Shown here: positions 1-64,000 of the stretch, piece after piece
How the letters are laid out: every line of letters starts with the position of its first letter
Position numbering within the stretch: the first letter of the stretch is position 1
Origin: Thermoplasmata archaeon
GTDB taxonomy: Archaea > Thermoplasmatota > Poseidoniia > Poseidoniales > Thalassarchaeaceae
Reading direction: 5' to 3'
DNA: 64,000 bases
Assembly (NCBI GenBank): GCA_002727675.1
Contig: PBXQ01000073.1
Location: forward strand, 31,272-95,271
Program-made: the position numbers and the translations under genes
The notes under the pieces: model-generated
The model's database searches: none
Told to the model about the DNA's origin: nothing
What the model saw: only the letters and a program-made list of their open reading frames with translations

Positions 1-3000
1 ACATTTGCAGCAGGTTGGGTTGCAGTGTCATTTAGAGACAAACCTTGGCTCTTGGTTCTAGTTAGTGGCGGTGCAATTGCTGGTGTAATTTTAGGTGCAT
101 TGTATGCTTTACAATATTTGGAAATTTACAATGGATGGGATGTACTAACCACTGGTGGTTATTATTTCTCAAAGAACAAGGTTTTCGGAACAATTGCTGA
201 AGCACAGGCTCCTAGCCGAGCTATGCTATTTGCCTCATTTGGTCCAATAGTTGCATTAGCTGCCCTTTTTGCAGGGGTTATAGCATTCTGGCAAGGGATT
301 AGAAATCGTAATGGTAGTCGTTTAGTTTTGGCAGTCTGGATTCTTGTTGCTGTTCTTATGGCTTGGAGAGCTGGAAGGTTCGTCTTCAATGCTACTCCAC
401 CCGTTGCGGTTATGGGTGCTTGGGCATTTGTGATCTTTTGGCAGAAAGTTGGAGGTACAGAATTTGGTAAAACATGGCGTAGAATGGGTATTGGTTCACC
501 TAAAGCAAGATTTTCTTCAACAACCAAGACTGCTAGAAAATACCCTGGCGTTGTAGCAGTTTTGATGATATTTATGTTAGTTGGCGCACAACATGCAACA
601 TATGGGATAGATTCAGGTATTCCTTCTGGTAATTCAAAAGCAAAGGACATAGATTCTAGTATTTACAATATTACACCTAGTATATTGAGGGCTGAAGATC
701 CACTCTTTGGCTGGTCTATTCTTGACTCAACTCCTTACAATCCACCAAGTAGTTGTAGAGGTTTGACTAAAGAATCTAGTTGTTGGTACATGGGTGCATT
801 TGGACCAGGGTTCAATAGTTTGTATTGGAATGAAGGTTATCAATGGCTTGAGGAACAAGATAAAGATGTCCCATTTGGTCAAAGACCAGCGTTCGTTTCA
901 TGGTGGGATTATGGATTCCAAGCTTTAGCCCAGGGGCAACACCCAACTGTAGCCGATAACTTCCAGTCGGGAATTCCCGCGGCAGGAAATATGTTATTGG
1001 CTCAAAATGATCAAGATTTACTTTCTTTGTACACTATGACAATTGCTGAAGGTGATTTGAGATACAACGACGGGCAATTTACTAATGATTTCAAACAGAT
1101 TTTGAGGCAACAATTTACTAATGCTCAGATAGATGAATTCCATTTGTTAAATACTCTTGGCGGGGATGAAGGTGTAAATGAATTACAGGCACGTTCTTTC
1201 AAAGTAACTCGTAATGCCGGTGATGTTTCTTTAGCAGAAGGGTATTTATTGGATTCGAATGGGATGCCAACTTCTAGTATTGTTTACAGAGTTTATCAAA
1301 GTAATGAACAAATTGGTATTGATTATAATTCAGAATTTGATGCAATCATGATGTTTAATCAAACCAAAGATAGGAATGATGATGTAAATACAGGTTCTGA
1401 TGGTTTCACACATCAAATAATTGGAAATTATTGGTACACTAAGGATATTGTAGAAAGTTTTGATGATGTTTCAACATCAATTCATAGACAAAATGCTCGT
1501 TTAGCATTAGGTCGTGCTTTCTTAACAACTGCTTTAGATATGGATGAATTAGTTGAATTATATCATGGGATTACTCATGATATTACATACACTGTGGCAA
1601 ACTCAGAAGGTAATCCAGGTGACCTGATTAACAGAAATCACGATATTCGCTATTTTGCAGTTGATAACAGATTATATCCAACAGGTGGTTCATACCAACA
1701 AAGCGGAGGAAATCCTACCGGAATTTTCTATGCACCTACAACATTATCTGGTCTAGATCCTGAAACATACATGAAAACTTGGTATGTTACTCAAAGAGGT
1801 TCTTCTAGTTATTATATTGATATGACACAAGAGGAATATGAGGAACAATTGGAAGCAGACTATTTAGCAAGTGAATCTCAAAGTACTGAAGAAATTATAC
1901 AAGCGGTTGATATTAGAATTGATCAAGAACCTGAATTCTTTGACACAATGGTCTCCCGAGCTTATGTTGGATATGGTAGTTCTCATCTTGGGTTGCCAGG
2001 TGACCCTTCGCAACCAGGTCAGCATTTTGATTTACGAGGGACAGTAAATTCGAGTTTACAGTATGCATTCCCTCTGCCTGGTGCTATGATGCCTAATTTC
2101 GTAATTGCAAATTGGTACAACCCCGATGCAACTAATGAAACTCCATGGTATGATGCAAATACAGGAGTTAAGATTCTGAAATATTATAGTGGTGCTACAT
2201 TAACTGGTGAAGTTACTCTTGGTAACTTTACTACTGTGCCAAAGGCTAGATTATTAATTGAAAGGGATGCTTACAGTGGTGAGGATATGTTTGATGAAGA
2301 TCCAAGAGAATATTGGATACCAATTGGTACTACTGATGCAGATGAAAATGGTCATTTTAGTTTCCGAGTTCCTGCAGGTCATATCCGTGTTACTGCATTT
2401 TCTGGCTTTGCAGAAGATCCAGAAGTTTTGCGAAATCAAGACCGTGATGCTATAGTTGCGGCACAACAAGATTTCCAGGAATGGCAGGAGTGGTTTGGAG
2501 ACATTTTGGGACAGTCAGATGGTGCTAGAGAAGTAAATCCAGTTACCAGTATCCTTGCAAACGTGAGTGGTGGTAAATTGCTAGGTGAAATACAATTCAC
2601 TGTTACAGGAGAAGAGGCCGACACAGATGGCGGAGCAGTCATTTCAAAATCAATTAATATTGAATCATCATCTGCAACAGGTGTTGTGTCTTGGGAAGGG
2701 CACTCATCATTTGATGGTCAAGCATTGAGTTCTCATGAATTGATTTTTACTGATATTTGGACAGAAGAAGAGTTGCCTCATATCTGGACTACTAATGGTA
2801 CTGTTGTTAGTGATGCTGAGCATCCCAGAGTATTCATTGGAGACGGCGAGGTTACTTTCTCAGGTGCAGGAACAATGGTTAGTAATGGTGAGGTATTAGT
2901 TTCAGACTTTACTGGTAACTATACTAGGACAATTGCAGATAACCATTCATTTACTGGTGAAGGTTTGTATTCTGGAATTGGAGAATTTGTAGGTACAATT

Positions 3001-6000
3001 ACTAGCAATGAGGCAATATCAACTTGTGTTAACAATTCAGTTCCCGAAGAGGAAGAAATTTGTACGATTCCAAACTCAAATCCTACGGCCTATCTTTTCT
3101 CAGGTTCATTTAATGGGGTAGGAAAAGTAACTGCTAATGGAACTGTCGAATATACTGCCACATTGTACCGTGAAACATTAGTAGGTAATGGAATATTTAT
3201 TGTTGACCAATCTGATGATTCATTAGATAGTTATGGGACAATAAATGGTTCAGGCACATTTAGTGGGGTGGGGACATTCTCGGGTGACATGGTTCAACCA
3301 GGTAGTTTCCATCTTGTTGATGCTCTCCCCGGTTCATATCGTGTATACATAGTATTACCAAATGGAAACATTACTCGTTTGAGCACACCTCTTGAAGTTG
3401 ATAGTTCACCTACCAGTGATGTTCAACTCAAATTACCGGCTTCTTGGATTGAGGGTGATTTGAAATGGTTTAGTGGGGATCCAATCTCTGATATGGCATT
3501 AGAATTAACAGAATTAAGTATTGATGAACCAGCCACACAACCTTGTACTGAGGTTTTGTTTGCACCTTGTATATTGTATACTGATGAGAATGGTTCTTTC
3601 GGATACGGACCAATACCTGATGGTACATATAATTTGAAAATGGATGCTGATGGTGATGGTTTCTACGAATGTGTCCCTTGGCAAACTCCCGCATCAACAA
3701 ATTTCTGTGATGGGCGCGCTGAAATAATTGCTACAATTGATCCAATGAATTTTACATTGATTCAAACTTCTTCCCCAGTGCCTTCTCATTATGATTTGGA
3801 GTTCACTCTAAAGCAAGATTTGGGTGGTGGTACTGTTGAACCAGTTTCTGATGTTGATGTATTTTTCCATAGTAATTTGTTAACTGATGGAGAGTATATT
3901 TCAGCAATATTTGATAATGATTCTAGTACCTATAAGATTGAATTACCAGAGGGTGAATGGGTTGTAAATGCTTCAGATGATAGTGGTTTGATGTTATGGG
4001 AAGAATTTGAATTACTTGATAATATGACTGGAATGGATTGGATTCTACGTGAGAGTGTTAATGTCACTGGACAAATATTAGTTCAAACAGGTAAATCTGA
4101 ATCGCCACAGGAGGGCGTGCCTAATTTGGAAGTCAAATTCCAATGGGGTGGCATCACCACATCAGTACAAACCAGTTCTGGTATGAATGCAGGTAATTTC
4201 TCTGTTTTACTTCCAGAGGGCGTTGCAGTAAACATGACGGCGCAATCTATTGCTAGTCAAATGTCCAATGGGACAAGCTTTATTGTTTCAGAATCTAATT
4301 CTCATATTATAATGAATATTGAATCAGGATTGCAATTAAATGGTGGGTTATATTTGTATGATAATATGACTGCATATTCACCCTATGTTCCTGGGTTCAT
4401 GCCATATCAATTACATGCACACGATGACGATAGAGATGTTCATTGGTTCTTTGATGTATCAGTTGAAGATGGTAGATATTCACCTAAATTACAATATGGT
4501 AATTGGACATTGTCAATAACCGATGAACGTCTAAATGTTGATCCTGTTCAGTTATTTGTTTCTGATGAAAATATTGAATTAATGTCTCACTTTGAATTGT
4601 TTGCTAATCCAGAAAATATTACTTTAAACATTACCGCATTCTTAGACCATTCAAGAGACGGAAATTCTTCTAACGGTACCTTGGTTGATATTGATTTCTC
4701 ATTAACAGCTATTTCAGGTGGTTCTGATTTGAATGTATCATCATCTGAAATGAATAATGGAAATGTTGAGGTGTCGCTTCACCCTGGTGTTTACAGTTTT
4801 ACAGTTGAAAACCAGGATGTATCTAACGGTACAGATTTTGGTACTTCTTTAATGAATACAGAATATGTATTAGAGTTAGGTCTTGATAATACTACAACAG
4901 AATTTGCTAATTTATCACTTGAACCTCTTTGGAAACTTGATGGAAATCTAGAAAACATGTCAGGTGGAGTAATTGAAAATGGTACATTGAAATTTGAAGA
5001 GATGGATACTGGAGACGCATTTGAAATCATTACAGATGAAAACGGCACAATCTCTGATTATGTCCCAGAGGGTCAGTGGTTAGTAATCTTCGAGCGAAAA
5101 CTGGTCGGTGCTGAATATGAAGAGTTGAGATATAATTTGACAGTGGATGAAAATTCCCAACGTTCCAACGTTACTTTTAGGACTTTAGAATCAGCTGAAA
5201 TTTCACTAAATATCAATATTAGTGATTCAGGTGACCCATTATCTGGTTTGTCAGCAACTGCTACAAGTGCTAATGGGCTTGGCGAAATCACTTTGCCATT
5301 GACGAATGATCAAGGTCATGTTTTAGCACATTTGTATCCTGGTGATTGGATTGTTTCCCTCAATATTACTCACAATATGGATCGCTGGGTACTTGAAGGC
5401 CAGAGTTTGCCAACAGCCTCAGCAGGTCAGAATATTTCTGAAAATTTCACTGTTGAACACCACGTTACTTTAGGTGGAAATCTATTTTGGGATTTAGATT
5501 CTGATGATCTGTATGATTTCAATGAAGGAGTTGAAGGTGCAAACGTCACAGTATCAGGCGGAGGTCTTTCAGAGCAGGTGAATTTGACAAGTTCTGAATT
5601 AGGAACTTGGTCACTATTTGTTCCATCAAATAATAACTATACTGTTGAGGCAACACAAATTGGTTTTGGTACAGTTTCAATTTTGGCCGAGGTATCTACT
5701 ACTTCTAATTCTACAGATATTGAATTAATTGCAGGCAATGTTTCAATTAATGGAACAATTGATTACATTCAAATGCAATTATGGGACGATTTCTCAGATG
5801 ATGTTGTTCTTACACTAATGCCTAAATCAGGAATTGAAAGAGATTCTCGCACCCCCACGAAGGTAATGGCGCTTGATGGTACATGGGATGGAGAGTGGGT
5901 GGCTGATGTTGAGCCGGGATCATGGGTTTTGTATGCATCAGTAGTTAGTGAAGGAATAGTTGGTATAGTTTCAGTGGAAGCAGATGTACATAATGGTACC

Positions 6001-7572
6001 ACGGTCAATATGACTATGGTTAAGGGCGGTACAATGAACATCGCTACAGAATGGGTTGATTTCACCGGAACACCTCATGATTTATCCGAAATCTCAGTCC
6101 CAGGGGCAGAAATAATTGGGAGTACTGAAATTATTGTGTCTCATGAAACAATGTCATGGAATGCAACTGTAGATTCAAATGGCGACCTCAGTATATTATT
6201 GCCTGCTGGTGATGTCAACTTTGAAGGACAATTTGAAACTACTGAACTAGGCATGGTTATGGATTATCGTGCTGGTTTATCCAGCGCAATTGCTTCTCAA
6301 CAGGAATCACCATCTGCTACTTTGAGGTTTAACAGAATACTTGATCATTCTATTAGTTTCGTAGTTTCTTCAGTGGTTGGTGCAAATTTGTCTGAAGATT
6401 CAAATAATAATGTAATAGCCTTATACCATAATGATACAGATTACGAAGTGATTGAATTCACAATTGAACTTGAATATGAGGGTAATGAAGGATATGACGA
6501 ATATACAATTGGCACTGTATTTGATTCAATAGATGTTGATCAATGGTCAATAGAGTTCTTTAATGGAACTGATGCTAATGGTACTGAATTATGGGTTGAA
6601 GAACTCCCTGCAAATCTAGGCTTAAATTCTAATTCATCTGTTACAGTTAGGATGAGGGTTGTAATAGCTAGCATTGCTGGAGCCCAAACGATTGACGATG
6701 GGCACAAGATTAGACTTAGATCAACTCATTCTACCGGTACTTTTAGTGAGTATGTTATTACAGTAAATATTCCTCAGACATTTTCTATTGAGATTATTTC
6801 TAGTCCAGAAAATACGATAGGTGTATTCCCTGGAGAAGAAGAAAAGGTAGAATTTATTATACAAAATACTGGGAATGGCCAAGACATGCTATCTTTCAAC
6901 ATTGACAAGACATGGTTGCCCGAGGGATGGAGTGCTACAGGACCAAGCGAATCTCCATGGGTGAGTGGTGAAGAGAGAGCATATTCATTCACAGTATTTG
7001 CTCCCGAAGGGGCTAATTCTGATACATTTACCTTAGTATTGAATATTAACAGTTCAGATGGCACATCATATGATCCAATTGAGATTGACGTAAAGAGTGC
7101 CAAACCAATACTAAATTTTGTTCAAGATGCTACTGGTACTTTTGATGATGGAAATGCTATTTCAGGAGAAAGTAACAAGATGATAGTTACTGTAGAAAAT
7201 AATGGACTTGTTGATGCACAAAATATTAGAGTAAATGTTAGTATAACAGATAGTAAAGGAAATCATGCTTACATTTTGTCTGATCCTCAAGAAATATCAT
7301 CAGGTAAAACAGCAGAATATATCATGTTTATCGATTTAGATGGAATTGGAATAGGCAAGCAAGAATTCACATTTACTTTGGAAAGTGAATTTGGACTTGA
7401 TTTAGATAGTGGGTCTGATATAGAGCCATATTCAACAATTATCCAAGTTTCTACTCCCCCTATTGATTCAGTTAATGTGTGGGTTCCTCTGATAATTATT
7501 GCAGTATTTATCTTTGGATTCTTTGGATTTAGAAGAATTAAGGAGTCTTTGTCAGCGCAGATGCCTTTCTGA
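1..7572 (+). CDS. aglB: Giant membrane glycoprotein whose N-terminal region is an AglB/STT3-type oligosaccharyltransferase core, followed by about 2200 aa of beta-rich extracellular repeats and a C-terminal TM anchor. It is 5'-partial: the frame is open from nt 1, and the ORF track starts it at an in-frame GTG at 25.
   Basis: Hydrophobic TM helices lie in the first ~300 aa. The WWDYGFQ motif at nt 901-921 (STT3/AglB WWDYG catalytic motif) is followed by TVADNFQSG, resembling the STT3 TLVDNNTWN region. The downstream region is rich in N-x-S/T sequons and CARDB-like xNxGNxx segments. The C-terminal hydrophobic segment VWVPLIIIAVFIFGFFGF is followed by RRIK. The uninterrupted 7.5 kb ORF cannot be chance at this AT content. 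Confidence 0.6.
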   Translation, partial: TFAAGWVAVSFRDKPWLLVLVSGGAIAGVILGALYALQYLEIYNGWDVLTTGGYYFSKNKVFGTIAEAQAPSRAMLFASFGPIVALAALFAGVIAFWQGIRNRNGSRLVLAVWILVAVLMAWRAGRFVFNATPPVAVMGAWAFVIFWQKVGGTEFGKTWRRMGIGSPKARFSSTTKTARKYPGVVAVLMIFMLVGAQHATYGIDSGIPSGNSKAKDIDSSIYNITPSILRAEDPLFGWSILDSTPYNPPSSCRGLTKESSCWYMGAFGPGFNSLYWNEGYQWLEEQDKDVPFGQRPAFVSWWDYGFQALAQGQHPTVADNFQSGIPAAGNMLLAQNDQDLLSLYTMTIAEGDLRYNDGQFTNDFKQILRQQFTNAQIDEFHLLNTLGGDEGVNELQARSFKVTRNAGDVSLAEGYLLDSNGMPTSSIVYRVYQSNEQIGIDYNSEFDAIMMFNQTKDRNDDVNTGSDGFTHQIIGNYWYTKDIVESFDDVSTSIHRQNARLALGRAFLTTALDMDELVELYHGITHDITYTVANSEGNPGDLINRNHDIRYFAVDNRLYPTGGSYQQSGGNPTGIFYAPTTLSGLDPETYMKTWYVTQRGSSSYYIDMTQEEYEEQLEADYLASESQSTEEIIQAVDIRIDQEPEFFDTMVSRAYVGYGSSHLGLPGDPSQPGQHFDLRGTVNSSLQYAFPLPGAMMPNFVIANWYNPDATNETPWYDANTGVKILKYYSGATLTGEVTLGNFTTVPKARLLIERDAYSGEDMFDEDPREYWIPIGTTDADENGHFSFRVPAGHIRVTAFSGFAEDPEVLRNQDRDAIVAAQQDFQEWQEWFGDILGQSDGAREVNPVTSILANVSGGKLLGEIQFTVTGEEADTDGGAVISKSINIESSSATGVVSWEGHSSFDGQALSSHELIFTDIWTEEELPHIWTTNGTVVSDAEHPRVFIGDGEVTFSGAGTMVSNGEVLVSDFTGNYTRTIADNHSFTGEGLYSGIGEFVGTITSNEAISTCVNNSVPEEEEICTIPNSNPTAYLFSGSFNGVGKVTANGTVEYTATLYRETLVGNGIFIVDQSDDSLDSYGTINGSGTFSGVGTFSGDMVQPGSFHLVDALPGSYRVYIVLPNGNITRLSTPLEVDSSPTSDVQLKLPASWIEGDLKWFSGDPISDMALELTELSIDEPATQPCTEVLFAPCILYTDENGSFGYGPIPDGTYNLKMDADGDGFYECVPWQTPASTNFCDGRAEIIATIDPMNFTLIQTSSPVPSHYDLEFTLKQDLGGGTVEPVSDVDVFFHSNLLTDGEYISAIFDNDSSTYKIELPEGEWVVNASDDSGLMLWEEFELLDNMTGMDWILRESVNVTGQILVQTGKSESPQEGVPNLEVKFQWGGITTSVQTSSGMNAGNFSVLLPEGVAVNMTAQSIASQMSNGTSFIVSESNSHIIMNIESGLQLNGGLYLYDNMTAYSPYVPGFMPYQLHAHDDDRDVHWFFDVSVEDGRYSPKLQYGNWTLSITDERLNVDPVQLFVSDENIELMSHFELFANPENITLNITAFLDHSRDGNSSNGTLVDIDFSLTAISGGSDLNVSSSEMNNGNVEVSLHPGVYSFTVENQDVSNGTDFGTSLMNTEYVLELGLDNTTTEFANLSLEPLWKLDGNLENMSGGVIENGTLKFEEMDTGDAFEIITDENGTISDYVPEGQWLVIFERKLVGAEYEELRYNLTVDENSQRSNVTFRTLESAEISLNINISDSGDPLSGLSATATSANGLGEITLPLTNDQGHVLAHLYPGDWIVSLNITHNMDRWVLEGQSLPTASAGQNISENFTVEHHVTLGGNLFWDLDSDDLYDFNEGVEGANVTVSGGGLSEQVNLTSSELGTWSLFVPSNNNYTVEATQIGFGTVSILAEVSTTSNSTDIELIAGNVSINGTIDYIQMQLWDDFSDDVVLTLMPKSGIERDSRTPTKVMALDGTWDGEWVADVEPGSWVLYASVVSEGIVGIVSVEADVHNGTTVNMTMVKGGTMNIATEWVDFTGTPHDLSEISVPGAEIIGSTEIIVSHETMSWNATVDSNGDLSILLPAGDVNFEGQFETTELGMVMDYRAGLSSAIASQQESPSATLRFNRILDHSISFVVSSVVGANLSEDSNNNVIALYHNDTDYEVIEFTIELEYEGNEGYDEYTIGTVFDSIDVDQWSIEFFNGTDANGTELWVEELPANLGLNSNSSVTVRMRVVIASIAGAQTIDDGHKIRLRSTHSTGTFSEYVITVNIPQTFSIEIISSPENTIGVFPGEEEKVEFIIQNTGNGQDMLSFNIDKTWLPEGWSATGPSESPWVSGEERAYSFTVFAPEGANSDTFTLVLNINSSDGTSYDPIEIDVKSAKPILNFVQDATGTFDDGNAISGESNKMIVTVENNGLVDAQNIRVNVSITDSKGNHAYILSDPQEISSGKTAEYIMFIDLDGIGIGKQEFTFTLESEFGLDLDSGSDIEPYSTIIQVSTPPIDSVNVWVPLIIIAVFIFGFFGFRRIKESLSAQMPF

Positions 7573-7648
7573 TTTGATTACAAATTGCATTTAACCTTCG
7601 AGAGAAGGGTGATTTAGAGCGAGCCTCTCCGAGACCCTATAGGGTGGT

Positions 7649-8914
7649 TTGGTGATTCCGGGTCTAGAGGGTGTAGAATTGCTCCCAGAGCCTGAAGATC
7701 CGCGTATGTTGAGTACAATAGACCCGGGTGCAACAGGTTATCCTGCTGAAGCATACGGGATGGATCCAGAAATGGACCCTCAAGCTTGGAAGGGCGCTGA
7801 AGCCATTAATCCAGTTAGGCTAAGGAATAGGTTGCCTTGGGGTGGATGGATATTAGTTTGCTTCATAATTGTAGGAATAATAACATATAGTTCGTTGGTA
7901 GACTATATTGAAGAATTTTTACCTGAATCAGAATGGGCTTATGAAGAATCAGGTATTAGGGATTTGAATGAAGCAGGGTTCAGTGGCAAAGGCGTCAGAG
8001 TTTGCATTGTTGATACCGGCATAGACGTCACACACCCGGATTTGGTTAATACTAATTTAGTCGGTTTCAAAGATTTCGTCCACGATACTCAAGGAAATCC
8101 TCATGATAATGATGTTACCAAATCACATGGCACTATGATGGCTGGAATAATTGTAGCTAATGGTTCATTTATTGGGGCAGCACCTAACATTGAATTGATT
8201 GTGGCTGCTGCTCTTGGTTCTGATGGTAGTTCTGGTTCTGAAGTGTCTGTATCTGAAGCAATAGATTGGTGTTGGATAGAAATGGGTGCAGAAATAATTA
8301 GTTTAAGTTTAGGTGGTAAAACAGATTTAGTTTCCACATATGGTGGTAGTACAGAATCATCAGTTAAGGATGCATTAGATAATGGTGTTTTTGTCGTTGC
8401 GGCAGCGGGTAATCATGGTGGCGCTGGACAAGATTATCCTGACGTTACTATCCCTGCCAATGTTGATGGCGTAATTTCCGTAGGTGCAGCGCATAGAAAT
8501 AATACAGTATGGCAGTTGTCTAGTGCAGGTTCTCCTACTAATTCCTCTGGGGGGATTAGAGAATGGCCAAATCAGAAGCCAGAGGTAATTGCTCCTGGTG
8601 TTGGCATTTACTCGACTTTTGTTTCTGAAAGGACTGGGGCAACTTGGTCCATAAGTGATGGTACTAGTGACGCGACAGTATATGTCACTGCATCTTTGGC
8701 TTTGATATTAGAAAGGTATCAAGGTAATCCTGCTTTGATGCCCACTCATCAAGGGGATAGATCTCCAATTAATCTTGTTAAATCTGCTTTAGCTGAATCG
8801 TGTGAGCCAGGGACATTTCAAAATCAGGGCGAACACCATTTACGTTATGGGTATGGATCATTGAATGCCAAGGATTGGTCTGATGCGGTGGGCGTTAGAA
8901 TAAGTAATGCGTAA
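7649..8914 (+). CDS. Membrane-anchored subtilisin-like serine protease (peptidase S8). The ORF-track start is TTG at 7649; the first in-frame ATG is about 7706.
   Basis: S8 catalytic triad motifs: VCIVDTGID (Asp), HGTMMAGII (His), GTSDATVYV (Ser). An N-terminal cytoplasmic stretch is followed by a TM helix GGWILVCFIIVGIITYSSLV acting as a signal anchor. Confidence 0.8.
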   Translation: MVIPGLEGVELLPEPEDPRMLSTIDPGATGYPAEAYGMDPEMDPQAWKGAEAINPVRLRNRLPWGGWILVCFIIVGIITYSSLVDYIEEFLPESEWAYEESGIRDLNEAGFSGKGVRVCIVDTGIDVTHPDLVNTNLVGFKDFVHDTQGNPHDNDVTKSHGTMMAGIIVANGSFIGAAPNIELIVAAALGSDGSSGSEVSVSEAIDWCWIEMGAEIISLSLGGKTDLVSTYGGSTESSVKDALDNGVFVVAAAGNHGGAGQDYPDVTIPANVDGVISVGAAHRNNTVWQLSSAGSPTNSSGGIREWPNQKPEVIAPGVGIYSTFVSERTGATWSISDGTSDATVYVTASLALILERYQGNPALMPTHQGDRSPINLVKSALAESCEPGTFQNQGEHHLRYGYGSLNAKDWSDAVGVRISNA

Positions 8915-9067
8915 TATAGAATGATATTATTTTTAATATTTGATACATTGTTATTTTATGGGCTAGAAAAATATTGATATTATTGGCTATTTATGATACT
9001 TTTTCAATTGGAAAAAGGCGTTTCCTTATAACCTAAGCCGGAAGTAGATGATTTAGAAGGTGTTGAG
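8915..9067 (+). promoter_or_regulatory. AT-rich intergenic region with an oligo-T terminator-like tract for the protease gene and a TATA-like or SD region for the beta-helix giant gene.
   Basis: tattatttttaatattt T-tract just after stop 8914. ggctatttatgatac TATA-like element. aaggtg SD 8 nt before ATG 9068. Confidence 0.3.
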
Positions 9068-12000
9068 ATGATGAAAATGAATGAACGCATGAGCAGTTTT
9101 TTACTTGTCACATTATTTGTGATGAGTTCCATGTCTGTTCTTGTTACTTTTGCCCCAGAGGTTGATGCTGCGAATAATACTACTAGTGGTGTGATTACTG
9201 GGACTGAGACTTGGCAAGGGAGTCATAGTTTGACTGGAGATGTAGAAATTGCGCCAGGAGCTAAATTAATCATTCAGCCTGGTTCAACCATTACATTTCA
9301 AAATGGTACTTTCCTAAATGTAAAAGGCAATTTATGTGCTGGTGATACATCTTGCGGTGCTAGTGGGATGGCAAGTAATTCTAGTAGAATTAAATTTATT
9401 TGGGCAACTCCTGCTAATCAATCAGCCCAGGGTCGCTGCTATTCATTGATTAACCCATCTAGTGGTCAACCATTGTACAACCCTGATCCTTCTTGTTTTG
9501 AAGGCGTATTAGTTCAAGATACAATTGATATCGCTCAAACAAAATTTAACCATGTTACAATTGAGAATGCATATGGGATGCCTCGTTATGTTTCTGATAT
9601 ACAAGAAATTCGTTGGGGTTCATTTATTTTAGATGGTGCTAGCCCATTAGTAACTGAAATTAATTTTAACAATATTAATACCTCTAGTGCATTGATTTTG
9701 GATTTGGCATCTCCTACATTTAATGGAGGTACTTTCCAAGTAGGTTCTGAAGAGGCAATAGAGGGATTAGCCGGTAACGCCGTTCAAGTTTGGGGTGCGG
9801 GTACTCCAAATGACCCTGTTTTGTTCCAAAGTCCCATCTTTACAGGTACTGATAAGGGATGTTCATCCCAGGATAATGGGCGTCACGTAATTTGGGTACA
9901 GTCATCATTTACAGATATTGATCATGGCGTTGTTGCTAGCGGTGATTATGGTTTTAGATATACAGATTCTGCAGGTAATTTATCTTATAACACCATATCT
10001 ACAGATTGTAATGGCATAGACATAAATGGTCGCCGTTCAATGTTATCAACTGATTATCAATTAGAGGTTTTTGGTAACGCAATTACCACTGCCGACAATT
10101 CACCGGTAACTGCTTATGATGCCGCTTATGCACTTATATCATCTAATACGATGTCTGGCGCAGAACAGGCTTCAGGAATTCAGGTGGTGTCAGATCCTTA
10201 TACTGGTCCTACAGAGGTACGAATTACCAATAATGACATAGGGCCAATTACTGGTTATAATGGAATTTGGGGTGTAGGTTCATTTGACATGATGGTGGAT
10301 AACAACACAATTCATGAAATTAATCGTGAGCCGATTATTGTTGGTGAATACCATTACACAGACTCTGGATGGCAGGTGTCTAGTCCGCATCCAGCAAGGG
10401 CTACAATTGTTGATAATGTAATTACTAATGTCACAGGAACTTGTGATTCAGACAAGGTTTGGGGTGAATCATTTGCTTGCCCTGCATTCCATGTTTATCG
10501 TTCTAGTGCAACAATAAAGAGAAATAATGTTTCTGAAATTGCTGGTGATGCTATTCGTGCAGTTGGGTCATTAATTGATGTTCAAGATAATGATTTTTCA
10601 GTAGCTGGCGAAGGAGCTAAAGTTGTTGATCACAAACATGAATATACATCTTTAGCATTCTTTTCAGGAAATAATTGGATTGATGTTGCAGAAATTGTAT
10701 ATAATGTTACTAAGAGTTCTGTAACCGTACAATCAGAGACAATCCCGTCACTATCTGGTGGTGGCGCTATGCCAATCCAATTGGTTTGGGATAGAGGGCA
10801 AGCATATGAGTACAATAATTGGGACAACAAAGTATTGTTGCCTCCAACAACTTCTATGCCTCCTTTAGATTTCCCATTATCACTTCAAGCTGCAAATAAT
10901 TCAACTGTTTTCACCTATGCTAATATGTCAGGTCTTTCACTATCTAAAATTCAGATTGCCCCTGGCTCTCCAAGTATTTGGCAAGTTCAGGTACGTGAGG
11001 CGTCACTTGTTCGCATTAGAGCAACAGTAGGGGGAGTTAGAGTTCCTGATGCTACGATAATGATTGAGGATGCTCACGGTAATGATATTTATAACATGCA
11101 AACTGACTCTCAAGGTTTTGCTCCTTGGGTTGCTCTTCCATCTGATTTCCATTTAGATATCAGAGGGAATGGAAATAACCCTGATGGTTTTGCAGATGAT
11201 GAGGGCGAAAATTCCTGTTCTGATGGTATCGATAATGATGGTGATTTGTTATATGATTCTAATGATCCTGATTGCAATCAAGGTAGTTCTGTTCGTGAAC
11301 TTTCGATGTACTATGTGACTGCTTATAAATTTGGTAAAGGTTATCATAGGTCAACATTTAATTTGACTGGGATTAATTATGAGGATACCCTTTCAATGTC
11401 TAATCTTGCCCCTTCGTTATTGGTTACTCAAGAGGATGGCCATTCATTCAAGAGAACAATAAATTTCACAGGTTATGCTTGGGATGGTAATATTGGTACT
11501 GGGGTATTTTCCAGTGACGAACTTGCACGTTGGTCTCAACAAGGGGCAGTTCAAAGAATTGAAGTCAAAACACCAGACTCTAGTTCTTGGCAGGATTTTA
11601 GGTATGCAGTTGATGATAGTGGTTCAAATGGAGAAGTAACTTACAATAACAGGCCATTTAAAAATTGGTATTTCTCTTACAATATGGAGGATCAACCAGA
11701 GGGTGACTATACATTTGATTTCAGAGCTTATGATGGGGTTGAATACAGCCCAATTGTTACTAGGACAATAAAATTGAACGTTAACCCACCTAGTATTAAT
11801 GTCATTACCCCCGTAAATAATTCTGTTCATTCTACTGGTACGGTGCTATTTACTGGTGGTGCAATGGATGGATATAATGGGGCTATCAATGACATACAAG
11901 AGATTCATTTCCAGATGTCTAGTCCATCTTGGTCTACAACGACTACCACGATTTCCCGTTCTGTAGACAGTCAAGGAAATCCGATTGGAAGTCTAACTTC

Positions 12001-13447
12001 TTGGTCTTGGGAATGGAATTTCTCAGGTATGCCAAAGAATCGTGAGGTGTGGACTTTTACTATTTGGGCTTCCGATTCGGGATATTGTACTGAAACGGTG
12101 GATATCTGTACGCCTGTAACTTTGATGTTGGATATAGATAATGCTAATGCTGCTCCTGTAATTTCACTATTAGCGCCATATAACGATGAAGTAATTACAG
12201 CAGCAGAAGACACCATGATTGCAGGAATTGCACGTGATACCGATGGTGAAGTGAAAAGAGTGGAAATAAAGATATTAGATCCTCAAAATGGGATGATGGA
12301 GTTGCCAAATTCACCTCCTTCGGTTAATAATATAGCTCCTAATGGTCAATGGAGCACAACTTGGGATACGAGATATCTAATCCATGATTTCCATTATTTG
12401 ATTAGCGCACGTTCTTATGATGGTAAATCAGGGGGTTATAGCGCTTGGGATCAAGTAGAGATTATAATTCACAATCCGCCTGATTCAGATAACCGTGCAC
12501 CTATTTTCAATAGTTCTGGTTGGGTAAATGAAGTGATAATTTTCTGTGAAGAGAATAGTGAAGCTTTGGAAAGGTGTGGGAACGGAGGTTCGATTGAAGT
12601 TTCGCCTTATTTCAGTGACCCCGATGGAGACTCACTTGATTTCGATGTTTGGGACGATCCAGATGTAATTGCCAATAGTGATTTTGAGCACGATCAAAGG
12701 TGTTATGATTTAATTTCAGTAGATATTTATGGTAAGGCAACTTATGATCCTGTTTCAATGTCTTTCCTAAATGCTGACATGGACACTTGGTCATGCGAGG
12801 GAATGAAATTCATTGCCAAAGATGGTTCTAGTACTGCTTATAGTATGAATGTAGATTTTATTGTTAGGGCAGTATCATTTACCGCTGAAAGAACCGATGG
12901 AATATCTGAATTAGGTGATGATGAAATAGTAATTTTCTCTGGTCAGGGGAGGCCTGGGATTGAGGTTGTAGCGCGCTCAAGTAATACTGGACTTAGACTG
13001 AATAATACAATTGTTGACGATAATGGTACATGGACAATGGCCATAAAAGTCAAAAATTTGGAGAATGGATTGAATAATATTAATTTTGTTTATGATAAAA
13101 AAGATACTGGCAAGTCAATATCTGTTCAAGTTGGCTCTGTTGATGATGATAGCGGTCTTGGATGGATTTTATGGGCTTTAATTTCAGTAATATCATTAGT
13201 AGTACTTGCCGGGGTATTCTTCTTCTTCTTTGTTGAATTTGAAGAAGAGCCCGATGTGGATTTACCTCAGGGGAGTCAGGTGGTTGAAGAAGACCCATAT
13301 GCATGGGGTAAAACAAATCAGCAACAAGCTACGGCTTCAGCGCCGGCGACCGCCCAACAGGTCGCTCAGCCTGCAGCTGCGCCTCAACCAAGTTATCCTG
13401 GCTGGAAGTGGGATCCAGAAAGTAATCAGTGGATACCTGATCAATGA
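9068..13447 (+). CDS. Giant (1459 aa) secreted surface protein with right-handed parallel beta-helix repeats, Ca-binding-like Asp-rich segments, a C-terminal TM anchor and a Q/A/P/W-rich cytoplasmic tail.
   Basis: Signal peptide MMKMNERMSSFLLVTLFVMSSMSVLVTFAPEVDA. Pectate-lyase-like beta-helix repeats, e.g. NNDIGPITGYNGIWGVGSFDMMVDNNTIHEIN. DGIDNDGDLLYDSNDPDC segment. C-terminal TM WILWALISVISLVVLAGVFFFFFV, then an acidic/Pro tail ending YPGWKWDPESNQWIPDQ. An SD-like aaggtg lies 8 nt upstream of ATG 9068. Confidence 0.7.
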   Translation: MMKMNERMSSFLLVTLFVMSSMSVLVTFAPEVDAANNTTSGVITGTETWQGSHSLTGDVEIAPGAKLIIQPGSTITFQNGTFLNVKGNLCAGDTSCGASGMASNSSRIKFIWATPANQSAQGRCYSLINPSSGQPLYNPDPSCFEGVLVQDTIDIAQTKFNHVTIENAYGMPRYVSDIQEIRWGSFILDGASPLVTEINFNNINTSSALILDLASPTFNGGTFQVGSEEAIEGLAGNAVQVWGAGTPNDPVLFQSPIFTGTDKGCSSQDNGRHVIWVQSSFTDIDHGVVASGDYGFRYTDSAGNLSYNTISTDCNGIDINGRRSMLSTDYQLEVFGNAITTADNSPVTAYDAAYALISSNTMSGAEQASGIQVVSDPYTGPTEVRITNNDIGPITGYNGIWGVGSFDMMVDNNTIHEINREPIIVGEYHYTDSGWQVSSPHPARATIVDNVITNVTGTCDSDKVWGESFACPAFHVYRSSATIKRNNVSEIAGDAIRAVGSLIDVQDNDFSVAGEGAKVVDHKHEYTSLAFFSGNNWIDVAEIVYNVTKSSVTVQSETIPSLSGGGAMPIQLVWDRGQAYEYNNWDNKVLLPPTTSMPPLDFPLSLQAANNSTVFTYANMSGLSLSKIQIAPGSPSIWQVQVREASLVRIRATVGGVRVPDATIMIEDAHGNDIYNMQTDSQGFAPWVALPSDFHLDIRGNGNNPDGFADDEGENSCSDGIDNDGDLLYDSNDPDCNQGSSVRELSMYYVTAYKFGKGYHRSTFNLTGINYEDTLSMSNLAPSLLVTQEDGHSFKRTINFTGYAWDGNIGTGVFSSDELARWSQQGAVQRIEVKTPDSSSWQDFRYAVDDSGSNGEVTYNNRPFKNWYFSYNMEDQPEGDYTFDFRAYDGVEYSPIVTRTIKLNVNPPSINVITPVNNSVHSTGTVLFTGGAMDGYNGAINDIQEIHFQMSSPSWSTTTTTISRSVDSQGNPIGSLTSWSWEWNFSGMPKNREVWTFTIWASDSGYCTETVDICTPVTLMLDIDNANAAPVISLLAPYNDEVITAAEDTMIAGIARDTDGEVKRVEIKILDPQNGMMELPNSPPSVNNIAPNGQWSTTWDTRYLIHDFHYLISARSYDGKSGGYSAWDQVEIIIHNPPDSDNRAPIFNSSGWVNEVIIFCEENSEALERCGNGGSIEVSPYFSDPDGDSLDFDVWDDPDVIANSDFEHDQRCYDLISVDIYGKATYDPVSMSFLNADMDTWSCEGMKFIAKDGSSTAYSMNVDFIVRAVSFTAERTDGISELGDDEIVIFSGQGRPGIEVVARSSNTGLRLNNTIVDDNGTWTMAIKVKNLENGLNNINFVYDKKDTGKSISVQVGSVDDDSGLGWILWALISVISLVVLAGVFFFFFVEFEEEPDVDLPQGSQVVEEDPYAWGKTNQQQATASAPATAQQVAQPAAAPQPSYPGWKWDPESNQWIPDQ

Positions 13448-13508
13448 TTAAATCATTCAACCGTAACTATTGAATGCTAGTGGGGAAAACATAGTAGGTG
13501 GTGGAATA

Positions 13509-16028
13509 ATGGTAGTTGCTAAACCGGGTGTGCAAGAGAGGATTCTATTGCATCTTAGGGATTATGGGGATTATTCAGGAAAAGTGGAAGTGCCTTTTGC
13601 TTTATCTCAAATGGGGATTGCAAATGCTGTTGCAATAGCTAGGAGTAATGTCCCAAGAGCTATTGCTGGATTGAAAGACCAAGGTTTGTTGATTGAAAGG
13701 CAAACTCATGTTACAGGAGTTACTAGGAAGAGGAAGGCGTATTTCTTGACTGACTCTGGTATGATTGTCTCTGAGGAGACGTGGGAACGACTTTCTAGCC
13801 ATCCTGTTAGATTAATTGGAAATGATGGAAATACCATTAATACAACATTATCCAAAGCAATTGAGACCACTCCGTTTACCATTCGTGCAGTTGACGTCAT
13901 ACGTTACATGGATGATACTGGACTAGTAGACTTACGTTCATTAAATCCCGAATTAATAGAACGTGATTTGTCTAAACATGTAGAAAAGCAACTTGTAACT
14001 TCATTGGAGGATTTGCCTAGATTACGAAGTTTCTATGGCCGAAATAATGAACTAAAGACAATGGTAGATTTACTTAGTGCTCGTTCAACAACGATCCTTG
14101 TTCCGGGTATAGCAGGGATTGGAAAAACTGCCCTTGCTGGAAAATTGATTGAAACCTTTACTCATCAGAGAAATTTATTGTACCATAGAGTGCAAGATTG
14201 GGAGGGTTCTAGGGCCTTTTTAGAGGCATGTGGGGAATGGTTGGCAGCAATAGGTGATGATGCATTGTCAGCATACCTTACTGCTACTCCTGTTCCATCA
14301 GCACAAATGGCAGTTGATTTGATTGTAGATGCATTGGCCGAGGTTGCAGCATTAATTGTGATAGATGATTTACATAAAGTAGCAGATGATGTTCTTTATG
14401 CTGTCATTAGGGGTTTGAATCAACGTATAGATGACATGGATGAAACAGGATTAATTCTCTTCTCTCGTTCATTTAAGGAAGTTGTCCCACTTAGGGATGC
14501 AGAGGGTAAAATCACTACACTAGTAGTCCCTCTTGATGGGTTAGATAGGGAGGCTTGCAGAAATTTATTACCCTCGTTAGATCCAGTTGATGAAGTTACA
14601 TACCAACATATTTACGGCCTTTCTCGTGGACATCCTTTAGTTCTAAATTTAATCAATCGTGGTTCTATTGGTACCACATTTTACGAAACATTGGAAATGT
14701 ATGTTGAGAAAGAAATTTTTAGCAAATTATCAGGTGCTGAAAAGCGTTTATTAGGTGCCTTGGCAGTTTTCCGAGAACCAATGCCTTTGGAGGCGTTAAG
14801 TGGCGATGATTTGGAAACAGATTTGCTAGATGATTTGGTTGAGAAAGGCTTGGCAAGGCAAGCAGATTCTGAGATGTATGATGTTCACGATTTAATTCGA
14901 GAATTCCTTACAAGATCCTTAGATATTGGTACAAATAATGAACTGCATGCTAAAGCAGTTGAGTGGTATAGGACTAGAAGAAATAGACCAGAGGAAAAAA
15001 TTGAGTTTCTTTTCCATCTTTCTCATTCAGGAGATTCAGAAGAACTGGGTGAAAAGTTATCTGTGATGGGTGCAGAATTGGTTCAAGCGGGTCACATGGA
15101 ATTATTTTCCATTCTTGATTCAGTTGAGATGGAATCAGTAGGAGAAAAATCGTGGCCAATTATTCTTGAATTGAAATCAAATATTTTGTCCATGCAGGGG
15201 CGTTGGACTGAGGCCGAAGAGCACTATAACCAAGCTATTAATATGCTTGGATCAACAAAAAAAGAGGAATTGATGAGGGCCAGAATCAAATCAAGTTTAG
15301 CAGATATTTCAGTTACAATTGGCAATGTCGATGATGCTCTAAATTTACATAAGGAGGCATTGAGTTCTTTTATCAAATTGAATGATCCACGTGGTGCTGC
15401 TCGTACTTACAATAACATGGGCTACATTTATCGCAGAAAAAGAGATGAAAAGAGGGCATTGGAAGTATATGCGAATGTGGAAAAATTATTGGATTCAGAA
15501 GATGACCCCGATTTGGTTGAGTCACGAATTAAATTAGCATCAGCATTTTTGGAAATGGGTGAACTAGATCGTGCTAAAGATCACGCTTTTAGTGCCCACG
15601 ATGAAACTTCAGAAGGGGGGGATGCCGTGCTTCATGCTAGGGCGAGGGCAGTCCTTGGACGTTATTATTCTAAAACAGGTGATCCCGAGCTTGCTTTGCA
15701 CCATTATTCCGAGGCCTTGGGGGGTTTATCTGAGCAATCTGATAGTCATGCTGAAGTTGAAATCACTTTATTATTAGGTGAAGTATTAGTTGATAATGGG
15801 CGCAGGGATGAGGCCTTGGAATGTTACCGTGACGCCTTAGTTTTAGCAGAGTCTAATGATTACAGGATGCTAATTGGTGAGTTGCTTGCGAGGTTAGGAG
15901 AAGCAGCACCTGATAAAAGTCGTAGGATGGAATATTTGCAACGTTCATTGACAGTGTTTCGTGAGTTAGGTGCAAATTATAGGATGAGGGATATACAAAC
16001 TAAAGTGCATAGAGCCCTAATGGGTTAA
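13509..16028 (+). CDS. STAND-class P-loop NTPase with N-terminal winged-helix DNA-binding domain and C-terminal TPR repeats. It is a putative ATP-dependent transcriptional regulator or signal-transducing NTPase. The ORF-track start is TTG at 13470; ATG 13509 is preceded by a ggtggtgg SD.
   Basis: N-terminal wHTH-like region LSQMGIANAVAIARSNVPRAIAGLKDQGLLIERQ. Walker A motif ILVPGIAGIGKTALAG. Walker B motif ALIVIDDLH. C-terminal TPR-like repeats (AARTYNNMGYIYRRKRDEKRALEVY; ALHHYSEALG; ALECYRDALVLAE). Confidence 0.7.
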   Translation: MVVAKPGVQERILLHLRDYGDYSGKVEVPFALSQMGIANAVAIARSNVPRAIAGLKDQGLLIERQTHVTGVTRKRKAYFLTDSGMIVSEETWERLSSHPVRLIGNDGNTINTTLSKAIETTPFTIRAVDVIRYMDDTGLVDLRSLNPELIERDLSKHVEKQLVTSLEDLPRLRSFYGRNNELKTMVDLLSARSTTILVPGIAGIGKTALAGKLIETFTHQRNLLYHRVQDWEGSRAFLEACGEWLAAIGDDALSAYLTATPVPSAQMAVDLIVDALAEVAALIVIDDLHKVADDVLYAVIRGLNQRIDDMDETGLILFSRSFKEVVPLRDAEGKITTLVVPLDGLDREACRNLLPSLDPVDEVTYQHIYGLSRGHPLVLNLINRGSIGTTFYETLEMYVEKEIFSKLSGAEKRLLGALAVFREPMPLEALSGDDLETDLLDDLVEKGLARQADSEMYDVHDLIREFLTRSLDIGTNNELHAKAVEWYRTRRNRPEEKIEFLFHLSHSGDSEELGEKLSVMGAELVQAGHMELFSILDSVEMESVGEKSWPIILELKSNILSMQGRWTEAEEHYNQAINMLGSTKKEELMRARIKSSLADISVTIGNVDDALNLHKEALSSFIKLNDPRGAARTYNNMGYIYRRKRDEKRALEVYANVEKLLDSEDDPDLVESRIKLASAFLEMGELDRAKDHAFSAHDETSEGGDAVLHARARAVLGRYYSKTGDPELALHHYSEALGGLSEQSDSHAEVEITLLLGEVLVDNGRRDEALECYRDALVLAESNDYRMLIGELLARLGEAAPDKSRRMEYLQRSLTVFRELGANYRMRDIQTKVHRALMG

Positions 16029-16504
16029 AATCCTGGTTGATTGGTTGTGATTACAACTTTATTATCTTGCATTACTACCCATATTTGTTCTATTCCTGCT
16101 AGTTCTACTTCTCCTGAATGAAATGTATTTCCTGTCGAAGATATGTCTCTAGTTGCTTTTAGGTTAGCACTATGATCTTGCATTATTAGTCCATCATCTG
16201 TCAACAACATTCTGAATTCGAGATTTACTGCATTTGAAAGTAGTAAATCGACTGGTTCAGCGTAGGTGATGTTTCCATCTAATCTGCTAGCAACATCGGC
16301 CCTTTCAATTGCAGCAGCGACAGAGTCTAGGTTTTCTTCCATAGCCTGTTCCATCCAAACATCTCCTCTAGCATCTTGCATTTCCCATGTCCAAACACTG
16401 AAGAATGACATAAAAGATAGCCCAAGTAGGAATGTAAGTACATATCCAATTTCAGTAGCAGCGGCCAACGTATCTCGTTGTAATTTACGATTGATTTTCA
16501 TCAT
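16025..16504 (-). CDS. Small (159 aa) class-III-signal-peptide, type IV pilin-like protein, a putative minor pilin. Start ATGA overlaps the stop of the upstream gene.
   Basis: N-terminus MMKINRKLQRDTLAAATEIGYVLTFLLGLSFMSFFSVWTW: a basic region is followed by a single hydrophobic helix. There is a 4-nt overlap (16501-16504) with the preceding gene, and the stop overlaps the convergent STAND gene stop. Confidence 0.5.
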   Translation of the reverse strand: MMKINRKLQRDTLAAATEIGYVLTFLLGLSFMSFFSVWTWEMQDARGDVWMEQAMEENLDSVAAAIERADVASRLDGNITYAEPVDLLLSNAVNLEFRMLLTDDGLIMQDHSANLKATRDISSTGNTFHSGEVELAGIEQIWVVMQDNKVVITTNQPGF

Positions 16505-18726
16505 ACCACCTCTGTAGAAATTGTTAATTGACTTAATTGAAGGTTGAACAGAACAGGTTTTCCTGCTGCATGGTAAATTGCTTCAGAACTAGAATTTGTT
16601 AATTGAACCCAGCCAACATAGTCTTCTAGTCTTTCTATTTGGCCTGGGAAAGTCAGCCAGTCTGAAGAAAAGGCAAGTTCTTGAGAAGACTCAGAAGCAA
16701 TTGCTGAACCATAAGGTCCATCCCATCCTCTTCGTATTTCATGTCCAAGGACTGTTGCAAGTTGCTCTCTTTGGTTTAATTCTACAGTTAAATCAACTTC
16801 ACTGCTTCCTAAAGATGACCCTTGTTCTGGCATGGTTAGTGGTACGGTTACAGCAAGTCTTGGACCAGGTCCTTCCCTTGCAGGCGGGAGTTTCAGGACA
16901 TCTGCTTGAAATTCTGGATGATTGGTTCCAACAAATCCACCCCGGTATCCGATTTCCATTCCTGAAACAGAACTTGTGAATTCATAATTTAATCTTGGTA
17001 GATGAACTCCCCAAGCAGAAGCCAGTGTGTAAAGCGGATCTCCATTATTTGGTCCCAATGCTTGAATAGATATTCCTAGAGGGTGTGTTCCATCATTCCA
17101 TGCTTCTTTGATTTGAGTATTTGAATGCATAGACATGTCTTTCCAGGGTAAAGTTACTTGAATCCATCCTGAAGCCCTATAGCCTATTGGTTGGCATCTT
17201 TCAAATCCATCGTGGTTTAATTCCATCATTCCATCATTACCGGCAACAGAAATTAATCTAAAGGGTGCATCATTTAGTATATCAGTAGTGTTAACCGAAG
17301 TGCGTACAAGATTTGATGCAATGGGTGAAAGAGTCACAACACGGCTATTTTTTGAATCATTAAATGCTAAGTGTGGTGTTTCATTATGTCCTAAATCTGC
17401 TATTAGGTTTAGAGATGTTTCAGGGCTAGCAGGCTGAATGATTACAAATTCATCGCCATTGGAATTAGGTGTTGAGAATGAATGCTCTAAACCACTTGAC
17501 ATACCACTATCAAGGGCAGGTATCATTTCCATAGAACCTGTTCTAAATGTACCTAACATATTTTCAGGCAACCAATGAATTTGAATTGGGCTGTTTGAAA
17601 CTATTTGGTTTGCTTTATCCCATGGAATTCTAGTTGAATCTCTAGCAGGTATGGTGTTGTAAAGGCCGTCTATTTCAATTGCTACTGAACTACTAGATGG
17701 GTTTTCTACCAGTATGCTTCCATTTGCTGCAGGTAGGGAAAATGTTGTTCCTAACCCCCTGCCGTTAACATCAGGCCAGATTGTAGAGCCTGTGTCTTCA
17801 CCCCAGGTCATCATCAATCTTGCCGGAGAACTAGAATGAACTTGTAACACGTCTCCCAATTCTGTATTGAAATTTTTATTCCATGAAGAAATTTCACCAT
17901 CACTAGTTGCTGTCCCATTTGATGAATTTGATGTCCATGTAACTTGAGTTAAATCATCACTTACAAGAAATAGGCTAACTTTCCCAGGGGGTAAAGGGAT
18001 GGTCCATGATCTTCCCATATTATTATCTGGGTTAGCTAAATCGGGTGTAACCAAAGTGGTCCCGCCGTTTCCTCTCAAAAATATTACTTTAAGCGGGCCA
18101 TCAGATGATAACCAATTATCGCCAATGGAGGGATTATATGTGAAATTAGTGTTTAGGACTTCATCTGGTTTGAGAGTAAATTCAATATCATTTCCTTGAT
18201 TATCCAAATAAATAGAAGTGGAATCCAATGGTTGTTGTAGAGTGGTTACAGGTGTGGCCAATACTGTTCCGTTTATTGCAGGTATACGATAATTCCAAAT
18301 GGCATCTTTACTTGCTCGTAAATCTGAAAAGCAAACAGCCGAAACTTCTCCATTTGGGTATCTTAAACGTACAGTATTATCTAAATCTAGTAAGTCATCT
18401 AATCGCAAACTTCCATCTTCAACAAAGGATACAGAATACCATGTCCCCCCTCGTATAAAATCCCAGCCTAATTCTCCACTATGTGGGCGCAAGGGTAGCG
18501 TAGCCGAATCACCTGGCAACCCAGTTTCAGAAATACGTACTGTTTCGTCTGCTAGATCCAACATTTGGCCAGACATGGCTTGCCTTTCAACAGAGCCATG
18601 TTTTTCATTGATTACAGGAGTAATGGTTACCATCATTCCAGAAATAATTGCAAGTACTCCTGCAAATAATAATACTGTTGCGATTGCTGCTGAGACTGCC
18701 TCCTCATCGTATCTTCTTTGCATCAA
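16501..18726 (-). CDS. 741 aa extracellular beta-rich protein with an archaeal class-III signal peptide, a type IV pilin-like N-terminus. Putative pilus-associated adhesin or major subunit.
   Basis: N-terminus MMQRRYDEEAVSAAIATVLLFAGVLAIISG contains the IATVLL motif typical of archaeal pilin/archaellin N-termini. The remainder is rich in N-x-S/T sequons. There are 4-nt overlaps with the flanking genes at 16501-16504 and 18723-18726. Confidence 0.6.
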   Translation of the reverse strand: MMQRRYDEEAVSAAIATVLLFAGVLAIISGMMVTITPVINEKHGSVERQAMSGQMLDLADETVRISETGLPGDSATLPLRPHSGELGWDFIRGGTWYSVSFVEDGSLRLDDLLDLDNTVRLRYPNGEVSAVCFSDLRASKDAIWNYRIPAINGTVLATPVTTLQQPLDSTSIYLDNQGNDIEFTLKPDEVLNTNFTYNPSIGDNWLSSDGPLKVIFLRGNGGTTLVTPDLANPDNNMGRSWTIPLPPGKVSLFLVSDDLTQVTWTSNSSNGTATSDGEISSWNKNFNTELGDVLQVHSSSPARLMMTWGEDTGSTIWPDVNGRGLGTTFSLPAANGSILVENPSSSSVAIEIDGLYNTIPARDSTRIPWDKANQIVSNSPIQIHWLPENMLGTFRTGSMEMIPALDSGMSSGLEHSFSTPNSNGDEFVIIQPASPETSLNLIADLGHNETPHLAFNDSKNSRVVTLSPIASNLVRTSVNTTDILNDAPFRLISVAGNDGMMELNHDGFERCQPIGYRASGWIQVTLPWKDMSMHSNTQIKEAWNDGTHPLGISIQALGPNNGDPLYTLASAWGVHLPRLNYEFTSSVSGMEIGYRGGFVGTNHPEFQADVLKLPPAREGPGPRLAVTVPLTMPEQGSSLGSSEVDLTVELNQREQLATVLGHEIRRGWDGPYGSAIASESSQELAFSSDWLTFPGQIERLEDYVGWVQLTNSSSEAIYHAAGKPVLFNLQLSQLTISTEVV

Positions 18727-19757
18727 TATACCTCCACAGATTGCAAAGTTACTAGGAAATCAAAAGACTTATTCGGTGGGTGTAGTGTTATTCCATCTAG
18801 CCCGGATAATCTGCCATGTGGGCCAAAATCATTGTATTCATCTAATGCATCACCAGCTAGAAATAATTCGTAATCACCAATCCAATGGTGCATGTACTGA
18901 GGTTCTATTATTGGGTCTCCAGCTATTTCAAATTCAATAATTAGATTTCTAGACATTTGGTCAAACAAGGTTTCTTGGCCCTTTGAGTCAATGTGAATAT
19001 TGGTGATGTGCCTACTAGCAAATGATGAGATATCAATATCTAGTAAAATCAAACTGACTCTAGGAGTCCCATCTAACATTATGTCATTGTGCAAACGCGG
19101 GAATTGTCTAACTTCGATAGATTTGGTGGGTAGTTTTTCAATTCTAGCACCATTGACTAAATTAACCTCAAATGATCCATCGCTTAATACATTGTTTAGC
19201 TTAATTCCATCAAGGGTAACTTCAACAAAACGATGTGATTTAACACCATAAATATCTTCTACCTCAATAAATACATTACCAATTAGATTGTCAACCGTAA
19301 AATTTCCTGAGCCATTTTCAATGTTGAAAGTTTGAGTGCTGTTATCATCAGTTACTCTAACAATACTTGCAGTTCTGTTGATGCTAGTTACTGTGACAAG
19401 GTTTCCATCCAAATTAACAATTGTATGATCATCACCACCAATGTCTGCTTGTATTTTCCAAGTTTCTGCATTTCTCAATGGATCCATTGAACGTGCAATT
19501 TGAGCATTTTGCTGAACTAAACCAGAACCTTCAGGTGATTGGGCTGCTATCAGCATTCTATCATTTAATTGGGTGGCTGCTACTGAGCCAGATGACCATT
19601 CACGGTTGTCTCCAATGTCTTCTATAAATGGTCCAATAAGTACGAAAACCCCGCCAATGACAACAATTACCATTGCTAGTAACATGGTGACCCCGAGAAT
19701 CTCGCTGACCGCGTTTTCTCTGTGGCTACCACTCCGCCGCACATAGCGGACTCCCAC
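18723..19757 (-). CDS. 344 aa class-III-signal-peptide (pilin-like) extracellular protein, first gene of the three-gene operon. It has a GTG start, with an in-frame TAA three codons upstream.
   Basis: N-terminus (M)GVRYVRRSGSHRENAVSEILGVTMLLAMVIVVIGGVFVLIG. It shares the pre-helix motif E-[EN]-A-V-S with the 741 aa protein. An AT-rich promoter-like region lies at 19800-19860. Confidence 0.55.
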   Translation of the reverse strand: MGVRYVRRSGSHRENAVSEILGVTMLLAMVIVVIGGVFVLIGPFIEDIGDNREWSSGSVAATQLNDRMLIAAQSPEGSGLVQQNAQIARSMDPLRNAETWKIQADIGGDDHTIVNLDGNLVTVTSINRTASIVRVTDDNSTQTFNIENGSGNFTVDNLIGNVFIEVEDIYGVKSHRFVEVTLDGIKLNNVLSDGSFEVNLVNGARIEKLPTKSIEVRQFPRLHNDIMLDGTPRVSLILLDIDISSFASRHITNIHIDSKGQETLFDQMSRNLIIEFEIAGDPIIEPQYMHHWIGDYELFLAGDALDEYNDFGPHGRLSGLDGITLHPPNKSFDFLVTLQSVEVY

Positions 19758-19869
19758 CTCATGTTCTTATGGGTTCGCTGTGGTAAACATCGCCGAAGGC
19801 GATACTTCTAGTAAATTGAAAGTCAGCGATGATATAGTAATAATATGTGATTTAGATACTAATTAGATA

Positions 19870-20691
19870 TTATATTATTAATTCTGGCTCTGATTGCCCT
19901 AAGTAATGGGAGAATTCTGGCCCCTCTTTTTTACTTATTGAAATATCTCCACCAAACAAATCATCTATCTCCATTAAAACCTCACTTTCAGCGATGTGTG
20001 GTGCATTATTTTGTTCGGAAAGATGGCTTAATACAATGCTGCGTGTGTGTTTTCCAACTACATTAGATAACAACTCTGCTGTTTGTTTATTTGACAAATG
20101 TCCTCCTCTACCTGCAATACGTTGTTTCAAGGTTTCAGGGTATGGTCCATTCCACAATTTATTGCTATCATAATTTGCTTCAATTGATATATGGACACAT
20201 TCTGACATGTGGCGAATTAATTCATCATTCCATGAACCTAAATCGGTCACTATAGCGGCCCTTTCACCCGCATGGCTAGCTATGAATCCGACATTGTCTG
20301 CACCATCATGATTTACCGAGATTGGTAGTATGCTCAAATCAGAACCAAATTCTATTCTATTTAGTGTTTCAAAAATACGGCATTGGTTTACGGGGTCTAA
20401 CCCCATTCTAGCACATGTTTCGAAGTTTGCTTGGATTTCAGTACCCCATTTTTTGTGGATAATAGGCGCCCCTTTAGCATGGTCTGTGTGGTGATGACTA
20501 ATAAGAATTGAATCAAGGTCATCAGGTGTCATTTCTAGCATGTTCAATCTCTTTTCTAATTGCCTTCCTGAGAAACCACAATCAATCAATACTTTGCTTT
20601 CTCCAGCGACTAAAAGTGTGGCGTTGCCACTACTGCCTGAGCCTAAATGAGTAATTGATAGTGTCATCCGAGCGTCCCGCATCATCGGCAC
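19870..20691 (-). CDS. Metallo-beta-lactamase-fold hydrolase (PhnP/RNase Z-like superfamily).
   Basis: LGSGSSGNATLL glycine-rich N-terminal motif and ISHHHTDH (HxHxDH) zinc-binding motif. It lies upstream of and co-oriented with the pilin-like operon. Confidence 0.75.
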   Translation of the reverse strand: MPMMRDARMTLSITHLGSGSSGNATLLVAGESKVLIDCGFSGRQLEKRLNMLEMTPDDLDSILISHHHTDHAKGAPIIHKKWGTEIQANFETCARMGLDPVNQCRIFETLNRIEFGSDLSILPISVNHDGADNVGFIASHAGERAAIVTDLGSWNDELIRHMSECVHISIEANYDSNKLWNGPYPETLKQRIAGRGGHLSNKQTAELLSNVVGKHTRSIVLSHLSEQNNAPHIAESEVLMEIDDLFGGDISISKKEGPEFSHYLGQSEPELII

Positions 20692-20847
20692 TCCTTCAAT
20701 ACACCCCCTTATTCTGCAGTTGTTATTGCTGTTTCAATACCATTTTGTATAGGCCGATTAGTATGTTGACGTATGAACCATGCTCCATCAGCATCATAAG
20801 GCAACCCGTAGGGTTGTAACATAGCAGCCGATGCTGTGGGTGAGCCA

Positions 20848-23800
20848 ATGCGCAGAAAACAGACAGTTCTTTTCATTACTTTGCTATTGTTAGGAAGCCT
20901 TTCATTTGTCTCAATGACTAGGCCTTCATCTGAGGTAGATTCAGTTCATCCTGACGATACTACAGGAGAAGGTCCACCAATTACTGATACTGATAAAGAT
21001 ACAATCCCAGACCTTCATGAGCAGATGTATAGTACACCGCGAAATATTACTTTAGATGAAACAGTCTACACCATTAATGGATTAGATTTTGAAAATGCTT
21101 CTGATAATGAGTCTGATTTTGATAATGATGGTTTGAATTCATTGGAAGAATATTGCTGGCCCTATGATTTAGATCACTGTTTCACAGATCGTAAGACATT
21201 AACTGGGATTCCGCCTGAATTAACCGAATCAGGTATGAGGGAATTCTTGGACCCTAGGTTGGCAGATACTGATGGTGATGGCTTACCTGATGGTTATGAA
21301 ATTTGGATGTGCACAAGAGAAACAGGTCAATTAAATGAATCTTCAGCTTGGGAATGTGATGGTTTTGATCCATTAAATTCTAATGATGGGCTAAATGATT
21401 CAGACCGTTGCTGGGATGGGGAGTTAGGTTGTGGTGATGGATTTGATGTCGATCGTGATGGTATAATTGAGGAGCATGAATGGTACACCAATGCTGAAGA
21501 ATACAATTACGGAGCCCCAGATAATTGGACCACAGAAATCCACGGTCTGCGTTGTTTAGATTTGATGGATGCTTGTGCTGATGATGTGGTCAGGCCTACT
21601 GGTGCACCGGGATGGTTAGGTACAGATCCTCTAAGAAATGACAGTGATTTCTATTATTGGTCGGGAAGTCTTGAGTTGGCTAAGAGCAGCCGCGGTGATT
21701 GGATAATTGATGGTTGGGAGGTATTTTTTGGTCTTGATCCATTAAATGAAAGTGATAGTTTGATTGATAGCGATTCAGATGGCTGGGACTTGAACCGTGA
21801 TGGAATGATAATGCCAGATGGTTCTAGAGCTACTCTTTATCTTGGGGAGGAATATTCTAATTTAGAAGAATATTTTACTTTCTTAGACAATGGTAATTGG
21901 GTCAGGGCAGGTTTGAAAACCACTTTGCTTGACACACCGGATTCTGAAGTAATGATGTACGATCAGGGGACAAGCCCTAGGATAATGCATCATGACGTAC
22001 GTTCACTACAAGCAGATTATGATTTAGGTATTGTTTATGTTGGTACTAAGCGAGGAGTGAATATTTTCGAACCTAGTACTGGAGGTAGTTGGGATTTAGC
22101 TTTACCACCTGGTGGTGAATTGAATGACATGATTCTATGGGAAGACCAAGGTGGTGAAAAGAGATTAATTATTGCCACAGTGGATGGTATTGAAATTTGG
22201 CCTCTATCGGGAGATGGATTCCTAAACCAAAATAGTGCTATATCGGGTATTGAGATGGCAGAGGTTACAGGCTTGCATCAATTAGCTACAGGCTCTTCAA
22301 ATCTTGATTTACTACTGGCAGGTGTTAATTCACAAGCATGGACTGTAACAATAGATGGCTCTGGGGTAACCTCAAATTTCCGTGTTGCTGATACTATGGT
22401 AGCAGCACTTGAGATGGAAAATGCAACCATCCAAGATGTCGTTCACACTTCAGTAAATGGCGGGCCCAATAAAATCTATGTTGGGACAAATAATGGTTTG
22501 TTTACTGCTTTGACGGATGATGCTACCGGCGAGTATCCTATTGTTTGGATTTTCAATCAAACAGATGCTGAACTTTATGTCCGTCAAGCAAATCCTCAGA
22601 ATCTATCCCATTCTGCAAACGTTCGTACTATTGTTTTGGATGGACCTCGTCAGCCCGATGGTTCATTATCTAGTGCTCAGACTCTTTGGATTGGGACGGG
22701 CGGTGGCGTTCATCAATTTTCGTTATTAGATGAAGACGATCCAGCAATTGCGTTCTCTCGTGATAGGATGCAAAATTTAGATTATGATTTGGAAGGTGCT
22801 AATGACGTACATTCCATTCTCCCACTTGGTGATGAAGTAATTATTGGTTCTAGGCATGGGACTTGGGTGCTTCATGGCGATCATGCGCGTGCCCTTGGTG
22901 TTAATGAACAACAAACAAGGATTCCTGGTTTTGTTACCGAATTATTAGTTATGGATGTAAATGGCAATGATACAATCATTGCAGGATTAAACCCCGGTCA
23001 GTTTTCCAATCGTATGTTAATCAATCCATTTAGCAATGATTCTGATATGGATGGTATGCCTGATGGTTGGGAAAATGCTCATGGTCTTGACCCAACAGAT
23101 CCATTTGATAGAGATGAAGACCTGGATGTTGATGGAATAAACCTTAATCCAGCTGTCGATAATTTAATAGATCACAATTGGACAAATTTAGATGAGTATA
23201 GGTACATAGCTAGTACTCCTGAAGGTTGGAATGGTACTGATCCAAGATTATCTGATACTGATGGAGATGGGTTATTAGATGGCTCTGAATATTGGGGTTG
23301 GTTCTATGAAGAGACTAATTTCACTTGCCACTATGAGATTGGAGAGTATGTATGCGATGAATTGGAAGGTCAGCAAGCAGCCCAAGTGTATGCGGTGGGT
23401 TATCCTGGTACACAGGCTAGCGGCGGTACAGATCGTACCACTGATCCCACTAATCCTGATTCTGATGGTGATGGAATGCCCGATGGGTGGGAAATTGCTA
23501 ATCGTAGATGGATTGGTACTGAATTTCACGGAGGTAATGAGTGGTCTTTGAATCCGATGGACCCGACAGATGCGTCTAAGGATGCAGATGGTGATGGTTT
23601 GAATAATCTATGCGAGTATCAATGGGAAATGTTGTTGCAAAGCGCTCTACAAAATGGATTACCTGCTTATGGGGAAAGTGCAGAGGCTGTTGCATCTTGG
23701 ACAAAAATAGATCCTAATAATCCTGATTCCGATGGTGATTCTTTACCCGATGGTTGGGAATCAAGATATTCTTGTTCTTGGCTAGTTTCAAATGTTGGAA

Positions 23801-26580
23801 TTAACCCATTAAACGGTAGTGACGCCCTTTCTAACCCTGATGGTGATGGCTACGACGTGAATCATGATGGTAATATTACTGCTGACGAGGAGTTTAATAA
23901 TTGGATGGAATACCACATAATGAATGACCAAATTTTTGGTGACTATACTGAATTAGGTATTCAAATGCCTCATAATTTCACGACATCATTGTGGAATGAT
24001 TCTTGGATATCAAGCGCTTCAAGGCCCTTTGGTGAATTTGTCAGTATGAATACCCTTTCATTTGTTCCAGGTTTAATCTTGACAGATCAAGGTTCCTCAG
24101 ATCCTCTATCACCTGATAGTGATGGTGATGGCATGCCTGATGGTTGGGAGGTTTGGTTTGCTCGCTGGGATACCTTTGATTCCAAGTGGACACTCAATCC
24201 GGTTAATGAAAGTGATATTTTTGATGATAATGATGGTGATGGAATGACAAATTGGGAAGAATATAATTCCATAGATGCAATCCTAACTGAAACAGATGAG
24301 AACCAGACTGCTCCTCAATATCATCCTTTCAAACTTGGTAATACAATTATTTTGACACCATGGAGCCAAGCTATTGGGACTCAATCATTTGGTGCTTATA
24401 TCACACCAGATCAGTATTTGTTATCAGGTCCGACTTGTGATCCAAATAATCCTGATAGTGATGGTGACGGTTTATTGGATGGGATTGAATTACTGTTTAC
24501 TCAGTGGAATTCGACATTCCAAAACTGGACTCTGAATCCGTTAGTTGTCGGTGATGGTGGTGGTGATGGAGACCAAGATGCATTAACTGATTTCCAAGAA
24601 TTGAATTTAACTCAGGAAAACCCCCTTAATGGTGGTTTAGCACCCCCCGATGCACCTAAAATGTGGGAGGAAGCATACGCTCTAGAGCCGCAGAATTTTA
24701 CAGGCAGGGTTGAAACAATTCTTAATAGTAAGTTAGGTAGGGCTTATTTGGCACTACAACAGCATATAGAATGGGTAAATACTGGCTCAGCCGGACCATT
24801 ATTGTCTACATTAATTGGAATTACTGATCCAACCAATAATGATACAGATGATGATGGGATGATTGATGGTTATGAGTATTGGTTTACTGAATGGGATTTG
24901 GATGGTAACCGCTGGTCAATGAACCCTCTTACTCAATCAGATATTGATGCAGATTCAGATGATGACTCATACGATTGTGATGGTGATGGAATAATCCAGA
25001 TGTCTGAAAGATATACTAATTTGAGGGAGTATGAGGCACGTTTGTATGGTAAAGAATCTATGAGGTACTCTTTCCCTCCAGGTATGGGTTTGATTGATTA
25101 TGGTGATGATGCCATTACAGCTCAACAAAATGAAAATGGTTTGACTTGGTTGCAGGCTAGGCAAGTAATTGTCAATATTTTCGCTTCTAAAGATGTGACT
25201 AGTGCAGAACGACTAAACAGAATAAACACAGCATGGTCTGATAATTTCAATATCAGTTTATTTGGAATTTCAGATCCAACACATCCAGATAGTGATTTAG
25301 ATGGTATCCCTGATGGTTGGGAGTTTTGTTATGGCACTTATGATATTGTAATGCCAGTTGATGAATATCGTTGGACTTCAAATCCTGTAAACCCTCTTGA
25401 TGCTCATTATGATCCTGATGAAGATGGTTGGTTTGACCGTACTAGTGGTGATATGCCAGCGGTTCAAGGAAAATGGGAAAGTCATTCATTTTCACCAGGT
25501 AGTATTGATGATCAATATGCACCAGGTAATACCCCCTTATTTTTCACAAACTGGATGGAGTATGATAATGGTACACGCCCTGATTTGAATGATACCGATG
25601 GGGACGCAGTAAATATGATTCGTATTCCAGATTCATCAGATCCTAGCTTAACAGTTGATTATTATCGTAGTTGGGCTCTAACTGATGGGCGTGAAGTTCT
25701 GAAATATGGTAGTGATGCAATGCATAATGATACTGATTGGGATATGTTGCCTGATTGGTATGAATTTGAATTGGGTTGGAATGAAACAAATGACAATTGG
25801 TCCTCATATCAACAAGTTGAAGTTGTTTGGGAGCAATATTCTGTTCTTGGAAGTATTGCAATGAGGCCATTGCATAGTAATGGTGGTCTACTTGAGAGGC
25901 CTATTCTCAATTGGACTTGGGTTACATTTGATCCTACTGACCCAACAGATTCCCTTGAAGACCCAGATAAAGATGGAAATTGGGATTGTACTAATGTTGG
26001 GTGTACATATACTCCATACAATAATTTCCAAGAATTTTTCGCATTGACGAATCAATCCATTACATCTGCAACTTTAGCACGAGCAAGCCCCATTACTATT
26101 GCAGGAACAAATCCACCCATCCAGATTGTACCAGTAGAATGGTGGGAACTCAGTGATGCTTTGTTGGCTAATGGTAGGGCTAACGAATATGATTGGAATT
26201 ATTTGAGGATGTATAGAATTAACCAAATTTCAGATCAATTATATGCATTAATAATTGACGATAATGATGTTGATTATTTATCAATTAATAGTAGTGATGA
26301 TGTAATATTAACAAAGGGTGATTGGACAGCTGATTGGGATAGAGTGTTTGGGGATCAGTATCATATACCAAATACAGGCATTGGTGAGATGGTTTACGGT
26401 TGGTGGTTATTGGATTACAATGGTGACATGATTGCTGATGGTACGAATCCTCTAAACTGGGATACTGATGGTGATTGGTTGAATGATTGGTTTGAAATTG
26501 AAAATGATATGTTAGATGGCATTCGTGGTAATGGCCCATCACCAATTCGTTATGATGATCGGACCACTAGTTCGTCGTAA
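20848..26580 (+). CDS. Giant (about 1910 aa) secreted Ca-binding protein with at least 12 thrombospondin type-3-like repeats and a beta-propeller (Reg_prop/YVTN-like) region. No C-terminal TM. The ORF-track start is GTG at 20836; the ATG is at 20848.
   Basis: Signal or anchor MRRKQTVLFITLLLLGSLSFVSM. Repeated DxDxDGxxDxxE motifs: DTDGDGLPDGYE, NPDSDGDGMPDGWE, SDTDGDGLLDGSE, DADGDGLNNLCEY, NPDSDGDGLLDGIE, NNDTDDDGMIDGYE, DSDLDGIPDGWE. Propeller-like blades: IVYVGTKRGVNIF, KIYVGTNNGLFTAL, LWIGTGGGVHQF. Confidence 0.75.
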   Translation: MRRKQTVLFITLLLLGSLSFVSMTRPSSEVDSVHPDDTTGEGPPITDTDKDTIPDLHEQMYSTPRNITLDETVYTINGLDFENASDNESDFDNDGLNSLEEYCWPYDLDHCFTDRKTLTGIPPELTESGMREFLDPRLADTDGDGLPDGYEIWMCTRETGQLNESSAWECDGFDPLNSNDGLNDSDRCWDGELGCGDGFDVDRDGIIEEHEWYTNAEEYNYGAPDNWTTEIHGLRCLDLMDACADDVVRPTGAPGWLGTDPLRNDSDFYYWSGSLELAKSSRGDWIIDGWEVFFGLDPLNESDSLIDSDSDGWDLNRDGMIMPDGSRATLYLGEEYSNLEEYFTFLDNGNWVRAGLKTTLLDTPDSEVMMYDQGTSPRIMHHDVRSLQADYDLGIVYVGTKRGVNIFEPSTGGSWDLALPPGGELNDMILWEDQGGEKRLIIATVDGIEIWPLSGDGFLNQNSAISGIEMAEVTGLHQLATGSSNLDLLLAGVNSQAWTVTIDGSGVTSNFRVADTMVAALEMENATIQDVVHTSVNGGPNKIYVGTNNGLFTALTDDATGEYPIVWIFNQTDAELYVRQANPQNLSHSANVRTIVLDGPRQPDGSLSSAQTLWIGTGGGVHQFSLLDEDDPAIAFSRDRMQNLDYDLEGANDVHSILPLGDEVIIGSRHGTWVLHGDHARALGVNEQQTRIPGFVTELLVMDVNGNDTIIAGLNPGQFSNRMLINPFSNDSDMDGMPDGWENAHGLDPTDPFDRDEDLDVDGINLNPAVDNLIDHNWTNLDEYRYIASTPEGWNGTDPRLSDTDGDGLLDGSEYWGWFYEETNFTCHYEIGEYVCDELEGQQAAQVYAVGYPGTQASGGTDRTTDPTNPDSDGDGMPDGWEIANRRWIGTEFHGGNEWSLNPMDPTDASKDADGDGLNNLCEYQWEMLLQSALQNGLPAYGESAEAVASWTKIDPNNPDSDGDSLPDGWESRYSCSWLVSNVGINPLNGSDALSNPDGDGYDVNHDGNITADEEFNNWMEYHIMNDQIFGDYTELGIQMPHNFTTSLWNDSWISSASRPFGEFVSMNTLSFVPGLILTDQGSSDPLSPDSDGDGMPDGWEVWFARWDTFDSKWTLNPVNESDIFDDNDGDGMTNWEEYNSIDAILTETDENQTAPQYHPFKLGNTIILTPWSQAIGTQSFGAYITPDQYLLSGPTCDPNNPDSDGDGLLDGIELLFTQWNSTFQNWTLNPLVVGDGGGDGDQDALTDFQELNLTQENPLNGGLAPPDAPKMWEEAYALEPQNFTGRVETILNSKLGRAYLALQQHIEWVNTGSAGPLLSTLIGITDPTNNDTDDDGMIDGYEYWFTEWDLDGNRWSMNPLTQSDIDADSDDDSYDCDGDGIIQMSERYTNLREYEARLYGKESMRYSFPPGMGLIDYGDDAITAQQNENGLTWLQARQVIVNIFASKDVTSAERLNRINTAWSDNFNISLFGISDPTHPDSDLDGIPDGWEFCYGTYDIVMPVDEYRWTSNPVNPLDAHYDPDEDGWFDRTSGDMPAVQGKWESHSFSPGSIDDQYAPGNTPLFFTNWMEYDNGTRPDLNDTDGDAVNMIRIPDSSDPSLTVDYYRSWALTDGREVLKYGSDAMHNDTDWDMLPDWYEFELGWNETNDNWSSYQQVEVVWEQYSVLGSIAMRPLHSNGGLLERPILNWTWVTFDPTDPTDSLEDPDKDGNWDCTNVGCTYTPYNNFQEFFALTNQSITSATLARASPITIAGTNPPIQIVPVEWWELSDALLANGRANEYDWNYLRMYRINQISDQLYALIIDDNDVDYLSINSSDDVILTKGDWTADWDRVFGDQYHIPNTGIGEMVYGWWLLDYNGDMIADGTNPLNWDTDGDWLNDWFEIENDMLDGIRGNGPSPIRYDDRTTSSS

Positions 26581-26590
26581 TGATGTTCCA

Positions 26591-26626
26591 CTATTTTTGG
26601 CTCCGGAGTTCTGGCCGTAGGCCAGA
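26591..26626 (+). terminator. Putative transcription terminator downstream of the giant TSP3-repeat gene: an oligo-T tract followed by two short palindromes.
   Basis: ctatttttgg, then ctccggag (self-complementary), then tctggccgtaggccaga (7-bp stem, 3-nt loop). All are read directly from the sequence. Archaeal terminators are typically oligo-T tracts. Confidence 0.35.
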
Positions 26627-26684
26627 TAATCTAAATTGGGGAGAGTTGAAAGGTTAGATGCCTTCGTGAAAGGGTGGGGAGCGC

Positions 26685-29600
26685 ATGCTAGGCGAATACA
26701 AAAGAAGCAAAATATCTTCATTTATTATTTTGTTAATGCTAATTAGCATATTGTCGCCATTAATACAATTTTCTTCATTTGATGTAGCCGCATCATCTGG
26801 TTCCAGGCATGTTTACACATTTTCTGATGGGTCCACAGAATCAATTTCCCTCTACCAAAGTGGGCAACCTGCTACAAATATCAAGGTGGCATTGCCCAAG
26901 GGTGCTGAAGTTACAGACGTAGAAATGACCCTCTCAGGTGCATCATCAACAGGTTGGAATACTATACGACATAGTTCACAATCTGATTGGATGTCTGGAG
27001 TTAGTATTGATACAGATGCTCGTTCAGATTCCGTATCATTAGCTATTGATTCTCCCGAATTTGATTTTTCTACTCATGGTATGGATAGTGGGACAAATTA
27101 TGGCAATTCTTGGCTTGATAATGGTTCATTTAGTATCCGTCAGCCAAGAACATCAAATGCTACTGAAAATAGATTTACTCCTCAAACTACTGTTTCCTCT
27201 CCCTTTGCAACTTATGGTGCAGGAGCGGCTATGAATTACCGAGGTTGGACATACGTCTCTACTTTCTCAACAACGAATCTTAACCAATTAGTTCAAAAAA
27301 CCTACCCCAACAACCTTTCTACTGCTTCCAATGTTCAATTCATAGAAGGTAATTGTAACATTCCTAGCCCCACTGCTCCGTCCTATTATTCATATTATGG
27401 ATTTAGAGATTGGACTATCGGTGATGATGAAAAGTTGTATGGTATTTTAGGCCTAAATAGACAGTACACCACTTCAAATGATTTGATTTTAGTTGTGATG
27501 GATATACGTTATGAAGATGTTTGGACTTGTTTGAATACTTACGATTTGTCTTCAAATTCTTATGGTCCATATACCGGTATTTCTTATGATCGTAGTCGTG
27601 ATGCTATTTGGGTTCTTCATTCAGTTAGAAATGCAGTAACTGGGTATATTTTCAATAGTGATGGTACTTTCGAAAGAGATAGTAATTTGTATTTTGACTA
27701 CTTTTCATCGTATAATGAACAAAATGGTCTAGTTGTTCAAGATAATTTATTTTATTTTAGAAGTAAGTATTCTTGGGCTCAAGATAGATTAGAGGCATAC
27801 GCAATTAGTGGTAGTTCTACGACACTAGTAAAACAAGCAGGTGAGCGTTCAATCAGTGCCAATGGTTTCGGACTTTATTACAATGGTGAAAGGTTATCTC
27901 TCATTGACCACTATCAATGGTCTGCTAGATATTATCGTGAATATGGGACTGGGTGGGCTTATCCTATTTCACCTCAACCTGGGACGTCATCTTGGATTTC
28001 AGAACCAATAAACACTAATTCTGATGTACGAGTAGTCAATGTTGAAACATCTTGGTCAATTACATCAGCAGGAGATAGAGTTGATTATTGGGTTAGTGCT
28101 GATAATGGTACACATTGGGTTCAGGTGACAAATAATCAAACAGTTCATTTTGATTACCCCGGTAATCAGTTAAGATGGAAAACTCAACTTGTAGGTGGTT
28201 CATCAGTTTCTTGGTGGGTTTCATTAGAGTATGGTTTCAATTATCATACATCAGGAACATGGACCTCTTTACCAATTCCAACAGGAACTCAAGTAGGTAA
28301 TCTAAGGTCACAATGGGTTGCTGATACCCCCTCAAGCACTTCAATTTCAGTTGAGGTTAGCAATGACAATGGGACAAACTGGCATAGTTCGTCAAATAAT
28401 CAGTTAATTGAATTACAGAATCAAGGTTCAGAACTAAAGTACCGTGTTACTCATACAACGAATGACTCAACTCAATCTCCAATGCTTGAGTCATTTGATT
28501 TGGAATATGAAGAAGGATACCCTTCTGCTGTAAGATTAGATATTGGTGACGATAATGTGAATGAATACATAGGTACTGGAATACTAAATCAACCAATTGT
28601 AATTGATGGGCCAGAGTTAGTTTCTGCTTTTAATGACCATATTGACGATAATGGGGTTGGAATTTCAAACATAACTTTAGCACTTTCAGCCGGGTCACCT
28701 GGTCGGATAAAGGTCTCTAACCTTGATATCACATACAAAATGAAAACTCGTGCATTGGATGTTCAAGTAGAAGGTGGAATTTTAGTTCCTGATGGTGACA
28801 ACCGTGTTGCAATGATACGTGTAGCAAAAGGGGATGAAGCTGATAGATTAACCCAAGTAAATGTTGAATTAATTTCAAATGTAAATAACAACTCTATTTT
28901 ACAATGGCAAAGCGGAGATTCATGTAGTGTTTTAAGTAACTCTGATAATTTAGTTAAATTTGATGCTGCAAATTGCACCTCTTCTACAGATGGCAATGGA
29001 ATAATGTCAATTTTAATGCCTATTCAATCTAATTGGGAATGGGATGATGAAAGTAATATTGAAGCATTGATTTACATCGATGATGATTTGGGTAGACAAG
29101 TAAATGGTTGGCAAACAGATGATTTAGATTTAAGGACTGAAAATGACATCGTTCTAGTTAATTTGGGTGTTGCCGATGAAACTGGCAGAGTTCTTTCTTC
29201 AAATGATTGGGTAAGGGGTGGCTTAGAGATTACCTTCCAAGGTGAGTTAATGTTTGAAGGAACTACTTATACTCCTCAAGCAGGACAATTTGACATAGAA
29301 TTAACAGGTCAAAATTTATCTTTAGTGGGGGATCCAGAGGAGTCTGAAAAACAGTACCACATAGAACCAAACCCTAGTCATGGGCAGTTCTCTTTAACAA
29401 TCACTTCCCCGATAGAATCTTCACCGGGCGGTATGCTTTTTAGAGTAAAAGCAACTAATTTAAAGAATGGGTCCACTTATATCAACCCTGAATATAATTC
29501 GGTCAAATTAATTCTAGATGGAAATAGTCCGTTGGTTATTGGGGCTACCCCTGCTGATGGTTCAGAACAACACAAAGGAAATCCTGATCAGCCAGTTCAA

Positions 29601-32201
29601 ATTATTGTACAGGACTCTGTGGATCCCCCTACCTCATTAACATTGAATTATTGGAGGGAAGGGGAAGATGATTTGAATTATGATAAAATTCCAAATGAGA
29701 ATGAATATGTCACATTGTTGTTAAAAACTCCTGAATTACAACCAGGTGGTTTGAATATTTTTGAGGGTTTAATTCCTGATATTATGAATGATCATGGGGA
29801 ATATGTTTCATTCTATTTGACTGGTTCTGATGGTCAAGGAAATATGTTAGCTATGGGTGGCGGACCTGTATGTCTAAACAATGATGCTCCGTGTGGAGAT
29901 TTACCTACCCAATCTCCTCCTTGTTGGGATTGTGATTTAGTCACATATCAAATTCGTGAGGAATTTGAACCAATGCTTTTATTGGATGGAAATACCACTA
30001 TTGTAGGCCATGATGATTATGAGCCCTTACATCCGGGGATTATTTACAATGCTAATTTACGTGTTTGGGATAATAATGGGTGGGCAGATATTCAATCAGT
30101 CAAACTGGCTCTAGGTGATGATATTAATGCTAATGAAACTGCCATTTGGGCTAATTTCACTAAATTAGATAGCGGTAATTTAGAAATGAATTTAGAATCT
30201 GGCGGTTCAGGATTAGCAGTATCTAACTTATACAGTTCATTTTCTCCTTACAATGATTCAGCAATTGATTTGAGTATTCAATTTCAACTTACTTGGTTAT
30301 TCCCTGAATCATGGGATTCAGATGGGGAACAGACCTTTTTACCAATCATTGAAGTGACTGATTGGCCTTGTAATTTAGATGAAACAACTCCTTGTTTTGA
30401 ACACAGAAATGGTCTTGGTAATGATCGTTGGAGTTTAGATAACGATTTGCGGTTTGATTTATCTCCAGGGCATTTTACTGCAATAGATTTAGCAACTGGC
30501 CGTAATTTGTATAATGGTGGTGAGGAGCAATCTACGATAGCTGCTGGTCAAGTAGTAAGGGTGAATGGTCGTATTCTTTTCAGTGAAGATCAAACACCAG
30601 CTCCAGAAGGTGCTTTTGATATTGTAATAGGTAATTTAGAGCTAGAATGGAATGCAGTGCCTAGAGATGGAGGGGAGTTTACTACTGATATTTTAGTTCC
30701 TAATGTTAGGAGCGGTCATTTGGACATGATTGCTTGGTTGGATAATTTGCCCGGATTAGCCGCTGATGAAACCGGTGAACAACCGAGGATATTGCTTGAA
30801 GTAGATGGTAATTCCCCTCAAATAAATTCTGTTCTACCTTATGGCGATATCTCAATTTCTGAGGCATCATCAATTGATGTATTTATCAATTCTAGTGATG
30901 ATCACGGATTTTTATTGGATAATAAAGCGGTATTTCATTACAAAGTTAAGGCAGGTGAATCAGAAGTTTCACGAGGTTCAAAGGAGTTTGGTACTTTGCT
31001 TGAGCAGTATGGCTTTGGACATTGGACTGGCCAGGTTGATCTTACCGACGGGGGGGTAACAGAACTACTCCCCGGATATACTGTAGATATTTGGGTTACA
31101 GGTTCTGACGCTGCGGGTAATCCATATGTTTCCGAAAATAATACTGAGTCAAGTCCACTTGCTCAGTGGTATATTACTAGAGTTGGTCCAATAGTAGAAT
31201 TAACTGAATTAGATATTTATTGGTCAGATGCAACTCCAGTTTCGGGAGAAAATGTGACTTTGAATATTGCTGGTACTAATCAAAATGGAGAAGAAGGTAC
31301 TCTGACTTTTGCATTGCAACAGAAGACCAAAAATGGTGATTGGGTTTATGTCGTTAATGCTTCAACAAATTCGCTTCTTAGGGCTAATGGAAATTTCACA
31401 ACTGTGATAGATATGGCTACTTATGAAGTTGATGAAGAAGTTGTAGAGAGGTATCGAATAGTTGTGAAAGATGGTCACGTAATTCTAGATAGGATGTCAC
31501 TTGAGCCATTGATATTACAACCTCGTGTTGTTCGTGATGGGCAGGCAATTTCTGAGCAGTTTAGTGAAAGTACTGGCACTGTTTTACTTTATGTAGCGTT
31601 AATGGTTGCTTTGATTGTAATTGTCTTATTGGTGGTAATGAATAGAAATTTAACTCAACTTGATGAATCTGACCCTGCTAATCAAACAGATGAAGTCGCA
31701 ACAGAACTTAGTGATTCTCCACCCCCCCCGGATGGATTTGATCCAAACACCACCCCTCCTCCACCAGTTGGATTTGATCCAAACACTCCCCCTCCACCAC
31801 CAGTCGGATTTGATCCAAATACCGCCCCTCCCCCGCCAGTTGGATTTGATCCAAATGCTAGTAATGTAGTAGTTGAAGAGGTTGAGTTAGAGGCACAACA
31901 GGATGCGCCGCAGTCCTCAGGCGATCATTATTGGACCGACAAGCAATTGTTAGATCAGGGTTGGAGTGAATCACAGATTTCCACATATAGAGCTCAGCAA
32001 GCAGAATCTCAGAAACCTACTATTTCTGGTACAAAGTTGGATTATAACGAAAAGGTAGTCCAACGGGTAATGGATAAATATGGTTTAACTGATAAAGATA
32101 AATTCTTGGCATACGCTGAATTCTTTGATGCCGATGGTAATCGTTATCTCAAAGAACAAGAGTTAGAAACAGCGGCATCTGAATTGTTGGGAATGAATTA
32201 A
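26685..32201 (+). CDS. Giant (1838 aa) type-I-like surface glycoprotein with N-terminal signal, a long beta-rich ectodomain, one C-terminal TM helix and about 200 aa of cytoplasmic tail carrying four tandem PPPPVGFDPNT repeats.
   Basis: Signal KISSFIILLMLISILSPLIQF. Many N-x-S/T sequons. TM helix VLLYVALMVALIVIVLLVVM followed by NRN. Tail with DSPPPPDGFDPNTTPPPPVGFDPNTPPPPPVGFDPNTAPPPPVGFDPNAS. An SD-like gggtgggga lies upstream of ATG 26685. Confidence 0.75.
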   Translation: MLGEYKRSKISSFIILLMLISILSPLIQFSSFDVAASSGSRHVYTFSDGSTESISLYQSGQPATNIKVALPKGAEVTDVEMTLSGASSTGWNTIRHSSQSDWMSGVSIDTDARSDSVSLAIDSPEFDFSTHGMDSGTNYGNSWLDNGSFSIRQPRTSNATENRFTPQTTVSSPFATYGAGAAMNYRGWTYVSTFSTTNLNQLVQKTYPNNLSTASNVQFIEGNCNIPSPTAPSYYSYYGFRDWTIGDDEKLYGILGLNRQYTTSNDLILVVMDIRYEDVWTCLNTYDLSSNSYGPYTGISYDRSRDAIWVLHSVRNAVTGYIFNSDGTFERDSNLYFDYFSSYNEQNGLVVQDNLFYFRSKYSWAQDRLEAYAISGSSTTLVKQAGERSISANGFGLYYNGERLSLIDHYQWSARYYREYGTGWAYPISPQPGTSSWISEPINTNSDVRVVNVETSWSITSAGDRVDYWVSADNGTHWVQVTNNQTVHFDYPGNQLRWKTQLVGGSSVSWWVSLEYGFNYHTSGTWTSLPIPTGTQVGNLRSQWVADTPSSTSISVEVSNDNGTNWHSSSNNQLIELQNQGSELKYRVTHTTNDSTQSPMLESFDLEYEEGYPSAVRLDIGDDNVNEYIGTGILNQPIVIDGPELVSAFNDHIDDNGVGISNITLALSAGSPGRIKVSNLDITYKMKTRALDVQVEGGILVPDGDNRVAMIRVAKGDEADRLTQVNVELISNVNNNSILQWQSGDSCSVLSNSDNLVKFDAANCTSSTDGNGIMSILMPIQSNWEWDDESNIEALIYIDDDLGRQVNGWQTDDLDLRTENDIVLVNLGVADETGRVLSSNDWVRGGLEITFQGELMFEGTTYTPQAGQFDIELTGQNLSLVGDPEESEKQYHIEPNPSHGQFSLTITSPIESSPGGMLFRVKATNLKNGSTYINPEYNSVKLILDGNSPLVIGATPADGSEQHKGNPDQPVQIIVQDSVDPPTSLTLNYWREGEDDLNYDKIPNENEYVTLLLKTPELQPGGLNIFEGLIPDIMNDHGEYVSFYLTGSDGQGNMLAMGGGPVCLNNDAPCGDLPTQSPPCWDCDLVTYQIREEFEPMLLLDGNTTIVGHDDYEPLHPGIIYNANLRVWDNNGWADIQSVKLALGDDINANETAIWANFTKLDSGNLEMNLESGGSGLAVSNLYSSFSPYNDSAIDLSIQFQLTWLFPESWDSDGEQTFLPIIEVTDWPCNLDETTPCFEHRNGLGNDRWSLDNDLRFDLSPGHFTAIDLATGRNLYNGGEEQSTIAAGQVVRVNGRILFSEDQTPAPEGAFDIVIGNLELEWNAVPRDGGEFTTDILVPNVRSGHLDMIAWLDNLPGLAADETGEQPRILLEVDGNSPQINSVLPYGDISISEASSIDVFINSSDDHGFLLDNKAVFHYKVKAGESEVSRGSKEFGTLLEQYGFGHWTGQVDLTDGGVTELLPGYTVDIWVTGSDAAGNPYVSENNTESSPLAQWYITRVGPIVELTELDIYWSDATPVSGENVTLNIAGTNQNGEEGTLTFALQQKTKNGDWVYVVNASTNSLLRANGNFTTVIDMATYEVDEEVVERYRIVVKDGHVILDRMSLEPLILQPRVVRDGQAISEQFSESTGTVLLYVALMVALIVIVLLVVMNRNLTQLDESDPANQTDEVATELSDSPPPPDGFDPNTTPPPPVGFDPNTPPPPPVGFDPNTAPPPPVGFDPNASNVVVEEVELEAQQDAPQSSGDHYWTDKQLLDQGWSESQISTYRAQQAESQKPTISGTKLDYNEKVVQRVMDKYGLTDKDKFLAYAEFFDADGNRYLKEQELETAASELLGMN
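31722..31858 (+). repeat. Tandem direct repeat, about 4 x 39 bp (ggatttgatccaaacac[ct]cc[ct]cctccaccagtt), inside the 3' end of CDS 26685..32201. It encodes the PPPPVGFDPNT x4 cytoplasmic motif array.
   Basis: Direct reading of the sequence. Four near-identical units of gatttgatccaaa[ct]ac separated by C/T-rich proline codons. Confidence 0.8.
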
Positions 32202-32209
32202 TATTAATT

Positions 32210-32641
32210 CTAAGCGTAATTGTCTGTTACTGTTAACATGGATGTTTGGTATGCGTCGAAGATAGACCACAGAAATATAAGTGGCCATAACAAGCAAAAT
32301 AGAAGGGGTATTTGTAGTGCAAACCAATCAAAAGCCTTACTGTGTTGACGATTAAAATGCTGACCTAAATATAAGAATGGAATTAATGCTAGAGCAGTAG
32401 CAATGAGTGGTCTCAATGCACCCCATGGCCCGACACCCCCCGTGATTTCACTAATGATTACCATGATTACAAAAAATGGTGTATGCCACCGAGGCGAATT
32501 TTCCAATTTGTCACGCAAACGTTCTGCAACTCGTTGCGAAAATTCACTGCTCACATTCATTCCTACCTGTTTTCTATTTTGAGTTAAACGGTCATTTGAG
32601 TCATTATCTGTCAAATTGTAGTATAGTGTTGTCTTTCCCAA
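32210..32641 (-). CDS. Small polytopic membrane protein. A likely real start is the internal Met near 32560.
   Basis: Hydrophobic helices (FFVIMVIISEITGGVGPWGALRPLIATALALIPFLYLG; IPLLFCLLWPLIFLWSIF). It overlaps the upstream ORF by 38 nt in a different frame. Confidence 0.4.
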   Translation of the reverse strand: MGKTTLYYNLTDNDSNDRLTQNRKQVGMNVSSEFSQRVAERLRDKLENSPRWHTPFFVIMVIISEITGGVGPWGALRPLIATALALIPFLYLGQHFNRQHSKAFDWFALQIPLLFCLLWPLIFLWSIFDAYQTSMLTVTDNYA

Positions 32642-33170
32642 TTAATTTCAACCAATACATTCCTAAAACCAAGAGTGCTAGTGCAACGGCATATATTACA
32701 TAATGAAAATCAATTCCTATTCTAGTAACTATGCTTTGTTCTAATATTGAAATACGCCATCCAATTGATCCAGATAATATTGAAGAAATAATAAGGGTCA
32801 AAGCACGCCTTTTTTGTGCAGATTCAGACTGCTCAGCAAAACTCTTGGGCCCAATTCCCATTTTTAGTACCATTCGTAGCCATAGTGGGAGTAAGCGTTT
32901 AAAATCATTAAGTGACTGAGAACAAAGCCAAAGTCCAAAACCACAACCAAGTAGTACCAAGTCTCCTTGAGACCATGCCCAATTCAGTGGATTAATTGTT
33001 GGTGCAATATCACTAATAGCAATAATAATTGAAATGAACCCTATAGCATAAATCATCGCATCTGCCAAAATTAATCCAAAATCAGCACTTCTCTGCCCAT
33101 CAATTATTTCAAACCGATCTCTTGAATGCTCTAATGAGAGCAATTCTAGTTCGTCCATGGCCTTCGGCAA
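32604..33170 (-). CDS. Polytopic membrane protein of unknown function.
   Basis: Several predicted TM helices (IYAIGFISIIIAISDIA; LVLLGCGFGLWLCS; LTLIISSILSGSIGW; VIYAVALALLVLGMYWL). Confidence 0.45.
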   Translation of the reverse strand: MPKAMDELELLSLEHSRDRFEIIDGQRSADFGLILADAMIYAIGFISIIIAISDIAPTINPLNWAWSQGDLVLLGCGFGLWLCSQSLNDFKRLLPLWLRMVLKMGIGPKSFAEQSESAQKRRALTLIISSILSGSIGWRISILEQSIVTRIGIDFHYVIYAVALALLVLGMYWLKLIGKDNTILQFDR

Positions 33171-33185
33171 TCAATCGATGCCATA

Positions 33186-34283
33186 ATGGGTGCGTACCAT
33201 TTGGGGTGGTTAGAACGGTTTGAGGGGTATAACTTGAGTAGCGAAGTGTGGTTAACGGGATTCAAGCCATTTGGCGAAAATATTGATAATATTTCTCAAA
33301 TAGTTACCGAATCATTAGATGGTTTAAATGAAAGAATTAGTTTAGGTAATACAAAGTCACCCTTTTCTGCTGAGAAGCGTGAATCAACGATTTCTATAAA
33401 ATCTGAAATTTTAGATGTTAACCAATTAGGTTCACGAATTATTTCTAGTCGTTTGAAACAAAATAATCCTCAAGCGGTGGTTCATCTAGGTTTAGCTCAA
33501 AACAGGGAGAAAATATCCATTGAAACGGTTGCCTTAAATGAACTTGATTTTACTATCCCAGATAACAATGGGAGGAAATATTCGGGATTAGTAGATGAAT
33601 CTAGACATCAATTACTTCATTCTAGTGCCCCAATCAATCTAATATTGTCTGAATTTGAGGGGGATGAAAGGGTAGTAAAAAGTTCAGATCCTGGAAGATT
33701 TGTTTGCAATGAAACTTATTTCAGGTCGTTATTATCTATGTCTAAAGAGGGGTGTAAGGATCGGTTAGGCCGTCCCCTTCCAGTATTATTTGTCCACTTG
33801 CCCCAACCTGAGTATATTCCTTTGGAGGAACAGATTGAATTGGTTAAGAAAATAATTGCAATTACAGTTCAAAGGCCCAAGGTTGAGGTGGTAGGGGGTT
33901 TGCTATGTCGGCCAGATGGAACTTTACTTGCAGCACAAAGGGCCAAAGACGAATATATGGCGGGTTATTGGGAATTTCCTGGTGGGAAAATAGAGTTAGG
34001 AGAGAGTGAAACCGAAGCATTAACTCGTGAATGGATGGAAGAATTTGGATGGAAGATTAACCCAATTAGATGTTGTGAGAAGTATTCTCATGCATGGCCG
34101 GAAATGGTTGTTAATCTGTCTTTTTGGGTCTGCGAGCCAGTAGGGGAATTACCAGAAGCAATAATGACTTCACATGATCAGTATCGTTGGTTAAAGAATG
34201 ATGAATTAATGGCCGTTGATTGGTTGCCCCCTGATATTGAATTTGTAAAAAGAATACAAGAAAAGGGGATTGGGAATCTGTAA
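33186..34283 (+). CDS. pcp: Fusion protein: N-terminal pyroglutamyl-peptidase I (peptidase C15, Pcp) and C-terminal Nudix (MutT-like) hydrolase.
   Basis: Pcp signatures: VWLTGFKPFGENIDNISQ (N-terminal motif), HLGLAQNREKISIETVALN (catalytic Glu region), DPGRFVCNETYF (nucleophile Cys), LFVHLP (His). A perfect Nudix box GKIELGESETEALTREWMEEFGW (Gx5Ex7REUxEExGU) lies at about nt 33965-34036. Confidence 0.75.
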   Translation: MGAYHLGWLERFEGYNLSSEVWLTGFKPFGENIDNISQIVTESLDGLNERISLGNTKSPFSAEKRESTISIKSEILDVNQLGSRIISSRLKQNNPQAVVHLGLAQNREKISIETVALNELDFTIPDNNGRKYSGLVDESRHQLLHSSAPINLILSEFEGDERVVKSSDPGRFVCNETYFRSLLSMSKEGCKDRLGRPLPVLFVHLPQPEYIPLEEQIELVKKIIAITVQRPKVEVVGGLLCRPDGTLLAAQRAKDEYMAGYWEFPGGKIELGESETEALTREWMEEFGWKINPIRCCEKYSHAWPEMVVNLSFWVCEPVGELPEAIMTSHDQYRWLKNDELMAVDWLPPDIEFVKRIQEKGIGNL

Positions 34284-34778
34284 TCATTTGTTTTTTTCAA
34301 ACCATTCAGTAACTTTACCATCTCTTCTCATTGCAAATTCATCACTAACAAATCTAGGAACTTCTAATCTTCCTTCGTGCCAAGTGGCTTCTTCAAGCCA
34401 AGATTCTAAATCGGTCCCTTTGAGGTGTATTTCTATAGTTCCTCCTAAACTTTTTTCATTAGGCAGAACATAAGAAATTTTGTTGGCTATTGCTGCCTGT
34501 CTTGATATACTAAAGATGGTTTCATTATTGTGTATATTGGCTGCCATAGCATCTAGCGAAGTATCAAGAATTCTTAGTTCTGCAATACGATTTAGGAATG
34601 TTGCTAAATCAATATCATGAAATTCCCATTCGATAATATTATTTCTAATAGGGAATTGTTTTTCTTCTATTATTGGTAATGTGATGTTCGGGAACAATTG
34701 CAATATTGCTTTGGCTACCATGTTTGGGTCATCGGCCGGCCGAACCGATGTGGAAATATGAGCTTCAGGGACTTCCAT
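34284..34778 (-). CDS. Conserved hypothetical cytoplasmic protein (164 aa).
   Basis: Clean ORF that fills the gap between flanking genes, with no recognisable motif. The stop abuts the stop of the Pcp-Nudix gene. Confidence 0.45.
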   Translation of the reverse strand: MEVPEAHISTSVRPADDPNMVAKAILQLFPNITLPIIEEKQFPIRNNIIEWEFHDIDLATFLNRIAELRILDTSLDAMAANIHNNETIFSISRQAAIANKISYVLPNEKSLGGTIEIHLKGTDLESWLEEATWHEGRLEVPRFVSDEFAMRRDGKVTEWFEKNK

Positions 34779-34832
34779 GGGTATTGGGAAGAATCGGTAG
34801 ATGATGAATAATCCCCCTCATCCTAGGTAATA

Positions 34833-35927
34833 TTGACATTCAACCCTCTATTAGCCGAGGTGTTAGTAATGGCTGAGCCGTATATTGTTACCGTCGTACC
34901 TACTTATCAAGAAGGGGAACATATTGAGCGTTGTTTACGCTCATTAATTATTCAAACATGGCCTTCAGAAAGACATCTAATTCATGTGGTGGACGGAGGT
35001 AGTAATGATGGTACGCGTGAAATAGTTGCTGAAATTGCTAAAGAATCTAATCAAAATAATGGGCCTGAAATAATTCTAATTGATAATCCAGACAGGTTTG
35101 TAGCACAGGCGAGAAATTTGAGTTTTTCTTTATTACCTTCAGAAACTACACATGTATTTGAGATGATAGGACATGTTTGGATTCCACCAAACCATATTGA
35201 AGAGAGGATGCTTGATTTGAGTGATTTAGAAGAGCATTCAGAGGTTGATTCAGATAAAATTGCAGGCATTGGTACTTTAGTACGTGAAAGTGACCAAGAT
35301 TTAGGTTTGATCGGCCGTTGGATTGAGGCCACATTGCAAAACCCCTTAGCTAGTGGGAGGGGGCAATTCGCTCAATTTAGTGGGCGTGAAAAAACATCAA
35401 TTCCACCATTTACAATTTACCGCCGTGCTGCAATTGAAGCATTAGGTGGTTGGGACCCACGTTTCATTACTACACAAGATTCCGAATTAAATTCAAGATT
35501 AATTGATGATGGGTGGTCGTTATGGCGTTCAGATGCGTCATACTGTAGGATGGCTAAACGAACTACGATTAGCGGGTGGCTTCGTTTTAGTCATCGTTAT
35601 GGATTTTGGAGGACTAAACATTTGCTTAAAACTCCAGGTCGTGCATCAATACTCGAATTTATGCCTTGGCTTGGTCTAATTTCGACAATGATATTATATT
35701 ATTTTCAGATTAATTTTGTTTCTTATGATGCCTGGATAATTCTTCCAATTGCATATATAATTGTAATTTTCCTTCATGGCTTTCTAGAATCTATTTCTCG
35801 CAATCAGCCTTCTTTATTTTTGGGAGTCCCATTATTGTTAATTACATTACATATATTCTTTAGTTTTGGTTTATTAGATGGCTTATTACGTAAAGGTAAA
35901 GCACCTAAGGACCGTGTAAATAAATAG
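34833..35927 (+). CDS. Family-2 glycosyltransferase (dolichyl-phosphate sugar transferase-like, AglD/AglJ-type) with C-terminal TM helices. Probably part of the N-glycosylation pathway.
   Basis: GT2 signature VTVVPTYQEGEHIERCLRSLIIQTWP...HVVDGGSNDGTREI...ILIDNPDRFVAQARN. The C-terminal ~100 aa are hydrophobic (LGLISTMILYYF..., IILPIAYIIVIFLHGF, LLLITLHIFFSFGLL). Confidence 0.8.
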   Translation: MTFNPLLAEVLVMAEPYIVTVVPTYQEGEHIERCLRSLIIQTWPSERHLIHVVDGGSNDGTREIVAEIAKESNQNNGPEIILIDNPDRFVAQARNLSFSLLPSETTHVFEMIGHVWIPPNHIEERMLDLSDLEEHSEVDSDKIAGIGTLVRESDQDLGLIGRWIEATLQNPLASGRGQFAQFSGREKTSIPPFTIYRRAAIEALGGWDPRFITTQDSELNSRLIDDGWSLWRSDASYCRMAKRTTISGWLRFSHRYGFWRTKHLLKTPGRASILEFMPWLGLISTMILYYFQINFVSYDAWIILPIAYIIVIFLHGFLESISRNQPSLFLGVPLLLITLHIFFSFGLLDGLLRKGKAPKDRVNK

Positions 35928-35966
35928 CATATGTGTTGAATATATTTTCATCATTTTGTCACAACA

Positions 35967-36860
35967 TTGAACCCCTATGTCACCATCGCACTAACTAGTT
36001 GTATGTCTGATAGTGATAAGAACACGATGAATGCGTGGGCATTACTAATTGTTCCGTTATTAGTTGCAGCATTAATTGGGGAGGTAATTCCTGGGATCGA
36101 TTTACTTCTTGTTGAGACTTGGCAGAAGGGTGTTTACTATGCCATTGCTTTAGTAATCGGGATATTTTTGTTCCGTGGTTCAAGAAAGGTAAAAGATCAC
36201 GAGTTTCATCGTGTTAAGAATATCAAGAAATTACGTAAGGCATACATTGCTGAGGATAGAGGTTTGTGGACCAAGGCTGATTCTGCTATGGCACAGCTTG
36301 AAAGAGATGCAGAAGGTTATCAGGCTAGCGATAAGGATTTAGTAAAGGGTAAGAGGGCTATGGAAGTATTTCGTACTAAGGGTACAGATGAACTAGATGC
36401 AGATGCAGATAAGGAAGAAGTCCGTTCTTTGCTTGATGAGGATCATGTAAAGAAATCAATGGCTAGGATGTCTGGTGATGGTGATCAAATGCCAAATTTA
36501 TCTGGTGCAGCAATTGAAATGATGACTTCTAAGAGTTCAGGCCAAACTAACGTAGATGATATGTTAGCAGAGTTGGCTGCTGAAGATAAGCGTATTAAAG
36601 ATAAGAAAGAGAAATCTGAGCCTAAGCCTAAAACCCAGCCGAAGCCTAAGCCAAAACCAAAGCCAAAACCGCAAGAGGCAGCGGGGGGTAAGATGGGGTC
36701 TGCAGGTGTTTCTAGTGTTGATGATTTGTTTGATGATTTAGGTGCTTCAATTGGTGGCGGGAAGAGTGTTAGTAAAGAAACTAAGATTTGTTTAGATTGT
36801 GGGGGTCGCAATACAATTGGTCGCGCCAATTGTAGTAATTGCGGTTCATCTTTGACTTAA
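35967..36860 (+). CDS. Membrane protein with two N-terminal TM helices, a charged coiled region, a (PK)n low-complexity segment and a C-terminal zinc ribbon. The ORF-track start is TTG; likely ATG starts are 36003 or 36027.
   Basis: TM helices: AWALLIVPLLVAALIGEVIPGIDLLLV; YYAIALVIGIFLF. Low-complexity KPKTQPKPKPKPKPKPQ. Zinc ribbon CLDCGGRNTIGRANCSNCGSS. Confidence 0.5.
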   Translation: MNPYVTIALTSCMSDSDKNTMNAWALLIVPLLVAALIGEVIPGIDLLLVETWQKGVYYAIALVIGIFLFRGSRKVKDHEFHRVKNIKKLRKAYIAEDRGLWTKADSAMAQLERDAEGYQASDKDLVKGKRAMEVFRTKGTDELDADADKEEVRSLLDEDHVKKSMARMSGDGDQMPNLSGAAIEMMTSKSSGQTNVDDMLAELAAEDKRIKDKKEKSEPKPKTQPKPKPKPKPKPQEAAGGKMGSAGVSSVDDLFDDLGASIGGGKSVSKETKICLDCGGRNTIGRANCSNCGSSLT

Positions 36861-36915
36861 TATCCGGGTCAGATTCAAAACCATTGGGTATCAGCGATAC
36901 TTTGTTGGTGGGGCT

Positions 36916-38064
36916 ATGGCTAAGAGGGACTACTATGAAGTTCTAGGATTAGGTCGCGACTCTACAGATGATGAATTGAAAAAAGCTTTCAGAAGTTTGG
37001 CACGAAAGAATCATCCAGACAAGAATCCAGACGACCCAGAAGCAGAATCACGTTTCAAAGAAATTCAGGAAGCATATGCAGTTTTATCTAATCCAGAACA
37101 ACGTCGTAGATACGATATGTTTGGGCATGATGCCCCAGGTGGAAGTCCATTTGGACCAGGTGGATTTGAAGGTGTAAATATTTCATTTGATGATTTATTT
37201 GGTGGTGGTGGTTTTGAGTCGGTATTTTCACAATTTTTTGGTGGTGGTAGTTCACGGGGCCGTTCTAACCGTGGTAATGATATCCTGATTAGGCATTCAA
37301 TTACAATGGCGATGGCCATGCTAGGTGGCGATACAGAGTTAGAAGCTAATCTATACACGCCTTGCGAATCCTGTGAGGGTAGGGCTGCTTCAAGTCCCGA
37401 TGGAGTCAAAACTTGTAGTACCTGCTCAGGACGAGGTCAAGTAGCACAAAATCGTAAGGTTGGTCCATTCATTCAACAAGTTGTAAGTGATTGCCCTAAT
37501 TGTAATGGGGATGGTAGAATAATTACAGATCCTTGCAAGGAATGCAGAGGTGAAGGTAGAGAGAAGAAAAAACAAACCATCAAGTTTGGGATTCCTGCAG
37601 GTGTATCTGACGGCACTAGAATGAGGATGGGTGAAAGAGGTGAACCACTTAGGGGTGGAGGCGGCCGACCTGGTGATTTGTATATTCAAATTAATATTTT
37701 AGAACATGAATGGTATGAAAGGGATGGTTCTGATTTGCTAATGGCTCTTCCAGTTGGTTACCCTGAACTTCTTCTTGGAACTAAAGTTGTATTACCTCAT
37801 ATTGACGGCAAAGATATCACGATTGATGTGCCAGCGGGTTCCAACCCCGGAGATACACTTGAACTAAAAGGTAGGGGTTTTCCACGTTCTAGGGGGCGTG
37901 GTCGTGGAAATGTTACGGTGTTACTGAAATTATTTGTGCCAGAAAAACTACCTAAGAAAGTTAAGAAGAAAATCGAGGATATGCAAGATGAAATTGGTAT
38001 TGACCATGATCTGATAGAGGATTTAGTTCGTCAAGAAGCCAGAAAACGTCGTCGTTCTCGTTGA
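36916..38064 (+). CDS. dnaJ: Molecular chaperone DnaJ (Hsp40, type I).
   Basis: J domain DYYEVLGLGRDSTDDELKKAFRSLARKNHPDKNPDD with HPD tripeptide. G/F-rich linker. Four CxxCxGxG zinc-finger repeats (CESCEGRA, CSTCSGRG, CPNCNGDG, CKECRGEG). C-terminal substrate-binding domain. SD ggtgggg lies upstream. Confidence 0.9.
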   Translation: MAKRDYYEVLGLGRDSTDDELKKAFRSLARKNHPDKNPDDPEAESRFKEIQEAYAVLSNPEQRRRYDMFGHDAPGGSPFGPGGFEGVNISFDDLFGGGGFESVFSQFFGGGSSRGRSNRGNDILIRHSITMAMAMLGGDTELEANLYTPCESCEGRAASSPDGVKTCSTCSGRGQVAQNRKVGPFIQQVVSDCPNCNGDGRIITDPCKECRGEGREKKKQTIKFGIPAGVSDGTRMRMGERGEPLRGGGGRPGDLYIQINILEHEWYERDGSDLLMALPVGYPELLLGTKVVLPHIDGKDITIDVPAGSNPGDTLELKGRGFPRSRGRGRGNVTVLLKLFVPEKLPKKVKKKIEDMQDEIGIDHDLIEDLVRQEARKRRRSR

Positions 38065-38065
38065 G

Positions 38066-40276
38066 TCATTCTTCTTCAGATAAAACTGCTTTTGTAGGTA
38101 CGGCAGCTACTGGCTTACCTCCGACTAGACCTGATAAAATCATGTCAAATCCCCTCGCGCTTCCTTCAATATCAACTCGTAGAAAGCGACTTGTCTTTGC
38201 CTTTAAATCACCTAGGAAGACCTCGTCTCCATCAAACAATGTTTCAGGGGTTACAGTTGAAACATTCCATTCACTACCCTCTATTGCTTGGAATCTAATG
38301 GCTGCCAAAGTCCATTCTTCATCAGTAAGTGTAACTCCAATAGTCATAGAACGAATTTTATCATTCGATTTTAATTCCCATGCCACTAAATCTAGAGTTT
38401 GGGTAGTATGGCGAATCAATGGTTCACCCCATTCAGATTGTAGATAATTCCAATCGGTGTCTGCTAATGATTCCAATGCATGTAATAGTGCATGAGGATC
38501 TTTACTATCTTCGGGGTTTGCTAGGGTTAACCTTTCCTTAAGGCGCACCAATCTTTTCTTTTCATGCTCTTCAAGTTCAAATTCATTATTTCCTTTTAAT
38601 TGCCAATAAGCAATTAATAACCAAGGAGAAAGAAGTAATATGGCAACGATTATGTAAAAACTAGGCATATCTTTGGAATAATCTATCCACTCTCCTTCAT
38701 CAGTTGGTTCAGATCCTTCTGGAGTTATCCATGACCAATGAATTGAGTATTCAACTTGCTTTTCACTATTTGATTCAACAATCATTAGATGGGTTCCGTG
38801 AGGCAATTCTAATCCTACGTTTGCTTGTTGGCCTTGCATTTCAGTCAAGTTCCATGAAACAGTATACCAATTATCATATGCGGTAGAATTTAGTTCAACT
38901 AATTTAATTGTACAAGATCCAGGGTCTGCTTCAATAGTTGCGGAGAACCAATTCCTGTAAGGAAAACCTTCTTCTCTAGATATTAGGTATACGTCTCTAA
39001 TATCTAATCCCCCAATTGAACCAGTAGTTTCTCCCATTTCAGATTGAAAAATCGTCAATTCTAATGTGTCTGCTAATCCAGTGGGTAGGTGATCTGATGC
39101 ATCTCCATGATTTCCTCCATCAAATGGCCCATGATTGGTTATCGTGAGGACCCATATAATTGGTGTGTCGCTAGTAATGGTTATGGCGGCAGCATCTGCA
39201 TCAGAGGGTATGATGAAATCAAAATTTCCACTCTGATTGGAATTATTTTGAATGGTTGTCCAAGAGCCATCTCTTGCTTTGAAAGCAATTTCTGCGGGTG
39301 AACTAAACCACCAATCAACATTGATATGGCTCCTTGGACCAGCATCTAAACGAATTGAGTCAATATCACCATTGGTGATGTGTCCTGACACTGTTATGTC
39401 TGAAAAACTGGGTGAAACCCATGGGTTATGAGGTGTATCGCCAAAAGAAGTTTCTAATGATGCTGAATGTGCTGCGAATCTCAATGAATAAAGGGAAAAA
39501 TCAATGCCATATGAACTAATTAGAACCCATATTTCCCCACCTGAATTTTCCACAATTATTCTCGGAATATCAATTCCCATTGTAAATTGATGTTCTGAAA
39601 TAAGGTTCAAATCATTTTCACTTCTACTCCAAATTTCTATTAAGATATCAGATGAATGTGCTATAATTCCAATTTCTATCAAGTCATTCATACTAGAGTT
39701 TATTGACAATGCATCTGCATCTTCTGGTCCATCTAAAGTTCCATTCCACCAGGAGGCATTTTCATCAATGAATGTTCTATTGATTAATCCACATTCTGTA
39801 ATTAATTGACATCCACCTGTATCGATTAAGGGCCATTCAGAGGTATTTTCGCCGGGGATAGGAATTTGATTGGGTGAATCAATAAATTCTCCACTATTCG
39901 TGTCAAAGAATATATGTTTGATGACTATTTCTTGATTAGTCCCTCCAAATCTAGAAATTACGATGTCAATATTACCTGCACTAAGGTTTCCAGTTAATTC
40001 AAAATTAAATCTCCCTGAGGCATTTAATGAGTTATTTGTTGAATCAGTTACAGTCAATTCTAATTGTTCACATTGGGTTTGTGAAGGGCATATTATTGAT
40101 ATCCAAAATGAACCTTGGCGAACATTAAGTTGCTTGTTCCAAATGTTGTCGCCTTCGGTTAACTGGATGGTTTCAGTATCTGGGGGGTTTGATTCCAATT
40201 CAACTTGATTTGACATGGGTAAAACTGCAATTAACATCAATAAGGCGATGATGAGAGGTATTGAAGGTCTGCCCAC
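38066..40276 (-). CDS. Type-I membrane surface protein (736 aa) with a signal peptide, a beta-rich ectodomain, a single TM helix and a ~175 aa cytoplasmic C-terminal domain.
   Basis: Signal MGRPSIPLIIALLMLIAVLPMSN. TM helix FYIIVAILLLSPWLLIAYWQL followed by a KGNNEFELEEHEKKRL charged tail. Convergent with dnaJ. Confidence 0.6.
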   Translation of the reverse strand: MGRPSIPLIIALLMLIAVLPMSNQVELESNPPDTETIQLTEGDNIWNKQLNVRQGSFWISIICPSQTQCEQLELTVTDSTNNSLNASGRFNFELTGNLSAGNIDIVISRFGGTNQEIVIKHIFFDTNSGEFIDSPNQIPIPGENTSEWPLIDTGGCQLITECGLINRTFIDENASWWNGTLDGPEDADALSINSSMNDLIEIGIIAHSSDILIEIWSRSENDLNLISEHQFTMGIDIPRIIVENSGGEIWVLISSYGIDFSLYSLRFAAHSASLETSFGDTPHNPWVSPSFSDITVSGHITNGDIDSIRLDAGPRSHINVDWWFSSPAEIAFKARDGSWTTIQNNSNQSGNFDFIIPSDADAAAITITSDTPIIWVLTITNHGPFDGGNHGDASDHLPTGLADTLELTIFQSEMGETTGSIGGLDIRDVYLISREEGFPYRNWFSATIEADPGSCTIKLVELNSTAYDNWYTVSWNLTEMQGQQANVGLELPHGTHLMIVESNSEKQVEYSIHWSWITPEGSEPTDEGEWIDYSKDMPSFYIIVAILLLSPWLLIAYWQLKGNNEFELEEHEKKRLVRLKERLTLANPEDSKDPHALLHALESLADTDWNYLQSEWGEPLIRHTTQTLDLVAWELKSNDKIRSMTIGVTLTDEEWTLAAIRFQAIEGSEWNVSTVTPETLFDGDEVFLGDLKAKTSRFLRVDIEGSARGFDMILSGLVGGKPVAAVPTKAVLSEEE

Positions 40277-40328
40277 AACCTAAGCGCGTAACTTTTGACA
40301 TTTAGAATCATTCAATTACAGCGCATAG

Positions 40329-42209
40329 GTGGCACCCATTGTGACTGATTCAACTTTGGGCCGAACAGTGGTTGGAAGGCTACGTCATGCAAGGGTAATT
40401 GCATTGGGTGATCGTAAGTCCCCATTATCCCTTACTCCTTCATTAATTGGAACTAAGAATGATCTTGATTATACTGATATAAGTACTAGTTTAATGCCAT
40501 TTTATGTAGATTATGACAGTTCATCTTTACCCCCTTCAATGTCATTAATTGGTAGGGGTGCAATTTCCATGCCATTCGATAACGATTCCCCTACATGGCA
40601 TTCTCAGATGGGTCATACATTGCCACCCTCACTAGACGATGCTGATAATGGCGTTTCTAGAAGTCATGACGGTGGCCTACTTGCAATTTCATGGCAGAGT
40701 ATGATGCATGATTCTAGTTTGTCAAAATTAGAAGAGCAACCTGAAATCATTGCCCTAATTGATGCAGTTCAATTAGCAAATCACCCTGGTAGGTTAGTTA
40801 CTGCACTTGTAGCTTTAAGGACAAAATTCCCTCAATCTTTACTTTGGTGTCCTGGAATAGGTGGGCCTGATAACGTTGCATTATTGACTTGGTTTGGAGT
40901 TGATTTATACGATTTAACACGTTCACGCCAAGCTGAATCTATGGGATGTATATTGACGGCTGATGGTCCATATTCTAATGCTGATGAATTAGGTTTCAAA
41001 TCTGATATTAATGTTCAATTATCAGAATGGGAAAGAGAAATTTCAGTTGTAAAAAGAGCGATTAAGAACGGTTCATTACGTTCATTAGTTGAAAAGAGAT
41101 CACTTAATTCTCCTCGGTTGGTAGAACATTTAAGAAACCATGATCGTCTAATGAGGGCTACTTTATCTGATGAAATTTCCTCTAAAGAAAATATGACTAA
41201 TGAAGCTCTCGCAGTATGTAAAATTGCAAACGGCACCCCATTAAGGCGTTATGTCAAAGAGGGGTCTAAGTTGAGGTGTAATAGTCCTTTGAGTAGTCAA
41301 GACCCGTTGATTGCGGATTGGATTAATAGAATTGGTACTAATTATAAATCGCCTGATGAAATGTCTAAAGTAATGGTTTTATTGCCTTGCAGCGCTAGAA
41401 AACCCTATTCTTCATCCCAATCTCATCGTCGTTTCCGAGGTAGTTTACGTCACCGTCCATTGCATGAAATTATAGTAACCGCCCCTCTTGGTTTGGTACC
41501 TCGTGAGTTGGAAGAGTTATGGCCAGCGGGGCATTATGATATTCCTGTGACTGGTGATTGGGATTTGGTGGAATTGAATACTATACGGGAATTGGTTAAA
41601 TCAGTGGCAAATAATAATGGGTATGAACTGATTATCAACCATAGTGGTATACCAATAGATGAATCTGAAATAGGTGCTGAAATAATCGATACCCGTTGCG
41701 GTGAAGGTGCTTTGTCTCCTAGCTCTTTGGAGAGGCTTAAGAATGCTTCAGAAGATGCTGCTAAACGTTTCCACCCAGGATATGTAATGAATGAAAAACA
41801 GCATCTGTTAATTAAGATGAAATCAATTTCAAGGTGGTTGCATAATAATGATAATTGGTTGTCAAATGCTAATATTGGTGGTAAGCCACCTAGGTGGAAA
41901 ATATTGCAAGGTAAAGAGCAACTTGCTATGTGGCACCCAAAAGATGGGCGTTTCGCTTTTGCTAAAGGCACTCTTGATTTACTTGCAAAAGAGTCTACTC
42001 TATGTGAAGTACACCTAATTGATGGCCCAAAACTGGAGGGGGATATTTTCTCACCCATGATTAAACAAGTTTTAGGTGACATAAGAATTGGGGATGAAAT
42101 TTTATTATTTAGGTCGGGTGAATTAATAGGTAGTGCACGGAGTTTAGCCTCCAAATGGGAGTATTTTGGTAGTCCTGGAATGGTTGCAAAGACAAAACAT
42201 AGGCTTTGA
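40329..42209 (+). CDS. arcS: Archaeosine synthase ArcS (TGT-like protein with C-terminal PUA domain). GTG start; the start is uncertain.
   Basis: TGT-family motif LTWFGVDLYDLT (GVDxFD-like). ArcS signature PCX3KPYX2SX2H present as LPCSARKPYSSSQSHRR (about nt 41383-41433). PUA-like C-terminus IRIGDEILLFRSGELIGSARSLAS. Confidence 0.7.
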   Translation: MAPIVTDSTLGRTVVGRLRHARVIALGDRKSPLSLTPSLIGTKNDLDYTDISTSLMPFYVDYDSSSLPPSMSLIGRGAISMPFDNDSPTWHSQMGHTLPPSLDDADNGVSRSHDGGLLAISWQSMMHDSSLSKLEEQPEIIALIDAVQLANHPGRLVTALVALRTKFPQSLLWCPGIGGPDNVALLTWFGVDLYDLTRSRQAESMGCILTADGPYSNADELGFKSDINVQLSEWEREISVVKRAIKNGSLRSLVEKRSLNSPRLVEHLRNHDRLMRATLSDEISSKENMTNEALAVCKIANGTPLRRYVKEGSKLRCNSPLSSQDPLIADWINRIGTNYKSPDEMSKVMVLLPCSARKPYSSSQSHRRFRGSLRHRPLHEIIVTAPLGLVPRELEELWPAGHYDIPVTGDWDLVELNTIRELVKSVANNNGYELIINHSGIPIDESEIGAEIIDTRCGEGALSPSSLERLKNASEDAAKRFHPGYVMNEKQHLLIKMKSISRWLHNNDNWLSNANIGGKPPRWKILQGKEQLAMWHPKDGRFAFAKGTLDLLAKESTLCEVHLIDGPKLEGDIFSPMIKQVLGDIRIGDEILLFRSGELIGSARSLASKWEYFGSPGMVAKTKHRL

Positions 42210-42277
42210 ACACTTTTCCCTTGGGGCGGAGCGGTTATGAATGGGGAGTGGGTCGGCGGCTCGCTTAAGGTGTTCTG

Positions 42278-42733
42278 ATGTCACGTATGCACAGCGGAGG
42301 AAAAGGTCGTTCAGGGTCTACTCGTCCTAATGTTAGTGAGGTTCCTGAGTGGTCGGAACAGGACAAATCAATTGTAGAGAATTTAATTTTAGAACTACAC
42401 GAGGCAGGTAATTCTAATGCAATGATTGGTACGATATTAAGAGATCAACATGCTGTTCCTAGTGTCAAGTTGCTATTAGGTAAATCCGTTAGTTCGGTTC
42501 TCTCAGAAAATGGTAAAAACCGTGAGATTCCAGAAGAATTGATGAATATGATGAGAAAGGCGTTAGGTCTTATAGATCACTTGGATAACAATCGTAAGGA
42601 TTTGCACAATAATAGACAATTGAATCTTATTGAATCAAAAATCCGTCGCTCAGCTCGCTACTACAAGTCTAAGGGCATGCTTTCAGATTCATGGGATTAC
42701 AAGAGAGATCAACTACGTTTAATGGTTGAATAA
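42278..42733 (+). CDS. rps15: Ribosomal protein uS15 (archaeal S15P/S13e).
   Basis: N-terminus MSRMHSGGKGRSGSTRP and central AMIGTILRDQHAVPSVKLL match the archaeal S15 consensus (MARMHxRRRGKSGSxRP...IGVILRDQYGIP). Confidence 0.85.
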   Translation: MSRMHSGGKGRSGSTRPNVSEVPEWSEQDKSIVENLILELHEAGNSNAMIGTILRDQHAVPSVKLLLGKSVSSVLSENGKNREIPEELMNMMRKALGLIDHLDNNRKDLHNNRQLNLIESKIRRSARYYKSKGMLSDSWDYKRDQLRLMVE

Positions 42734-42800
42734 TATTTTCTCTAAGACTTTTGCCATTCTAAGGGGTGGCTCTTTGAACTCCACCCATCCTGCTTAGTTT

Positions 42801-43640
42801 ATGCGGACATTATTGGAGTTGGAGGCATTTGCTCCTATTGCTGACAATTTAAGGTCTGTAAATAATCAGTTATCTAATTCAGAGACTATTACTATTCTTA
42901 TTCCCCCCACTCCAACTGGTGCTGTGGCTTCAGCATTTCTAGAAGCAGCAATGTTGGATACAAATATTCCTTACCGTAGAAGAATTTCTCCACGTGAGAT
43001 TTCTCATCCATCGATAGTAATTTCTGATGGTATTACAACAGATTCACCGAAGGAATTTTCATCTGATCCCATTAAACTCAATCTTTCCCCCTTCTTTACG
43101 ATTGGTCTTCGTGATATTGAAGGGAATCCTAGTCGTTCAATTCTCTCTCCCGTTGCTCAGGCTGCTGCTTTGGCTGAATTAATTGCTCCAGATGGCCTTA
43201 GGACTAGAAAATTAAGGCCTTGGGTTCTTGCTGGTAATTGGTGGGGTGAAACACTCAATCAGGGCCAAGATTCTGTATACCATTCTCTTCGTAATCATCT
43301 ACGTGAAGAAGGAACAATCCGGGTAGTAACAATTCTAGAAGTAGATACTGATGCAATTAATGAATTGAAAAACATTGATTCTGAAAGATTTGCTAGTACT
43401 AGAGAAGTTTGGTCTTCATTAGATGCTGATGGGAAAGCAAAGGCAATTAGTACTCTAGTGCTACCTGAATTAATTTCAGATAAAATGCCCATGCCTAGAA
43501 TTGAAGAATTGGTTTGGCATCGTATAATTGTTAAGGGTTCTGAAGAAGATTTTCATTCATCAATGTCAAAAATAAAAGGTAAATGGGATGGTTCTCCCGA
43601 TTCAACTTCAGAATTAATTGAAAAATTAATTACAAATTGA
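42801..43640 (+). CDS. Hypothetical protein (279 aa). Possibly a degenerate, catalytically inactive DHH/RecJ-like domain protein, given the conserved rps15-recJ-like linkage in archaea.
   Basis: Lies immediately downstream of rps15. The region ITILIPPTPTGAVASAFLEAAML resembles a DHH motif-I region with the His/Asp replaced. No intact DHH motifs are seen. Confidence 0.4.
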   Translation: MRTLLELEAFAPIADNLRSVNNQLSNSETITILIPPTPTGAVASAFLEAAMLDTNIPYRRRISPREISHPSIVISDGITTDSPKEFSSDPIKLNLSPFFTIGLRDIEGNPSRSILSPVAQAAALAELIAPDGLRTRKLRPWVLAGNWWGETLNQGQDSVYHSLRNHLREEGTIRVVTILEVDTDAINELKNIDSERFASTREVWSSLDADGKAKAISTLVLPELISDKMPMPRIEELVWHRIIVKGSEEDFHSSMSKIKGKWDGSPDSTSELIEKLITN

Positions 43641-43645
43641 AAATC

Positions 43646-45742
43646 TTATTCACTAATTTTCAGACGTGTATTACATACTTTGCATAATATTTTCACAGGT
43701 CTTTCTTTAGTTAAAACTTGAATTGATTCTAAACATTTAGGGCATTCAATTACAGGTGTTCTTTTAGTTCTTTTTAAGCTAATTAGGGGCATAATTGAAA
43801 CATAAGCAGCTTCATCATGAAGACTATCTTCTAAACTTATTTTTGGTGTTATTACTGCTACAGATAGCATCATAAAGCCTGTAATTATCAATGCTCCAAT
43901 CATTATGAATAATGGTAATGCGAAGAAGTATGAATAGCCCCAAACGCCTGTAAATAGAATAGATGTCAGCCAAAAACCTGTTCTGGTTTTATTTTTAGTT
44001 AACTTCAAAGAAACTAATGAAAATAGTATCACAATTGCTAATGATTCAATGAGAGATATTAATGGTGAGTGGGTTATATCTCCAATTACGTATGCGACAG
44101 AGAAATCAGACATTTCTTCTTCTCCATTTAATGTGGTGCTACTAACCCTTAGGGATTCAGTGGCTAGTAACCTATTATGCTGGTAGTTAATACCACTACC
44201 ATCAACAACTGATGTCCCCACCATTATTGATGTCAATAGTTTTGCATCGATAGTTAATTCAGTCCAAATAGGAGTTGTTGATGCCTGAGGCCTTATGAAA
44301 TTGTCGAATAATACCCTTTTTTCTCCAATCTTGATATTTTCTAGTGATTCAATAGTAATGGTAATTGCAGAGTCAGTGAATCCAAATTCATCTTTTAAAT
44401 CAATTTCAACACTAGGGGCTGCTGCTGCTTCAATAGGCTCCACACCTAGCAATCTAGCAGGTTCTAACATCAAACCATCAAACATGAATTTCTTTAGTGC
44501 AGATGCTCTACCTGAAAGATGCGTTTCTAGAGCCTGAATTTCGGTATTATCAACTAAATCATTATTTCTTGAGGATTCAGTAGATGAACTACCCTGGATG
44601 TCTCTCCATTGGGATCTTGAGTCTAATGTTTCATTACCTATATTATCAAGGCCCCACCTCATCCATGTTGCCATAGGCCCTTCAAATTCAATTTGGGTAG
44701 TTCTTCGGATTCGGTCTCCAGATTCAACTCTCGCATCGATTTTTACCGATAATTGACTACCACCACTTCTTAGGGGTTCATTATCAGGAAATATGCTACC
44801 TGAACCACCACCACCTGAACCAAAAACCAATGCATAAGAAAACCCTCCTATGAATGGTTGTATTTGGTCATCTGATACTGAAATGGATAAATTTACCTCG
44901 TAGACGCCATCTTCTGCTGTTTCAGGAGCAACCCAATTAATTATTACTTCAACACCATCATTGTGAACAGTAGGCATAACAGTGTTAACAACTACTCCAT
45001 CGATTTTGATTTCAGATTCAGCTCTTTTATCCCAAATCGCAGTCCCCTCTCCTGACTTGAGAATTACAGGTATTTGGACAGCCCTGCCTTCAACAATAGC
45101 AGGCTGCCAATCCATATTTACCAATGGAATTGTTGCATCTAGTTTTGAAGCAAATTCTTCAGTACCCCAAATAAACCTAATTCCAGCGTCATCTCCAGGT
45201 GAATTAAGAATGAGTGTTTGTACACTGAGGATTACAACAATTAATTCCCCACTGGAGAGTATTTGGCCTTCTTCATCAATATCTATTGAAACATCAATAG
45301 TACCTAGGCCTGGAGTATATGTGGGGTTGGTATTAGAATAACCAAACCATGATTTGCCTCCAATTTTTACTTCTGCAGATACATTTGCCTGCGCTCCGGC
45401 AGCATTTTCAACTTCATAGTTGACGTTTAGATTCCATGTTGCTTGAGGGTAACTGCCAGTAGTTGTGTGAGGGATGCTCCATCTTGCGACTTCTGTTAGT
45501 TGACTTACGGAGGATGTAATCCAGACATCATTTTCGGTACCTAGGTCAACTGAAAAAGGACTCATGGTTCCTTTGCCAGTTTCTTCTCCCTCACATAGCA
45601 GGTAATAATCAATTCCAACAGCATCACAACATGTGACTTCTCCATCAGCGATACCAACGAATTGGTCATTTGGGATTGACATTAGGAATAGTGAACATAG
45701 AATCAGCACTACACTAAATCGGCTTCGCATTGTGCTCCCCAA
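43646..45742 (-). CDS. Surface protein (698 aa) with signal peptide, a large ectodomain, three C-terminal TM helices and a cytoplasmic C-terminal zinc ribbon.
   Basis: Signal MRSRFSVVLILCSLFLMSIP. TM helices LAIVILFSLVSL, FWLTSILFTGVWGYSYFFALPLFIMIGALIITGFMMLSV. Zinc ribbon CPKC...x15...CKVC at the extreme C-terminus. Confidence 0.6.
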   Translation of the reverse strand: MGSTMRSRFSVVLILCSLFLMSIPNDQFVGIADGEVTCCDAVGIDYYLLCEGEETGKGTMSPFSVDLGTENDVWITSSVSQLTEVARWSIPHTTTGSYPQATWNLNVNYEVENAAGAQANVSAEVKIGGKSWFGYSNTNPTYTPGLGTIDVSIDIDEEGQILSSGELIVVILSVQTLILNSPGDDAGIRFIWGTEEFASKLDATIPLVNMDWQPAIVEGRAVQIPVILKSGEGTAIWDKRAESEIKIDGVVVNTVMPTVHNDGVEVIINWVAPETAEDGVYEVNLSISVSDDQIQPFIGGFSYALVFGSGGGGSGSIFPDNEPLRSGGSQLSVKIDARVESGDRIRRTTQIEFEGPMATWMRWGLDNIGNETLDSRSQWRDIQGSSSTESSRNNDLVDNTEIQALETHLSGRASALKKFMFDGLMLEPARLLGVEPIEAAAAPSVEIDLKDEFGFTDSAITITIESLENIKIGEKRVLFDNFIRPQASTTPIWTELTIDAKLLTSIMVGTSVVDGSGINYQHNRLLATESLRVSSTTLNGEEEMSDFSVAYVIGDITHSPLISLIESLAIVILFSLVSLKLTKNKTRTGFWLTSILFTGVWGYSYFFALPLFIMIGALIITGFMMLSVAVITPKISLEDSLHDEAAYVSIMPLISLKRTKRTPVIECPKCLESIQVLTKERPVKILCKVCNTRLKISE

Positions 45743-45883
45743 ATAGCGTGGGCACTCTTTCGCTCTTTCAAGTAGTCGGGTACAAGAGTATCTAACTTGG
45801 CGAATAATTAATGTTTAATGATTAGCCAATATATCTGTAAAATGTAAATCTTTACTGTCCTATTAAGCAACATATTCAAGAAC

Positions 45884-46342
45884 TTGCCCCTTGTGTTCGT
45901 ACCAGTGAATAATATGGATGATGTGAAGGTTTCCGATTTGATTTTGACAGATGAGCATGATATAGTGGGTATGGATGAATCGATTTCATCCGCTGCAGGT
46001 AAATTGCTAGAATTAGGTAGAGGTATTTTGATTGTGCTTGGTGATGATAATCAGGTAAAAGGAATAGTTACTCCTAATCAAGTATTAGCCGCTGTTTCAG
46101 ACGGTGGTGATTCATCATCTCAAACAGTTGGTGAGCACATGGATGCCGATGTAATGGAAGTACATCAGCACGATAATGTTGATGATATAATTGTTCTAAT
46201 GAATGAACGTAAGCCACATGCTGTTGTTGCTGTGGATGAAGATGGCACTTTTGCTGGTTATTTCTCTCCGAATGATTACCGTGAAGCACTTGCTAGGATA
46301 GAGTCTAGGCCTGCTATCAAGAGACTTGCACAACACGAATAA
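45884..46342 (+). CDS. CBS-domain pair protein. The probable start is the internal Met near 45914.
   Basis: Two CBS-like units (ISSAAGKLLELGRGILIVLGDDNQVKGIVTPNQVLAAV; DDIIVLMNERKPHAVVAVDEDGTFAGYFSPNDYREAL). Confidence 0.7.
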   Translation: MPLVFVPVNNMDDVKVSDLILTDEHDIVGMDESISSAAGKLLELGRGILIVLGDDNQVKGIVTPNQVLAAVSDGGDSSSQTVGEHMDADVMEVHQHDNVDDIIVLMNERKPHAVVAVDEDGTFAGYFSPNDYREALARIESRPAIKRLAQHE

Positions 46343-46386
46343 TTCTAGCTTGTCCCATGTTTCAAGCGTTATTTTGGCGATTTTAT

Positions 46387-48138
46387 TTAGGCATGTAAAC
46401 GAACTAGACGCCTTGCTCCATTATCTTCAAACCCTTCAAGGATGGCGAAACCCATTCGTTCCAATTGAATAATTGTTCCATTTGGGTAATCATTGATTTC
46501 CAATAAACCTTCAGCCGTCACTAATATTCCTTCCTCTTCAAGGAGCAATACAGCTGGTTGTGCCATATTGCTAGGTAGCCAATGAATAATCGGTGTGTTT
46601 CCTAGTCTTTCGGTACGAATTACTTCACCGAACCATCCATCTCCCGTCTTTTCGTGATTGATTTCAATGTCTGCAAAATCCTTCAAACGTCTTGCTTCAT
46701 GAGAGTTGAAATCATCACTAGCAATATTTACCTTGATGGAACCCTCCTCGAGTGGCCATTCTCGGACGCCTTTGTCAGGGTGTTCTGGATGTATGGGTAA
46801 TGTTACTTTGGTTAATTCAATTTTAGAAATATCCAGATTGATGGAACACGGATTACGAACAAATGACAAACGTGGTGCATCGGCATCTACTGCTTTGGAA
46901 TTCAAACTGTTCAAGGTTGACAATGGAACCGAGATATCTTTCTGAGTCAATCCAAGGTCAATCCAGAACTTACGTATGGCCCCAGCATCATATCCTCTTC
47001 TTCGCATGGCAGGAAGTGTAGGCAATCTTGGATCATTCCATCCTGTGTAATTTCCTTCATTAATGTCAGATTTCATTTGGGATGTGCTGAAACCACCAAA
47101 TTCGTGGATTTTGACTCTGCCCCAGTAAAGAGTTTCAGGGTATTTCCAACCCACCTTGTCATAGAGAATTTGTTGTTTTCTTGTGGAGTCCATCAAATCT
47201 TTACCTCTAATGATATGAGTTACTCTTTGTTCATAATCTTCCACTGCGCTTTGGAAATCTAATAGTGGCCAAACACGATATTTATCTCCTACTTTTGGAT
47301 GAGGTGTTGTTTGAATTCTCAAGGCAGGCCAATCTCTTAATGCTGGGTTTTTATGATTCATCCCTGTTTTTACTCTTACAACAGCTTCTCCTTCATTATA
47401 TCCCTGAATATTGTCATTCATCTGGCGCCATTTGGATAAATTATCTTCAATAGAATTTGAACGGCATGAGCATTCTAATTTTGCAATTCTATATTCTCGG
47501 AATTCATCTGCAGTACAGTTACACACGTACATGTGTCCTTCAGAAATAAATTGATTTGAGTATTCAAGATATACATCCATTCTAGATGATGCTTCTATTA
47601 CTAAATCTGGTTCCTTACCTGTCAACCAAATGAAATCGTCTAAAATCCATCCATATGCTCTTTCATCAGGCCTTTTGATTTTTGTATCAGTATCGTCAAA
47701 TCTCAGGATTGTTTTTCCTGAATACATATTTGCATATTCTGAATTAATAATTACGCCCCTGCTATGTCCTAGTGTTAGAGGGCCATTTGGATTAGGTGCA
47801 AATCTTAATACTACTTCGCCTTCATTTGCGTTTGCTAATTCAGGCAAACCTTCCCGTCTCTCTCTTTCTCTTTTTTCTAATGCGTCGGGGGCTTCATTTT
47901 CTAAAATCCTCCGCACTTCTTCTGCTCCTTTCTCGGCCCATATTTTATTTGCTTCTTCAACTGCTGGCATAATCAGTCCAAAAAGTTGAGATGCATGTTG
48001 GCGTAATTCTACATTTTCTCCTAATACTCTCCCCTGAACAGAACCTGCTTGCCCTTTTCCATCATATTCAAGGGCGTTTTGCAGCGCATACTTCCGAATT
48101 AATTGCGATACCGAATCATCAGGTATCCAATCGCTCAT
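46387..48138 (-). CDS. gltX: Glutamyl-tRNA synthetase, archaeal/eukaryotic type (class I).
   Basis: HIGH-region LRFAPNPNGPLTLGHSRG followed by GKTILRFDDTD, the characteristic GluRS/GlnRS catalytic core. Length 583 aa. Confidence 0.85.
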   Translation of the reverse strand: MSDWIPDDSVSQLIRKYALQNALEYDGKGQAGSVQGRVLGENVELRQHASQLFGLIMPAVEEANKIWAEKGAEEVRRILENEAPDALEKRERERREGLPELANANEGEVVLRFAPNPNGPLTLGHSRGVIINSEYANMYSGKTILRFDDTDTKIKRPDERAYGWILDDFIWLTGKEPDLVIEASSRMDVYLEYSNQFISEGHMYVCNCTADEFREYRIAKLECSCRSNSIEDNLSKWRQMNDNIQGYNEGEAVVRVKTGMNHKNPALRDWPALRIQTTPHPKVGDKYRVWPLLDFQSAVEDYEQRVTHIIRGKDLMDSTRKQQILYDKVGWKYPETLYWGRVKIHEFGGFSTSQMKSDINEGNYTGWNDPRLPTLPAMRRRGYDAGAIRKFWIDLGLTQKDISVPLSTLNSLNSKAVDADAPRLSFVRNPCSINLDISKIELTKVTLPIHPEHPDKGVREWPLEEGSIKVNIASDDFNSHEARRLKDFADIEINHEKTGDGWFGEVIRTERLGNTPIIHWLPSNMAQPAVLLLEEEGILVTAEGLLEINDYPNGTIIQLERMGFAILEGFEDNGARRLVRLHA

Positions 48139-48193
48139 GTGTGTCGGTTTAGCGTCAACCTCTTGAGCCTTCGCGACATATTAAGTTAAATTG

Positions 48194-48937
48194 TTAGAAA
48201 TCAAAGAGATTTTTTTCACGCAGCAGAGGTTCACCTCTTGGTCTAATAGGGATTTCATTATTATGGTGTTCTCGCCAAGCATTTTGGCTGCTTTTCCAGA
48301 CCCAACGTAGCATTTCATGAGGAATGTTCCCCGATACAAGTGCGGCCATTTGAGCTTGTGTTTTTGGGTCATGGGGATATCCCGAACCAAAATCTACAGA
48401 TTCATTTTTACTAAGTAATTCTATTTCTGAGTCTCTAACAACCTTTGCTATTATGGAAGCCGCTCCAACGACTAGATGTTTTGAATCTGCACCATGTTCA
48501 CTTACAATTTCCCATTTGGGATGTGGCCAACCTATAATCCTAGAACCAACTTTATTGCCAAATTTTTCTTCGTTTACATCACATGCATCGATATGTAATA
48601 TTCCTCGCTTTGGCACCTCAAAAGAAAATAATTCATTACTAATGTGGGCAAACATACCCACTTCTAAATCATTTAATGATCTATTTTCCATCCAATTATC
48701 TATTTGATGGGGGGATGCTTTCAAAACTTCAATTCTCCATCCTCTTTTTGTGGCTTGTTGGTATAGCCATTCATAGCATTCAATTCTTTTATCATTTGGG
48801 ATCAATTTTGAATCTTTAATGCCCATTTTATCTAACATTATTTCATCTTCTTTGGGCAAAGAAATACCCGCAACTACAAGTGGCCCCAAGCAAGGCCCTC
48901 TGCCTGCTTCATCAATACCCATTAGCCACATTTTCAT
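48194..48937 (-). CDS. rnhB: Ribonuclease HII.
   Basis: N-terminal signature LMGIDEAGRGPCLGPLVVAG (GIDEAGRGPvxGPLV) and IIAKVVRD motif. Confidence 0.85.
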   Translation of the reverse strand: MKMWLMGIDEAGRGPCLGPLVVAGISLPKEDEIMLDKMGIKDSKLIPNDKRIECYEWLYQQATKRGWRIEVLKASPHQIDNWMENRSLNDLEVGMFAHISNELFSFEVPKRGILHIDACDVNEEKFGNKVGSRIIGWPHPKWEIVSEHGADSKHLVVGAASIIAKVVRDSEIELLSKNESVDFGSGYPHDPKTQAQMAALVSGNIPHEMLRWVWKSSQNAWREHHNNEIPIRPRGEPLLREKNLFDF

Positions 48938-48940
48938 ACC

Positions 48941-51238
48941 TCAAAAATCTAGGTCAAATTCTTCATCATTGGTACTTTTTTCCACTTTTTCTTTCTTTTC
49001 AGAGTTAGGCGTAATTATACCTACTTTGACAGGTTTCACAACCTTTTTCCCCTTTTTGTTTCCACCTTCAGTCTTTTTCTTTTTTTGATATTTTTCTTTT
49101 CTATTTGTTCTTCCAGTAACAGATTCCTTTTTCGTTAACAACTCCATAGCAGGATGGGGCTCATTTTCTTTGACTAGTTTATTTGCTAATTCATCAAGTA
49201 AATCATTTTCAATTGCTTTTTCATGATGTTCAAAAACAGTATTTGCGGCTTCAAGTAACCCTTCAGAAGGTTTCGAATTTCTCTTCTTTGGTTTAGGTGA
49301 TGATTTTGATGAGAAAACTTCTTTAAATTCATCTGCAGAAACTTGGTTTGCATTTTCAGATTTTATTACTGGAACTTGACTCTTTTCACCGCGATTAAAT
49401 TTACTCATCCACTGGCCGGGTTTTTCTGGTTCAGGTGGTTCGGGGGTAGTCATTCTGGCTTTCCATTCTGCGTCTTTTCGTTGTCTGTGTTTTACTGCTT
49501 GGAATAATATTAAACTACCTATGACTGTAATAATTACAGAGAACCCAATCCCATTAAATTGATTCCATAAATTTGCCAAGTAAAGTTCTATTTCAAGCCA
49601 AAATGAATTTTCAGGAATAGTATCCACGCGGTAACTTATTCCTAGGTAGTCCACTTTAGTTTCATTGGTAAATATAATATCTGGATTCAATGCACTTTGC
49701 ATATCAACTGTCATAGTGATAGTCCCATTAGCCTCTGGATTTTCAGGAATATACATCCATGACCTAAAAGAAAAATTGGCTCCTGGCTGAATCTCATCAA
49801 TAATAAAAAATCGTGGAGCACCAGTTTCTGAGCCATGTTCTGAAAATTCTGGTGGAACTAAACCATGGTCAACACTTACATCAACGTGCAGGCTGACTTG
49901 CAAACCGTCATTTCCATTGCCTACATTTCGTATTGTAAATAGTACAGAAACATTGTCTTGAGAATCGGTGCTATTTTCAACCGCTCGTAATTCCCAATCA
50001 ACAATTTGTGAAACATTTAATTCTATTATTGTGCTATCTATGATTTCCCCTGTTCCAAGTTTTAGTGTTACTGTGGCAAAACCTTGGGTGAATGCAGGCA
50101 TCATTTCATTTACTTTAATCGTAAGTGGGCTAATTTCTTGTGTAGTTCCTTTACTAATGCTGAAAGTATTTTGCGAAATTTCTGTTTGTAACCAATCGGG
50201 CGCATCGACTACCAATTCGTAAGAGTCAGCATAATTACCTAGGTTGGTTACAGATATCGTCGTATTACAGCTATCAAATGGAAGTAGTTTTATTCCATCA
50301 CAACGACCATCAATTGATAGGCTCCCCCCTCTGTCCCAAGAAATCGTGGAATTAATGACAACCATTACACTGTCACTTGGGTTGTATGCACTCCATGCAA
50401 TAACTCCAACTTTCGTAGTGCCTGATGTGACGTCGGGTGGCTGTATTTCCACGTCAAATGTCACCAAGGAATTTACTCCTATACCATTTCCTGATGGGCC
50501 ATTCAAATTGTGAACGTTAAATACGCCCACTAGCCACCCCTCATATTGATAGGATAAATCAGGTGTAAATCCATTAATGGGTGTCCCATTGTCGTCTAAT
50601 GGTACAACTTTTGCAACTAATTGGGCAGGGGAATTTCCTGTATTTCTCAATGTAAGAGTGGTGCGTTTTTTAATGCCCGGGTCAAAACTTAAATTGATAT
50701 TATTTGATTCGTAAGTTGTCTGAAAAACTTCATCTACTTCTAGGCTGAAATTGTAGGTTACTTGTTCATTATCAATACTAGATTTGGCGATAATTTGGAA
50801 ATTATGTTTTATAAAAGCCAGTGGCGAACCATTGATTACTTCTGGCACATCAATCACATATTTTGGCCAAGCAAGGCCTCCAGGTGAGATATTTATTTGA
50901 TTTTCTTGATCACAGGGGGTGCTGGTATTATACCAAAAACAACTCCATTCTGTGTCACTATTCATTGTAAAAGCAACATTATCATCAACTCCTGCTCCGT
51001 TGGTGATATTGACAGCCATGGTAATGTAAATTCCTGCTTGGGCATAGACATTTAGTCCTGAATTAGGGCCCCATGAGAGATTGCTATTCGTATTGTTATT
51101 CCTAGAATTTTCTGCAAAGTAATGGCCTTTGTCTTCATTATCGTATTTTGAAGATGGTGAACTAGTGAATAGTGGATTTTGGCAGGAAATAAATAATGCT
51201 AATAGCAATATTAAGGGTATGACATAATTTCTGCCCAC
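48941..51238 (-). CDS. Surface glycoprotein (765 aa) with signal peptide, CARDB-like beta domains, a C-terminal TM helix and a Lys-rich cytoplasmic tail. It lies 3 nt upstream of rnhB.
   Basis: Signal MGRNYVIPLILLLALFISC. LTLRNTGNSPAQL (CARDB-like). TM FSVIITVIGSLILFQAV followed by KHRQRKD. Tail with KKKKTEGGNKKGKKVVKPVK. Confidence 0.6.
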   Translation of the reverse strand: MGRNYVIPLILLLALFISCQNPLFTSSPSSKYDNEDKGHYFAENSRNNNTNSNLSWGPNSGLNVYAQAGIYITMAVNITNGAGVDDNVAFTMNSDTEWSCFWYNTSTPCDQENQINISPGGLAWPKYVIDVPEVINGSPLAFIKHNFQIIAKSSIDNEQVTYNFSLEVDEVFQTTYESNNINLSFDPGIKKRTTLTLRNTGNSPAQLVAKVVPLDDNGTPINGFTPDLSYQYEGWLVGVFNVHNLNGPSGNGIGVNSLVTFDVEIQPPDVTSGTTKVGVIAWSAYNPSDSVMVVINSTISWDRGGSLSIDGRCDGIKLLPFDSCNTTISVTNLGNYADSYELVVDAPDWLQTEISQNTFSISKGTTQEISPLTIKVNEMMPAFTQGFATVTLKLGTGEIIDSTIIELNVSQIVDWELRAVENSTDSQDNVSVLFTIRNVGNGNDGLQVSLHVDVSVDHGLVPPEFSEHGSETGAPRFFIIDEIQPGANFSFRSWMYIPENPEANGTITMTVDMQSALNPDIIFTNETKVDYLGISYRVDTIPENSFWLEIELYLANLWNQFNGIGFSVIITVIGSLILFQAVKHRQRKDAEWKARMTTPEPPEPEKPGQWMSKFNRGEKSQVPVIKSENANQVSADEFKEVFSSKSSPKPKKRNSKPSEGLLEAANTVFEHHEKAIENDLLDELANKLVKENEPHPAMELLTKKESVTGRTNRKEKYQKKKKTEGGNKKGKKVVKPVKVGIITPNSEKKEKVEKSTNDEEFDLDF

Positions 51239-51317
51239 ACCCTCGCGAATTGTCCTTATTCTTGAAGGATTTCTTCTAATTGCTCAGTAATACTTCAAAC
51301 TTTGAGATATTTGAATA

Positions 51318-51713
51318 ATGTGGTATAATTCTAAGAGGGGAGACCCTAAAGGGCTTAACATGGGGAAGTTTTGGCCATTCAACAAGAAGAAACCCGAGCC
51401 CGAAGGACAAAAGGTAGTTACATACACTAAAGATGAAAATTCTTCTGAAGAATTATTGTCAGACAGAAGTCATATCGAAGATGATCAATATAAGGCAGCA
51501 CTGGATTTATTGACAAAACCTCATTTAGGCTCACCTGAATCTGGAAATCCTTCCACTTCAGAAGTTGTAGAAAATGAAAATACGGGCTCACTCGGCGTCC
51601 CAACTTATATTCAAAGTGATGATGGCTATTGGTATATTTTGAATGATGATGGAAGTTATAATCCTACGGCTTACATTAAGAATGATGATGGATCTTATAG
51701 CGCATATTCGTAG
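51318..51713 (+). CDS. Small acidic hypothetical protein. The likely start is the internal Met near 51360.
   Basis: Open frame between convergent genes, with no motif. A repeated DDGSY/DDGYWY pattern is present. Confidence 0.35.
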   Translation: MWYNSKRGDPKGLNMGKFWPFNKKKPEPEGQKVVTYTKDENSSEELLSDRSHIEDDQYKAALDLLTKPHLGSPESGNPSTSEVVENENTGSLGVPTYIQSDDGYWYILNDDGSYNPTAYIKNDDGSYSAYS

Positions 51714-51720
51714 AGTGGAA

Positions 51721-53481
51721 TCAATGCACAGGGTCAGGAATTAGGCTAGAAATTGCTTCTACATCAAATTCACCTGCTTGAATTGGTACACGTAATTCAA
51801 ACAAGTCTGCGGTGACAGGATCTATTTCCCCGATGGTTCCAACAATTTTACCGGACAATAGTACAGTTGCACCTCTACCATTTAGCCAAGGTCCTGAATT
51901 ATTTGTAATTGGTTCATAAGAAATTTCCATTCCTTCGCTATTTGCCCCAAGGTCTCTAAGTAATGATTGAGCAATTCCTTTAGCTCCAGTAAAACCAGTA
52001 CCTACTTCGGCACATGCCCATGCAACTCTGTCTTTGTTATGGTGGTCATGTACAACTGTTCCTAATTCATACACTCTTTGGGGTAATTCATGATGGCGAT
52101 TTGCTGCTAGTAGCCTTAGTAAACTTGGAATCAAAAATTGCCTCATGATGGTATGTTCTGTAGTGATGGGGTTGTGCAATTCTGTAACTTCATTTACCTT
52201 TTCATATCTCATTTTTGTAAATTGATCTGATTCATTTGATAGTGTTAATGATTGGATTTGCTGCATTCCCAATCCTTGCATTGAATGCCTAATTCGTCTA
52301 TTCAAGGTCATTTTAGGTAAAGGCTTTCCAGCAATATTTTGTTCGGTATGTGATATTCCTAAGTCCTCGAAACCAATTCCTGTTGCTACTTCTTCTACTA
52401 AGTCAACAGGATGTAATATGTCAGCTCGCCATCTAGGCATTTCGATTAAATATTCATCTTCACCTACCGCTGAATCGGCCCACTTCTCTCTAGTTAGTGG
52501 CCCATCAGTAACTACTCTTCTTCGAATTAATTTACCTCCCATTCTATTTAGTGCATCTGAAATTTCTCTATCACTAAATTCTCTGCCCAACACCTCTTCT
52601 AAGAGAGTTTTAGGTAGGCGGTGAACCTTAGGTTTACCATTTGGGCAATCACTAATATTCCCATCCCATCCAGTTAATTCAATACTTTCCACATTACCTT
52701 CTCTAACTGCTAGTGATAAACAGACTAAGAGTAGTGATGATTCACACGCTCTGGCATCCCAGCCAGTAACATCGATGAAGAAGTCATTAGTTGCTTCACT
52801 TACTGTCGTATGTGCTCCGTTAATGATTGGCGGGAATGATAGGACGTCTCCAGCAGAATCTAATATGACTGGGAATTTTTCATAACCTTCTAGTAGGTGT
52901 GCATAATCAATTCCTTTAGGATGCTCTGATAGAATTTCTGAAATTGACATTTTTCGTTCCATTGCTAGAGGAATAAATTCATAATCTGAACCAACTGTAA
53001 CTACTTTGAATGGTGGTTTCAAATTAGAAAGGTCATGCACTCCTACTGAAGATCTCTTTCTCCCACGCCCAAGTGCGAAGTGCAATTTTTCTTGATGGTC
53101 CATTAATCCCTGGATGAATTCATTTCTTGCTTCTTCCGTATGGCCTGTATTAACACCACGTACGACTGCACCATAGATAATTGGTCTAATATTTTCTAGG
53201 GATTGGTCCACAGTCATTTTGATATTCCCTTTATTGACTTTAAGCGTTGGATTAGATGTTTTATTATGTAGGAATGTTCGGGTGGCATAAGCCATAGTTT
53301 CAGCGGATAATAAATCAGGTCTATCAGGAAAAACTTCAATTTCAATGGTTTCATCATTACATTCTTCAACAGAACATCCAATAAGTCCAAGTCTATCTTC
53401 CCAATCTTTTGGAAAATATGTGATGTCGGCATTTAGTTGCAAACGCCTAATCACTTCATGACTAAATGTGACAGTTGGCAT
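51721..53481 (-). CDS. pheT: Phenylalanyl-tRNA synthetase beta subunit, archaeal type.
   Basis: N-terminus MPTVTFSHEVIRRLQ...ITYFPKDWEDRLGLIGCSVEECNDETIEIEVFPDRPDLLSAE matches the archaeal PheT B3/4-domain start. Length is about 586 aa. It lies 10 nt downstream of the GXGXG-domain gene. Confidence 0.8.
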   Translation of the reverse strand: MPTVTFSHEVIRRLQLNADITYFPKDWEDRLGLIGCSVEECNDETIEIEVFPDRPDLLSAETMAYATRTFLHNKTSNPTLKVNKGNIKMTVDQSLENIRPIIYGAVVRGVNTGHTEEARNEFIQGLMDHQEKLHFALGRGRKRSSVGVHDLSNLKPPFKVVTVGSDYEFIPLAMERKMSISEILSEHPKGIDYAHLLEGYEKFPVILDSAGDVLSFPPIINGAHTTVSEATNDFFIDVTGWDARACESSLLLVCLSLAVREGNVESIELTGWDGNISDCPNGKPKVHRLPKTLLEEVLGREFSDREISDALNRMGGKLIRRRVVTDGPLTREKWADSAVGEDEYLIEMPRWRADILHPVDLVEEVATGIGFEDLGISHTEQNIAGKPLPKMTLNRRIRHSMQGLGMQQIQSLTLSNESDQFTKMRYEKVNEVTELHNPITTEHTIMRQFLIPSLLRLLAANRHHELPQRVYELGTVVHDHHNKDRVAWACAEVGTGFTGAKGIAQSLLRDLGANSEGMEISYEPITNNSGPWLNGRGATVLLSGKIVGTIGEIDPVTADLFELRVPIQAGEFDVEAISSLIPDPVH

Positions 53482-53491
53482 TATTTCACCT

Positions 53492-55063
53492 TCATCCTAG
53501 CCATTGAGGCATTGGCCTGTCATATCCAGCCAATCGTATTCCTGTAATATTTGCCGTGTCCGAATCTAGGGCTCTAAGGTGGCGGCGGTTTAGTTGATCA
53601 ACACCATCTTCTCCGATTTCAATCAATCTTCCTCTTATCCCCGCATCGATTTCTGCTAACCATGAATCTATTACTTCTGATGTGGCTTTAGCAGATGTAG
53701 GTAAATCTCTATCTGAGAATGGGTTTGATACCACAAAATTTGCCCCGGCTGAACAAATAATCAAAATATCACTATCTGAAGCAGACCATGGTATTGAAAG
53801 GCCTTGGTTTACGCCTTTTCTTGCTAGTTGATGCTCTCGTGCTGAAAGACCCATCATAGGGAGCGCCGCACTTGCTGGAAGTTGTGCGGGTGTAGATGAA
53901 TTTACAATCACCCCGTCACAATCTAATGCAACTGAAAGTCGATGTAGTAGGTTTACTCTATCCACGCCACCTTCTATAATGACGAATGTATCATCGTTTA
54001 ATTTAGACTTAACAAGTGAAATTAAGGCATCCAGTTCCGCATCGTTTAATCTTGGTAATTCATCAATACAAATCACGGCCCCACCAGCTTCAGTTAGCCA
54101 TTTTGCAGAATCATGTAAATTATCTTCATTAATTCTGATTAAATCAATTGGCCTAGGATTAGATTCTACTATGCATGGTTGCCTACTAATAAATCTCCCA
54201 GTTAGCCCCTTTCCGCTACTAAGTCTTGGGAAAATCGGAATTGGTAGTAAAATTCCCTTTTCTTTGTCCCTCAATTGCAATAGTGTTAGTAAATCTAGTG
54301 GGGAGTGTTGATGAAGTCTAGGTTTACCTGATGATACAATTGTTATTGATTCAAATTGAGAATCTACGCCTTGTTCTGGCTTTTCGTTAATGGTGGGGTG
54401 TTCTTCATCGGAAATTATTAGGGCAGCATCAGAATCAATTTTAAGATTTAATTCTGATAATGTTTCATTAATTTCATTGAATGTTTCACTATCCAAAGGA
54501 ATGCTCTTCGCCCCTTCTCCAGGGGGTGGGCAACGGCCGTTGACAATAATGCGCCCACCTAGCATATTTGTGCCAATTTCGGATGCAGCATCTCCCATTA
54601 TTACAAGCGTACCTCCTTTCATCCCGGCTCCACTTCTTTTTCCAGCCGATCCTCTAACTACAATTAGTCCGCCAATCATTCCACAACCGGCTTCCGCTCC
54701 TGCTGAACCTTGGGCGAGAATAACACCATCCTCCATGTTAAGTCCGAGTCTTGCTCCACATTCTTTGTCTACGACTAATTTAGCACCGCGGTTCCAGGCT
54801 CCAAAAAGCCCTGATGTTTCCCCCTCAAGGGTGAAATTACCCCCTTCGGCACATATGGCTGTTAAATCACTGATGTTCCCAAGAAGTCTTACTCTAGCAC
54901 CAATAGGTAAATGAGACGCTACACCCATTTCACCATCACGTGGTTTTGGGTCATTCCCTTTACCCCATCCTATTTTTATTGCCTTGTTTACCTTGAGTGC
55001 TTTATCTAATAGAGAAGACAGTTCTCTATTCAACTGAATGCTCTTCTCAACTATCTCTCGCAT
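53492..55063 (-). CDS. GXGXG beta-helix domain protein (glutamate synthase domain-3/FwdC-like) fused to a C-terminal domain of about 330 aa. Possible archaeal-type glutamate-synthase-related subunit.
   Basis: Repeated GxxGxxG units: GNFTLEGETSGLFGAWNRGAKLVV, GSAGAEAGCGMIGGLIVVRGSAGKRSGAGMKGGTLVIMGDAASEIGTNMLGGRIIVNG. The C-terminal region was not confidently assigned. Confidence 0.55.
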   Translation of the reverse strand: MREIVEKSIQLNRELSSLLDKALKVNKAIKIGWGKGNDPKPRDGEMGVASHLPIGARVRLLGNISDLTAICAEGGNFTLEGETSGLFGAWNRGAKLVVDKECGARLGLNMEDGVILAQGSAGAEAGCGMIGGLIVVRGSAGKRSGAGMKGGTLVIMGDAASEIGTNMLGGRIIVNGRCPPPGEGAKSIPLDSETFNEINETLSELNLKIDSDAALIISDEEHPTINEKPEQGVDSQFESITIVSSGKPRLHQHSPLDLLTLLQLRDKEKGILLPIPIFPRLSSGKGLTGRFISRQPCIVESNPRPIDLIRINEDNLHDSAKWLTEAGGAVICIDELPRLNDAELDALISLVKSKLNDDTFVIIEGGVDRVNLLHRLSVALDCDGVIVNSSTPAQLPASAALPMMGLSAREHQLARKGVNQGLSIPWSASDSDILIICSAGANFVVSNPFSDRDLPTSAKATSEVIDSWLAEIDAGIRGRLIEIGEDGVDQLNRRHLRALDSDTANITGIRLAGYDRPMPQWLG

Positions 55064-55230
55064 TACACACCCTCAACTGTGTCCCGACACCACATGTTAT
55101 TGATGATGACGCTTCTATCTTATCGTTAATTCCATTTTTACGCCCTTTGGGCGTTTAGGGTTTTATTGGTTATGTTCTTAGACAGTTGTCTATCGCCACC
55201 TACTGCAGGCAGTGGCGGGAGTGGTATTTG

Positions 55231-56271
55231 GTGACTTCAATTAAAGTGGCAATTAATGGATTTGGAACAATTGGTAAGAGGGTCGCTGATGCAGTAGATG
55301 CTCAAGATGATATGGAGATAGTTGGTGTTACCAAGACAGGACCTTCATTTGGTTGTGATTTAGCTGTAAAGAAGGGTTTTCCACTTTATTGTACATTTGA
55401 TGAACCAGATAGAATAGCTCGGTTTTCAGAGCAAGGATACAATTGCTTGGGTGGTTTATCTTATTTAATGGCTGTTGCTGATGTTGTTGTTGATTGTTCT
55501 CCTGGAAAAATGGGCGCTGATAATTTGGCAAAGTACCAATCTGCTGGTGTCAAATATTTGTTCCAAGGTGGTGAAAAGCATGAATTAACAGGTCGTTCCT
55601 ACACAAGTTCTGCAAATCACAAGGAGAATCTAGGGGTTGAAGGTGTAAGGGTGGTGTCGTGTAATACTACTGGATTATCTAGGACATTAGTTCCTCTTTA
55701 CGAGTATTGTGGTTCATTAAAAGTTGAATGCACTATGATACGCCGTGCTGCAGATCCAGGTGATTCTAGCAAGGGTCCAATTAATGCTATTAAACCAGTA
55801 CTAAAAGTCCCCAGTCACCATGGTCCTGATGTGATGACAGTGAAACCCGAAATTGAAATAAATTCTCTTGCAGTAGCAGTCCCAACTACGATAATGCATC
55901 TGCATGCTATTATTGCAGACTTACCGGAAGGCCATGGGTTAACTACAGATGCAATATTGGCTATGTGGGAGGAAACCCCTAGAGTGATAGTAATGAATGG
56001 GTCGGATAACCGTATTACTACCACAGCTGAAGTGATGGAAATGGCAAGAGATATTGGTCGTAAATGGGGCGACTTACACGAGATATTTGTATGGGAAGAT
56101 GGAGTTAGCTTGGTAGGTAATCGTCTATATTATTTCCAAGCAATTCACCAAGAATCAGATGTAATTCCAGAGAATGTGGACGCTATAAGGGCAGTGATGG
56201 GCATAGATATGGACTGGCGTACTTCAGTAGCAAAAACAGACGCTGCAATTTCTGCATATTACAACCTATAA
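55231..56271 (+). CDS. gap: Glyceraldehyde-3-phosphate dehydrogenase, archaeal (class II) type. The ORF-track start at 55186 is probably too far upstream; a TTG/GTG start lies at 55228/55231.
   Basis: IKVAINGFGTIGKRVADAVDAQDDMEIVGVTK NAD-binding N-terminus and catalytic VVSCNTTGLSR motif typical of archaeal GAPDH. Confidence 0.85.
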   Translation: MTSIKVAINGFGTIGKRVADAVDAQDDMEIVGVTKTGPSFGCDLAVKKGFPLYCTFDEPDRIARFSEQGYNCLGGLSYLMAVADVVVDCSPGKMGADNLAKYQSAGVKYLFQGGEKHELTGRSYTSSANHKENLGVEGVRVVSCNTTGLSRTLVPLYEYCGSLKVECTMIRRAADPGDSSKGPINAIKPVLKVPSHHGPDVMTVKPEIEINSLAVAVPTTIMHLHAIIADLPEGHGLTTDAILAMWEETPRVIVMNGSDNRITTTAEVMEMARDIGRKWGDLHEIFVWEDGVSLVGNRLYYFQAIHQESDVIPENVDAIRAVMGIDMDWRTSVAKTDAAISAYYNL

Positions 56272-56337
56272 TTCGATGATACTTAGACGCTCTAAGAGCG
56301 TCAACTATCAAAAGGGGCTTGATGACTCGACAATTCA

Positions 56338-58716
56338 ATGCGTCGTGTACTGCTGGCCAGTTTGCTTGTATTTCTAATGCTGAGTATGTCATGGGCATCA
56401 TTTGCTACACAAGACGAAATGATTGAAAATAATGATAATTCAATACAATTAGATGATCAATCAATTCATTGGACTGCTGATGAAGCGTCTAAGTATTGGC
56501 AAATGACATCCCCAACAAGTCAAATCATGGTTCCATTATCTACGCCATCTCATCAAATCCATACTGTTTTGGGTTCTTTTGACCCTTTATCGCAAGATCC
56601 ACCCCTACCCCCTAGTGCTTTCCGTGATCACTTTGATGTTGATAATACGAGATTGATTATCGTACAACTTATTCACCATGATAGAACTGCAATAGAAGAT
56701 TTAGTCAATAGCCTTGGTTTAGTAGACCTTGATCATATTCCAGATGATTCCTATTTGATGCGTCTTCCCGCAGATGCTAAAGTTGCTGCAAGAGCGTTGG
56801 ATGAACTATCAAACCACCCAATGGTACGTTCATTACTGGTTCAACACCCGGGTTGGAGATTACAACCTGAATTAATGAATTTATCAATAGATTCTCTAAG
56901 TGGGGGTGAAGTCAAATTAATTGATGTAGATATTACTCCTGCTGGTGATTTATCTTCTGAACAATTGGTTGATTTACAAATCAGTTTACTTTCCACTGGT
57001 GCTGAAGAAGTTCGTTGTGATGCTTGGTTATGCCAGGTTCGTGGAATTGATCCTGCTTGGTTTTCAGTAATTGCTAACGATGGTAGAATTTTGTTTACGG
57101 AATCACGCAGCATGTTAGTAATTTCTAACGATTATGCTAGAGATATTGTTAGAATTGATGAAGTAATATCAAATCATAATAGTGGCCTTGATGGCACAGG
57201 TGAAGTTGCTGCAATTTCTGATTCTGGATTAGATTCAGATCATGGTGATTTTAACAATAGATTGCTTTCAATTTACCACACATTTGGTCCCGATTCTTCT
57301 GGTGCTGATACCCATAGTGGGCATGGCACACATGTTGCAGGGATTATGCTTGGTGATGGTAGTGGCGACTCTAACTATCAAGGGATGGCTCCAGCAACAA
57401 CATTTCATTTCTATCAAATGGAACATGACCAATCGGGACAGTTAGCACGATGGGGTTCTCTGTATGATATGTTTAGAGACTCGCGACAGAAATCTGCAAG
57501 TGTTCATAGTAATTCTTGGGGCAGTGAAAATATGGGTGGCCAATATACCTCTGATAGCCGTTCAGCCGATTCATTTATGGATGATTATAATGATTATACT
57601 GTACTTTTTGCTGCTGGTAATGAGGGGTCTCAAGGTTCAACTACTATTGCACCTCCTTCAACAGCAAAGAATGTCATGACAATTGGAGCATCTACTACAG
57701 GCCAATGGGGGACACCTTCTGCTGGCCAAGTAGCCTCATTTTCTAGTCGTGGAAATACTCTAGATGGACGTATTAAACCAGATGTAGTGGCACCGGGCGT
57801 TCAGATTTGTTCTGCTAGGGCTGAAGAGGCTCAATATCCAGCAGGTCCATCATGTTCTAACGCTAGACATGGCAATAATGATCCAATGTATATGTCTGCT
57901 GATGGTACTTCAGCAGCAACTCCTGTGACATCGGGTGCATCTGTACTAGTTCGCCAGTTCCTTCGTACTCAAATGAGTGTTAACCAACCACACAGCGATT
58001 TAATCAAAGCTATAGTGATTAATGGTGCTAAGGATATTGGCACAGCTAACATCCCAAATGCAGATGAAGGATGGGGTCAAGTTGATTTACAGCGTAGTAT
58101 TTACCCCACAAGTGGAATATTGTCAATGAATACTTTCTTTGACCAAGAACAGTCTTTAACTCCGGGCTATTCTTACTTATACACATACAGTATAGATGGT
58201 TCTTATGGCTTGTCAGTAACTTTGGTTTGGAATGACCGTGAAGGTTCATCTTCCTCAAGCCAGTCTTCATCCCGCTTAGTAAACAATCTAGATTTGTTGG
58301 TTAGTGCTCCCGATGGCACGCAGTACAAAGGCAATGTATTCCAAAATGGACTTTCAACTACTGGCGGCTCACCAGATAATTTGAACAATGTTGAAAGAGT
58401 TAAATTAGGTTCTACTCAAACTGGTAATTGGTCTATTCAAGTTTCTAATTCAGGTGGCGCAGAACAGGATTATTCAGTAGTTATTACAGCAATGGGTAAT
58501 GAAAACCCGGTTAGTGATCTTGCTACAATTTCCAATAGCCTTTGGGTTTCAACATCTGACCCATTAGAAGGTGAAACCCTAATCATGGGGGCTAATTGGG
58601 TCAATCAGGCACCTTCAACAACGGGGTCATATGAAGTAAAAGTTGATGATTTAACTACTGGAATGATGCTCTATAATAAGACTAAGAGTGGTTTGTCAGG
58701 TGGTACTAGTGATTAA
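56338..58716 (+). CDS. Secreted subtilisin-like serine protease (S8) with signal peptide. The ORF ends at a single in-frame TAA at 58714-58716 and continues in the same frame as the next ORF.
   Basis: Signal MRRVLLASLLVFLMLSMSWASFA. Catalytic motifs AAISDSGLDSDHGDF (Asp), HGTHVAGIMLG (His), AAGNEGS (oxyanion Asn), GTSAATPVTSGASVLV (Ser). Confidence 0.8.
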   Translation: MRRVLLASLLVFLMLSMSWASFATQDEMIENNDNSIQLDDQSIHWTADEASKYWQMTSPTSQIMVPLSTPSHQIHTVLGSFDPLSQDPPLPPSAFRDHFDVDNTRLIIVQLIHHDRTAIEDLVNSLGLVDLDHIPDDSYLMRLPADAKVAARALDELSNHPMVRSLLVQHPGWRLQPELMNLSIDSLSGGEVKLIDVDITPAGDLSSEQLVDLQISLLSTGAEEVRCDAWLCQVRGIDPAWFSVIANDGRILFTESRSMLVISNDYARDIVRIDEVISNHNSGLDGTGEVAAISDSGLDSDHGDFNNRLLSIYHTFGPDSSGADTHSGHGTHVAGIMLGDGSGDSNYQGMAPATTFHFYQMEHDQSGQLARWGSLYDMFRDSRQKSASVHSNSWGSENMGGQYTSDSRSADSFMDDYNDYTVLFAAGNEGSQGSTTIAPPSTAKNVMTIGASTTGQWGTPSAGQVASFSSRGNTLDGRIKPDVVAPGVQICSARAEEAQYPAGPSCSNARHGNNDPMYMSADGTSAATPVTSGASVLVRQFLRTQMSVNQPHSDLIKAIVINGAKDIGTANIPNADEGWGQVDLQRSIYPTSGILSMNTFFDQEQSLTPGYSYLYTYSIDGSYGLSVTLVWNDREGSSSSSQSSSRLVNNLDLLVSAPDGTQYKGNVFQNGLSTTGGSPDNLNNVERVKLGSTQTGNWSIQVSNSGGAEQDYSVVITAMGNENPVSDLATISNSLWVSTSDPLEGETLIMGANWVNQAPSTTGSYEVKVDDLTTGMMLYNKTKSGLSGGTSD

Positions 58717-58758
58717 ATAGTTTTCACTCATACTTTTGTTACTACGGGCTTCCATGAT

Positions 58759-61140
58759 TTGCGTCTTACAATTGATGTTCATGATGAAATTGATGAGCCT
58801 AATGATTTTAATTCAGGCATTAATAATAACATATATGATTTACAAGTGAATGTTTCTGCAATAGGTGTTAGGATTACTCCTTATTTGCCGTCTGGGCAAA
58901 TTCCTGATGGGGCGAATGAAATTCAACAAGCTAGAACTCGTCATATAGATCCTACGTTGGATGATGAAACTAATTTTAGGTTCAAAATTTCAAATGAGGG
59001 TACTAGTAACGAGAGTATCGATTTACGTGTTTCCCCAGTTCAGTTTCAAAGGCCTGATGGTGTTCTTGATGCGCCTTCTGATACGTGGTTGAAATTTTTG
59101 TCAATAGACCCTTATTACCAATTGGAGCCCATTGGGAGTGGGAATAATGAGATAATTTTAGACTTGGATTTAAGGGATGAAACAGCTGATTTAGATGCAT
59201 CTCCTTTACCGATATATGCATTGCCGGGTACTTATGTTGTTGATGTTACAGCATGGTATCGTTCAAACCCTCAAGTTTCACATACGATGCGTTTTACCAT
59301 TATAGTCGAAGATGTTGATGGAATGATTACTGCTTTATCGGGGGTCTCTGGACTTACTGGGGTCCCTGGGGAAGTTGCTACGTTTGGGATTGCAGTTAGA
59401 AACCCCGGCAATTCTCCTAGTGTGTACAACATTTCTTGCGAGACTCCAAATCGTTGGTTGATAGCATTGGGGGATGATGGCAACTCCTCTTCAATCACCT
59501 TAGAACCAATTCCAAGACTAGAATTTAGAACAGTAACAGTTAGGGTCACAGTACCTCCAGTGTCTGAAGGGCACCCATTTGCAGGAGTAGTTGAAGATAT
59601 CTCATGTACTACTACGCATACTCAAAATCCTTCCTTGACGAATGTAGACTCAACGACGATTACCGTATCTCCTCTCTATAAATTTGGTACTGATTTGTAT
59701 TCATCTAGCGGGGTTCCAGTTGGCCCTCAAGGGAATGCTCTTGATGAAGCAGTGGATAATAATCAAGATCTTAATCTTACACTAACAGTATCTAATCTTG
59801 GGAATGTGCCAATCGCTCTTAGTGTGGCTGTTTCTACCACTCTTACATCATGGCCTTATGCAATATTCTGTAATAATCTGGAAGATGATAAGTCCCTCTC
59901 ATTGAATCTAGTGGAAGGGGAATCGGTTGATTGTAGAATTCAAGTTCACGTCCCTGCTGAAGTTTCAAATGGGGATTCTAATACAATTTTTGTGGAAACC
60001 CGATTCAGTCAAACTGAATTTATTTTAAATCGTACAGAATTAAAGGTTGAAGAAAGGCCAGATCTTTCATTAGTTGCTTCCCCAATAGATGTAATTAATG
60101 TGGCGCCAGGTGAATCTTCATTTGGGTCCTTTATTATAACAAATGAGGGCAATGTTCCTTTACAACTTGGTTGGGAATTTGGTAGTTTCCCAGAAGGTTG
60201 GCAGGTAGGTTTCAAAACCATGCCTATTGATAATTTGGGTATGCATCGTAATGAAGAAATTCAAATTTCTGTCTTTGTTCCAGCAGGTACTGCACTTGGT
60301 CCACTCACAGATTCTCTAACTTTGATGGTTACTGGCACCACTTATGATGGTGAAGAATTGGTTCGCTCAGCAACAATTGGATTTATTGGGGTTAGTTCTT
60401 CATGGCTAACACTCAATTCCGATGACTTAGATTTTGAAAGAATGGTGCCTGATGAAATTCGCACAGGAAACCTCACAGTTACAAATAATGGCAATTCACC
60501 ATGTAAAGTTGATTTTATCATTTCAGGTCCTTCTTCTTGGGTGGTGTCAGGGCTTTCTACGATTCAATCATTAGAGGCTGGTAACTCGCAAACAATTGAA
60601 TTCACAATCAAAAATAATGGTGGTGTTGGTTCAGATGATTTGATAATTACTGCTGTACCTACATCCTCTGTTGATACAAAATTAATCAATGGTACTACTG
60701 AGGTTTATGTAAGCTCAACTTCGTTAACATCCGAGGATGGTGGATTATTGAAGGTGTTAGAGTCAGCAGGTGTACCAAGTTGGGCTTTGTTGATAGTAGC
60801 GCTAGTGTTTATGGGTGTTTTAGTTGGTGCTGTGTTAGTTCTAAGAAGGGGCGGTAGTAATTTTGATTCAGGTGAACAGATTTTATCACCAGGTTCAACC
60901 ATTATGGGTAGCATTGATCAAAGGAGAGATGCTGCACTTGATATTGGATTAAAAGAAGATGACATGGTTTCAGGTTCAGTCAGTCAAGCGGAAATTGCAG
61001 CAGCTCTTGCTTCTGCAGGACCGGGTCCCTTAGCTCCTCCACGCCCATCAGGTGCACCCCCAGCACCACTTGGTGCGCCGCCTTTACCCGGTGGTTCACC
61101 CCCACCACCATCTGGCTATAATCCAGAAAGAAAACAATAA
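58759..61140 (+). CDS. CARDB/DUF11-repeat ectodomain with a C-terminal TM anchor and a Pro-rich cytoplasmic tail. It has no signal peptide and its ORF-track start is TTG. Most likely it is the C-terminal part of the upstream S8 protease gene, interrupted by one stop codon.
   Basis: It is in the same frame as 56338..58716, with no stops between 58717 and 58759. Repeated xNxGNxP units (VRNPGNSPSVYNI; VSNLGNVPIAL; ITNEGNVPLQL; VTNNGNSPCKV). TM WALLIVALVFMGVLVGAVLVL followed by RRGG. Tail PGPLAPPRPSGAPPAPLGAPPLPGGSPPPPSGY. Confidence 0.55.
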   Translation: MRLTIDVHDEIDEPNDFNSGINNNIYDLQVNVSAIGVRITPYLPSGQIPDGANEIQQARTRHIDPTLDDETNFRFKISNEGTSNESIDLRVSPVQFQRPDGVLDAPSDTWLKFLSIDPYYQLEPIGSGNNEIILDLDLRDETADLDASPLPIYALPGTYVVDVTAWYRSNPQVSHTMRFTIIVEDVDGMITALSGVSGLTGVPGEVATFGIAVRNPGNSPSVYNISCETPNRWLIALGDDGNSSSITLEPIPRLEFRTVTVRVTVPPVSEGHPFAGVVEDISCTTTHTQNPSLTNVDSTTITVSPLYKFGTDLYSSSGVPVGPQGNALDEAVDNNQDLNLTLTVSNLGNVPIALSVAVSTTLTSWPYAIFCNNLEDDKSLSLNLVEGESVDCRIQVHVPAEVSNGDSNTIFVETRFSQTEFILNRTELKVEERPDLSLVASPIDVINVAPGESSFGSFIITNEGNVPLQLGWEFGSFPEGWQVGFKTMPIDNLGMHRNEEIQISVFVPAGTALGPLTDSLTLMVTGTTYDGEELVRSATIGFIGVSSSWLTLNSDDLDFERMVPDEIRTGNLTVTNNGNSPCKVDFIISGPSSWVVSGLSTIQSLEAGNSQTIEFTIKNNGGVGSDDLIITAVPTSSVDTKLINGTTEVYVSSTSLTSEDGGLLKVLESAGVPSWALLIVALVFMGVLVGAVLVLRRGGSNFDSGEQILSPGSTIMGSIDQRRDAALDIGLKEDDMVSGSVSQAEIAAALASAGPGPLAPPRPSGAPPAPLGAPPLPGGSPPPPSGYNPERKQ

Positions 61141-61206
61141 TCTCTACGTTTGGTTATATTCTCTATAACCGTCGTCCTTATTGTTAATGGCATTCTCCGC
61201 TGGCGT

Positions 61207-61824
61207 ATGGGTGGTTCTATTGTTCTATTCGGGCCTCCGGGTGCTGGAAAGGGTACTCAAGCCGATGCTATCGTTTTGGCAACAGGTAAGCCCCAGATTT
61301 CAACAGGTGATATGTTAAGAGCTGCACTTGCTGAAGGAACTGAACTTGGTTTGGAAGCAAAAAAATACATGGAAGCAGGAGAACTTGTTCCCGATGATGT
61401 AATCATTGGTCTTATCAGAGAGAGGTTGAAAAGTCAAGATGCAATAAATGGCGTACTTTTTGATGGCTTTCCTCGCACAATACCTCAAGCAGAAGCACTA
61501 GCGGAAATAGCAGAAGTGTCAATGGTTATTTCTATTCAAGTGCCAGATGAAGCCATTGTTGAGAGAATCGTAGGCCGCCGTATGGATCCGGAAACAGGTG
61601 AGATTTATCATATCAAGTTTAAGCCAGCACCATCAGAAATATCAAGCAGGCTGATTCAAAGAAAGGACGACAATGAAGATGCTGTTAGAACACGTCTATC
61701 TGCCTACCACTCTCAAACCTCCCCTCTTGCAGAATGGTACTTGCAAAGAGGGATACTTAAATCAGTTAATGGAAATCAAGCAATGGGTGATGTTCAGGAA
61801 GAAATTTCCTTGTTATTAGTTTAG
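61207..61824 (+). CDS. adk: Adenylate kinase (bacterial-type long form). The ORF-track start 61150 is probably too far upstream; the ATG is at 61207.
   Basis: P-loop IVLFGPPGAGKGTQA and LVPDDVIIGLIRERL, VLFDGFPRTIPQAEAL, IVGRRMDPETGEIYHIKF LID region. Confidence 0.85.
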   Translation: MGGSIVLFGPPGAGKGTQADAIVLATGKPQISTGDMLRAALAEGTELGLEAKKYMEAGELVPDDVIIGLIRERLKSQDAINGVLFDGFPRTIPQAEALAEIAEVSMVISIQVPDEAIVERIVGRRMDPETGEIYHIKFKPAPSEISSRLIQRKDDNEDAVRTRLSAYHSQTSPLAEWYLQRGILKSVNGNQAMGDVQEEISLLLV

Positions 61825-61837
61825 TAATGGTGTTGTA

Positions 61838-62170
61838 ATGCCTAGAAATAATAGTCGCAATTCTAGGAGAGCTATGAAGAGGAAAAAACGTGCTTTTGAA
61901 TCTCAAAACCATTTAGAAAAGATTCTTATTTCTCCTTGGAAACATTCTCCTATCGTGGTAGATTCAGCGGCCAGGGATATGTTAAGGATATCTCGTAGGC
62001 ACCGTTTGGGTTTACCGAAAGGCAGGAGGGCATGGATTTGTAGGGGCTGTAAAGTTGCACTACGGCCAGGAATTAATTCACGAGTAAGGGTGAGGAATAA
62101 AAATCAATATGTGACTTGTTTATCTTGTGGTGTTTCTAATGTTCGTGGTCCTGATTATGGTGGTGATTGA
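61838..62170 (+). CDS. rnp4: RNase P protein subunit Rpp21 (Rnp4).
   Basis: Basic N-terminal helices plus the zinc ribbon CRGCKVALRPGINSRVRVRNKNQYVTCLSCG. This matches the Rpp21 pattern CxxC...PGxNxRVRxR...CxxCG. Confidence 0.7.
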   Translation: MPRNNSRNSRRAMKRKKRAFESQNHLEKILISPWKHSPIVVDSAARDMLRISRRHRLGLPKGRRAWICRGCKVALRPGINSRVRVRNKNQYVTCLSCGVSNVRGPDYGGD

Positions 62171-62440
62171 ATGAGTGAAGTTTCTAAGAGAATCAAAAAA
62201 ATGGCACTTGACCCTAGTCTTGAAATTACTATTAGAGTAGGCAAATCAGGGATGACTCAATCATTAGTTGACGAGTTAGATTCACAGTTAAAGGCAAAAA
62301 AGATGGTTAAAGCCAAACTCAATAGAGGCTTGGCTGAAGACTCGAATCAGCGTCTGCAATTATGGCAATCATTAGCAATTCAAAGTTCGTCCGAATTGGT
62401 AGTAATGAGAGGCAATATAGCAGTATTCCATCGAAAATAA
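62171..62440 (+). CDS. YhbY/CRS1 (CRM) domain RNA-binding protein. Start ATG overlaps the preceding stop (TGAATG).
   Basis: LEITIRVGKSGMTQSLVDELDSQLKAKKMVKAKL fits the YhbY GKxG-containing fold consensus. Length is about 89 aa. Confidence 0.55.
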   Translation: MSEVSKRIKKMALDPSLEITIRVGKSGMTQSLVDELDSQLKAKKMVKAKLNRGLAEDSNQRLQLWQSLAIQSSSELVVMRGNIAVFHRK

Positions 62441-62529
62441 ATTTCTAATGTAATATTAGTATTAATTTCATATAAATTTTAAGATTGTAGGGCACGGCTT
62501 TAACAGGTAATTAGAACTCGCAAGGAGCG

Positions 62530-64000
62530 ATGTCTGCAATCCCACCCACATGGTTGGAAGGATTATTAGGTACATTGATACTGTCTTTGTTGGTAGCTAT
62601 TGCAATCCGTTGGGTTAGGTTACCATATACTATTGCATTAGTAATTGTGGGTCTTGTTTTAGGTTGGCTTGGCGAGTCATTATTTACAACAATTGAACCG
62701 GACGGGGGGTTGCTATCGGCAGAACTTATTTTGTTCATTTTATTACCTCCGTTACTTTTTGAAGGTTCTTCTGCAATGCATATTGATAGACTAAAAAGTA
62801 ATTGGAGAACAATTTCTCTGTTAGCAATTCCTGGTGTGTTAATTAACACCATTGTAATAGCATTAATTTGTTGGCGATTTGTTTGGTGGGGTGAAGATTA
62901 TGGGTTCCTATACGGGTTATTAATTGGTTCAATCCTAGCAGCAACAGATCCTGTAAGTGTGTTAGCACTTGTGAGAAGTTTGGGCGCTCCCAAAAGATTG
63001 TCGGTATTACTTGAAGGCGAGTCTCTATTCAATGATGGTACAGCAATTGTTTTGTTCAATATCATATTATTAACAACACTTACAATTATTGCTGGAGAGG
63101 AAATAATTCTTGGAGCTATAATTACAGATGGCATTGCACAATTTCTTGTTGTAGTATCTGTTGGTGCTTTGGCAGGTTATGTTTGTGGTATGGTTGCTAA
63201 TCATTTGCTACAACAAAGTGAGGACCACTTGGTTGAAATTGCACTTACTGTTGCCCTGGCTTTCGGTTCCTTTTTGCTAGCCGAGATAATGCATGGTAGC
63301 GGTGTAATTTCTGTAGTTGTGGCTGGATTATTGGTTGGGAATAAAGGGACGCATGAGGGGATGACTCCAACTGCGAGAGTTGGTTTGCATCATTTTTGGG
63401 AGGTTGTATCATTCTTGGTAAATAGCATCCTCTTTTTGATAGTTGGATATGAATTACAGTCCGTAATTTCTTGGGATTTACACACTGGATATTTGGCTTT
63501 GATTGCGATTTCAGGGGCTTTGATTGCTAGATTAGTTGTGTTCCCGCTAACAAGGATTGCGAACATTGGGGAAGAAAATAAAATTGACAGTAAATGGCAA
63601 ATGGCGATGTGGTGGGGTGGGCTAAGAGGTTCCATTCCTATTGCCTTGTTGCTGCTATTATCTCATATCGTTCATGATGGTCAAGAATTGATTATTGGTG
63701 ATGTTCAAGTGAACGTCAAATTAGATGAAGTAATTTTTGGAGACATGTTAATTCTTGCTTTCAGTGTGATATTATTCAGTTTGCTATTCCAAGGATTGAC
63801 TATGAAGCCCTTACTTAATCACCTAGGGATTGGCGGCCGTTTGGCAGAGGAAGAGGCTCGTTATGAATCCGCATTGGCTCGTTTAGTTGCTTCAAGAGCT
63901 GCCCTCAGAAAGTTATCTTCACTAGGGACTGAAGGATTGATTAACGAAATAGATAGAGAAAAAATGGCAGCGCCATATCATGATAGTATTGAGAAAGCTA
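62530..64000 (+). CDS. nhaP: Na+/H+ antiporter of the CPA1 (NhaP/NHE) family with a C-terminal cytoplasmic regulatory domain. It is 3'-partial and runs off the window end. It is not in the ORF track because no stop lies within the window.
   Basis: My own translation from ATG 62530: MSAIPPTWLEGLLGTLILSLLVAIAIRW...LAATDPVSVLALVRSLGAPKRLSVLLEGESLFNDGTAIVLFN. This includes the CPA1 hallmarks ATDPV and ESLFNDG. An SD aggag lies 5 nt upstream. The ORF-track minus-strand ORFs here (62511..62852, 62898..63134, 63390..63635) are antisense artefacts. Confidence 0.8.
   Translation, partial: MSAIPPTWLEGLLGTLILSLLVAIAIRWVRLPYTIALVIVGLVLGWLGESLFTTIEPDGGLLSAELILFILLPPLLFEGSSAMHIDRLKSNWRTISLLAIPGVLINTIVIALICWRFVWWGEDYGFLYGLLIGSILAATDPVSVLALVRSLGAPKRLSVLLEGESLFNDGTAIVLFNIILLTTLTIIAGEEIILGAIITDGIAQFLVVVSVGALAGYVCGMVANHLLQQSEDHLVEIALTVALAFGSFLLAEIMHGSGVISVVVAGLLVGNKGTHEGMTPTARVGLHHFWEVVSFLVNSILFLIVGYELQSVISWDLHTGYLALIAISGALIARLVVFPLTRIANIGEENKIDSKWQMAMWWGGLRGSIPIALLLLLSHIVHDGQELIIGDVQVNVKLDEVIFGDMLILAFSVILFSLLFQGLTMKPLLNHLGIGGRLAEEEARYESALARLVASRAALRKLSSLGTEGLINEIDREKMAAPYHDSIEKA

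What the first reader, a model, noticed from the sequence alone, without database searches (positions are those of the whole stretch)
1..7572. AglB/STT3 oligosaccharyltransferase core fused in-frame to a ~2200 aa glyco-adhesin-like ectodomain with its own C-terminal anchor
The N-terminal part carries the polytopic TM region and the STT3/AglB catalytic motif WWDYGFQ, followed by TVADNFQSG, which resembles the eukaryotic TLVDNNTWN region. Instead of ending after the ~300-400 aa soluble C-terminal domain seen in characterised AglB proteins, the same uninterrupted ORF continues for over 6 kb. This extension is beta-rich with CARDB/Ig-like repeats, carries a very high density of N-x-S/T sequons, and ends in a second TM segment plus a basic stop-transfer. 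An OST fused to what looks like its own heavily glycosylatable giant substrate or adhesin has, to my knowledge, not been described. It could glycosylate itself in cis, or tether the OST to the S-layer or cell-surface matrix. The gene is 5'-truncated by the window edge.
Basis: partly seen in the sequence, partly recalled or inferred. Interest (0 to 1): 0.7.

Follow-up and report, generated by a model that had tools for sequence, protein, structure and literature searches.

The report
Giant doubly anchored archaeal oligosaccharyltransferase
This is the 3' three-quarters of a 3,195-residue version of AglB, the enzyme that attaches sugars to archaeal surface proteins; it carries a ~1,700-residue chain of beta-sandwich domains anchored back into the membrane, an architecture shared by Marine Group II archaea and related Thermoplasmatota that I could not find discussed in any paper.

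Summary
Frame 1 is open from base 1 to the stop at 7570-7572. The catalytic STT3/AglB motifs are present and invariant across relatives. A beta-rich ectodomain follows and ends in one TM helix plus a basic tail.

It is not an assembly chimera. An independent Tara contig gives the full 3,195-aa gene. More than 110 full-length protein clusters and at least 567 loci in species-representative genomes share the architecture, including single-cell genomes and both Poseidoniales families.

- The canonical AglB soluble domain reaches about residue 1480 of the full protein, so the true add-on is about 1,700 aa, not 2,200.
- The add-on is a fixed-length, colinearly conserved chain with no BLAST-detectable repeats, not a repeat-variable adhesin.
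- The full gene also has an extra N-terminal module of about 350 aa with 8-10 TM helices.
- Homologous 2,000-2,800-aa AglBs with the same layout occur in other Thermoplasmatota, including cultured Methanomassiliicoccus luminyensis. Some end in PGF-CTERM-type sorting signals.

Best reading: an active AglB whose peripheral beta domains expanded into a glycosylated surface arm. The arm's function is inferred. I found no paper describing it. Verdict: new variant of a known kind, moderate interest.

The parts
1..609 (+). 3' part of the STT3/AglB membrane domain (P0001 residues 673-875). It holds about the last five or six TM helices, at roughly window aa 16-34, 76-94, 107-125, 127-145 and 178-203. 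The gene continues upstream of the window for 672 codons.
   Evidence: TIGR04154 matches window aa 25-339. Pfam STT3 matches P0001 residues 411-809. Hydropathy scans. Offset of 672 residues between the window and P0001.
187..219 (+). EL5 catalytic motif GTIAEAQAPSR (TIxE)
   Evidence: Near-invariant in the 120-sequence family alignment. Position.
898..978 (+). SWWDYGFQAL followed by PTVADNFQSGIP: the acceptor-binding catalytic motif of STT3/AglB/PglB
   Evidence: Invariant across the family. Aligned to AglB-S 3vu0/3vgp, AfAglB-L residues 545-576 and human STT3B.
1009..1581 (+). Helical plus beta insertion domain between WWDYG and the rest of the soluble core (P0001 residues 1009-1199). It is less conserved and only partly shared with non-Poseidoniales relatives.
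   Evidence: Model A has helices at 130-189 and 283-320 and strands at 193-273, with pLDDT about 85. Conservation of 0.55-0.58. Low coverage by second-tier proteins.
1582..2424 (+). Second half of the conserved AglB soluble core (P0001 residues 1200-1480). It holds the clade signature DIRYFAVDNRLYP...TGIFYAPTTLSGLD...FFDTMVSRAYVGYG...PLPGAMM..F.IANWY. The first transthyretin/CarboxypepD_reg-like beta-sandwich lies at nt 2167-2400.
2425..3294 (+). Poseidoniales-specific block (P0001 residues 1481-1770): a helical linker, then a Gly-rich region of very long beta strands with two conserved Cys. Conserved sequons at N1526, N1683 and N1754.
   Evidence: No second-tier protein covers profile positions 1500-1700, and only 13 of 69 hits reach 1700-1800. 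Secondary structure of model A residues 600-890. Sequon conservation.
3295..7440 (+). Distal chain of roughly a dozen or more beta-sandwich modules (P0001 residues 1771-3152). Includes an invariant DADGDG loop (nt 3640-3672), Pfam CarboxypepD_reg (nt 5521-5691) and CARDB (nt 7150-7320).
7477..7530 (+). C-terminal transmembrane anchor VWVPLIIIAVFIFGFFGF
   Evidence: Hydropathy 2.36. Helix 1144-1163 in model B. Present in all full-length family members and in nearly all second-tier giants listed.
7531..7572 (+). Short basic cytoplasmic tail RRIKESLSAQMPF ending in an invariant terminal Phe, then the stop codon
   Evidence: The last two residues are PF in 97 and AF in 14 of 112 full-length members. 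No match to any NCBIfam sorting-signal model.
7649..8914 (+). Conserved downstream neighbour: S8 subtilase with an N-terminal signal-anchor TM helix (aa 62-85). It lies on the same strand, 76 nt after the stop.
   Evidence: Pfam Peptidase_S8 at E=4e-38. Hydropathy. Found downstream of the giant gene in 63 of 80 Poseidoniales loci; most of the rest are too short to reach that far.
9068..13447 (+). Conserved downstream neighbour: a 1,459-aa surface protein with a signal peptide, a Big_7 domain, a C-terminal TM helix (about aa 1366-1390) and a cytoplasmic tail of about 70 aa
   Evidence: Pfam Big_7. Sequence and hydropathy. Found in 58 of 80 loci.

Best explanation
The ORF is the 3' 79% of the aglB gene of a Marine Group IIb (Thalassarchaeaceae) archaeon. 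The full protein (3,195 aa) is an active, dolichol-linked-oligosaccharide:protein N-oligosaccharyltransferase of the STT3/AglB/PglB family.

Its layout, from N- to C-terminus:
1. A lineage-specific module of about 350 aa with 8-10 TM helices.
2. The canonical 13-TM STT3 domain with intact catalytic motifs.
3. An enlarged AglB soluble core that contains WWDYG and reaches about residue 1480.
4. About 1,700 aa of beta-sandwich modules (transthyretin/CnaB-like and CARDB-like).
5. A single TM helix that returns the chain to the membrane, then a short basic tail ending in Phe.

Because both ends are membrane-embedded, the arm must form a loop or hairpin on the outer face of the cell. It is probably N-glycosylated at conserved sequons. 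I infer that it is a structural or scaffolding surface element that evolved by expansion of AglB's own peripheral beta units: a built-in stalk, spacer or platform near the glycosylation site, not a separable adhesin.

Shown: the identity as AglB, the intact motifs, the fixed architecture, its phylum-wide homology and the sequon conservation. Inferred: enzymatic activity, topology, glycosylation and the function of the arm.
For: AglB identity:
- Pfam STT3 scores above its cutoff on P0001.
- The family profile hits A. fulgidus AglB-L 3waj/5gmy at E=6e-11. AfAglB residue 6 aligns to profile position 354, GGNDPWY aligns to GGSDPWY, and NDHH aligns to ADHD.
- TIxE, WWDYG and the GRF arginine region are invariant or near-invariant across 120 sequences.

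One real gene:
- The independent contig L001 gives the full ORF, with 3 substitutions in 2,523 aa.
- More than 110 full-length clusters exist.
- At least 567 loci in species-representative genomes encode a relative. The 80 best are all Poseidoniales, from both families, and include SAGs AG-404-A19 and AG-313-L18.
- Synteny CarS-PurD-aglB-S8-Big7 is conserved.
- STT3 is listed in about 95% of MGII genomes, and aglB transcripts are reported for an MGIIb MAG.

A fixed arm rather than repeats:
- No self-BLAST hits.
- Narrow length range.
- Few gaps, and the proximal block is as conserved as the TM core.

An old fusion:
- The Poseidoniales HMM aligns colinearly with 2,000-2,800-aa AglBs of Thermoplasmata and Methanomassiliicoccales over the core, the proximal block and the distal chain. 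These proteins likewise have one C-terminal TM helix and a basic tail.
- M. luminyensis has a 2,173-aa version.
- AglBs of 1,100-1,400 aa share the block up to about residue 1480.

Surface display:
- The models are all-beta with confident domains.
- Fold matches are to cell-surface sandwich domains and to the S-layer stalk protein SlaB.
- Sequons are enriched at z=+7.3, with 25 positions conserved in at least 50% of members and 11 in at least 80%.
- In about 10% of the non-Poseidoniales giants the C-terminal anchor is a PGF-CTERM/Loki-CTERM/Heimdall-CTERM sorting signal scoring above the curated cutoffs, the kind carried by archaeal surface glycoproteins.
Against: - No experiment exists for any member. 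Activity, glycosylation and topology are predictions.
- The DK/MI-type motif that completes the Ser/Thr pocket in characterised AglB/PglB could not be identified with confidence. The segment likely to hold it (DIRYFAVDNRLYP...GIFYAPT) is modelled at low confidence without the membrane domain.
- I could not check whether Poseidoniales also carry a second, ordinary-length AglB that does the housekeeping work.
- Inter-domain geometry in the models is unreliable (pTM 0.41-0.47), so 'loop or hairpin' follows only from the two membrane anchors.
- Nothing in the data says what the arm binds or does. Fold matches are generic sandwich domains.
- The conserved membrane-anchored subtilase next door leaves open the possibility that the arm is cleaved off.
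Confidence: 0.6

Rival explanations
1. The arm is an adhesin. The OST is fused to a fibre that binds particles, algal polysaccharides or other cells, in keeping with the proposed particle-associated lifestyle of some MGII archaea.
Against: Both ends are membrane-anchored, so there is no free tip. No lectin, CBM, vWA or other ligand-binding domain was detected. There are no tandem near-identical repeats, and length is nearly constant, unlike typical adhesins. The same colinear chain occurs in sediment, gut and planktonic lineages with very different lifestyles. The fold matches are to generic stalk domains, not to binding domains.
Confidence: 0.15
2. The gene encodes a precursor. After insertion, the arm is cut from the OST, for example by the conserved neighbouring membrane-anchored S8 subtilase. 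This would yield an ordinary-size AglB plus a separate C-terminally anchored surface glycoprotein, possibly an S-layer-like component.
For: An S8 subtilase with a signal anchor lies directly downstream on the same strand in 63 of 80 Poseidoniales loci. An S8 gene also lies 2 kb away in a complete Methanomassiliicoccales MAG. A helical linker follows the canonical AglB part at about P0001 residues 1480-1525. Some relatives end in PGF-CTERM-type signals typical of S-layer glycoproteins.
Against: The S8 gene is absent within 10 kb in another giant-AglB locus. No conserved cleavage motif was identified. The proximal part of the add-on is as conserved as the catalytic core, which suggests a working unit. 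Gene fusion maintained across two classes would be unnecessary for two independent products.
Confidence: 0.1
3. The arm is an envelope strut whose C-terminal helix sits in a second, outer layer or membrane rather than in the cytoplasmic membrane. It would tie the OST to that layer and set the width of the intervening space.
For: A review lists M. luminyensis, which has a 2,173-aa homologue, among archaea with double membranes (PMC6098224). The arm has a fixed length and confident rigid-looking sandwich modules. There is fold similarity to the S-layer stalk SlaB and to NOMO, a rod of Ig-like domains.
Against: The tail after the last helix is strongly basic in essentially all members. That is the signature of a cytoplasmic-side stop-transfer in the cell membrane. 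No envelope ultrastructure is known for MGII. No insertion route into an outer membrane is known.
Confidence: 0.1
4. The long ORF is an artefact: a chimeric assembly or a missed frameshift joining two genes.
For: None found. The only reason to consider it is the unusual length and the metagenomic origin of the sequence.
Against: The same ORF appears in an independent assembly at 99.9% identity. More than 110 full-length clusters come from ENA, JGI, NCBI, Logan and Tara sources. It is present in single-amplified genomes and on contigs up to 1.68 Mb. GC content and skew are uniform across the junction.
Confidence: 0.01

Closest known systems
Archaeoglobus fulgidus AglB-L (PDB 3WAJ/5GMY/7E9S, 875 aa) and other characterised archaeal AglBs
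   Different: The window's protein is 3.6 times longer. It has about 350 extra N-terminal residues with 8-10 TM helices, an insertion of about 190 aa after WWDYG, DHD instead of DHH in the second motif, about 1,700 additional residues of sandwich modules, and a second membrane anchor at the C-terminus. The DK motif was not identified.
Giant AglBs of Thermoplasmata and Methanomassiliicoccales (2,000-2,800 aa; e.g. M. luminyensis P0442; MAG proteins named 'STT3 domain-containing' or 'carboxypeptidase regulatory-like domain-containing')
   Same: Homologous and largely colinear over the core, proximal block and distal chain. One C-terminal TM helix with a basic tail. Sequon-rich ectodomain.
   Different: They lack the N-terminal module and the block at residues 1480-1770, and they are 400-1,100 aa shorter. 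They lack the terminal Phe. About 10% carry PGF-CTERM-type sorting signals, which the Poseidoniales proteins do not. None has been studied experimentally as far as I could find.
Eukaryotic OST complex (STT3 plus ribophorins, OST48 and small membrane subunits)
   Same: The same catalytic subunit family. The catalytic subunit is surrounded by additional TM helices and by lumenal or extracellular beta-rich domains. This comparison rests on established knowledge of structures such as 6S7O, plus the STT3A/B sequence hits.
NOMO (BOS complex subunit): a rod of transthyretin/Ig-like domains with a C-terminal TM anchor
   Different: NOMO has no enzymatic domain and is anchored at one end only. The similarity is at the level of a common domain fold.
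Archaeal S-layer stalk and surface glycoproteins (Sulfolobus SlaB; PGF-CTERM-anchored S-layer glycoproteins of Euryarchaeota)
   Different: Those proteins are substrates of AglB, not fused to it. No lattice-forming domain is recognisable here. The window's protein has no PGF motif.

Membership tests
STT3/AglB/PglB oligosaccharyltransferases (GT-C fold, Pfam PF02516) | Polytopic N-terminal membrane domain matching the STT3 model | tested here: met
   PF02516 scores 48.4 bits against a cutoff of 24.5 on P0001 residues 411-809. The profile matches AfAglB-L residues 6-282 at E=6e-11. Only the last 203 residues of this domain lie in the window.
STT3/AglB/PglB oligosaccharyltransferases (GT-C fold, Pfam PF02516) | First acidic motif in external loop 1 (the D of the GxDxxY/DxD type) | tested here: met
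   GGSDPWY at P0001 residue ~410 is conserved in at least 90% of the family and aligns to AfAglB GGNDPWY. It lies upstream of the window.
STT3/AglB/PglB oligosaccharyltransferases (GT-C fold, Pfam PF02516) | Second acidic motif (DxD, ExD or DxH) | tested here: met
   LADHDAF at P0001 residue ~527 is conserved and aligns to AfAglB NDHH. It lies upstream of the window.
STT3/AglB/PglB oligosaccharyltransferases (GT-C fold, Pfam PF02516) | TIxE/SVSE motif in external loop 5 | tested here: met
   GTIAEAQAPSR at window nt 187-219 is near-invariant.
STT3/AglB/PglB oligosaccharyltransferases (GT-C fold, Pfam PF02516) | WWDYG motif in the soluble domain | tested here: met
   SWWDYGFQAL at window nt 898-927 is invariant. 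It aligns to 3vu0, 3vgp, 3waj and STT3B.
STT3/AglB/PglB oligosaccharyltransferases (GT-C fold, Pfam PF02516) | DK or MI motif that forms the +2 Ser/Thr pocket with WWDYG | tested here: inconclusive
   No DxxK or MxxI pattern could be assigned. The candidate region RYFAVDNRLYP...NTGIFYAP is a strongly conserved clade signature, but it is modelled at pLDDT below 50 without the membrane domain.
STT3/AglB/PglB oligosaccharyltransferases (GT-C fold, Pfam PF02516) | Transfer of lipid-linked oligosaccharide to Asn in N-x-S/T | not testable with these tools
   This needs an enzyme assay or genetics.
NCBIfam TIGR04154 'oligosaccharyl transferase, archaeosortase A system-associated' | Score at or above the curated cutoff (450 bits) | tested here: not met
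   61.1 bits on the window fragment. The tail has no PGF-CTERM match. This is homology to the subfamily, not membership.
Repeat-type surface adhesins (MSCRAMM/SdrD-like, Ca-stabilised repeat adhesins) | Tandem array of similar repeat units, usually variable in number between strains | tested here: not met
   No self-BLAST hits in the 2,195-aa ectodomain. Family lengths are 3,140-3,300 aa with few alignment gaps. Ca_tandemer scores only E=0.23.
Repeat-type surface adhesins (MSCRAMM/SdrD-like, Ca-stabilised repeat adhesins) | A recognisable ligand-binding domain at the distal end | tested here: not met
Archaeosortase substrates (PGF-CTERM and related sorting domains) | PGF-type motif, then a TM helix, then a basic cluster at the extreme C-terminus, matching the sorting-domain model | tested here: not met
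   The window protein's tail matches no sorting-domain model. In contrast, relatives P0313, P0271, P0163 and P0147 pass the PGF_CTERM, Loki-CTERM or Heimdall-CTERM cutoffs.

The most novel reading that the evidence does not exclude
The giant AglB is a single-chain 'OST machine' that doubles as an envelope organiser. The extra TM module and the ~1,700-aa arm would take the place of the accessory subunits of eukaryotic OST. The arm, fixed in length and anchored at its far end, would act as a strut or ruler that couples N-glycosylation to the assembly or spacing of the outer cell layer (an S-layer, a glycocalyx, or a second membrane as reported for M. luminyensis) in S-layer-poor Thermoplasmatota, including the most abundant planktonic archaea of the surface ocean.
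Probability: 0.12. Interest if true: 0.8.

Novelty: new variant of a known kind. Interest (0 to 1): 0.55.

Why it matters
AglB is treated as a roughly 600-1,000-residue single-subunit enzyme; this size range is from my own knowledge of the field, not from a tool result. Here, an entire order of globally abundant uncultured archaea, and related lineages in a second class of the same phylum, keep a version two to four times larger. It has a second membrane anchor and, in Poseidoniales, an extra membrane module.

If the arm has a structural or scaffolding role, it would be a new way of coupling protein glycosylation to cell-envelope architecture. It would also say something about the unknown cell surface of Marine Group II.

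A cultured relative, Methanomassiliicoccus luminyensis, carries a 2,173-aa homologue, so the question can be tested experimentally. The PGF-CTERM-type tails on some members raise a further question: is a polytopic enzyme processed by an archaeosortase?

Tried and rejected
- **Chimeric assembly or frameshift:** rejected.
- **Internal repeats in the ectodomain:** none by self-BLASTP.
- **Paralogy between the ectodomain and the neighbouring giant ORFs in the window:** no BLASTP hits.
- **N-terminal module as a duplication of the STT3 membrane domain:** hhalign probability 0.3%. The module has no Pfam match at E≤1, and no solved-structure hit covers profile positions 1-350.
- **A shared C-terminal 'PF' tail in other ORFs of the window,** which would point to a general sorting signal: none found.
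- **An archaeosortase signal on the window protein:** none found.
- **Pfam on five other large ORFs of the window (four with signal-peptide-like N-termini):** no hits.
- **Literature:** nine full-text searches combined AglB, STT3 or oligosaccharyltransferase with MGII, Poseidoniales, Thermoplasmatota, Methanomassiliicoccales, giant or Ig-like. None found a paper describing a giant AglB. The library lacks most subscription journals, so absence is not proven.
- **A second, ordinary AglB in Poseidoniales genomes:** could not be tested, because the tools return at most 10 kb around a gene and the hit lists are saturated by the giant family.
Full report
**1. What is in the sequence.**

Frame 1 of the + strand is open from base 1 to a stop at 7570-7572, giving 2,523 codons. 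The ORF runs off the 5' edge of the window. GC content and GC skew are uniform along it.

The first ~340 residues match the archaeal STT3 model TIGR04154 at E=6.7e-17. The score of 61 bits is far below the subfamily cutoff of 450. The stretch around SWWDYGFQAL...PTVADNFQSGIP aligns to the solved C-terminal domains of AglB-S (3vu0, 3vgp) and to human STT3B.

Pfam finds a CarboxypepD_reg domain above its cutoff at window aa 1841-1897, and a CARDB domain at its cutoff at aa 2384-2440. The last 31 residues are a hydrophobic helix followed by RRIKESLSAQMPF.

**2. The full gene, and why it is not an artefact.**

A protein search returned P0001 (3,195 aa), encoded on an independent Tara Oceans contig. 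The window's protein is its residues 673-3195, with three substitutions.

More than 110 further clusters of 3,140-3,300 aa cover about 100% of the query at 36-73% identity. All carry PF02516 (STT3), and most also carry PF13620.

A scan of one genome per GTDB species found at least 567 loci that encode a relative. The best 80 are all Poseidoniales. They come from both families (Thalassarchaeaceae and Poseidoniaceae) and include the single-amplified genomes AG-404-A19 and AG-313-L18.

Gene order is conserved: CarS - PurD - giant STT3 - S8 subtilase - ~1,450-aa Big_7 protein. It is seen in essentially every locus long enough to show it. A chimeric join or frameshift is excluded.

**3. Anatomy of the full protein (P0001 numbering; window residue = P0001 residue minus 672).**

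- **Residues 1-~365:** an extra membrane module with 8-10 predicted TM helices. A K/R-rich loop joins it to STT3 TM1. It has no Pfam match, and no solved-structure hit covers that part of the family profile. It is not a duplicate of the STT3 membrane domain. The family profile aligns residue 6 of A. fulgidus AglB-L to position 354, so this module lies upstream of the canonical AglB start.
- **Residues ~366-875:** the STT3 membrane domain. Pfam STT3 scores 48.4 bits against a cutoff of 24.5. It contains GGSDPWY, LADHDAF and GTIxEAQAPSR, each conserved in at least 90% of 120 sequences.
- **Residues 972-998:** the invariant SWWDYGFQAL...PTVADNFQSGIP motif.
- **Residues ~1009-1199:** a helical/beta insertion that is less conserved.
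- **Residues ~1481-1770:** a block with little or no counterpart in non-Poseidoniales relatives. It is a helical linker followed by a Gly-rich region of very long strands.
- **Residues ~1771-3152:** a chain of sandwich modules modelled with mean pLDDT 87. From module size I estimate about 16-18 sandwich-size modules over the whole add-on. This is my estimate from the secondary structure.
- **Residues 3165-3182:** the TM helix, followed by a short basic tail. The last residue is Phe in 111 of 112 full-length members: PF in 97 and AF in 14.

**4. What the arm looks like.**

The ectodomain has no BLAST-detectable internal repeats and no similarity to the other giant ORFs of the window. Together with the narrow length range, this argues for a defined multi-domain structure and against an expandable repeat adhesin.

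**5. Sequons.**

The ectodomain has 56 N-x-S/T sequons against 24.8±4.3 expected from shuffles (z=+7.3). This is the highest value among 12 ORFs tested in the window. One other secreted giant reaches z=+5.0, three more ORFs with signal-peptide-like N-termini reach 1.2-2.5, and the rest, including three without one (a STAND NTPase and two others), lie between -2.1 and +0.9.

Across 112 full-length relatives, 25 alignment columns hold a sequon in at least 50% of sequences and 11 columns in at least 80%. N1526, N1754 and N2230 are at 99-100%. At 36-40% overall identity, this positional conservation supports real glycosylation of the arm. Whether the same molecule does it in cis cannot be said.

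**6. The architecture is older and wider than MGII.**

An exhaustive search of 50%-identity cluster representatives found 400 relatives. After about 15 Poseidoniales-type representatives come about 60 proteins of 2,000-2,800 aa. In these:
- WWDYG sits at residues ~520-820, the normal AglB position.
- There are about 7-20 predicted TM segments upstream.
- In nearly all there is exactly one TM helix at the extreme C-terminus, with a basic tail.

Pfam shows STT3 plus several CarboxypepD_reg, SdrD_B, CARDB and NOMO-like domains. The sources name them 'STT3 domain-containing', 'carboxypeptidase regulatory-like domain-containing' or 'glycosyltransferase family 39' proteins of Thermoplasmata, Methanomassiliicoccales or Thermoplasmatota MAGs.

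The Poseidoniales HMM aligns with them colinearly over the core, the proximal block and the distal chain. For example, positions 1771-3132 align to P0194 residues 1318-2746 at E=1e-40. The fusion therefore predates the split of the classes Poseidoniia and Thermoplasmata.

Cultured Methanomassiliicoccus luminyensis has a 2,173-aa member with DHD, TIDE, WWDYG and one C-terminal TM helix.

**7. The C-terminal anchor.**

In 25-29 of 251 non-Poseidoniales giants, the last helix is preceded by PGF(E/G/S/D). Their tails pass the curated cutoffs of archaeosortase-type sorting models:
- PGF_CTERM: 26.5 bits against 24.5.
- Loki-CTERM: 23.3-25.6 bits against 19.9.
- Heimdall-CTERM: 25.0 bits against 24.

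Such signals mark archaeal surface glycoproteins. Their presence on some family members supports the view that the far end of the arm is handled like the anchor of a surface protein. The window protein and the M. luminyensis protein match no such model.

**8. Mechanism.**

Shown:
- A complete set of STT3/AglB catalytic motifs under strong purifying selection.
- A fixed, colinearly conserved ectodomain.
- Two membrane anchors flanking that ectodomain.
- Conserved sequons.

Inferred:
- The protein is an active N-oligosaccharyltransferase.
- The arm lies outside the cell as a loop or hairpin.
- It is N-glycosylated.
- It serves as a structural or scaffolding element that grew out of AglB's own peripheral beta units.

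Circumstantial support for a core, expressed gene comes from two papers. STT3 is listed in about 95% of MGII genomes in a pangenome table (PMC6336850 supplement). An aglB transcript is enriched when MGIIb genus O1 is active (PMC9723583).

The rivals are an adhesin, a precursor cleaved by the neighbouring subtilase, and an envelope strut reaching a second layer. None is excluded, and each is given with its test in the Rival explanations section.

**9. Relation to what is known.**

The protein is a member of the STT3/AglB family by every sequence feature I could test, except the DK/MI motif, which I could not assign. It is not a member of TIGR04154, of repeat adhesin families, or of archaeosortase substrates.

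Nine full-text searches found no paper that mentions a giant AglB or discusses STT3/AglB size in MGII or Thermoplasmatota. The library omits most subscription journals, so this is absence of evidence only. The proteins themselves are in public databases under generic names.

**10. Verdict.**

This is a new variant of a known enzyme kind, widespread and apparently undescribed. Interest is moderate (0.55). The arm's function is unknown, but it can be tested in a cultured relative.

Noticed in passing
window 7649-13447 (+); loci L002-L081: The S8 subtilase (signal-anchor TM at aa 62-85) and the 1,459-aa surface protein (signal peptide, Big_7 domain, C-terminal TM helix) directly downstream of aglB are conserved in that order across Poseidoniales: 63 and 58 of 80 loci respectively. 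They are on the same strand with short gaps, so they may form an operon of three cell-surface proteins. In the Damashek et al. supplement, aglB is gene 305 and an unannotated gene 307 is also enriched, which would fit this order.
   Followed up: partly
window 7531-7569; family alignment C-termini: The cytoplasmic tail ends in an invariant Phe: ...PF in 97 and ...AF in 14 of 112 full-length Poseidoniales proteins. No other ORF in the window has this ending, and non-Poseidoniales giant AglBs lack it. It co-occurs with the extra N-terminal membrane module. Its function is unexplained.
   Followed up: partly
P0271, P0163, P0313, P0147 and about 25 other non-Poseidoniales giant AglBs (C-terminal 50 aa): These polytopic OSTs end in PGF-CTERM/Loki-CTERM/Heimdall-CTERM-type sorting signals that pass the NCBIfam cutoffs. 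This implies possible archaeosortase processing of an enzyme, which is unusual.
   Followed up: partly
window 13470-16028 (+): An 852-aa STAND-type NTPase with an N-terminal HTH, AAA_16/AAA_22 domains and many TPR repeats sits after the conserved cluster. It has no counterpart at that position in any of the 80 related loci, so it is probably a strain-variable insertion.
   Followed up: partly
window 16025-19757 (-): Three consecutive ORFs of 159, 741 and 344 aa have short charged N-termini followed by a hydrophobic helix, e.g. ...ENAVSEILGVTMLLAMVIVVIG. This resembles archaeal type IV pilin-like (class III) signal peptides. The third has a weak DUF7289 hit. They may form a pilus or surface-structure gene set.
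   Followed up: no
window 20836-32201 (+); 38066-40276 (-); 48941-51238 (-): Several further large ORFs of 1,914, 1,838, 736 and 765 aa have signal-peptide-like N-termini and no Pfam match at all. The 1,914-aa ORF is also strongly sequon-enriched (z=+5.0). The window is rich in uncharacterised surface proteins.
   Followed up: partly
L083 1-6512 (upstream of the giant AglB P0145 in a Thermoplasmata MAG): A gene call of 8,356 residues with no Pfam hit on record lies just upstream of the giant AglB, followed by a 1,077-aa protein rich in Ig-like domains. This is another cluster of giant surface proteins next to a giant AglB.
   Followed up: no
P0162, P0194 and similar second-tier proteins: Some non-Poseidoniales giant AglBs have WWDYG at residues ~790-820 and up to about 20 predicted TM segments. 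They have an insertion of about 280 aa inside the STT3 membrane domain (between profile positions ~810 and ~877). Extra membrane modules therefore appear to have been added independently at different places.
   Followed up: no

Follow-up and report, generated by a model that had tools for sequence, protein, structure and literature searches.

A conserved operon for three predicted pilin-like surface proteins within a cell-envelope gene island of Poseidoniales

We examined a 64-kb window, the whole stretch of DNA that was analysed, and propose at about even confidence that three coupled genes within it encode pilin-like surface proteins whose complex would, by analogy, resemble a minor-pilin tip inside an island of cell-envelope genes. 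The translationally coupled operon would yield roughly equal amounts of three different type-IV-pilin-like proteins. Each would carry a short charged leader and, before rather than after the hydrophobic domain, a prepilin-type site whose -1 residue is A or G.

The genes concerned are listed in Table 1. An earlier note on this DNA, made from the sequence alone, described three minus-strand genes coupled by start/stop overlaps, a co-directional MBL-fold hydrolase gene upstream of them and a STAND gene converging on them stop-to-stop. The open reading frames confirmed this layout, with the stops of the STAND and 159-aa genes overlapping at 16025-16028. At the 741/159 junction the genes truly overlap by ATGA (16501-16504), while the sequence of the 344/741 junction, TTGATG, gives an overlap of 4 nt with the TTG start or of 1 nt with ATG 18723, the start that matches the 740-aa homologue P0001. 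Among 85 homologous loci, an overlap of 4 or 1 nt was found in 70/71 cases for the 344/741 junction and in 61/66 cases for the 741/159 junction, and this conservation indicates that the overlaps are not due to chance. The call of the 344-aa gene stood as an open reading frame but not in its length: homologues begin with MRR..., which corresponds to GTG 19742 as the likelier start, giving MRRSGSHRENAVSE (339 aa), and a GAGGTG motif lies upstream.

Table 1. Coordinates of the operon and neighbouring genes in the window
Feature	Position	Strand	Basis and remarks
S8 subtilase	7649-8914	+	Pfam Peptidase_S8
1459-aa surface protein, Sec-secreted, C-terminally anchored	9068-13447	+	Pfam Big_7
STAND gene	13470/13509-16028	+	ORF; alternative TTG start at 13470
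159-aa gene, third in operon, small pilin-like	16025-16504	-	ORF
741-aa gene, second in operon, large pilin-like	16501-18726	-	ORF; 740 aa if start is ATG 18723
344-aa gene, first in operon, pilin-like	18723-19757	-	Longest ORF; 339 aa likelier
MBL-fold hydrolase gene, upstream of the three genes	19870-20691	-	ORF
Two giant secreted proteins, 1914 aa and 1838 aa	20836-32201	+	ORFs

The pilin-type N-termini attributed to all three proteins, with a small residue at -1 directly before the hydrophobic domain, were borne out by the wider families. Each family begins with a charged leader that ends in A or G at -1; V-S-A-A, V-S-E-I or A-T-E-I leads on into a hydrophobic stretch, and the -1 residue together with positions +1 to +8 was essentially invariant in all loci tabulated (47-76 per family). 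With an arrow between -1 and +1, the motif reads [A/G]↓VSEI[L/M]GVT in the 344-aa family (47/47 loci), [DE][DE]A↓VSAA[IV]ATV in the 741-aa family (75/75) and D-x-x-A-A↓A-T-E-[IL]-G-Y in the 159-aa family (76/76); the E-[EN]-A-V-S and IATVLL motifs noted previously were confirmed and hardly vary within each family. Glu at +3 is invariant in both the 344- and 159-aa proteins, and the 741-aa family has Ala instead, with no acidic residue at this position. Conservation in all three families is highest over the N-terminal 30 residues (column identity 0.79-0.83 versus 0.54-0.63 for the rest), and profile comparison joins the 344- and 741-aa families via their N-terminal 39 columns only. Under a FlaFind-type rule with a charged residue at -2, the 741-aa family passes in 67/75 and the 344-aa family partly (33/47), and the 159-aa family fails, having A or G at that position. 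The 741-aa site, [DE]-A↓V-S, agrees with those of H. volcanii PilA1/3 (DA↓VS) and PilA4-6 (RA↓VS) (PMC4371748).

Pfam scans of the operon families gave no match at gathering threshold, and each match spans the N-terminal ~55 residues only. Below threshold, DUF7289 was found in 21/21 members of the 344-aa family (best E 3.7e-5) and in 16/21 of the 741-aa family (best E 2.2e-5), and Pilin_N in 15/21 of the former. A weak match to DUF7266 was present in 2/14 members of the 159-aa family (E 0.0019), and DUF7266 and DUF7287 appeared as occasional matches among the operon protein families. The earlier description of the bodies as beta-rich agrees with AF2 models of the 741- and 344-aa proteins, in each of which a ~60-residue N-terminal helix leads into an all-beta body: helix 6-68 and multiple beta (jelly-roll/Ig-like) domains in the former (pLDDT 80.6, pTM 0.81), helix 14-73 and then a beta body in the latter (pLDDT 75.6). 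Comparison with the PDB returned generic Ig-like domains only for the 344-aa body and no meaningful match, by fold or sequence, for the 741-aa protein, and no resemblance was found between the ectodomains of the operon proteins and solved pilins. Among the C-terminal ~150 residues of the 741-aa family many polar ones are invariant, as in TNHPE, GPGPR and RRGW. The description of the bodies as sequon-rich survived in part: the counts (9, 5 and 1 across the three proteins) do not exceed the expectation from N/S/T-rich composition, but sequons are about twice as dense in the 741- and 344-aa proteins as in the cytoplasmic proteins of the window.

Like the operon proteins, H. volcanii PilA1-6 and the haloarchaeal DUF7289, DUF7266 and DUF7287 families begin with a charged leader ending in A or G at -1; V-S comes next, and then a conserved hydrophobic domain. 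Both pilA1-6 and the operon genes lie apart from pilB/pilC machinery, and PilA-type pilins and the modelled operon proteins both combine a long N-terminal helix with a beta-sandwich body. The similarity to these families is, however, below threshold and limited to the ~55 residues given above; outside Poseidoniales, no homologue was detectable for the bodies of the operon proteins (~100, 280 and 680 residues), and Glu stands at +3 where haloarchaeal PilA has Pro. Moreover, the operon specifies three different proteins in a fixed tri-cistronic arrangement, whereas pilA1-6 are interchangeable major-pilin paralogues, and the operon proteins, unlike PilA1-6, are conserved in lineages reported to be without FlaK and FlaI/J.

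A second likeness is to GspI-GspJ-GspK, FimU-PilVWX of bacterial type IV pili and the M. maripaludis minor pilins EpdA/B/C/D, which are also graded-size pilin-like proteins encoded by consecutive overlapping genes. In the GspI-J-K tip complex of type II secretion, GspK, the largest subunit, is without the conserved Glu; minor (pseudo)pilin tip complexes and the operon thus share a largest subunit without the acidic residue that the others keep near the mature N-terminus. As in minor-pilin complexes, the operon proteins could plausibly act as a stoichiometric complex rather than as bulk filament subunits. This likeness is an analogy from gene organization and motif pattern only: the operon proteins have no homology in sequence or fold to the Gsp, Pil or Epd proteins, the position of the acidic residue is +3 here versus +5 in bacteria, and, unlike minor-pilin systems, the operon has no co-encoded ATPase, platform protein or peptidase. 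By this analogy the three proteins would most likely associate via their N-terminal helices, with the 344- and 159-aa subunits beneath the 741-aa one, which is placed distally because it alone has no invariant Glu at +3.

A type IV filament requires a peptidase, an ATPase and a platform protein. None of these (the peptidase being of the A24 type) was detectable anywhere in the 64-kb window, which confirms over its whole length the earlier statement that no pilus machinery is nearby, and none was found within the 10-kb flanks of the homologous loci. These genes alone therefore cannot build a filament, and any leader cleavage or polymerization would depend on a peptidase and on assembly proteins whose genes lie elsewhere in the genome. 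Archaeal pilin genes commonly sit outside machinery operons (PMC4858521); since such separation is normal, the description of the genes as a 'self-contained' cassette is unsupported. FlaK has been annotated in only 26/158 MGIIb MAGs, where the absence of an A24 peptidase is judged from incomplete genomes annotated by KEGG, and the archaellum ATPase and platform (FlaHIJ) occur in MGIIa and only a few MGIIb subclades (PMC6336850, PMC6461757). Given that both genes and motifs show full conservation in MGIIb, in which FlaK, the ATPase and the platform are rare, cleavage and filament assembly may not take place in most carriers.

This pattern leaves room for a possible, though rather unlikely, alternative in which the N-termini are uncleaved signal anchors (type II topology) and the proteins form a permanent, machinery-independent envelope complex that organizes or anchors the MGII glycoprotein coat, the pilin-like helix being an anchor and oligomerization element. 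Its appeal is that the cluster is found in every locus examined, MGIIb-like ones included, despite the scarcity of FlaK and the limited range of FlaHIJ. In addition, the 344- and 159-aa families lack a consistent charge at -2, and proteins of 344 and 741 aa are long for pilins. The genes are hosted by an island with an oligosaccharyltransferase, a protease and giant surface proteins, and their translational coupling would suit a complex of fixed stoichiometry. Plain signal anchors would nevertheless not be expected to show an invariant small residue at -1 and an invariant Glu at +3 in the hydrophobic segment, and the limits of the KEGG record weaken the argument from the missing peptidase. Furthermore, transcription of a canonical DUF1628 pilin gene ranks among the highest in MGII (PMC5069720), so that pilin biology would seem to exist in this group.

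The wHTH-NOD-TPR architecture proposed for the STAND protein is supported by Pfam matches to AAA_16, AAA_22, TPR_12 and TPR_MalT, together with a weak N-terminal match to HTH_Crp_2 (E 1.3e-4, below cut-off). Residues 167-494 match PDB 6MFV (E 4e-24), which is PH0952, a predicted transcription factor whose N-terminal domain is described as ArsR-like (PMC6468293). Judged by sequence, the STAND protein is a PH0952-type predicted transcription factor: the two are alike in the NOD, the C-terminal TPR sensor and the N-terminal winged helix, and both are predicted to be signal-activated, but the N-terminal match here, to HTH_Crp_2, is weak. It is 55-91% identical across the order and holds a fixed position in all loci. 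The MBL protein is a predicted cytoplasmic hydrolase, with a Lactamase_B_2 match above cut-off (E 4.5e-15), an HHHTDH motif, no signal peptide and 56-87% identity across the order. Its gene is separated from the 344-aa gene by a median of ~60 nt across loci and here by an AT-rich 112-127 nt, and co-transcription with the three genes is possible. Both the STAND and MBL genes are conserved neighbours of the three genes, and any functional link is putative.

The earlier note had joined these parts into a self-contained appendage or adhesion cassette of three pilins and the MBL protein, possibly under control of the facing STAND protein, which we now consider very unlikely. The STAND protein is indeed a predicted transcription factor whose gene adjoins the operon in every locus, its stop overlapping that of the 159-aa gene or lying within ~15 nt of it in most. 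However, as well as the lack of assembly genes in the window and flanks, the STAND gene is co-directional with the 1459-aa gene, starts 22-61 nt downstream of its end and may share its transcription unit; facing the operon is thus uninformative on regulation. Convergent 3' ends also leave the regulator away from the operon promoter, and the whole block (at least 22 kb) is invariant, so that adjacency carries no specific information. A role in the archaellum, as stator-like (FlaF/FlaG-type) accessory proteins or as minor archaellins, is less probable again: the N-termini are pilin- or archaellin-like and MGIIa genomes carry archaellum operons (PMC6336850, PMC6461757), but the cluster occurs in MGIIa-like and MGIIb-like loci alike, most MGIIb lineages are without an archaellum operon, no locus shows fla/arl linkage, and scans to E 0.1-1 reported no archaellin or FlaF/G Pfam match. 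Most improbable is an anti-virus defence module of STAND NTPase sensor, MBL nuclease effector and membrane proteins, for although STAND and MBL pairs are known in some systems, Avs1a (an MBL) is a weak NCBIfam match and PADLOC gave weak matches to PDC-S27 (22.7 bits) and RTasMBL (21.5 bits), all of these are weak and partial, none is a genuine PADLOC match for the STAND protein (making its earlier alternative reading as a defence NTPase unlikely), this protein has a DNA-binding wHTH at its N-terminus and a NOD that matches PH0952, and both genes are fixed at 55-91% identity in every locus, the opposite of a patchy defence-island distribution.

The 741-aa family was found only in Poseidoniales (288 species genomes), and the three families share one arrangement in 85/85 related marine Group II (MGII) loci examined; conservation of the neighbourhood, which the earlier note had proposed to check, thus extended to every related locus. 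The S8 protease and 1459-aa genes keep their order and orientation wherever a locus extends far enough to include them, a homologue of the 1914-aa protein was found in all loci reaching that far, and the 1838-aa gene was seen in loci L001-L004. Neither giant protein has a Pfam match, and the 1914-aa protein carries 17 DxDxDG Ca-binding (thrombospondin type 3-like) motifs. The conserved block spans at least 32 kb, taking in the STT3 giant, the S8 protease, the 1459-aa protein, the STAND protein, the three genes, the MBL hydrolase and the two ~1900-aa proteins, and the 'module' first proposed does not hold as a unit: the identical order from the S8 protease to a ~1900-aa protein in all 85 loci examined indicates that it is a slice of a cell-surface gene island, whose synteny is so uniform that it yields no differential co-occurrence signal. 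The operon encoding the proposed minor-pilin-like complex lies in a rigidly conserved cell-envelope island, with an STT3 oligosaccharyltransferase-containing giant, an S8 protease and Ca-binding giants, and on the cells of Marine Group II (Poseidoniales) the complex would serve in adhesion or recognition, exposing a beta-rich ectodomain of ~1100 residues in all.

The ORF map recovered, at the same coordinates, the five-gene arrangement that an earlier note had described from the sequence, in which a STAND protein of wHTH-NOD-TPR type converges on three genes for pilin-like proteins and an upstream metallo-beta-lactamase (MBL) hydrolase.

Coordinates of the five genes in the window
Feature	Position	Strand	Basis
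STAND protein	13470/13509-16028	+	ORF map
159-aa gene	16025-16504	-	ORF map
741-aa gene	16501-18726	-	ORF map
344-aa gene	18723-19757	-	ORF map
MBL hydrolase	19870-20691	-	ORF map

The 4-nt start/stop overlaps claimed for the operon hold at the 741/159 junction (ATGA), whereas at the 344/741 junction (TTGATG) the overlap is 4 nt only from a TTG start and 1 nt from an ATG start. Start/stop overlaps are kept in 70/71 (344/741) and 61/66 (741/159) loci, which indicates that translational coupling is under selection. Alignment of homologues places the most likely start of the first gene at GTG 19742, giving MRRSGSHRENAVSE and a predicted product of 339 aa. The stop codons of the STAND and 159-aa genes overlap (window 16025-16028); the same overlap occurs in 26/79 loci, and in most others the gap is 0-15 nt. 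With no space left for terminators, the two transcripts probably run into each other at their 3' ends and form overlapping antisense RNA.

Upstream, the spacer between the MBL and 344-aa genes has a median length of ~60 nt across loci, and co-transcription of the MBL gene with the three genes is possible. The AT-rich spacer of the window contains a perfect small hairpin, ATCGCC-TTC-GGCGAT followed by GTTT (19790-19815, minus strand); the spacer folds no better than shuffled sequence (z = -0.9) and an Rfam scan of the window gave no match. The MBL protein matches Lactamase_B_2 (56.2 bits) and Lactamase_B (48.5 bits) above threshold and contains HHHTDH, fitting the HxHxDH motif, in agreement with the fold first proposed; it is predicted to be a cytoplasmic hydrolase of the Lactamase_B_2 type. 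No specific MBL subfamily fits (Apyc1 scored 14.6 bits against a cut-off of 50; RNase Z and aCPSF1 matched only partially). A genuine MBL/344-aa fusion would have argued for a functional link between those genes, and one candidate was found, a 491-aa homologue entry (P0155) on a 197-kb ENA contig. In this entry the MBL portion is garbled and translation continues through the intergenic spacer; an artefact of an error-prone contig, by frameshift or read-through, is the most likely origin, and the entry is unusable as Rosetta-stone evidence.

Survey of related loci, as the earlier note had proposed, found the same gene order and orientation in all 85, as far as contigs extend: an S8 protease, a ~1460-aa protein, STAND, the 159-, 741- and 344-aa genes with the MBL gene, and a ~1900-aa protein. 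Longer loci add two more genes, one for a ~3200-aa STT3-containing protein on the far side of the S8 gene and one for a second, ~1830-aa protein past the 1900-aa gene. The three pilin-like proteins are present in every examined locus across the order, inside this island of envelope genes. Identity to the window copies is 55-91% for STAND, 56-87% for MBL and 30-87% for the pilin-like proteins. An exhaustive search of 1.84 billion representative proteins with the profile of the 741-aa family returned only ~12 full-length clusters, with fragments, and no distant relatives, and a scan of GTDB species genomes placed the family in 288 genomes. Wherever the title of a carrier names a lineage below phylum, that lineage is Poseidoniales, Thalassarchaeaceae or Poseidoniaceae, and by these searches the 741-aa family is lineage-restricted.

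An ORF running past the window start (25-7572, plus strand; 2515 aa visible) has a CarboxypepD_reg domain and a C-terminal TM anchor, and corresponds to the ~3200-aa protein that carries an STT3 (AglB oligosaccharyltransferase) domain in homologous loci (L002-L004, 21118-22310). An oligosaccharyltransferase is not usually fused to a giant extracellular region; the gene stands at the head of the conserved envelope island. Two giant secreted proteins, of 1914 aa (20836-26580, plus strand) and 1838 aa (26685-32201, plus strand), are conserved beside the operon and have no Pfam match. The former has 17 DxDxDG Ca-binding motifs of the thrombospondin type 3 kind and is for this reason probably one of the "thrombospondin" adhesion genes of Rinke et al. 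A 365-aa ORF (33186-34283, plus strand) combines pyroglutamyl peptidase (Peptidase_C15) and NUDIX hydrolase domains, an uncommon fusion. Three large minus-strand ORFs of 736 aa (38066-40276), 698 aa (43646-45742) and 765 aa (48941-51238) have N-terminal signal-like and C-terminal TM segments and no Pfam match, and are probably further lineage-specific surface proteins.

The pilin-like character attributed to the three proteins stood up across their families. Each N-terminus is nearly invariant: [DE][DE]A↓VSAA[IV]ATV in the 741-aa family, [A/G]↓VSEI[LM]GVT in the 344-aa family and AA↓ATE[IL]GY in the 159-aa family, where the arrow marks the putative processing site. The residue before the site (-1) is A or G in 75/75, 47/47 and 76/76 loci, respectively, positions +1 to +8 hardly vary in the 47-76 loci tabulated for each family, and a hydrophobic stretch of ~20 residues follows directly. 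All three families thus have a predicted site that agrees with one FlaFind criterion, G, A or S at -1 ahead of a hydrophobic domain, and processing by an A24 prepilin peptidase (PibD, FlaK or EppA) is putative. A charged -2 residue has been described as critical for the prepilin peptidases of archaea (PMC4371748); this rule holds for the 741-aa family (E or D in 67/75 loci), partly for the 344-aa family (R, K or D in 33/47 loci; N in the window copy), and not for the 159-aa family, where -2 is A or G, never charged, and the nearest conserved charge is D at -5. The [DE]A↓VS pattern of the 741-aa family is that of PilA1/3 (DA↓VS) and PilA4-6 (RA↓VS) of H. volcanii, PibD substrates with FlaFind-predicted sites (PMC4371748).

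Column identity is 0.79-0.83 in the N-terminal helix region of each protein vs 0.54-0.63 elsewhere. Profile comparison related the 344- and 741-aa families through 39 N-terminal columns only, which indicates three different proteins with a common pilin-type front end. All Pfam matches of the three families are sub-threshold and confined to the first ~55 residues. DUF7289 (PF23960) recurs most consistently, in 21/21 of the 344-aa family (best E 3.7e-5) and 16/21 of the 741-aa family (best E 2.2e-5), but its matches are N-terminal only and do not reach the gathering score of 27 bits; the window 344-aa protein scores 17.4 bits over profile positions 2-54 of 238. Pilin_N (PF07790) matches 15/21 of the 344-aa family (best E 0.024), including the window copy at 15.9 bits (E 0.025) against a gathering score of 25.2, and does not match the 741- and 159-aa proteins. 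Occasional family members match DUF7266 and DUF7287, and a literature search for DUF7289 found no paper. Among the closest known kinds are archaeal pilin-like proteins of Pilin_N/DUF7289 type; because Pfam thresholds were missed and cleavage is putative, we assign the three proteins to no named family and regard them as new members, specific to the order, of the broad class of pilin-like surface proteins in archaea.

Good-quality AlphaFold2 models of the 741-aa protein (pLDDT 80.6, pTM 0.81; helix 6-68) and the 344-aa protein (pLDDT 75.6, pTM 0.71; helix 14-73) have an N-terminal helix of 60-63 residues followed by an all-beta body of several domains, a predicted lollipop fold. Foldseek matched the bodies to generic Ig-like or jelly-roll domains only, profiles of the 344- and 741-aa families found nothing among PDB sequences, and by both searches of the PDB the proteins are without sequence or fold homology to known minor pilins. 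The description of the bodies as sequon-rich needs qualifying: sequon density in the 741- and 344-aa proteins is ~2x that of the window's cytoplasmic proteins, but the 9, 5 and 1 sequons of the three proteins are what their N/S/T-rich composition predicts. The C-terminal ~150 aa of the 741-aa protein (window 16501-17000) are dense in invariant polar and aromatic residues (for example G-F/A-V-G/V-TNHPE, R-x-GPGPR, RRGW..PYG, DW..P and GWV) in proteins only 36% identical overall, a pattern suggestive of a site for binding or catalysis, or of a fixed interface between proteins. AlphaFold2 confidence falls at residues 684-710.

The operon, then, encodes three distinct pilin-like proteins with beta-rich ectodomains, whose N-terminal helices are their most constrained parts. 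An invariant Glu occupies +3 in the 344- and 159-aa proteins and Ala the same position in the 741-aa protein. In bacterial minor-pilin tip complexes the largest, distal subunit, GspK, is without the conserved Glu, and the absence of Glu from the largest of the three proteins recalls the GspI/J/K complex, by analogy only. This pattern leads us to favour, at roughly even confidence, a complex resembling a minor-pilin tip, in which the N-terminal helices would join the three proteins into a stoichiometric hetero-oligomer displayed as an adhesion or recognition device. Support for a heteromeric complex is indirect, from the conserved translational coupling and the Glu pattern, and the GspIJK and EpdA-D minor-pilin sets resemble the three genes by organisation only.

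No pilus ATPase, platform protein or A24 peptidase was found in the 64-kb window, in line with the first reading of the sequence, which had reported none nearby; ORFs without a Pfam match were included, and none is a polytopic membrane protein suitable as a hidden A24 peptidase or platform. T2SSE ATPase and T2SSF platform genes were found neither in the window nor in the 10-kb flanks of homologous loci. In archaea, pilin genes normally lie outside T4P operons (PMC4858521), so that missing local machinery is not unusual and does not make the locus self-contained. Within Marine Group II (MGII, Poseidoniales), FlaHIJ were reported only in the MGIIa group and three subclades of the MGIIb group (Tully, PMC6336850), and FlaK was annotated in 83/92 MGIIa MAGs vs only 26/158 MGIIb MAGs (Tully supplement, PMC6336850). 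In the Red Sea, a canonical DUF1628 pilin gene ranked among the most transcribed genes of MGII (PMC5069720); the supplements of that study and of Rinke et al. (PMC6461757) contain nothing on a prepilin peptidase or the DUF1628 gene. In MGIIb-like loci, of which the window is one, the three genes are fully conserved along with their putative cleavage motifs. The distributions of FlaK and FlaI/J do not match this conservation, a concrete oddity that can be tested: either a peptidase and assembly system in MGIIb has gone unrecognised, or the three proteins function without one.

The second possibility corresponds to the main alternative to a tip-like complex, namely an uncleaved, permanently membrane-anchored complex needing no filament machinery; it fits the scarcity of FlaK in MGIIb, the motifs typical of processed pilins are nonetheless retained, and we regard it as doubtful. 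We think it improbable, by a further step, that this pilin-derived complex is a core envelope component of Poseidoniales acting without type IV filament machinery as a fixed stub. Prepilin-like helices, including the Glu pattern (present in two subunits, missing from the largest), would have been reused to form this membrane-anchored stub. Its role would be to hold in place or organise the coat of giant glycoproteins whose genes surround the three, and it would have persisted in streamlined MGIIb genomes that had lost peptidase, ATPase and platform protein.

The earlier note had instead read the locus as a self-contained, possibly regulated surface-appendage or adhesion cassette. The NOD and TPR parts of the proposed STAND architecture are well founded: the NOD (residues 167-494) matches PDB 6MFV, P. 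horikoshii PH0952 (E 4e-24), with further matches to AAA_22 (29.6 bits; cut-off 27), AAA_16 (31.1 bits; cut-off 32.6), TPR_12 (E 7e-22) and TPR_MalT (E 6e-14), consistent with a PH0952/MalT-like NOD (P-loop NBD, helical domain, WHD) and a TPR sensor. Its N-terminal HTH_Crp_2 match (residues 24-79) is weak (E 1.3e-4; 22.3 bits, below the 27-bit cut-off) and lies where PH0952, a predicted transcription factor with the same domain architecture, has an ArsR-like domain ahead of its NOD and TPR sensor (PMC6468293). STAND follows the 1459-aa gene on the same strand after 22-61 nt and so may belong to that gene's transcription unit, and with self-containment set aside, a cassette under STAND control seems very unlikely. 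An accessory role in the archaellum, whose operon was reported from all Poseidoniaceae genera and only half of Thalassarchaeaceae genera (Rinke et al., PMC6461757), is more far-fetched. A defence module is barely credible: PADLOC assigned nothing significant to STAND, MBL or the three proteins (weak partial matches of <=32 bits fell on TPR or P-loop segments, and the pilin-like proteins had none), and the fixed position of STAND, kept in every examined locus, is unlike that of a defence gene.

Marine Group II, never yet brought into culture, rank among the most abundant archaea of the plankton, and their envelope and attachment structures are known from gene lists only (archaella, "thrombospondin" and flotillin genes). 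To these lists the operon contributes three conserved pilin-like proteins that had no previous annotation; they occur in 288 species genomes, amid a conserved envelope island. Their persistence in lineages reported to be without archaellum and FlaK makes them good candidates for a surface structure basic to the order as a whole, and they offer a concrete way of testing whether a filament machine is needed for pilin-type proteins to function. For annotation, such "hypothetical proteins" can be named pilin-like surface proteins and STAND a PH0952-type regulator. Archaeal genomes carry dozens of pilin-like proteins, so that finding more is unsurprising, yet these are relevant to the cell surface of a globally abundant, uncultured group.
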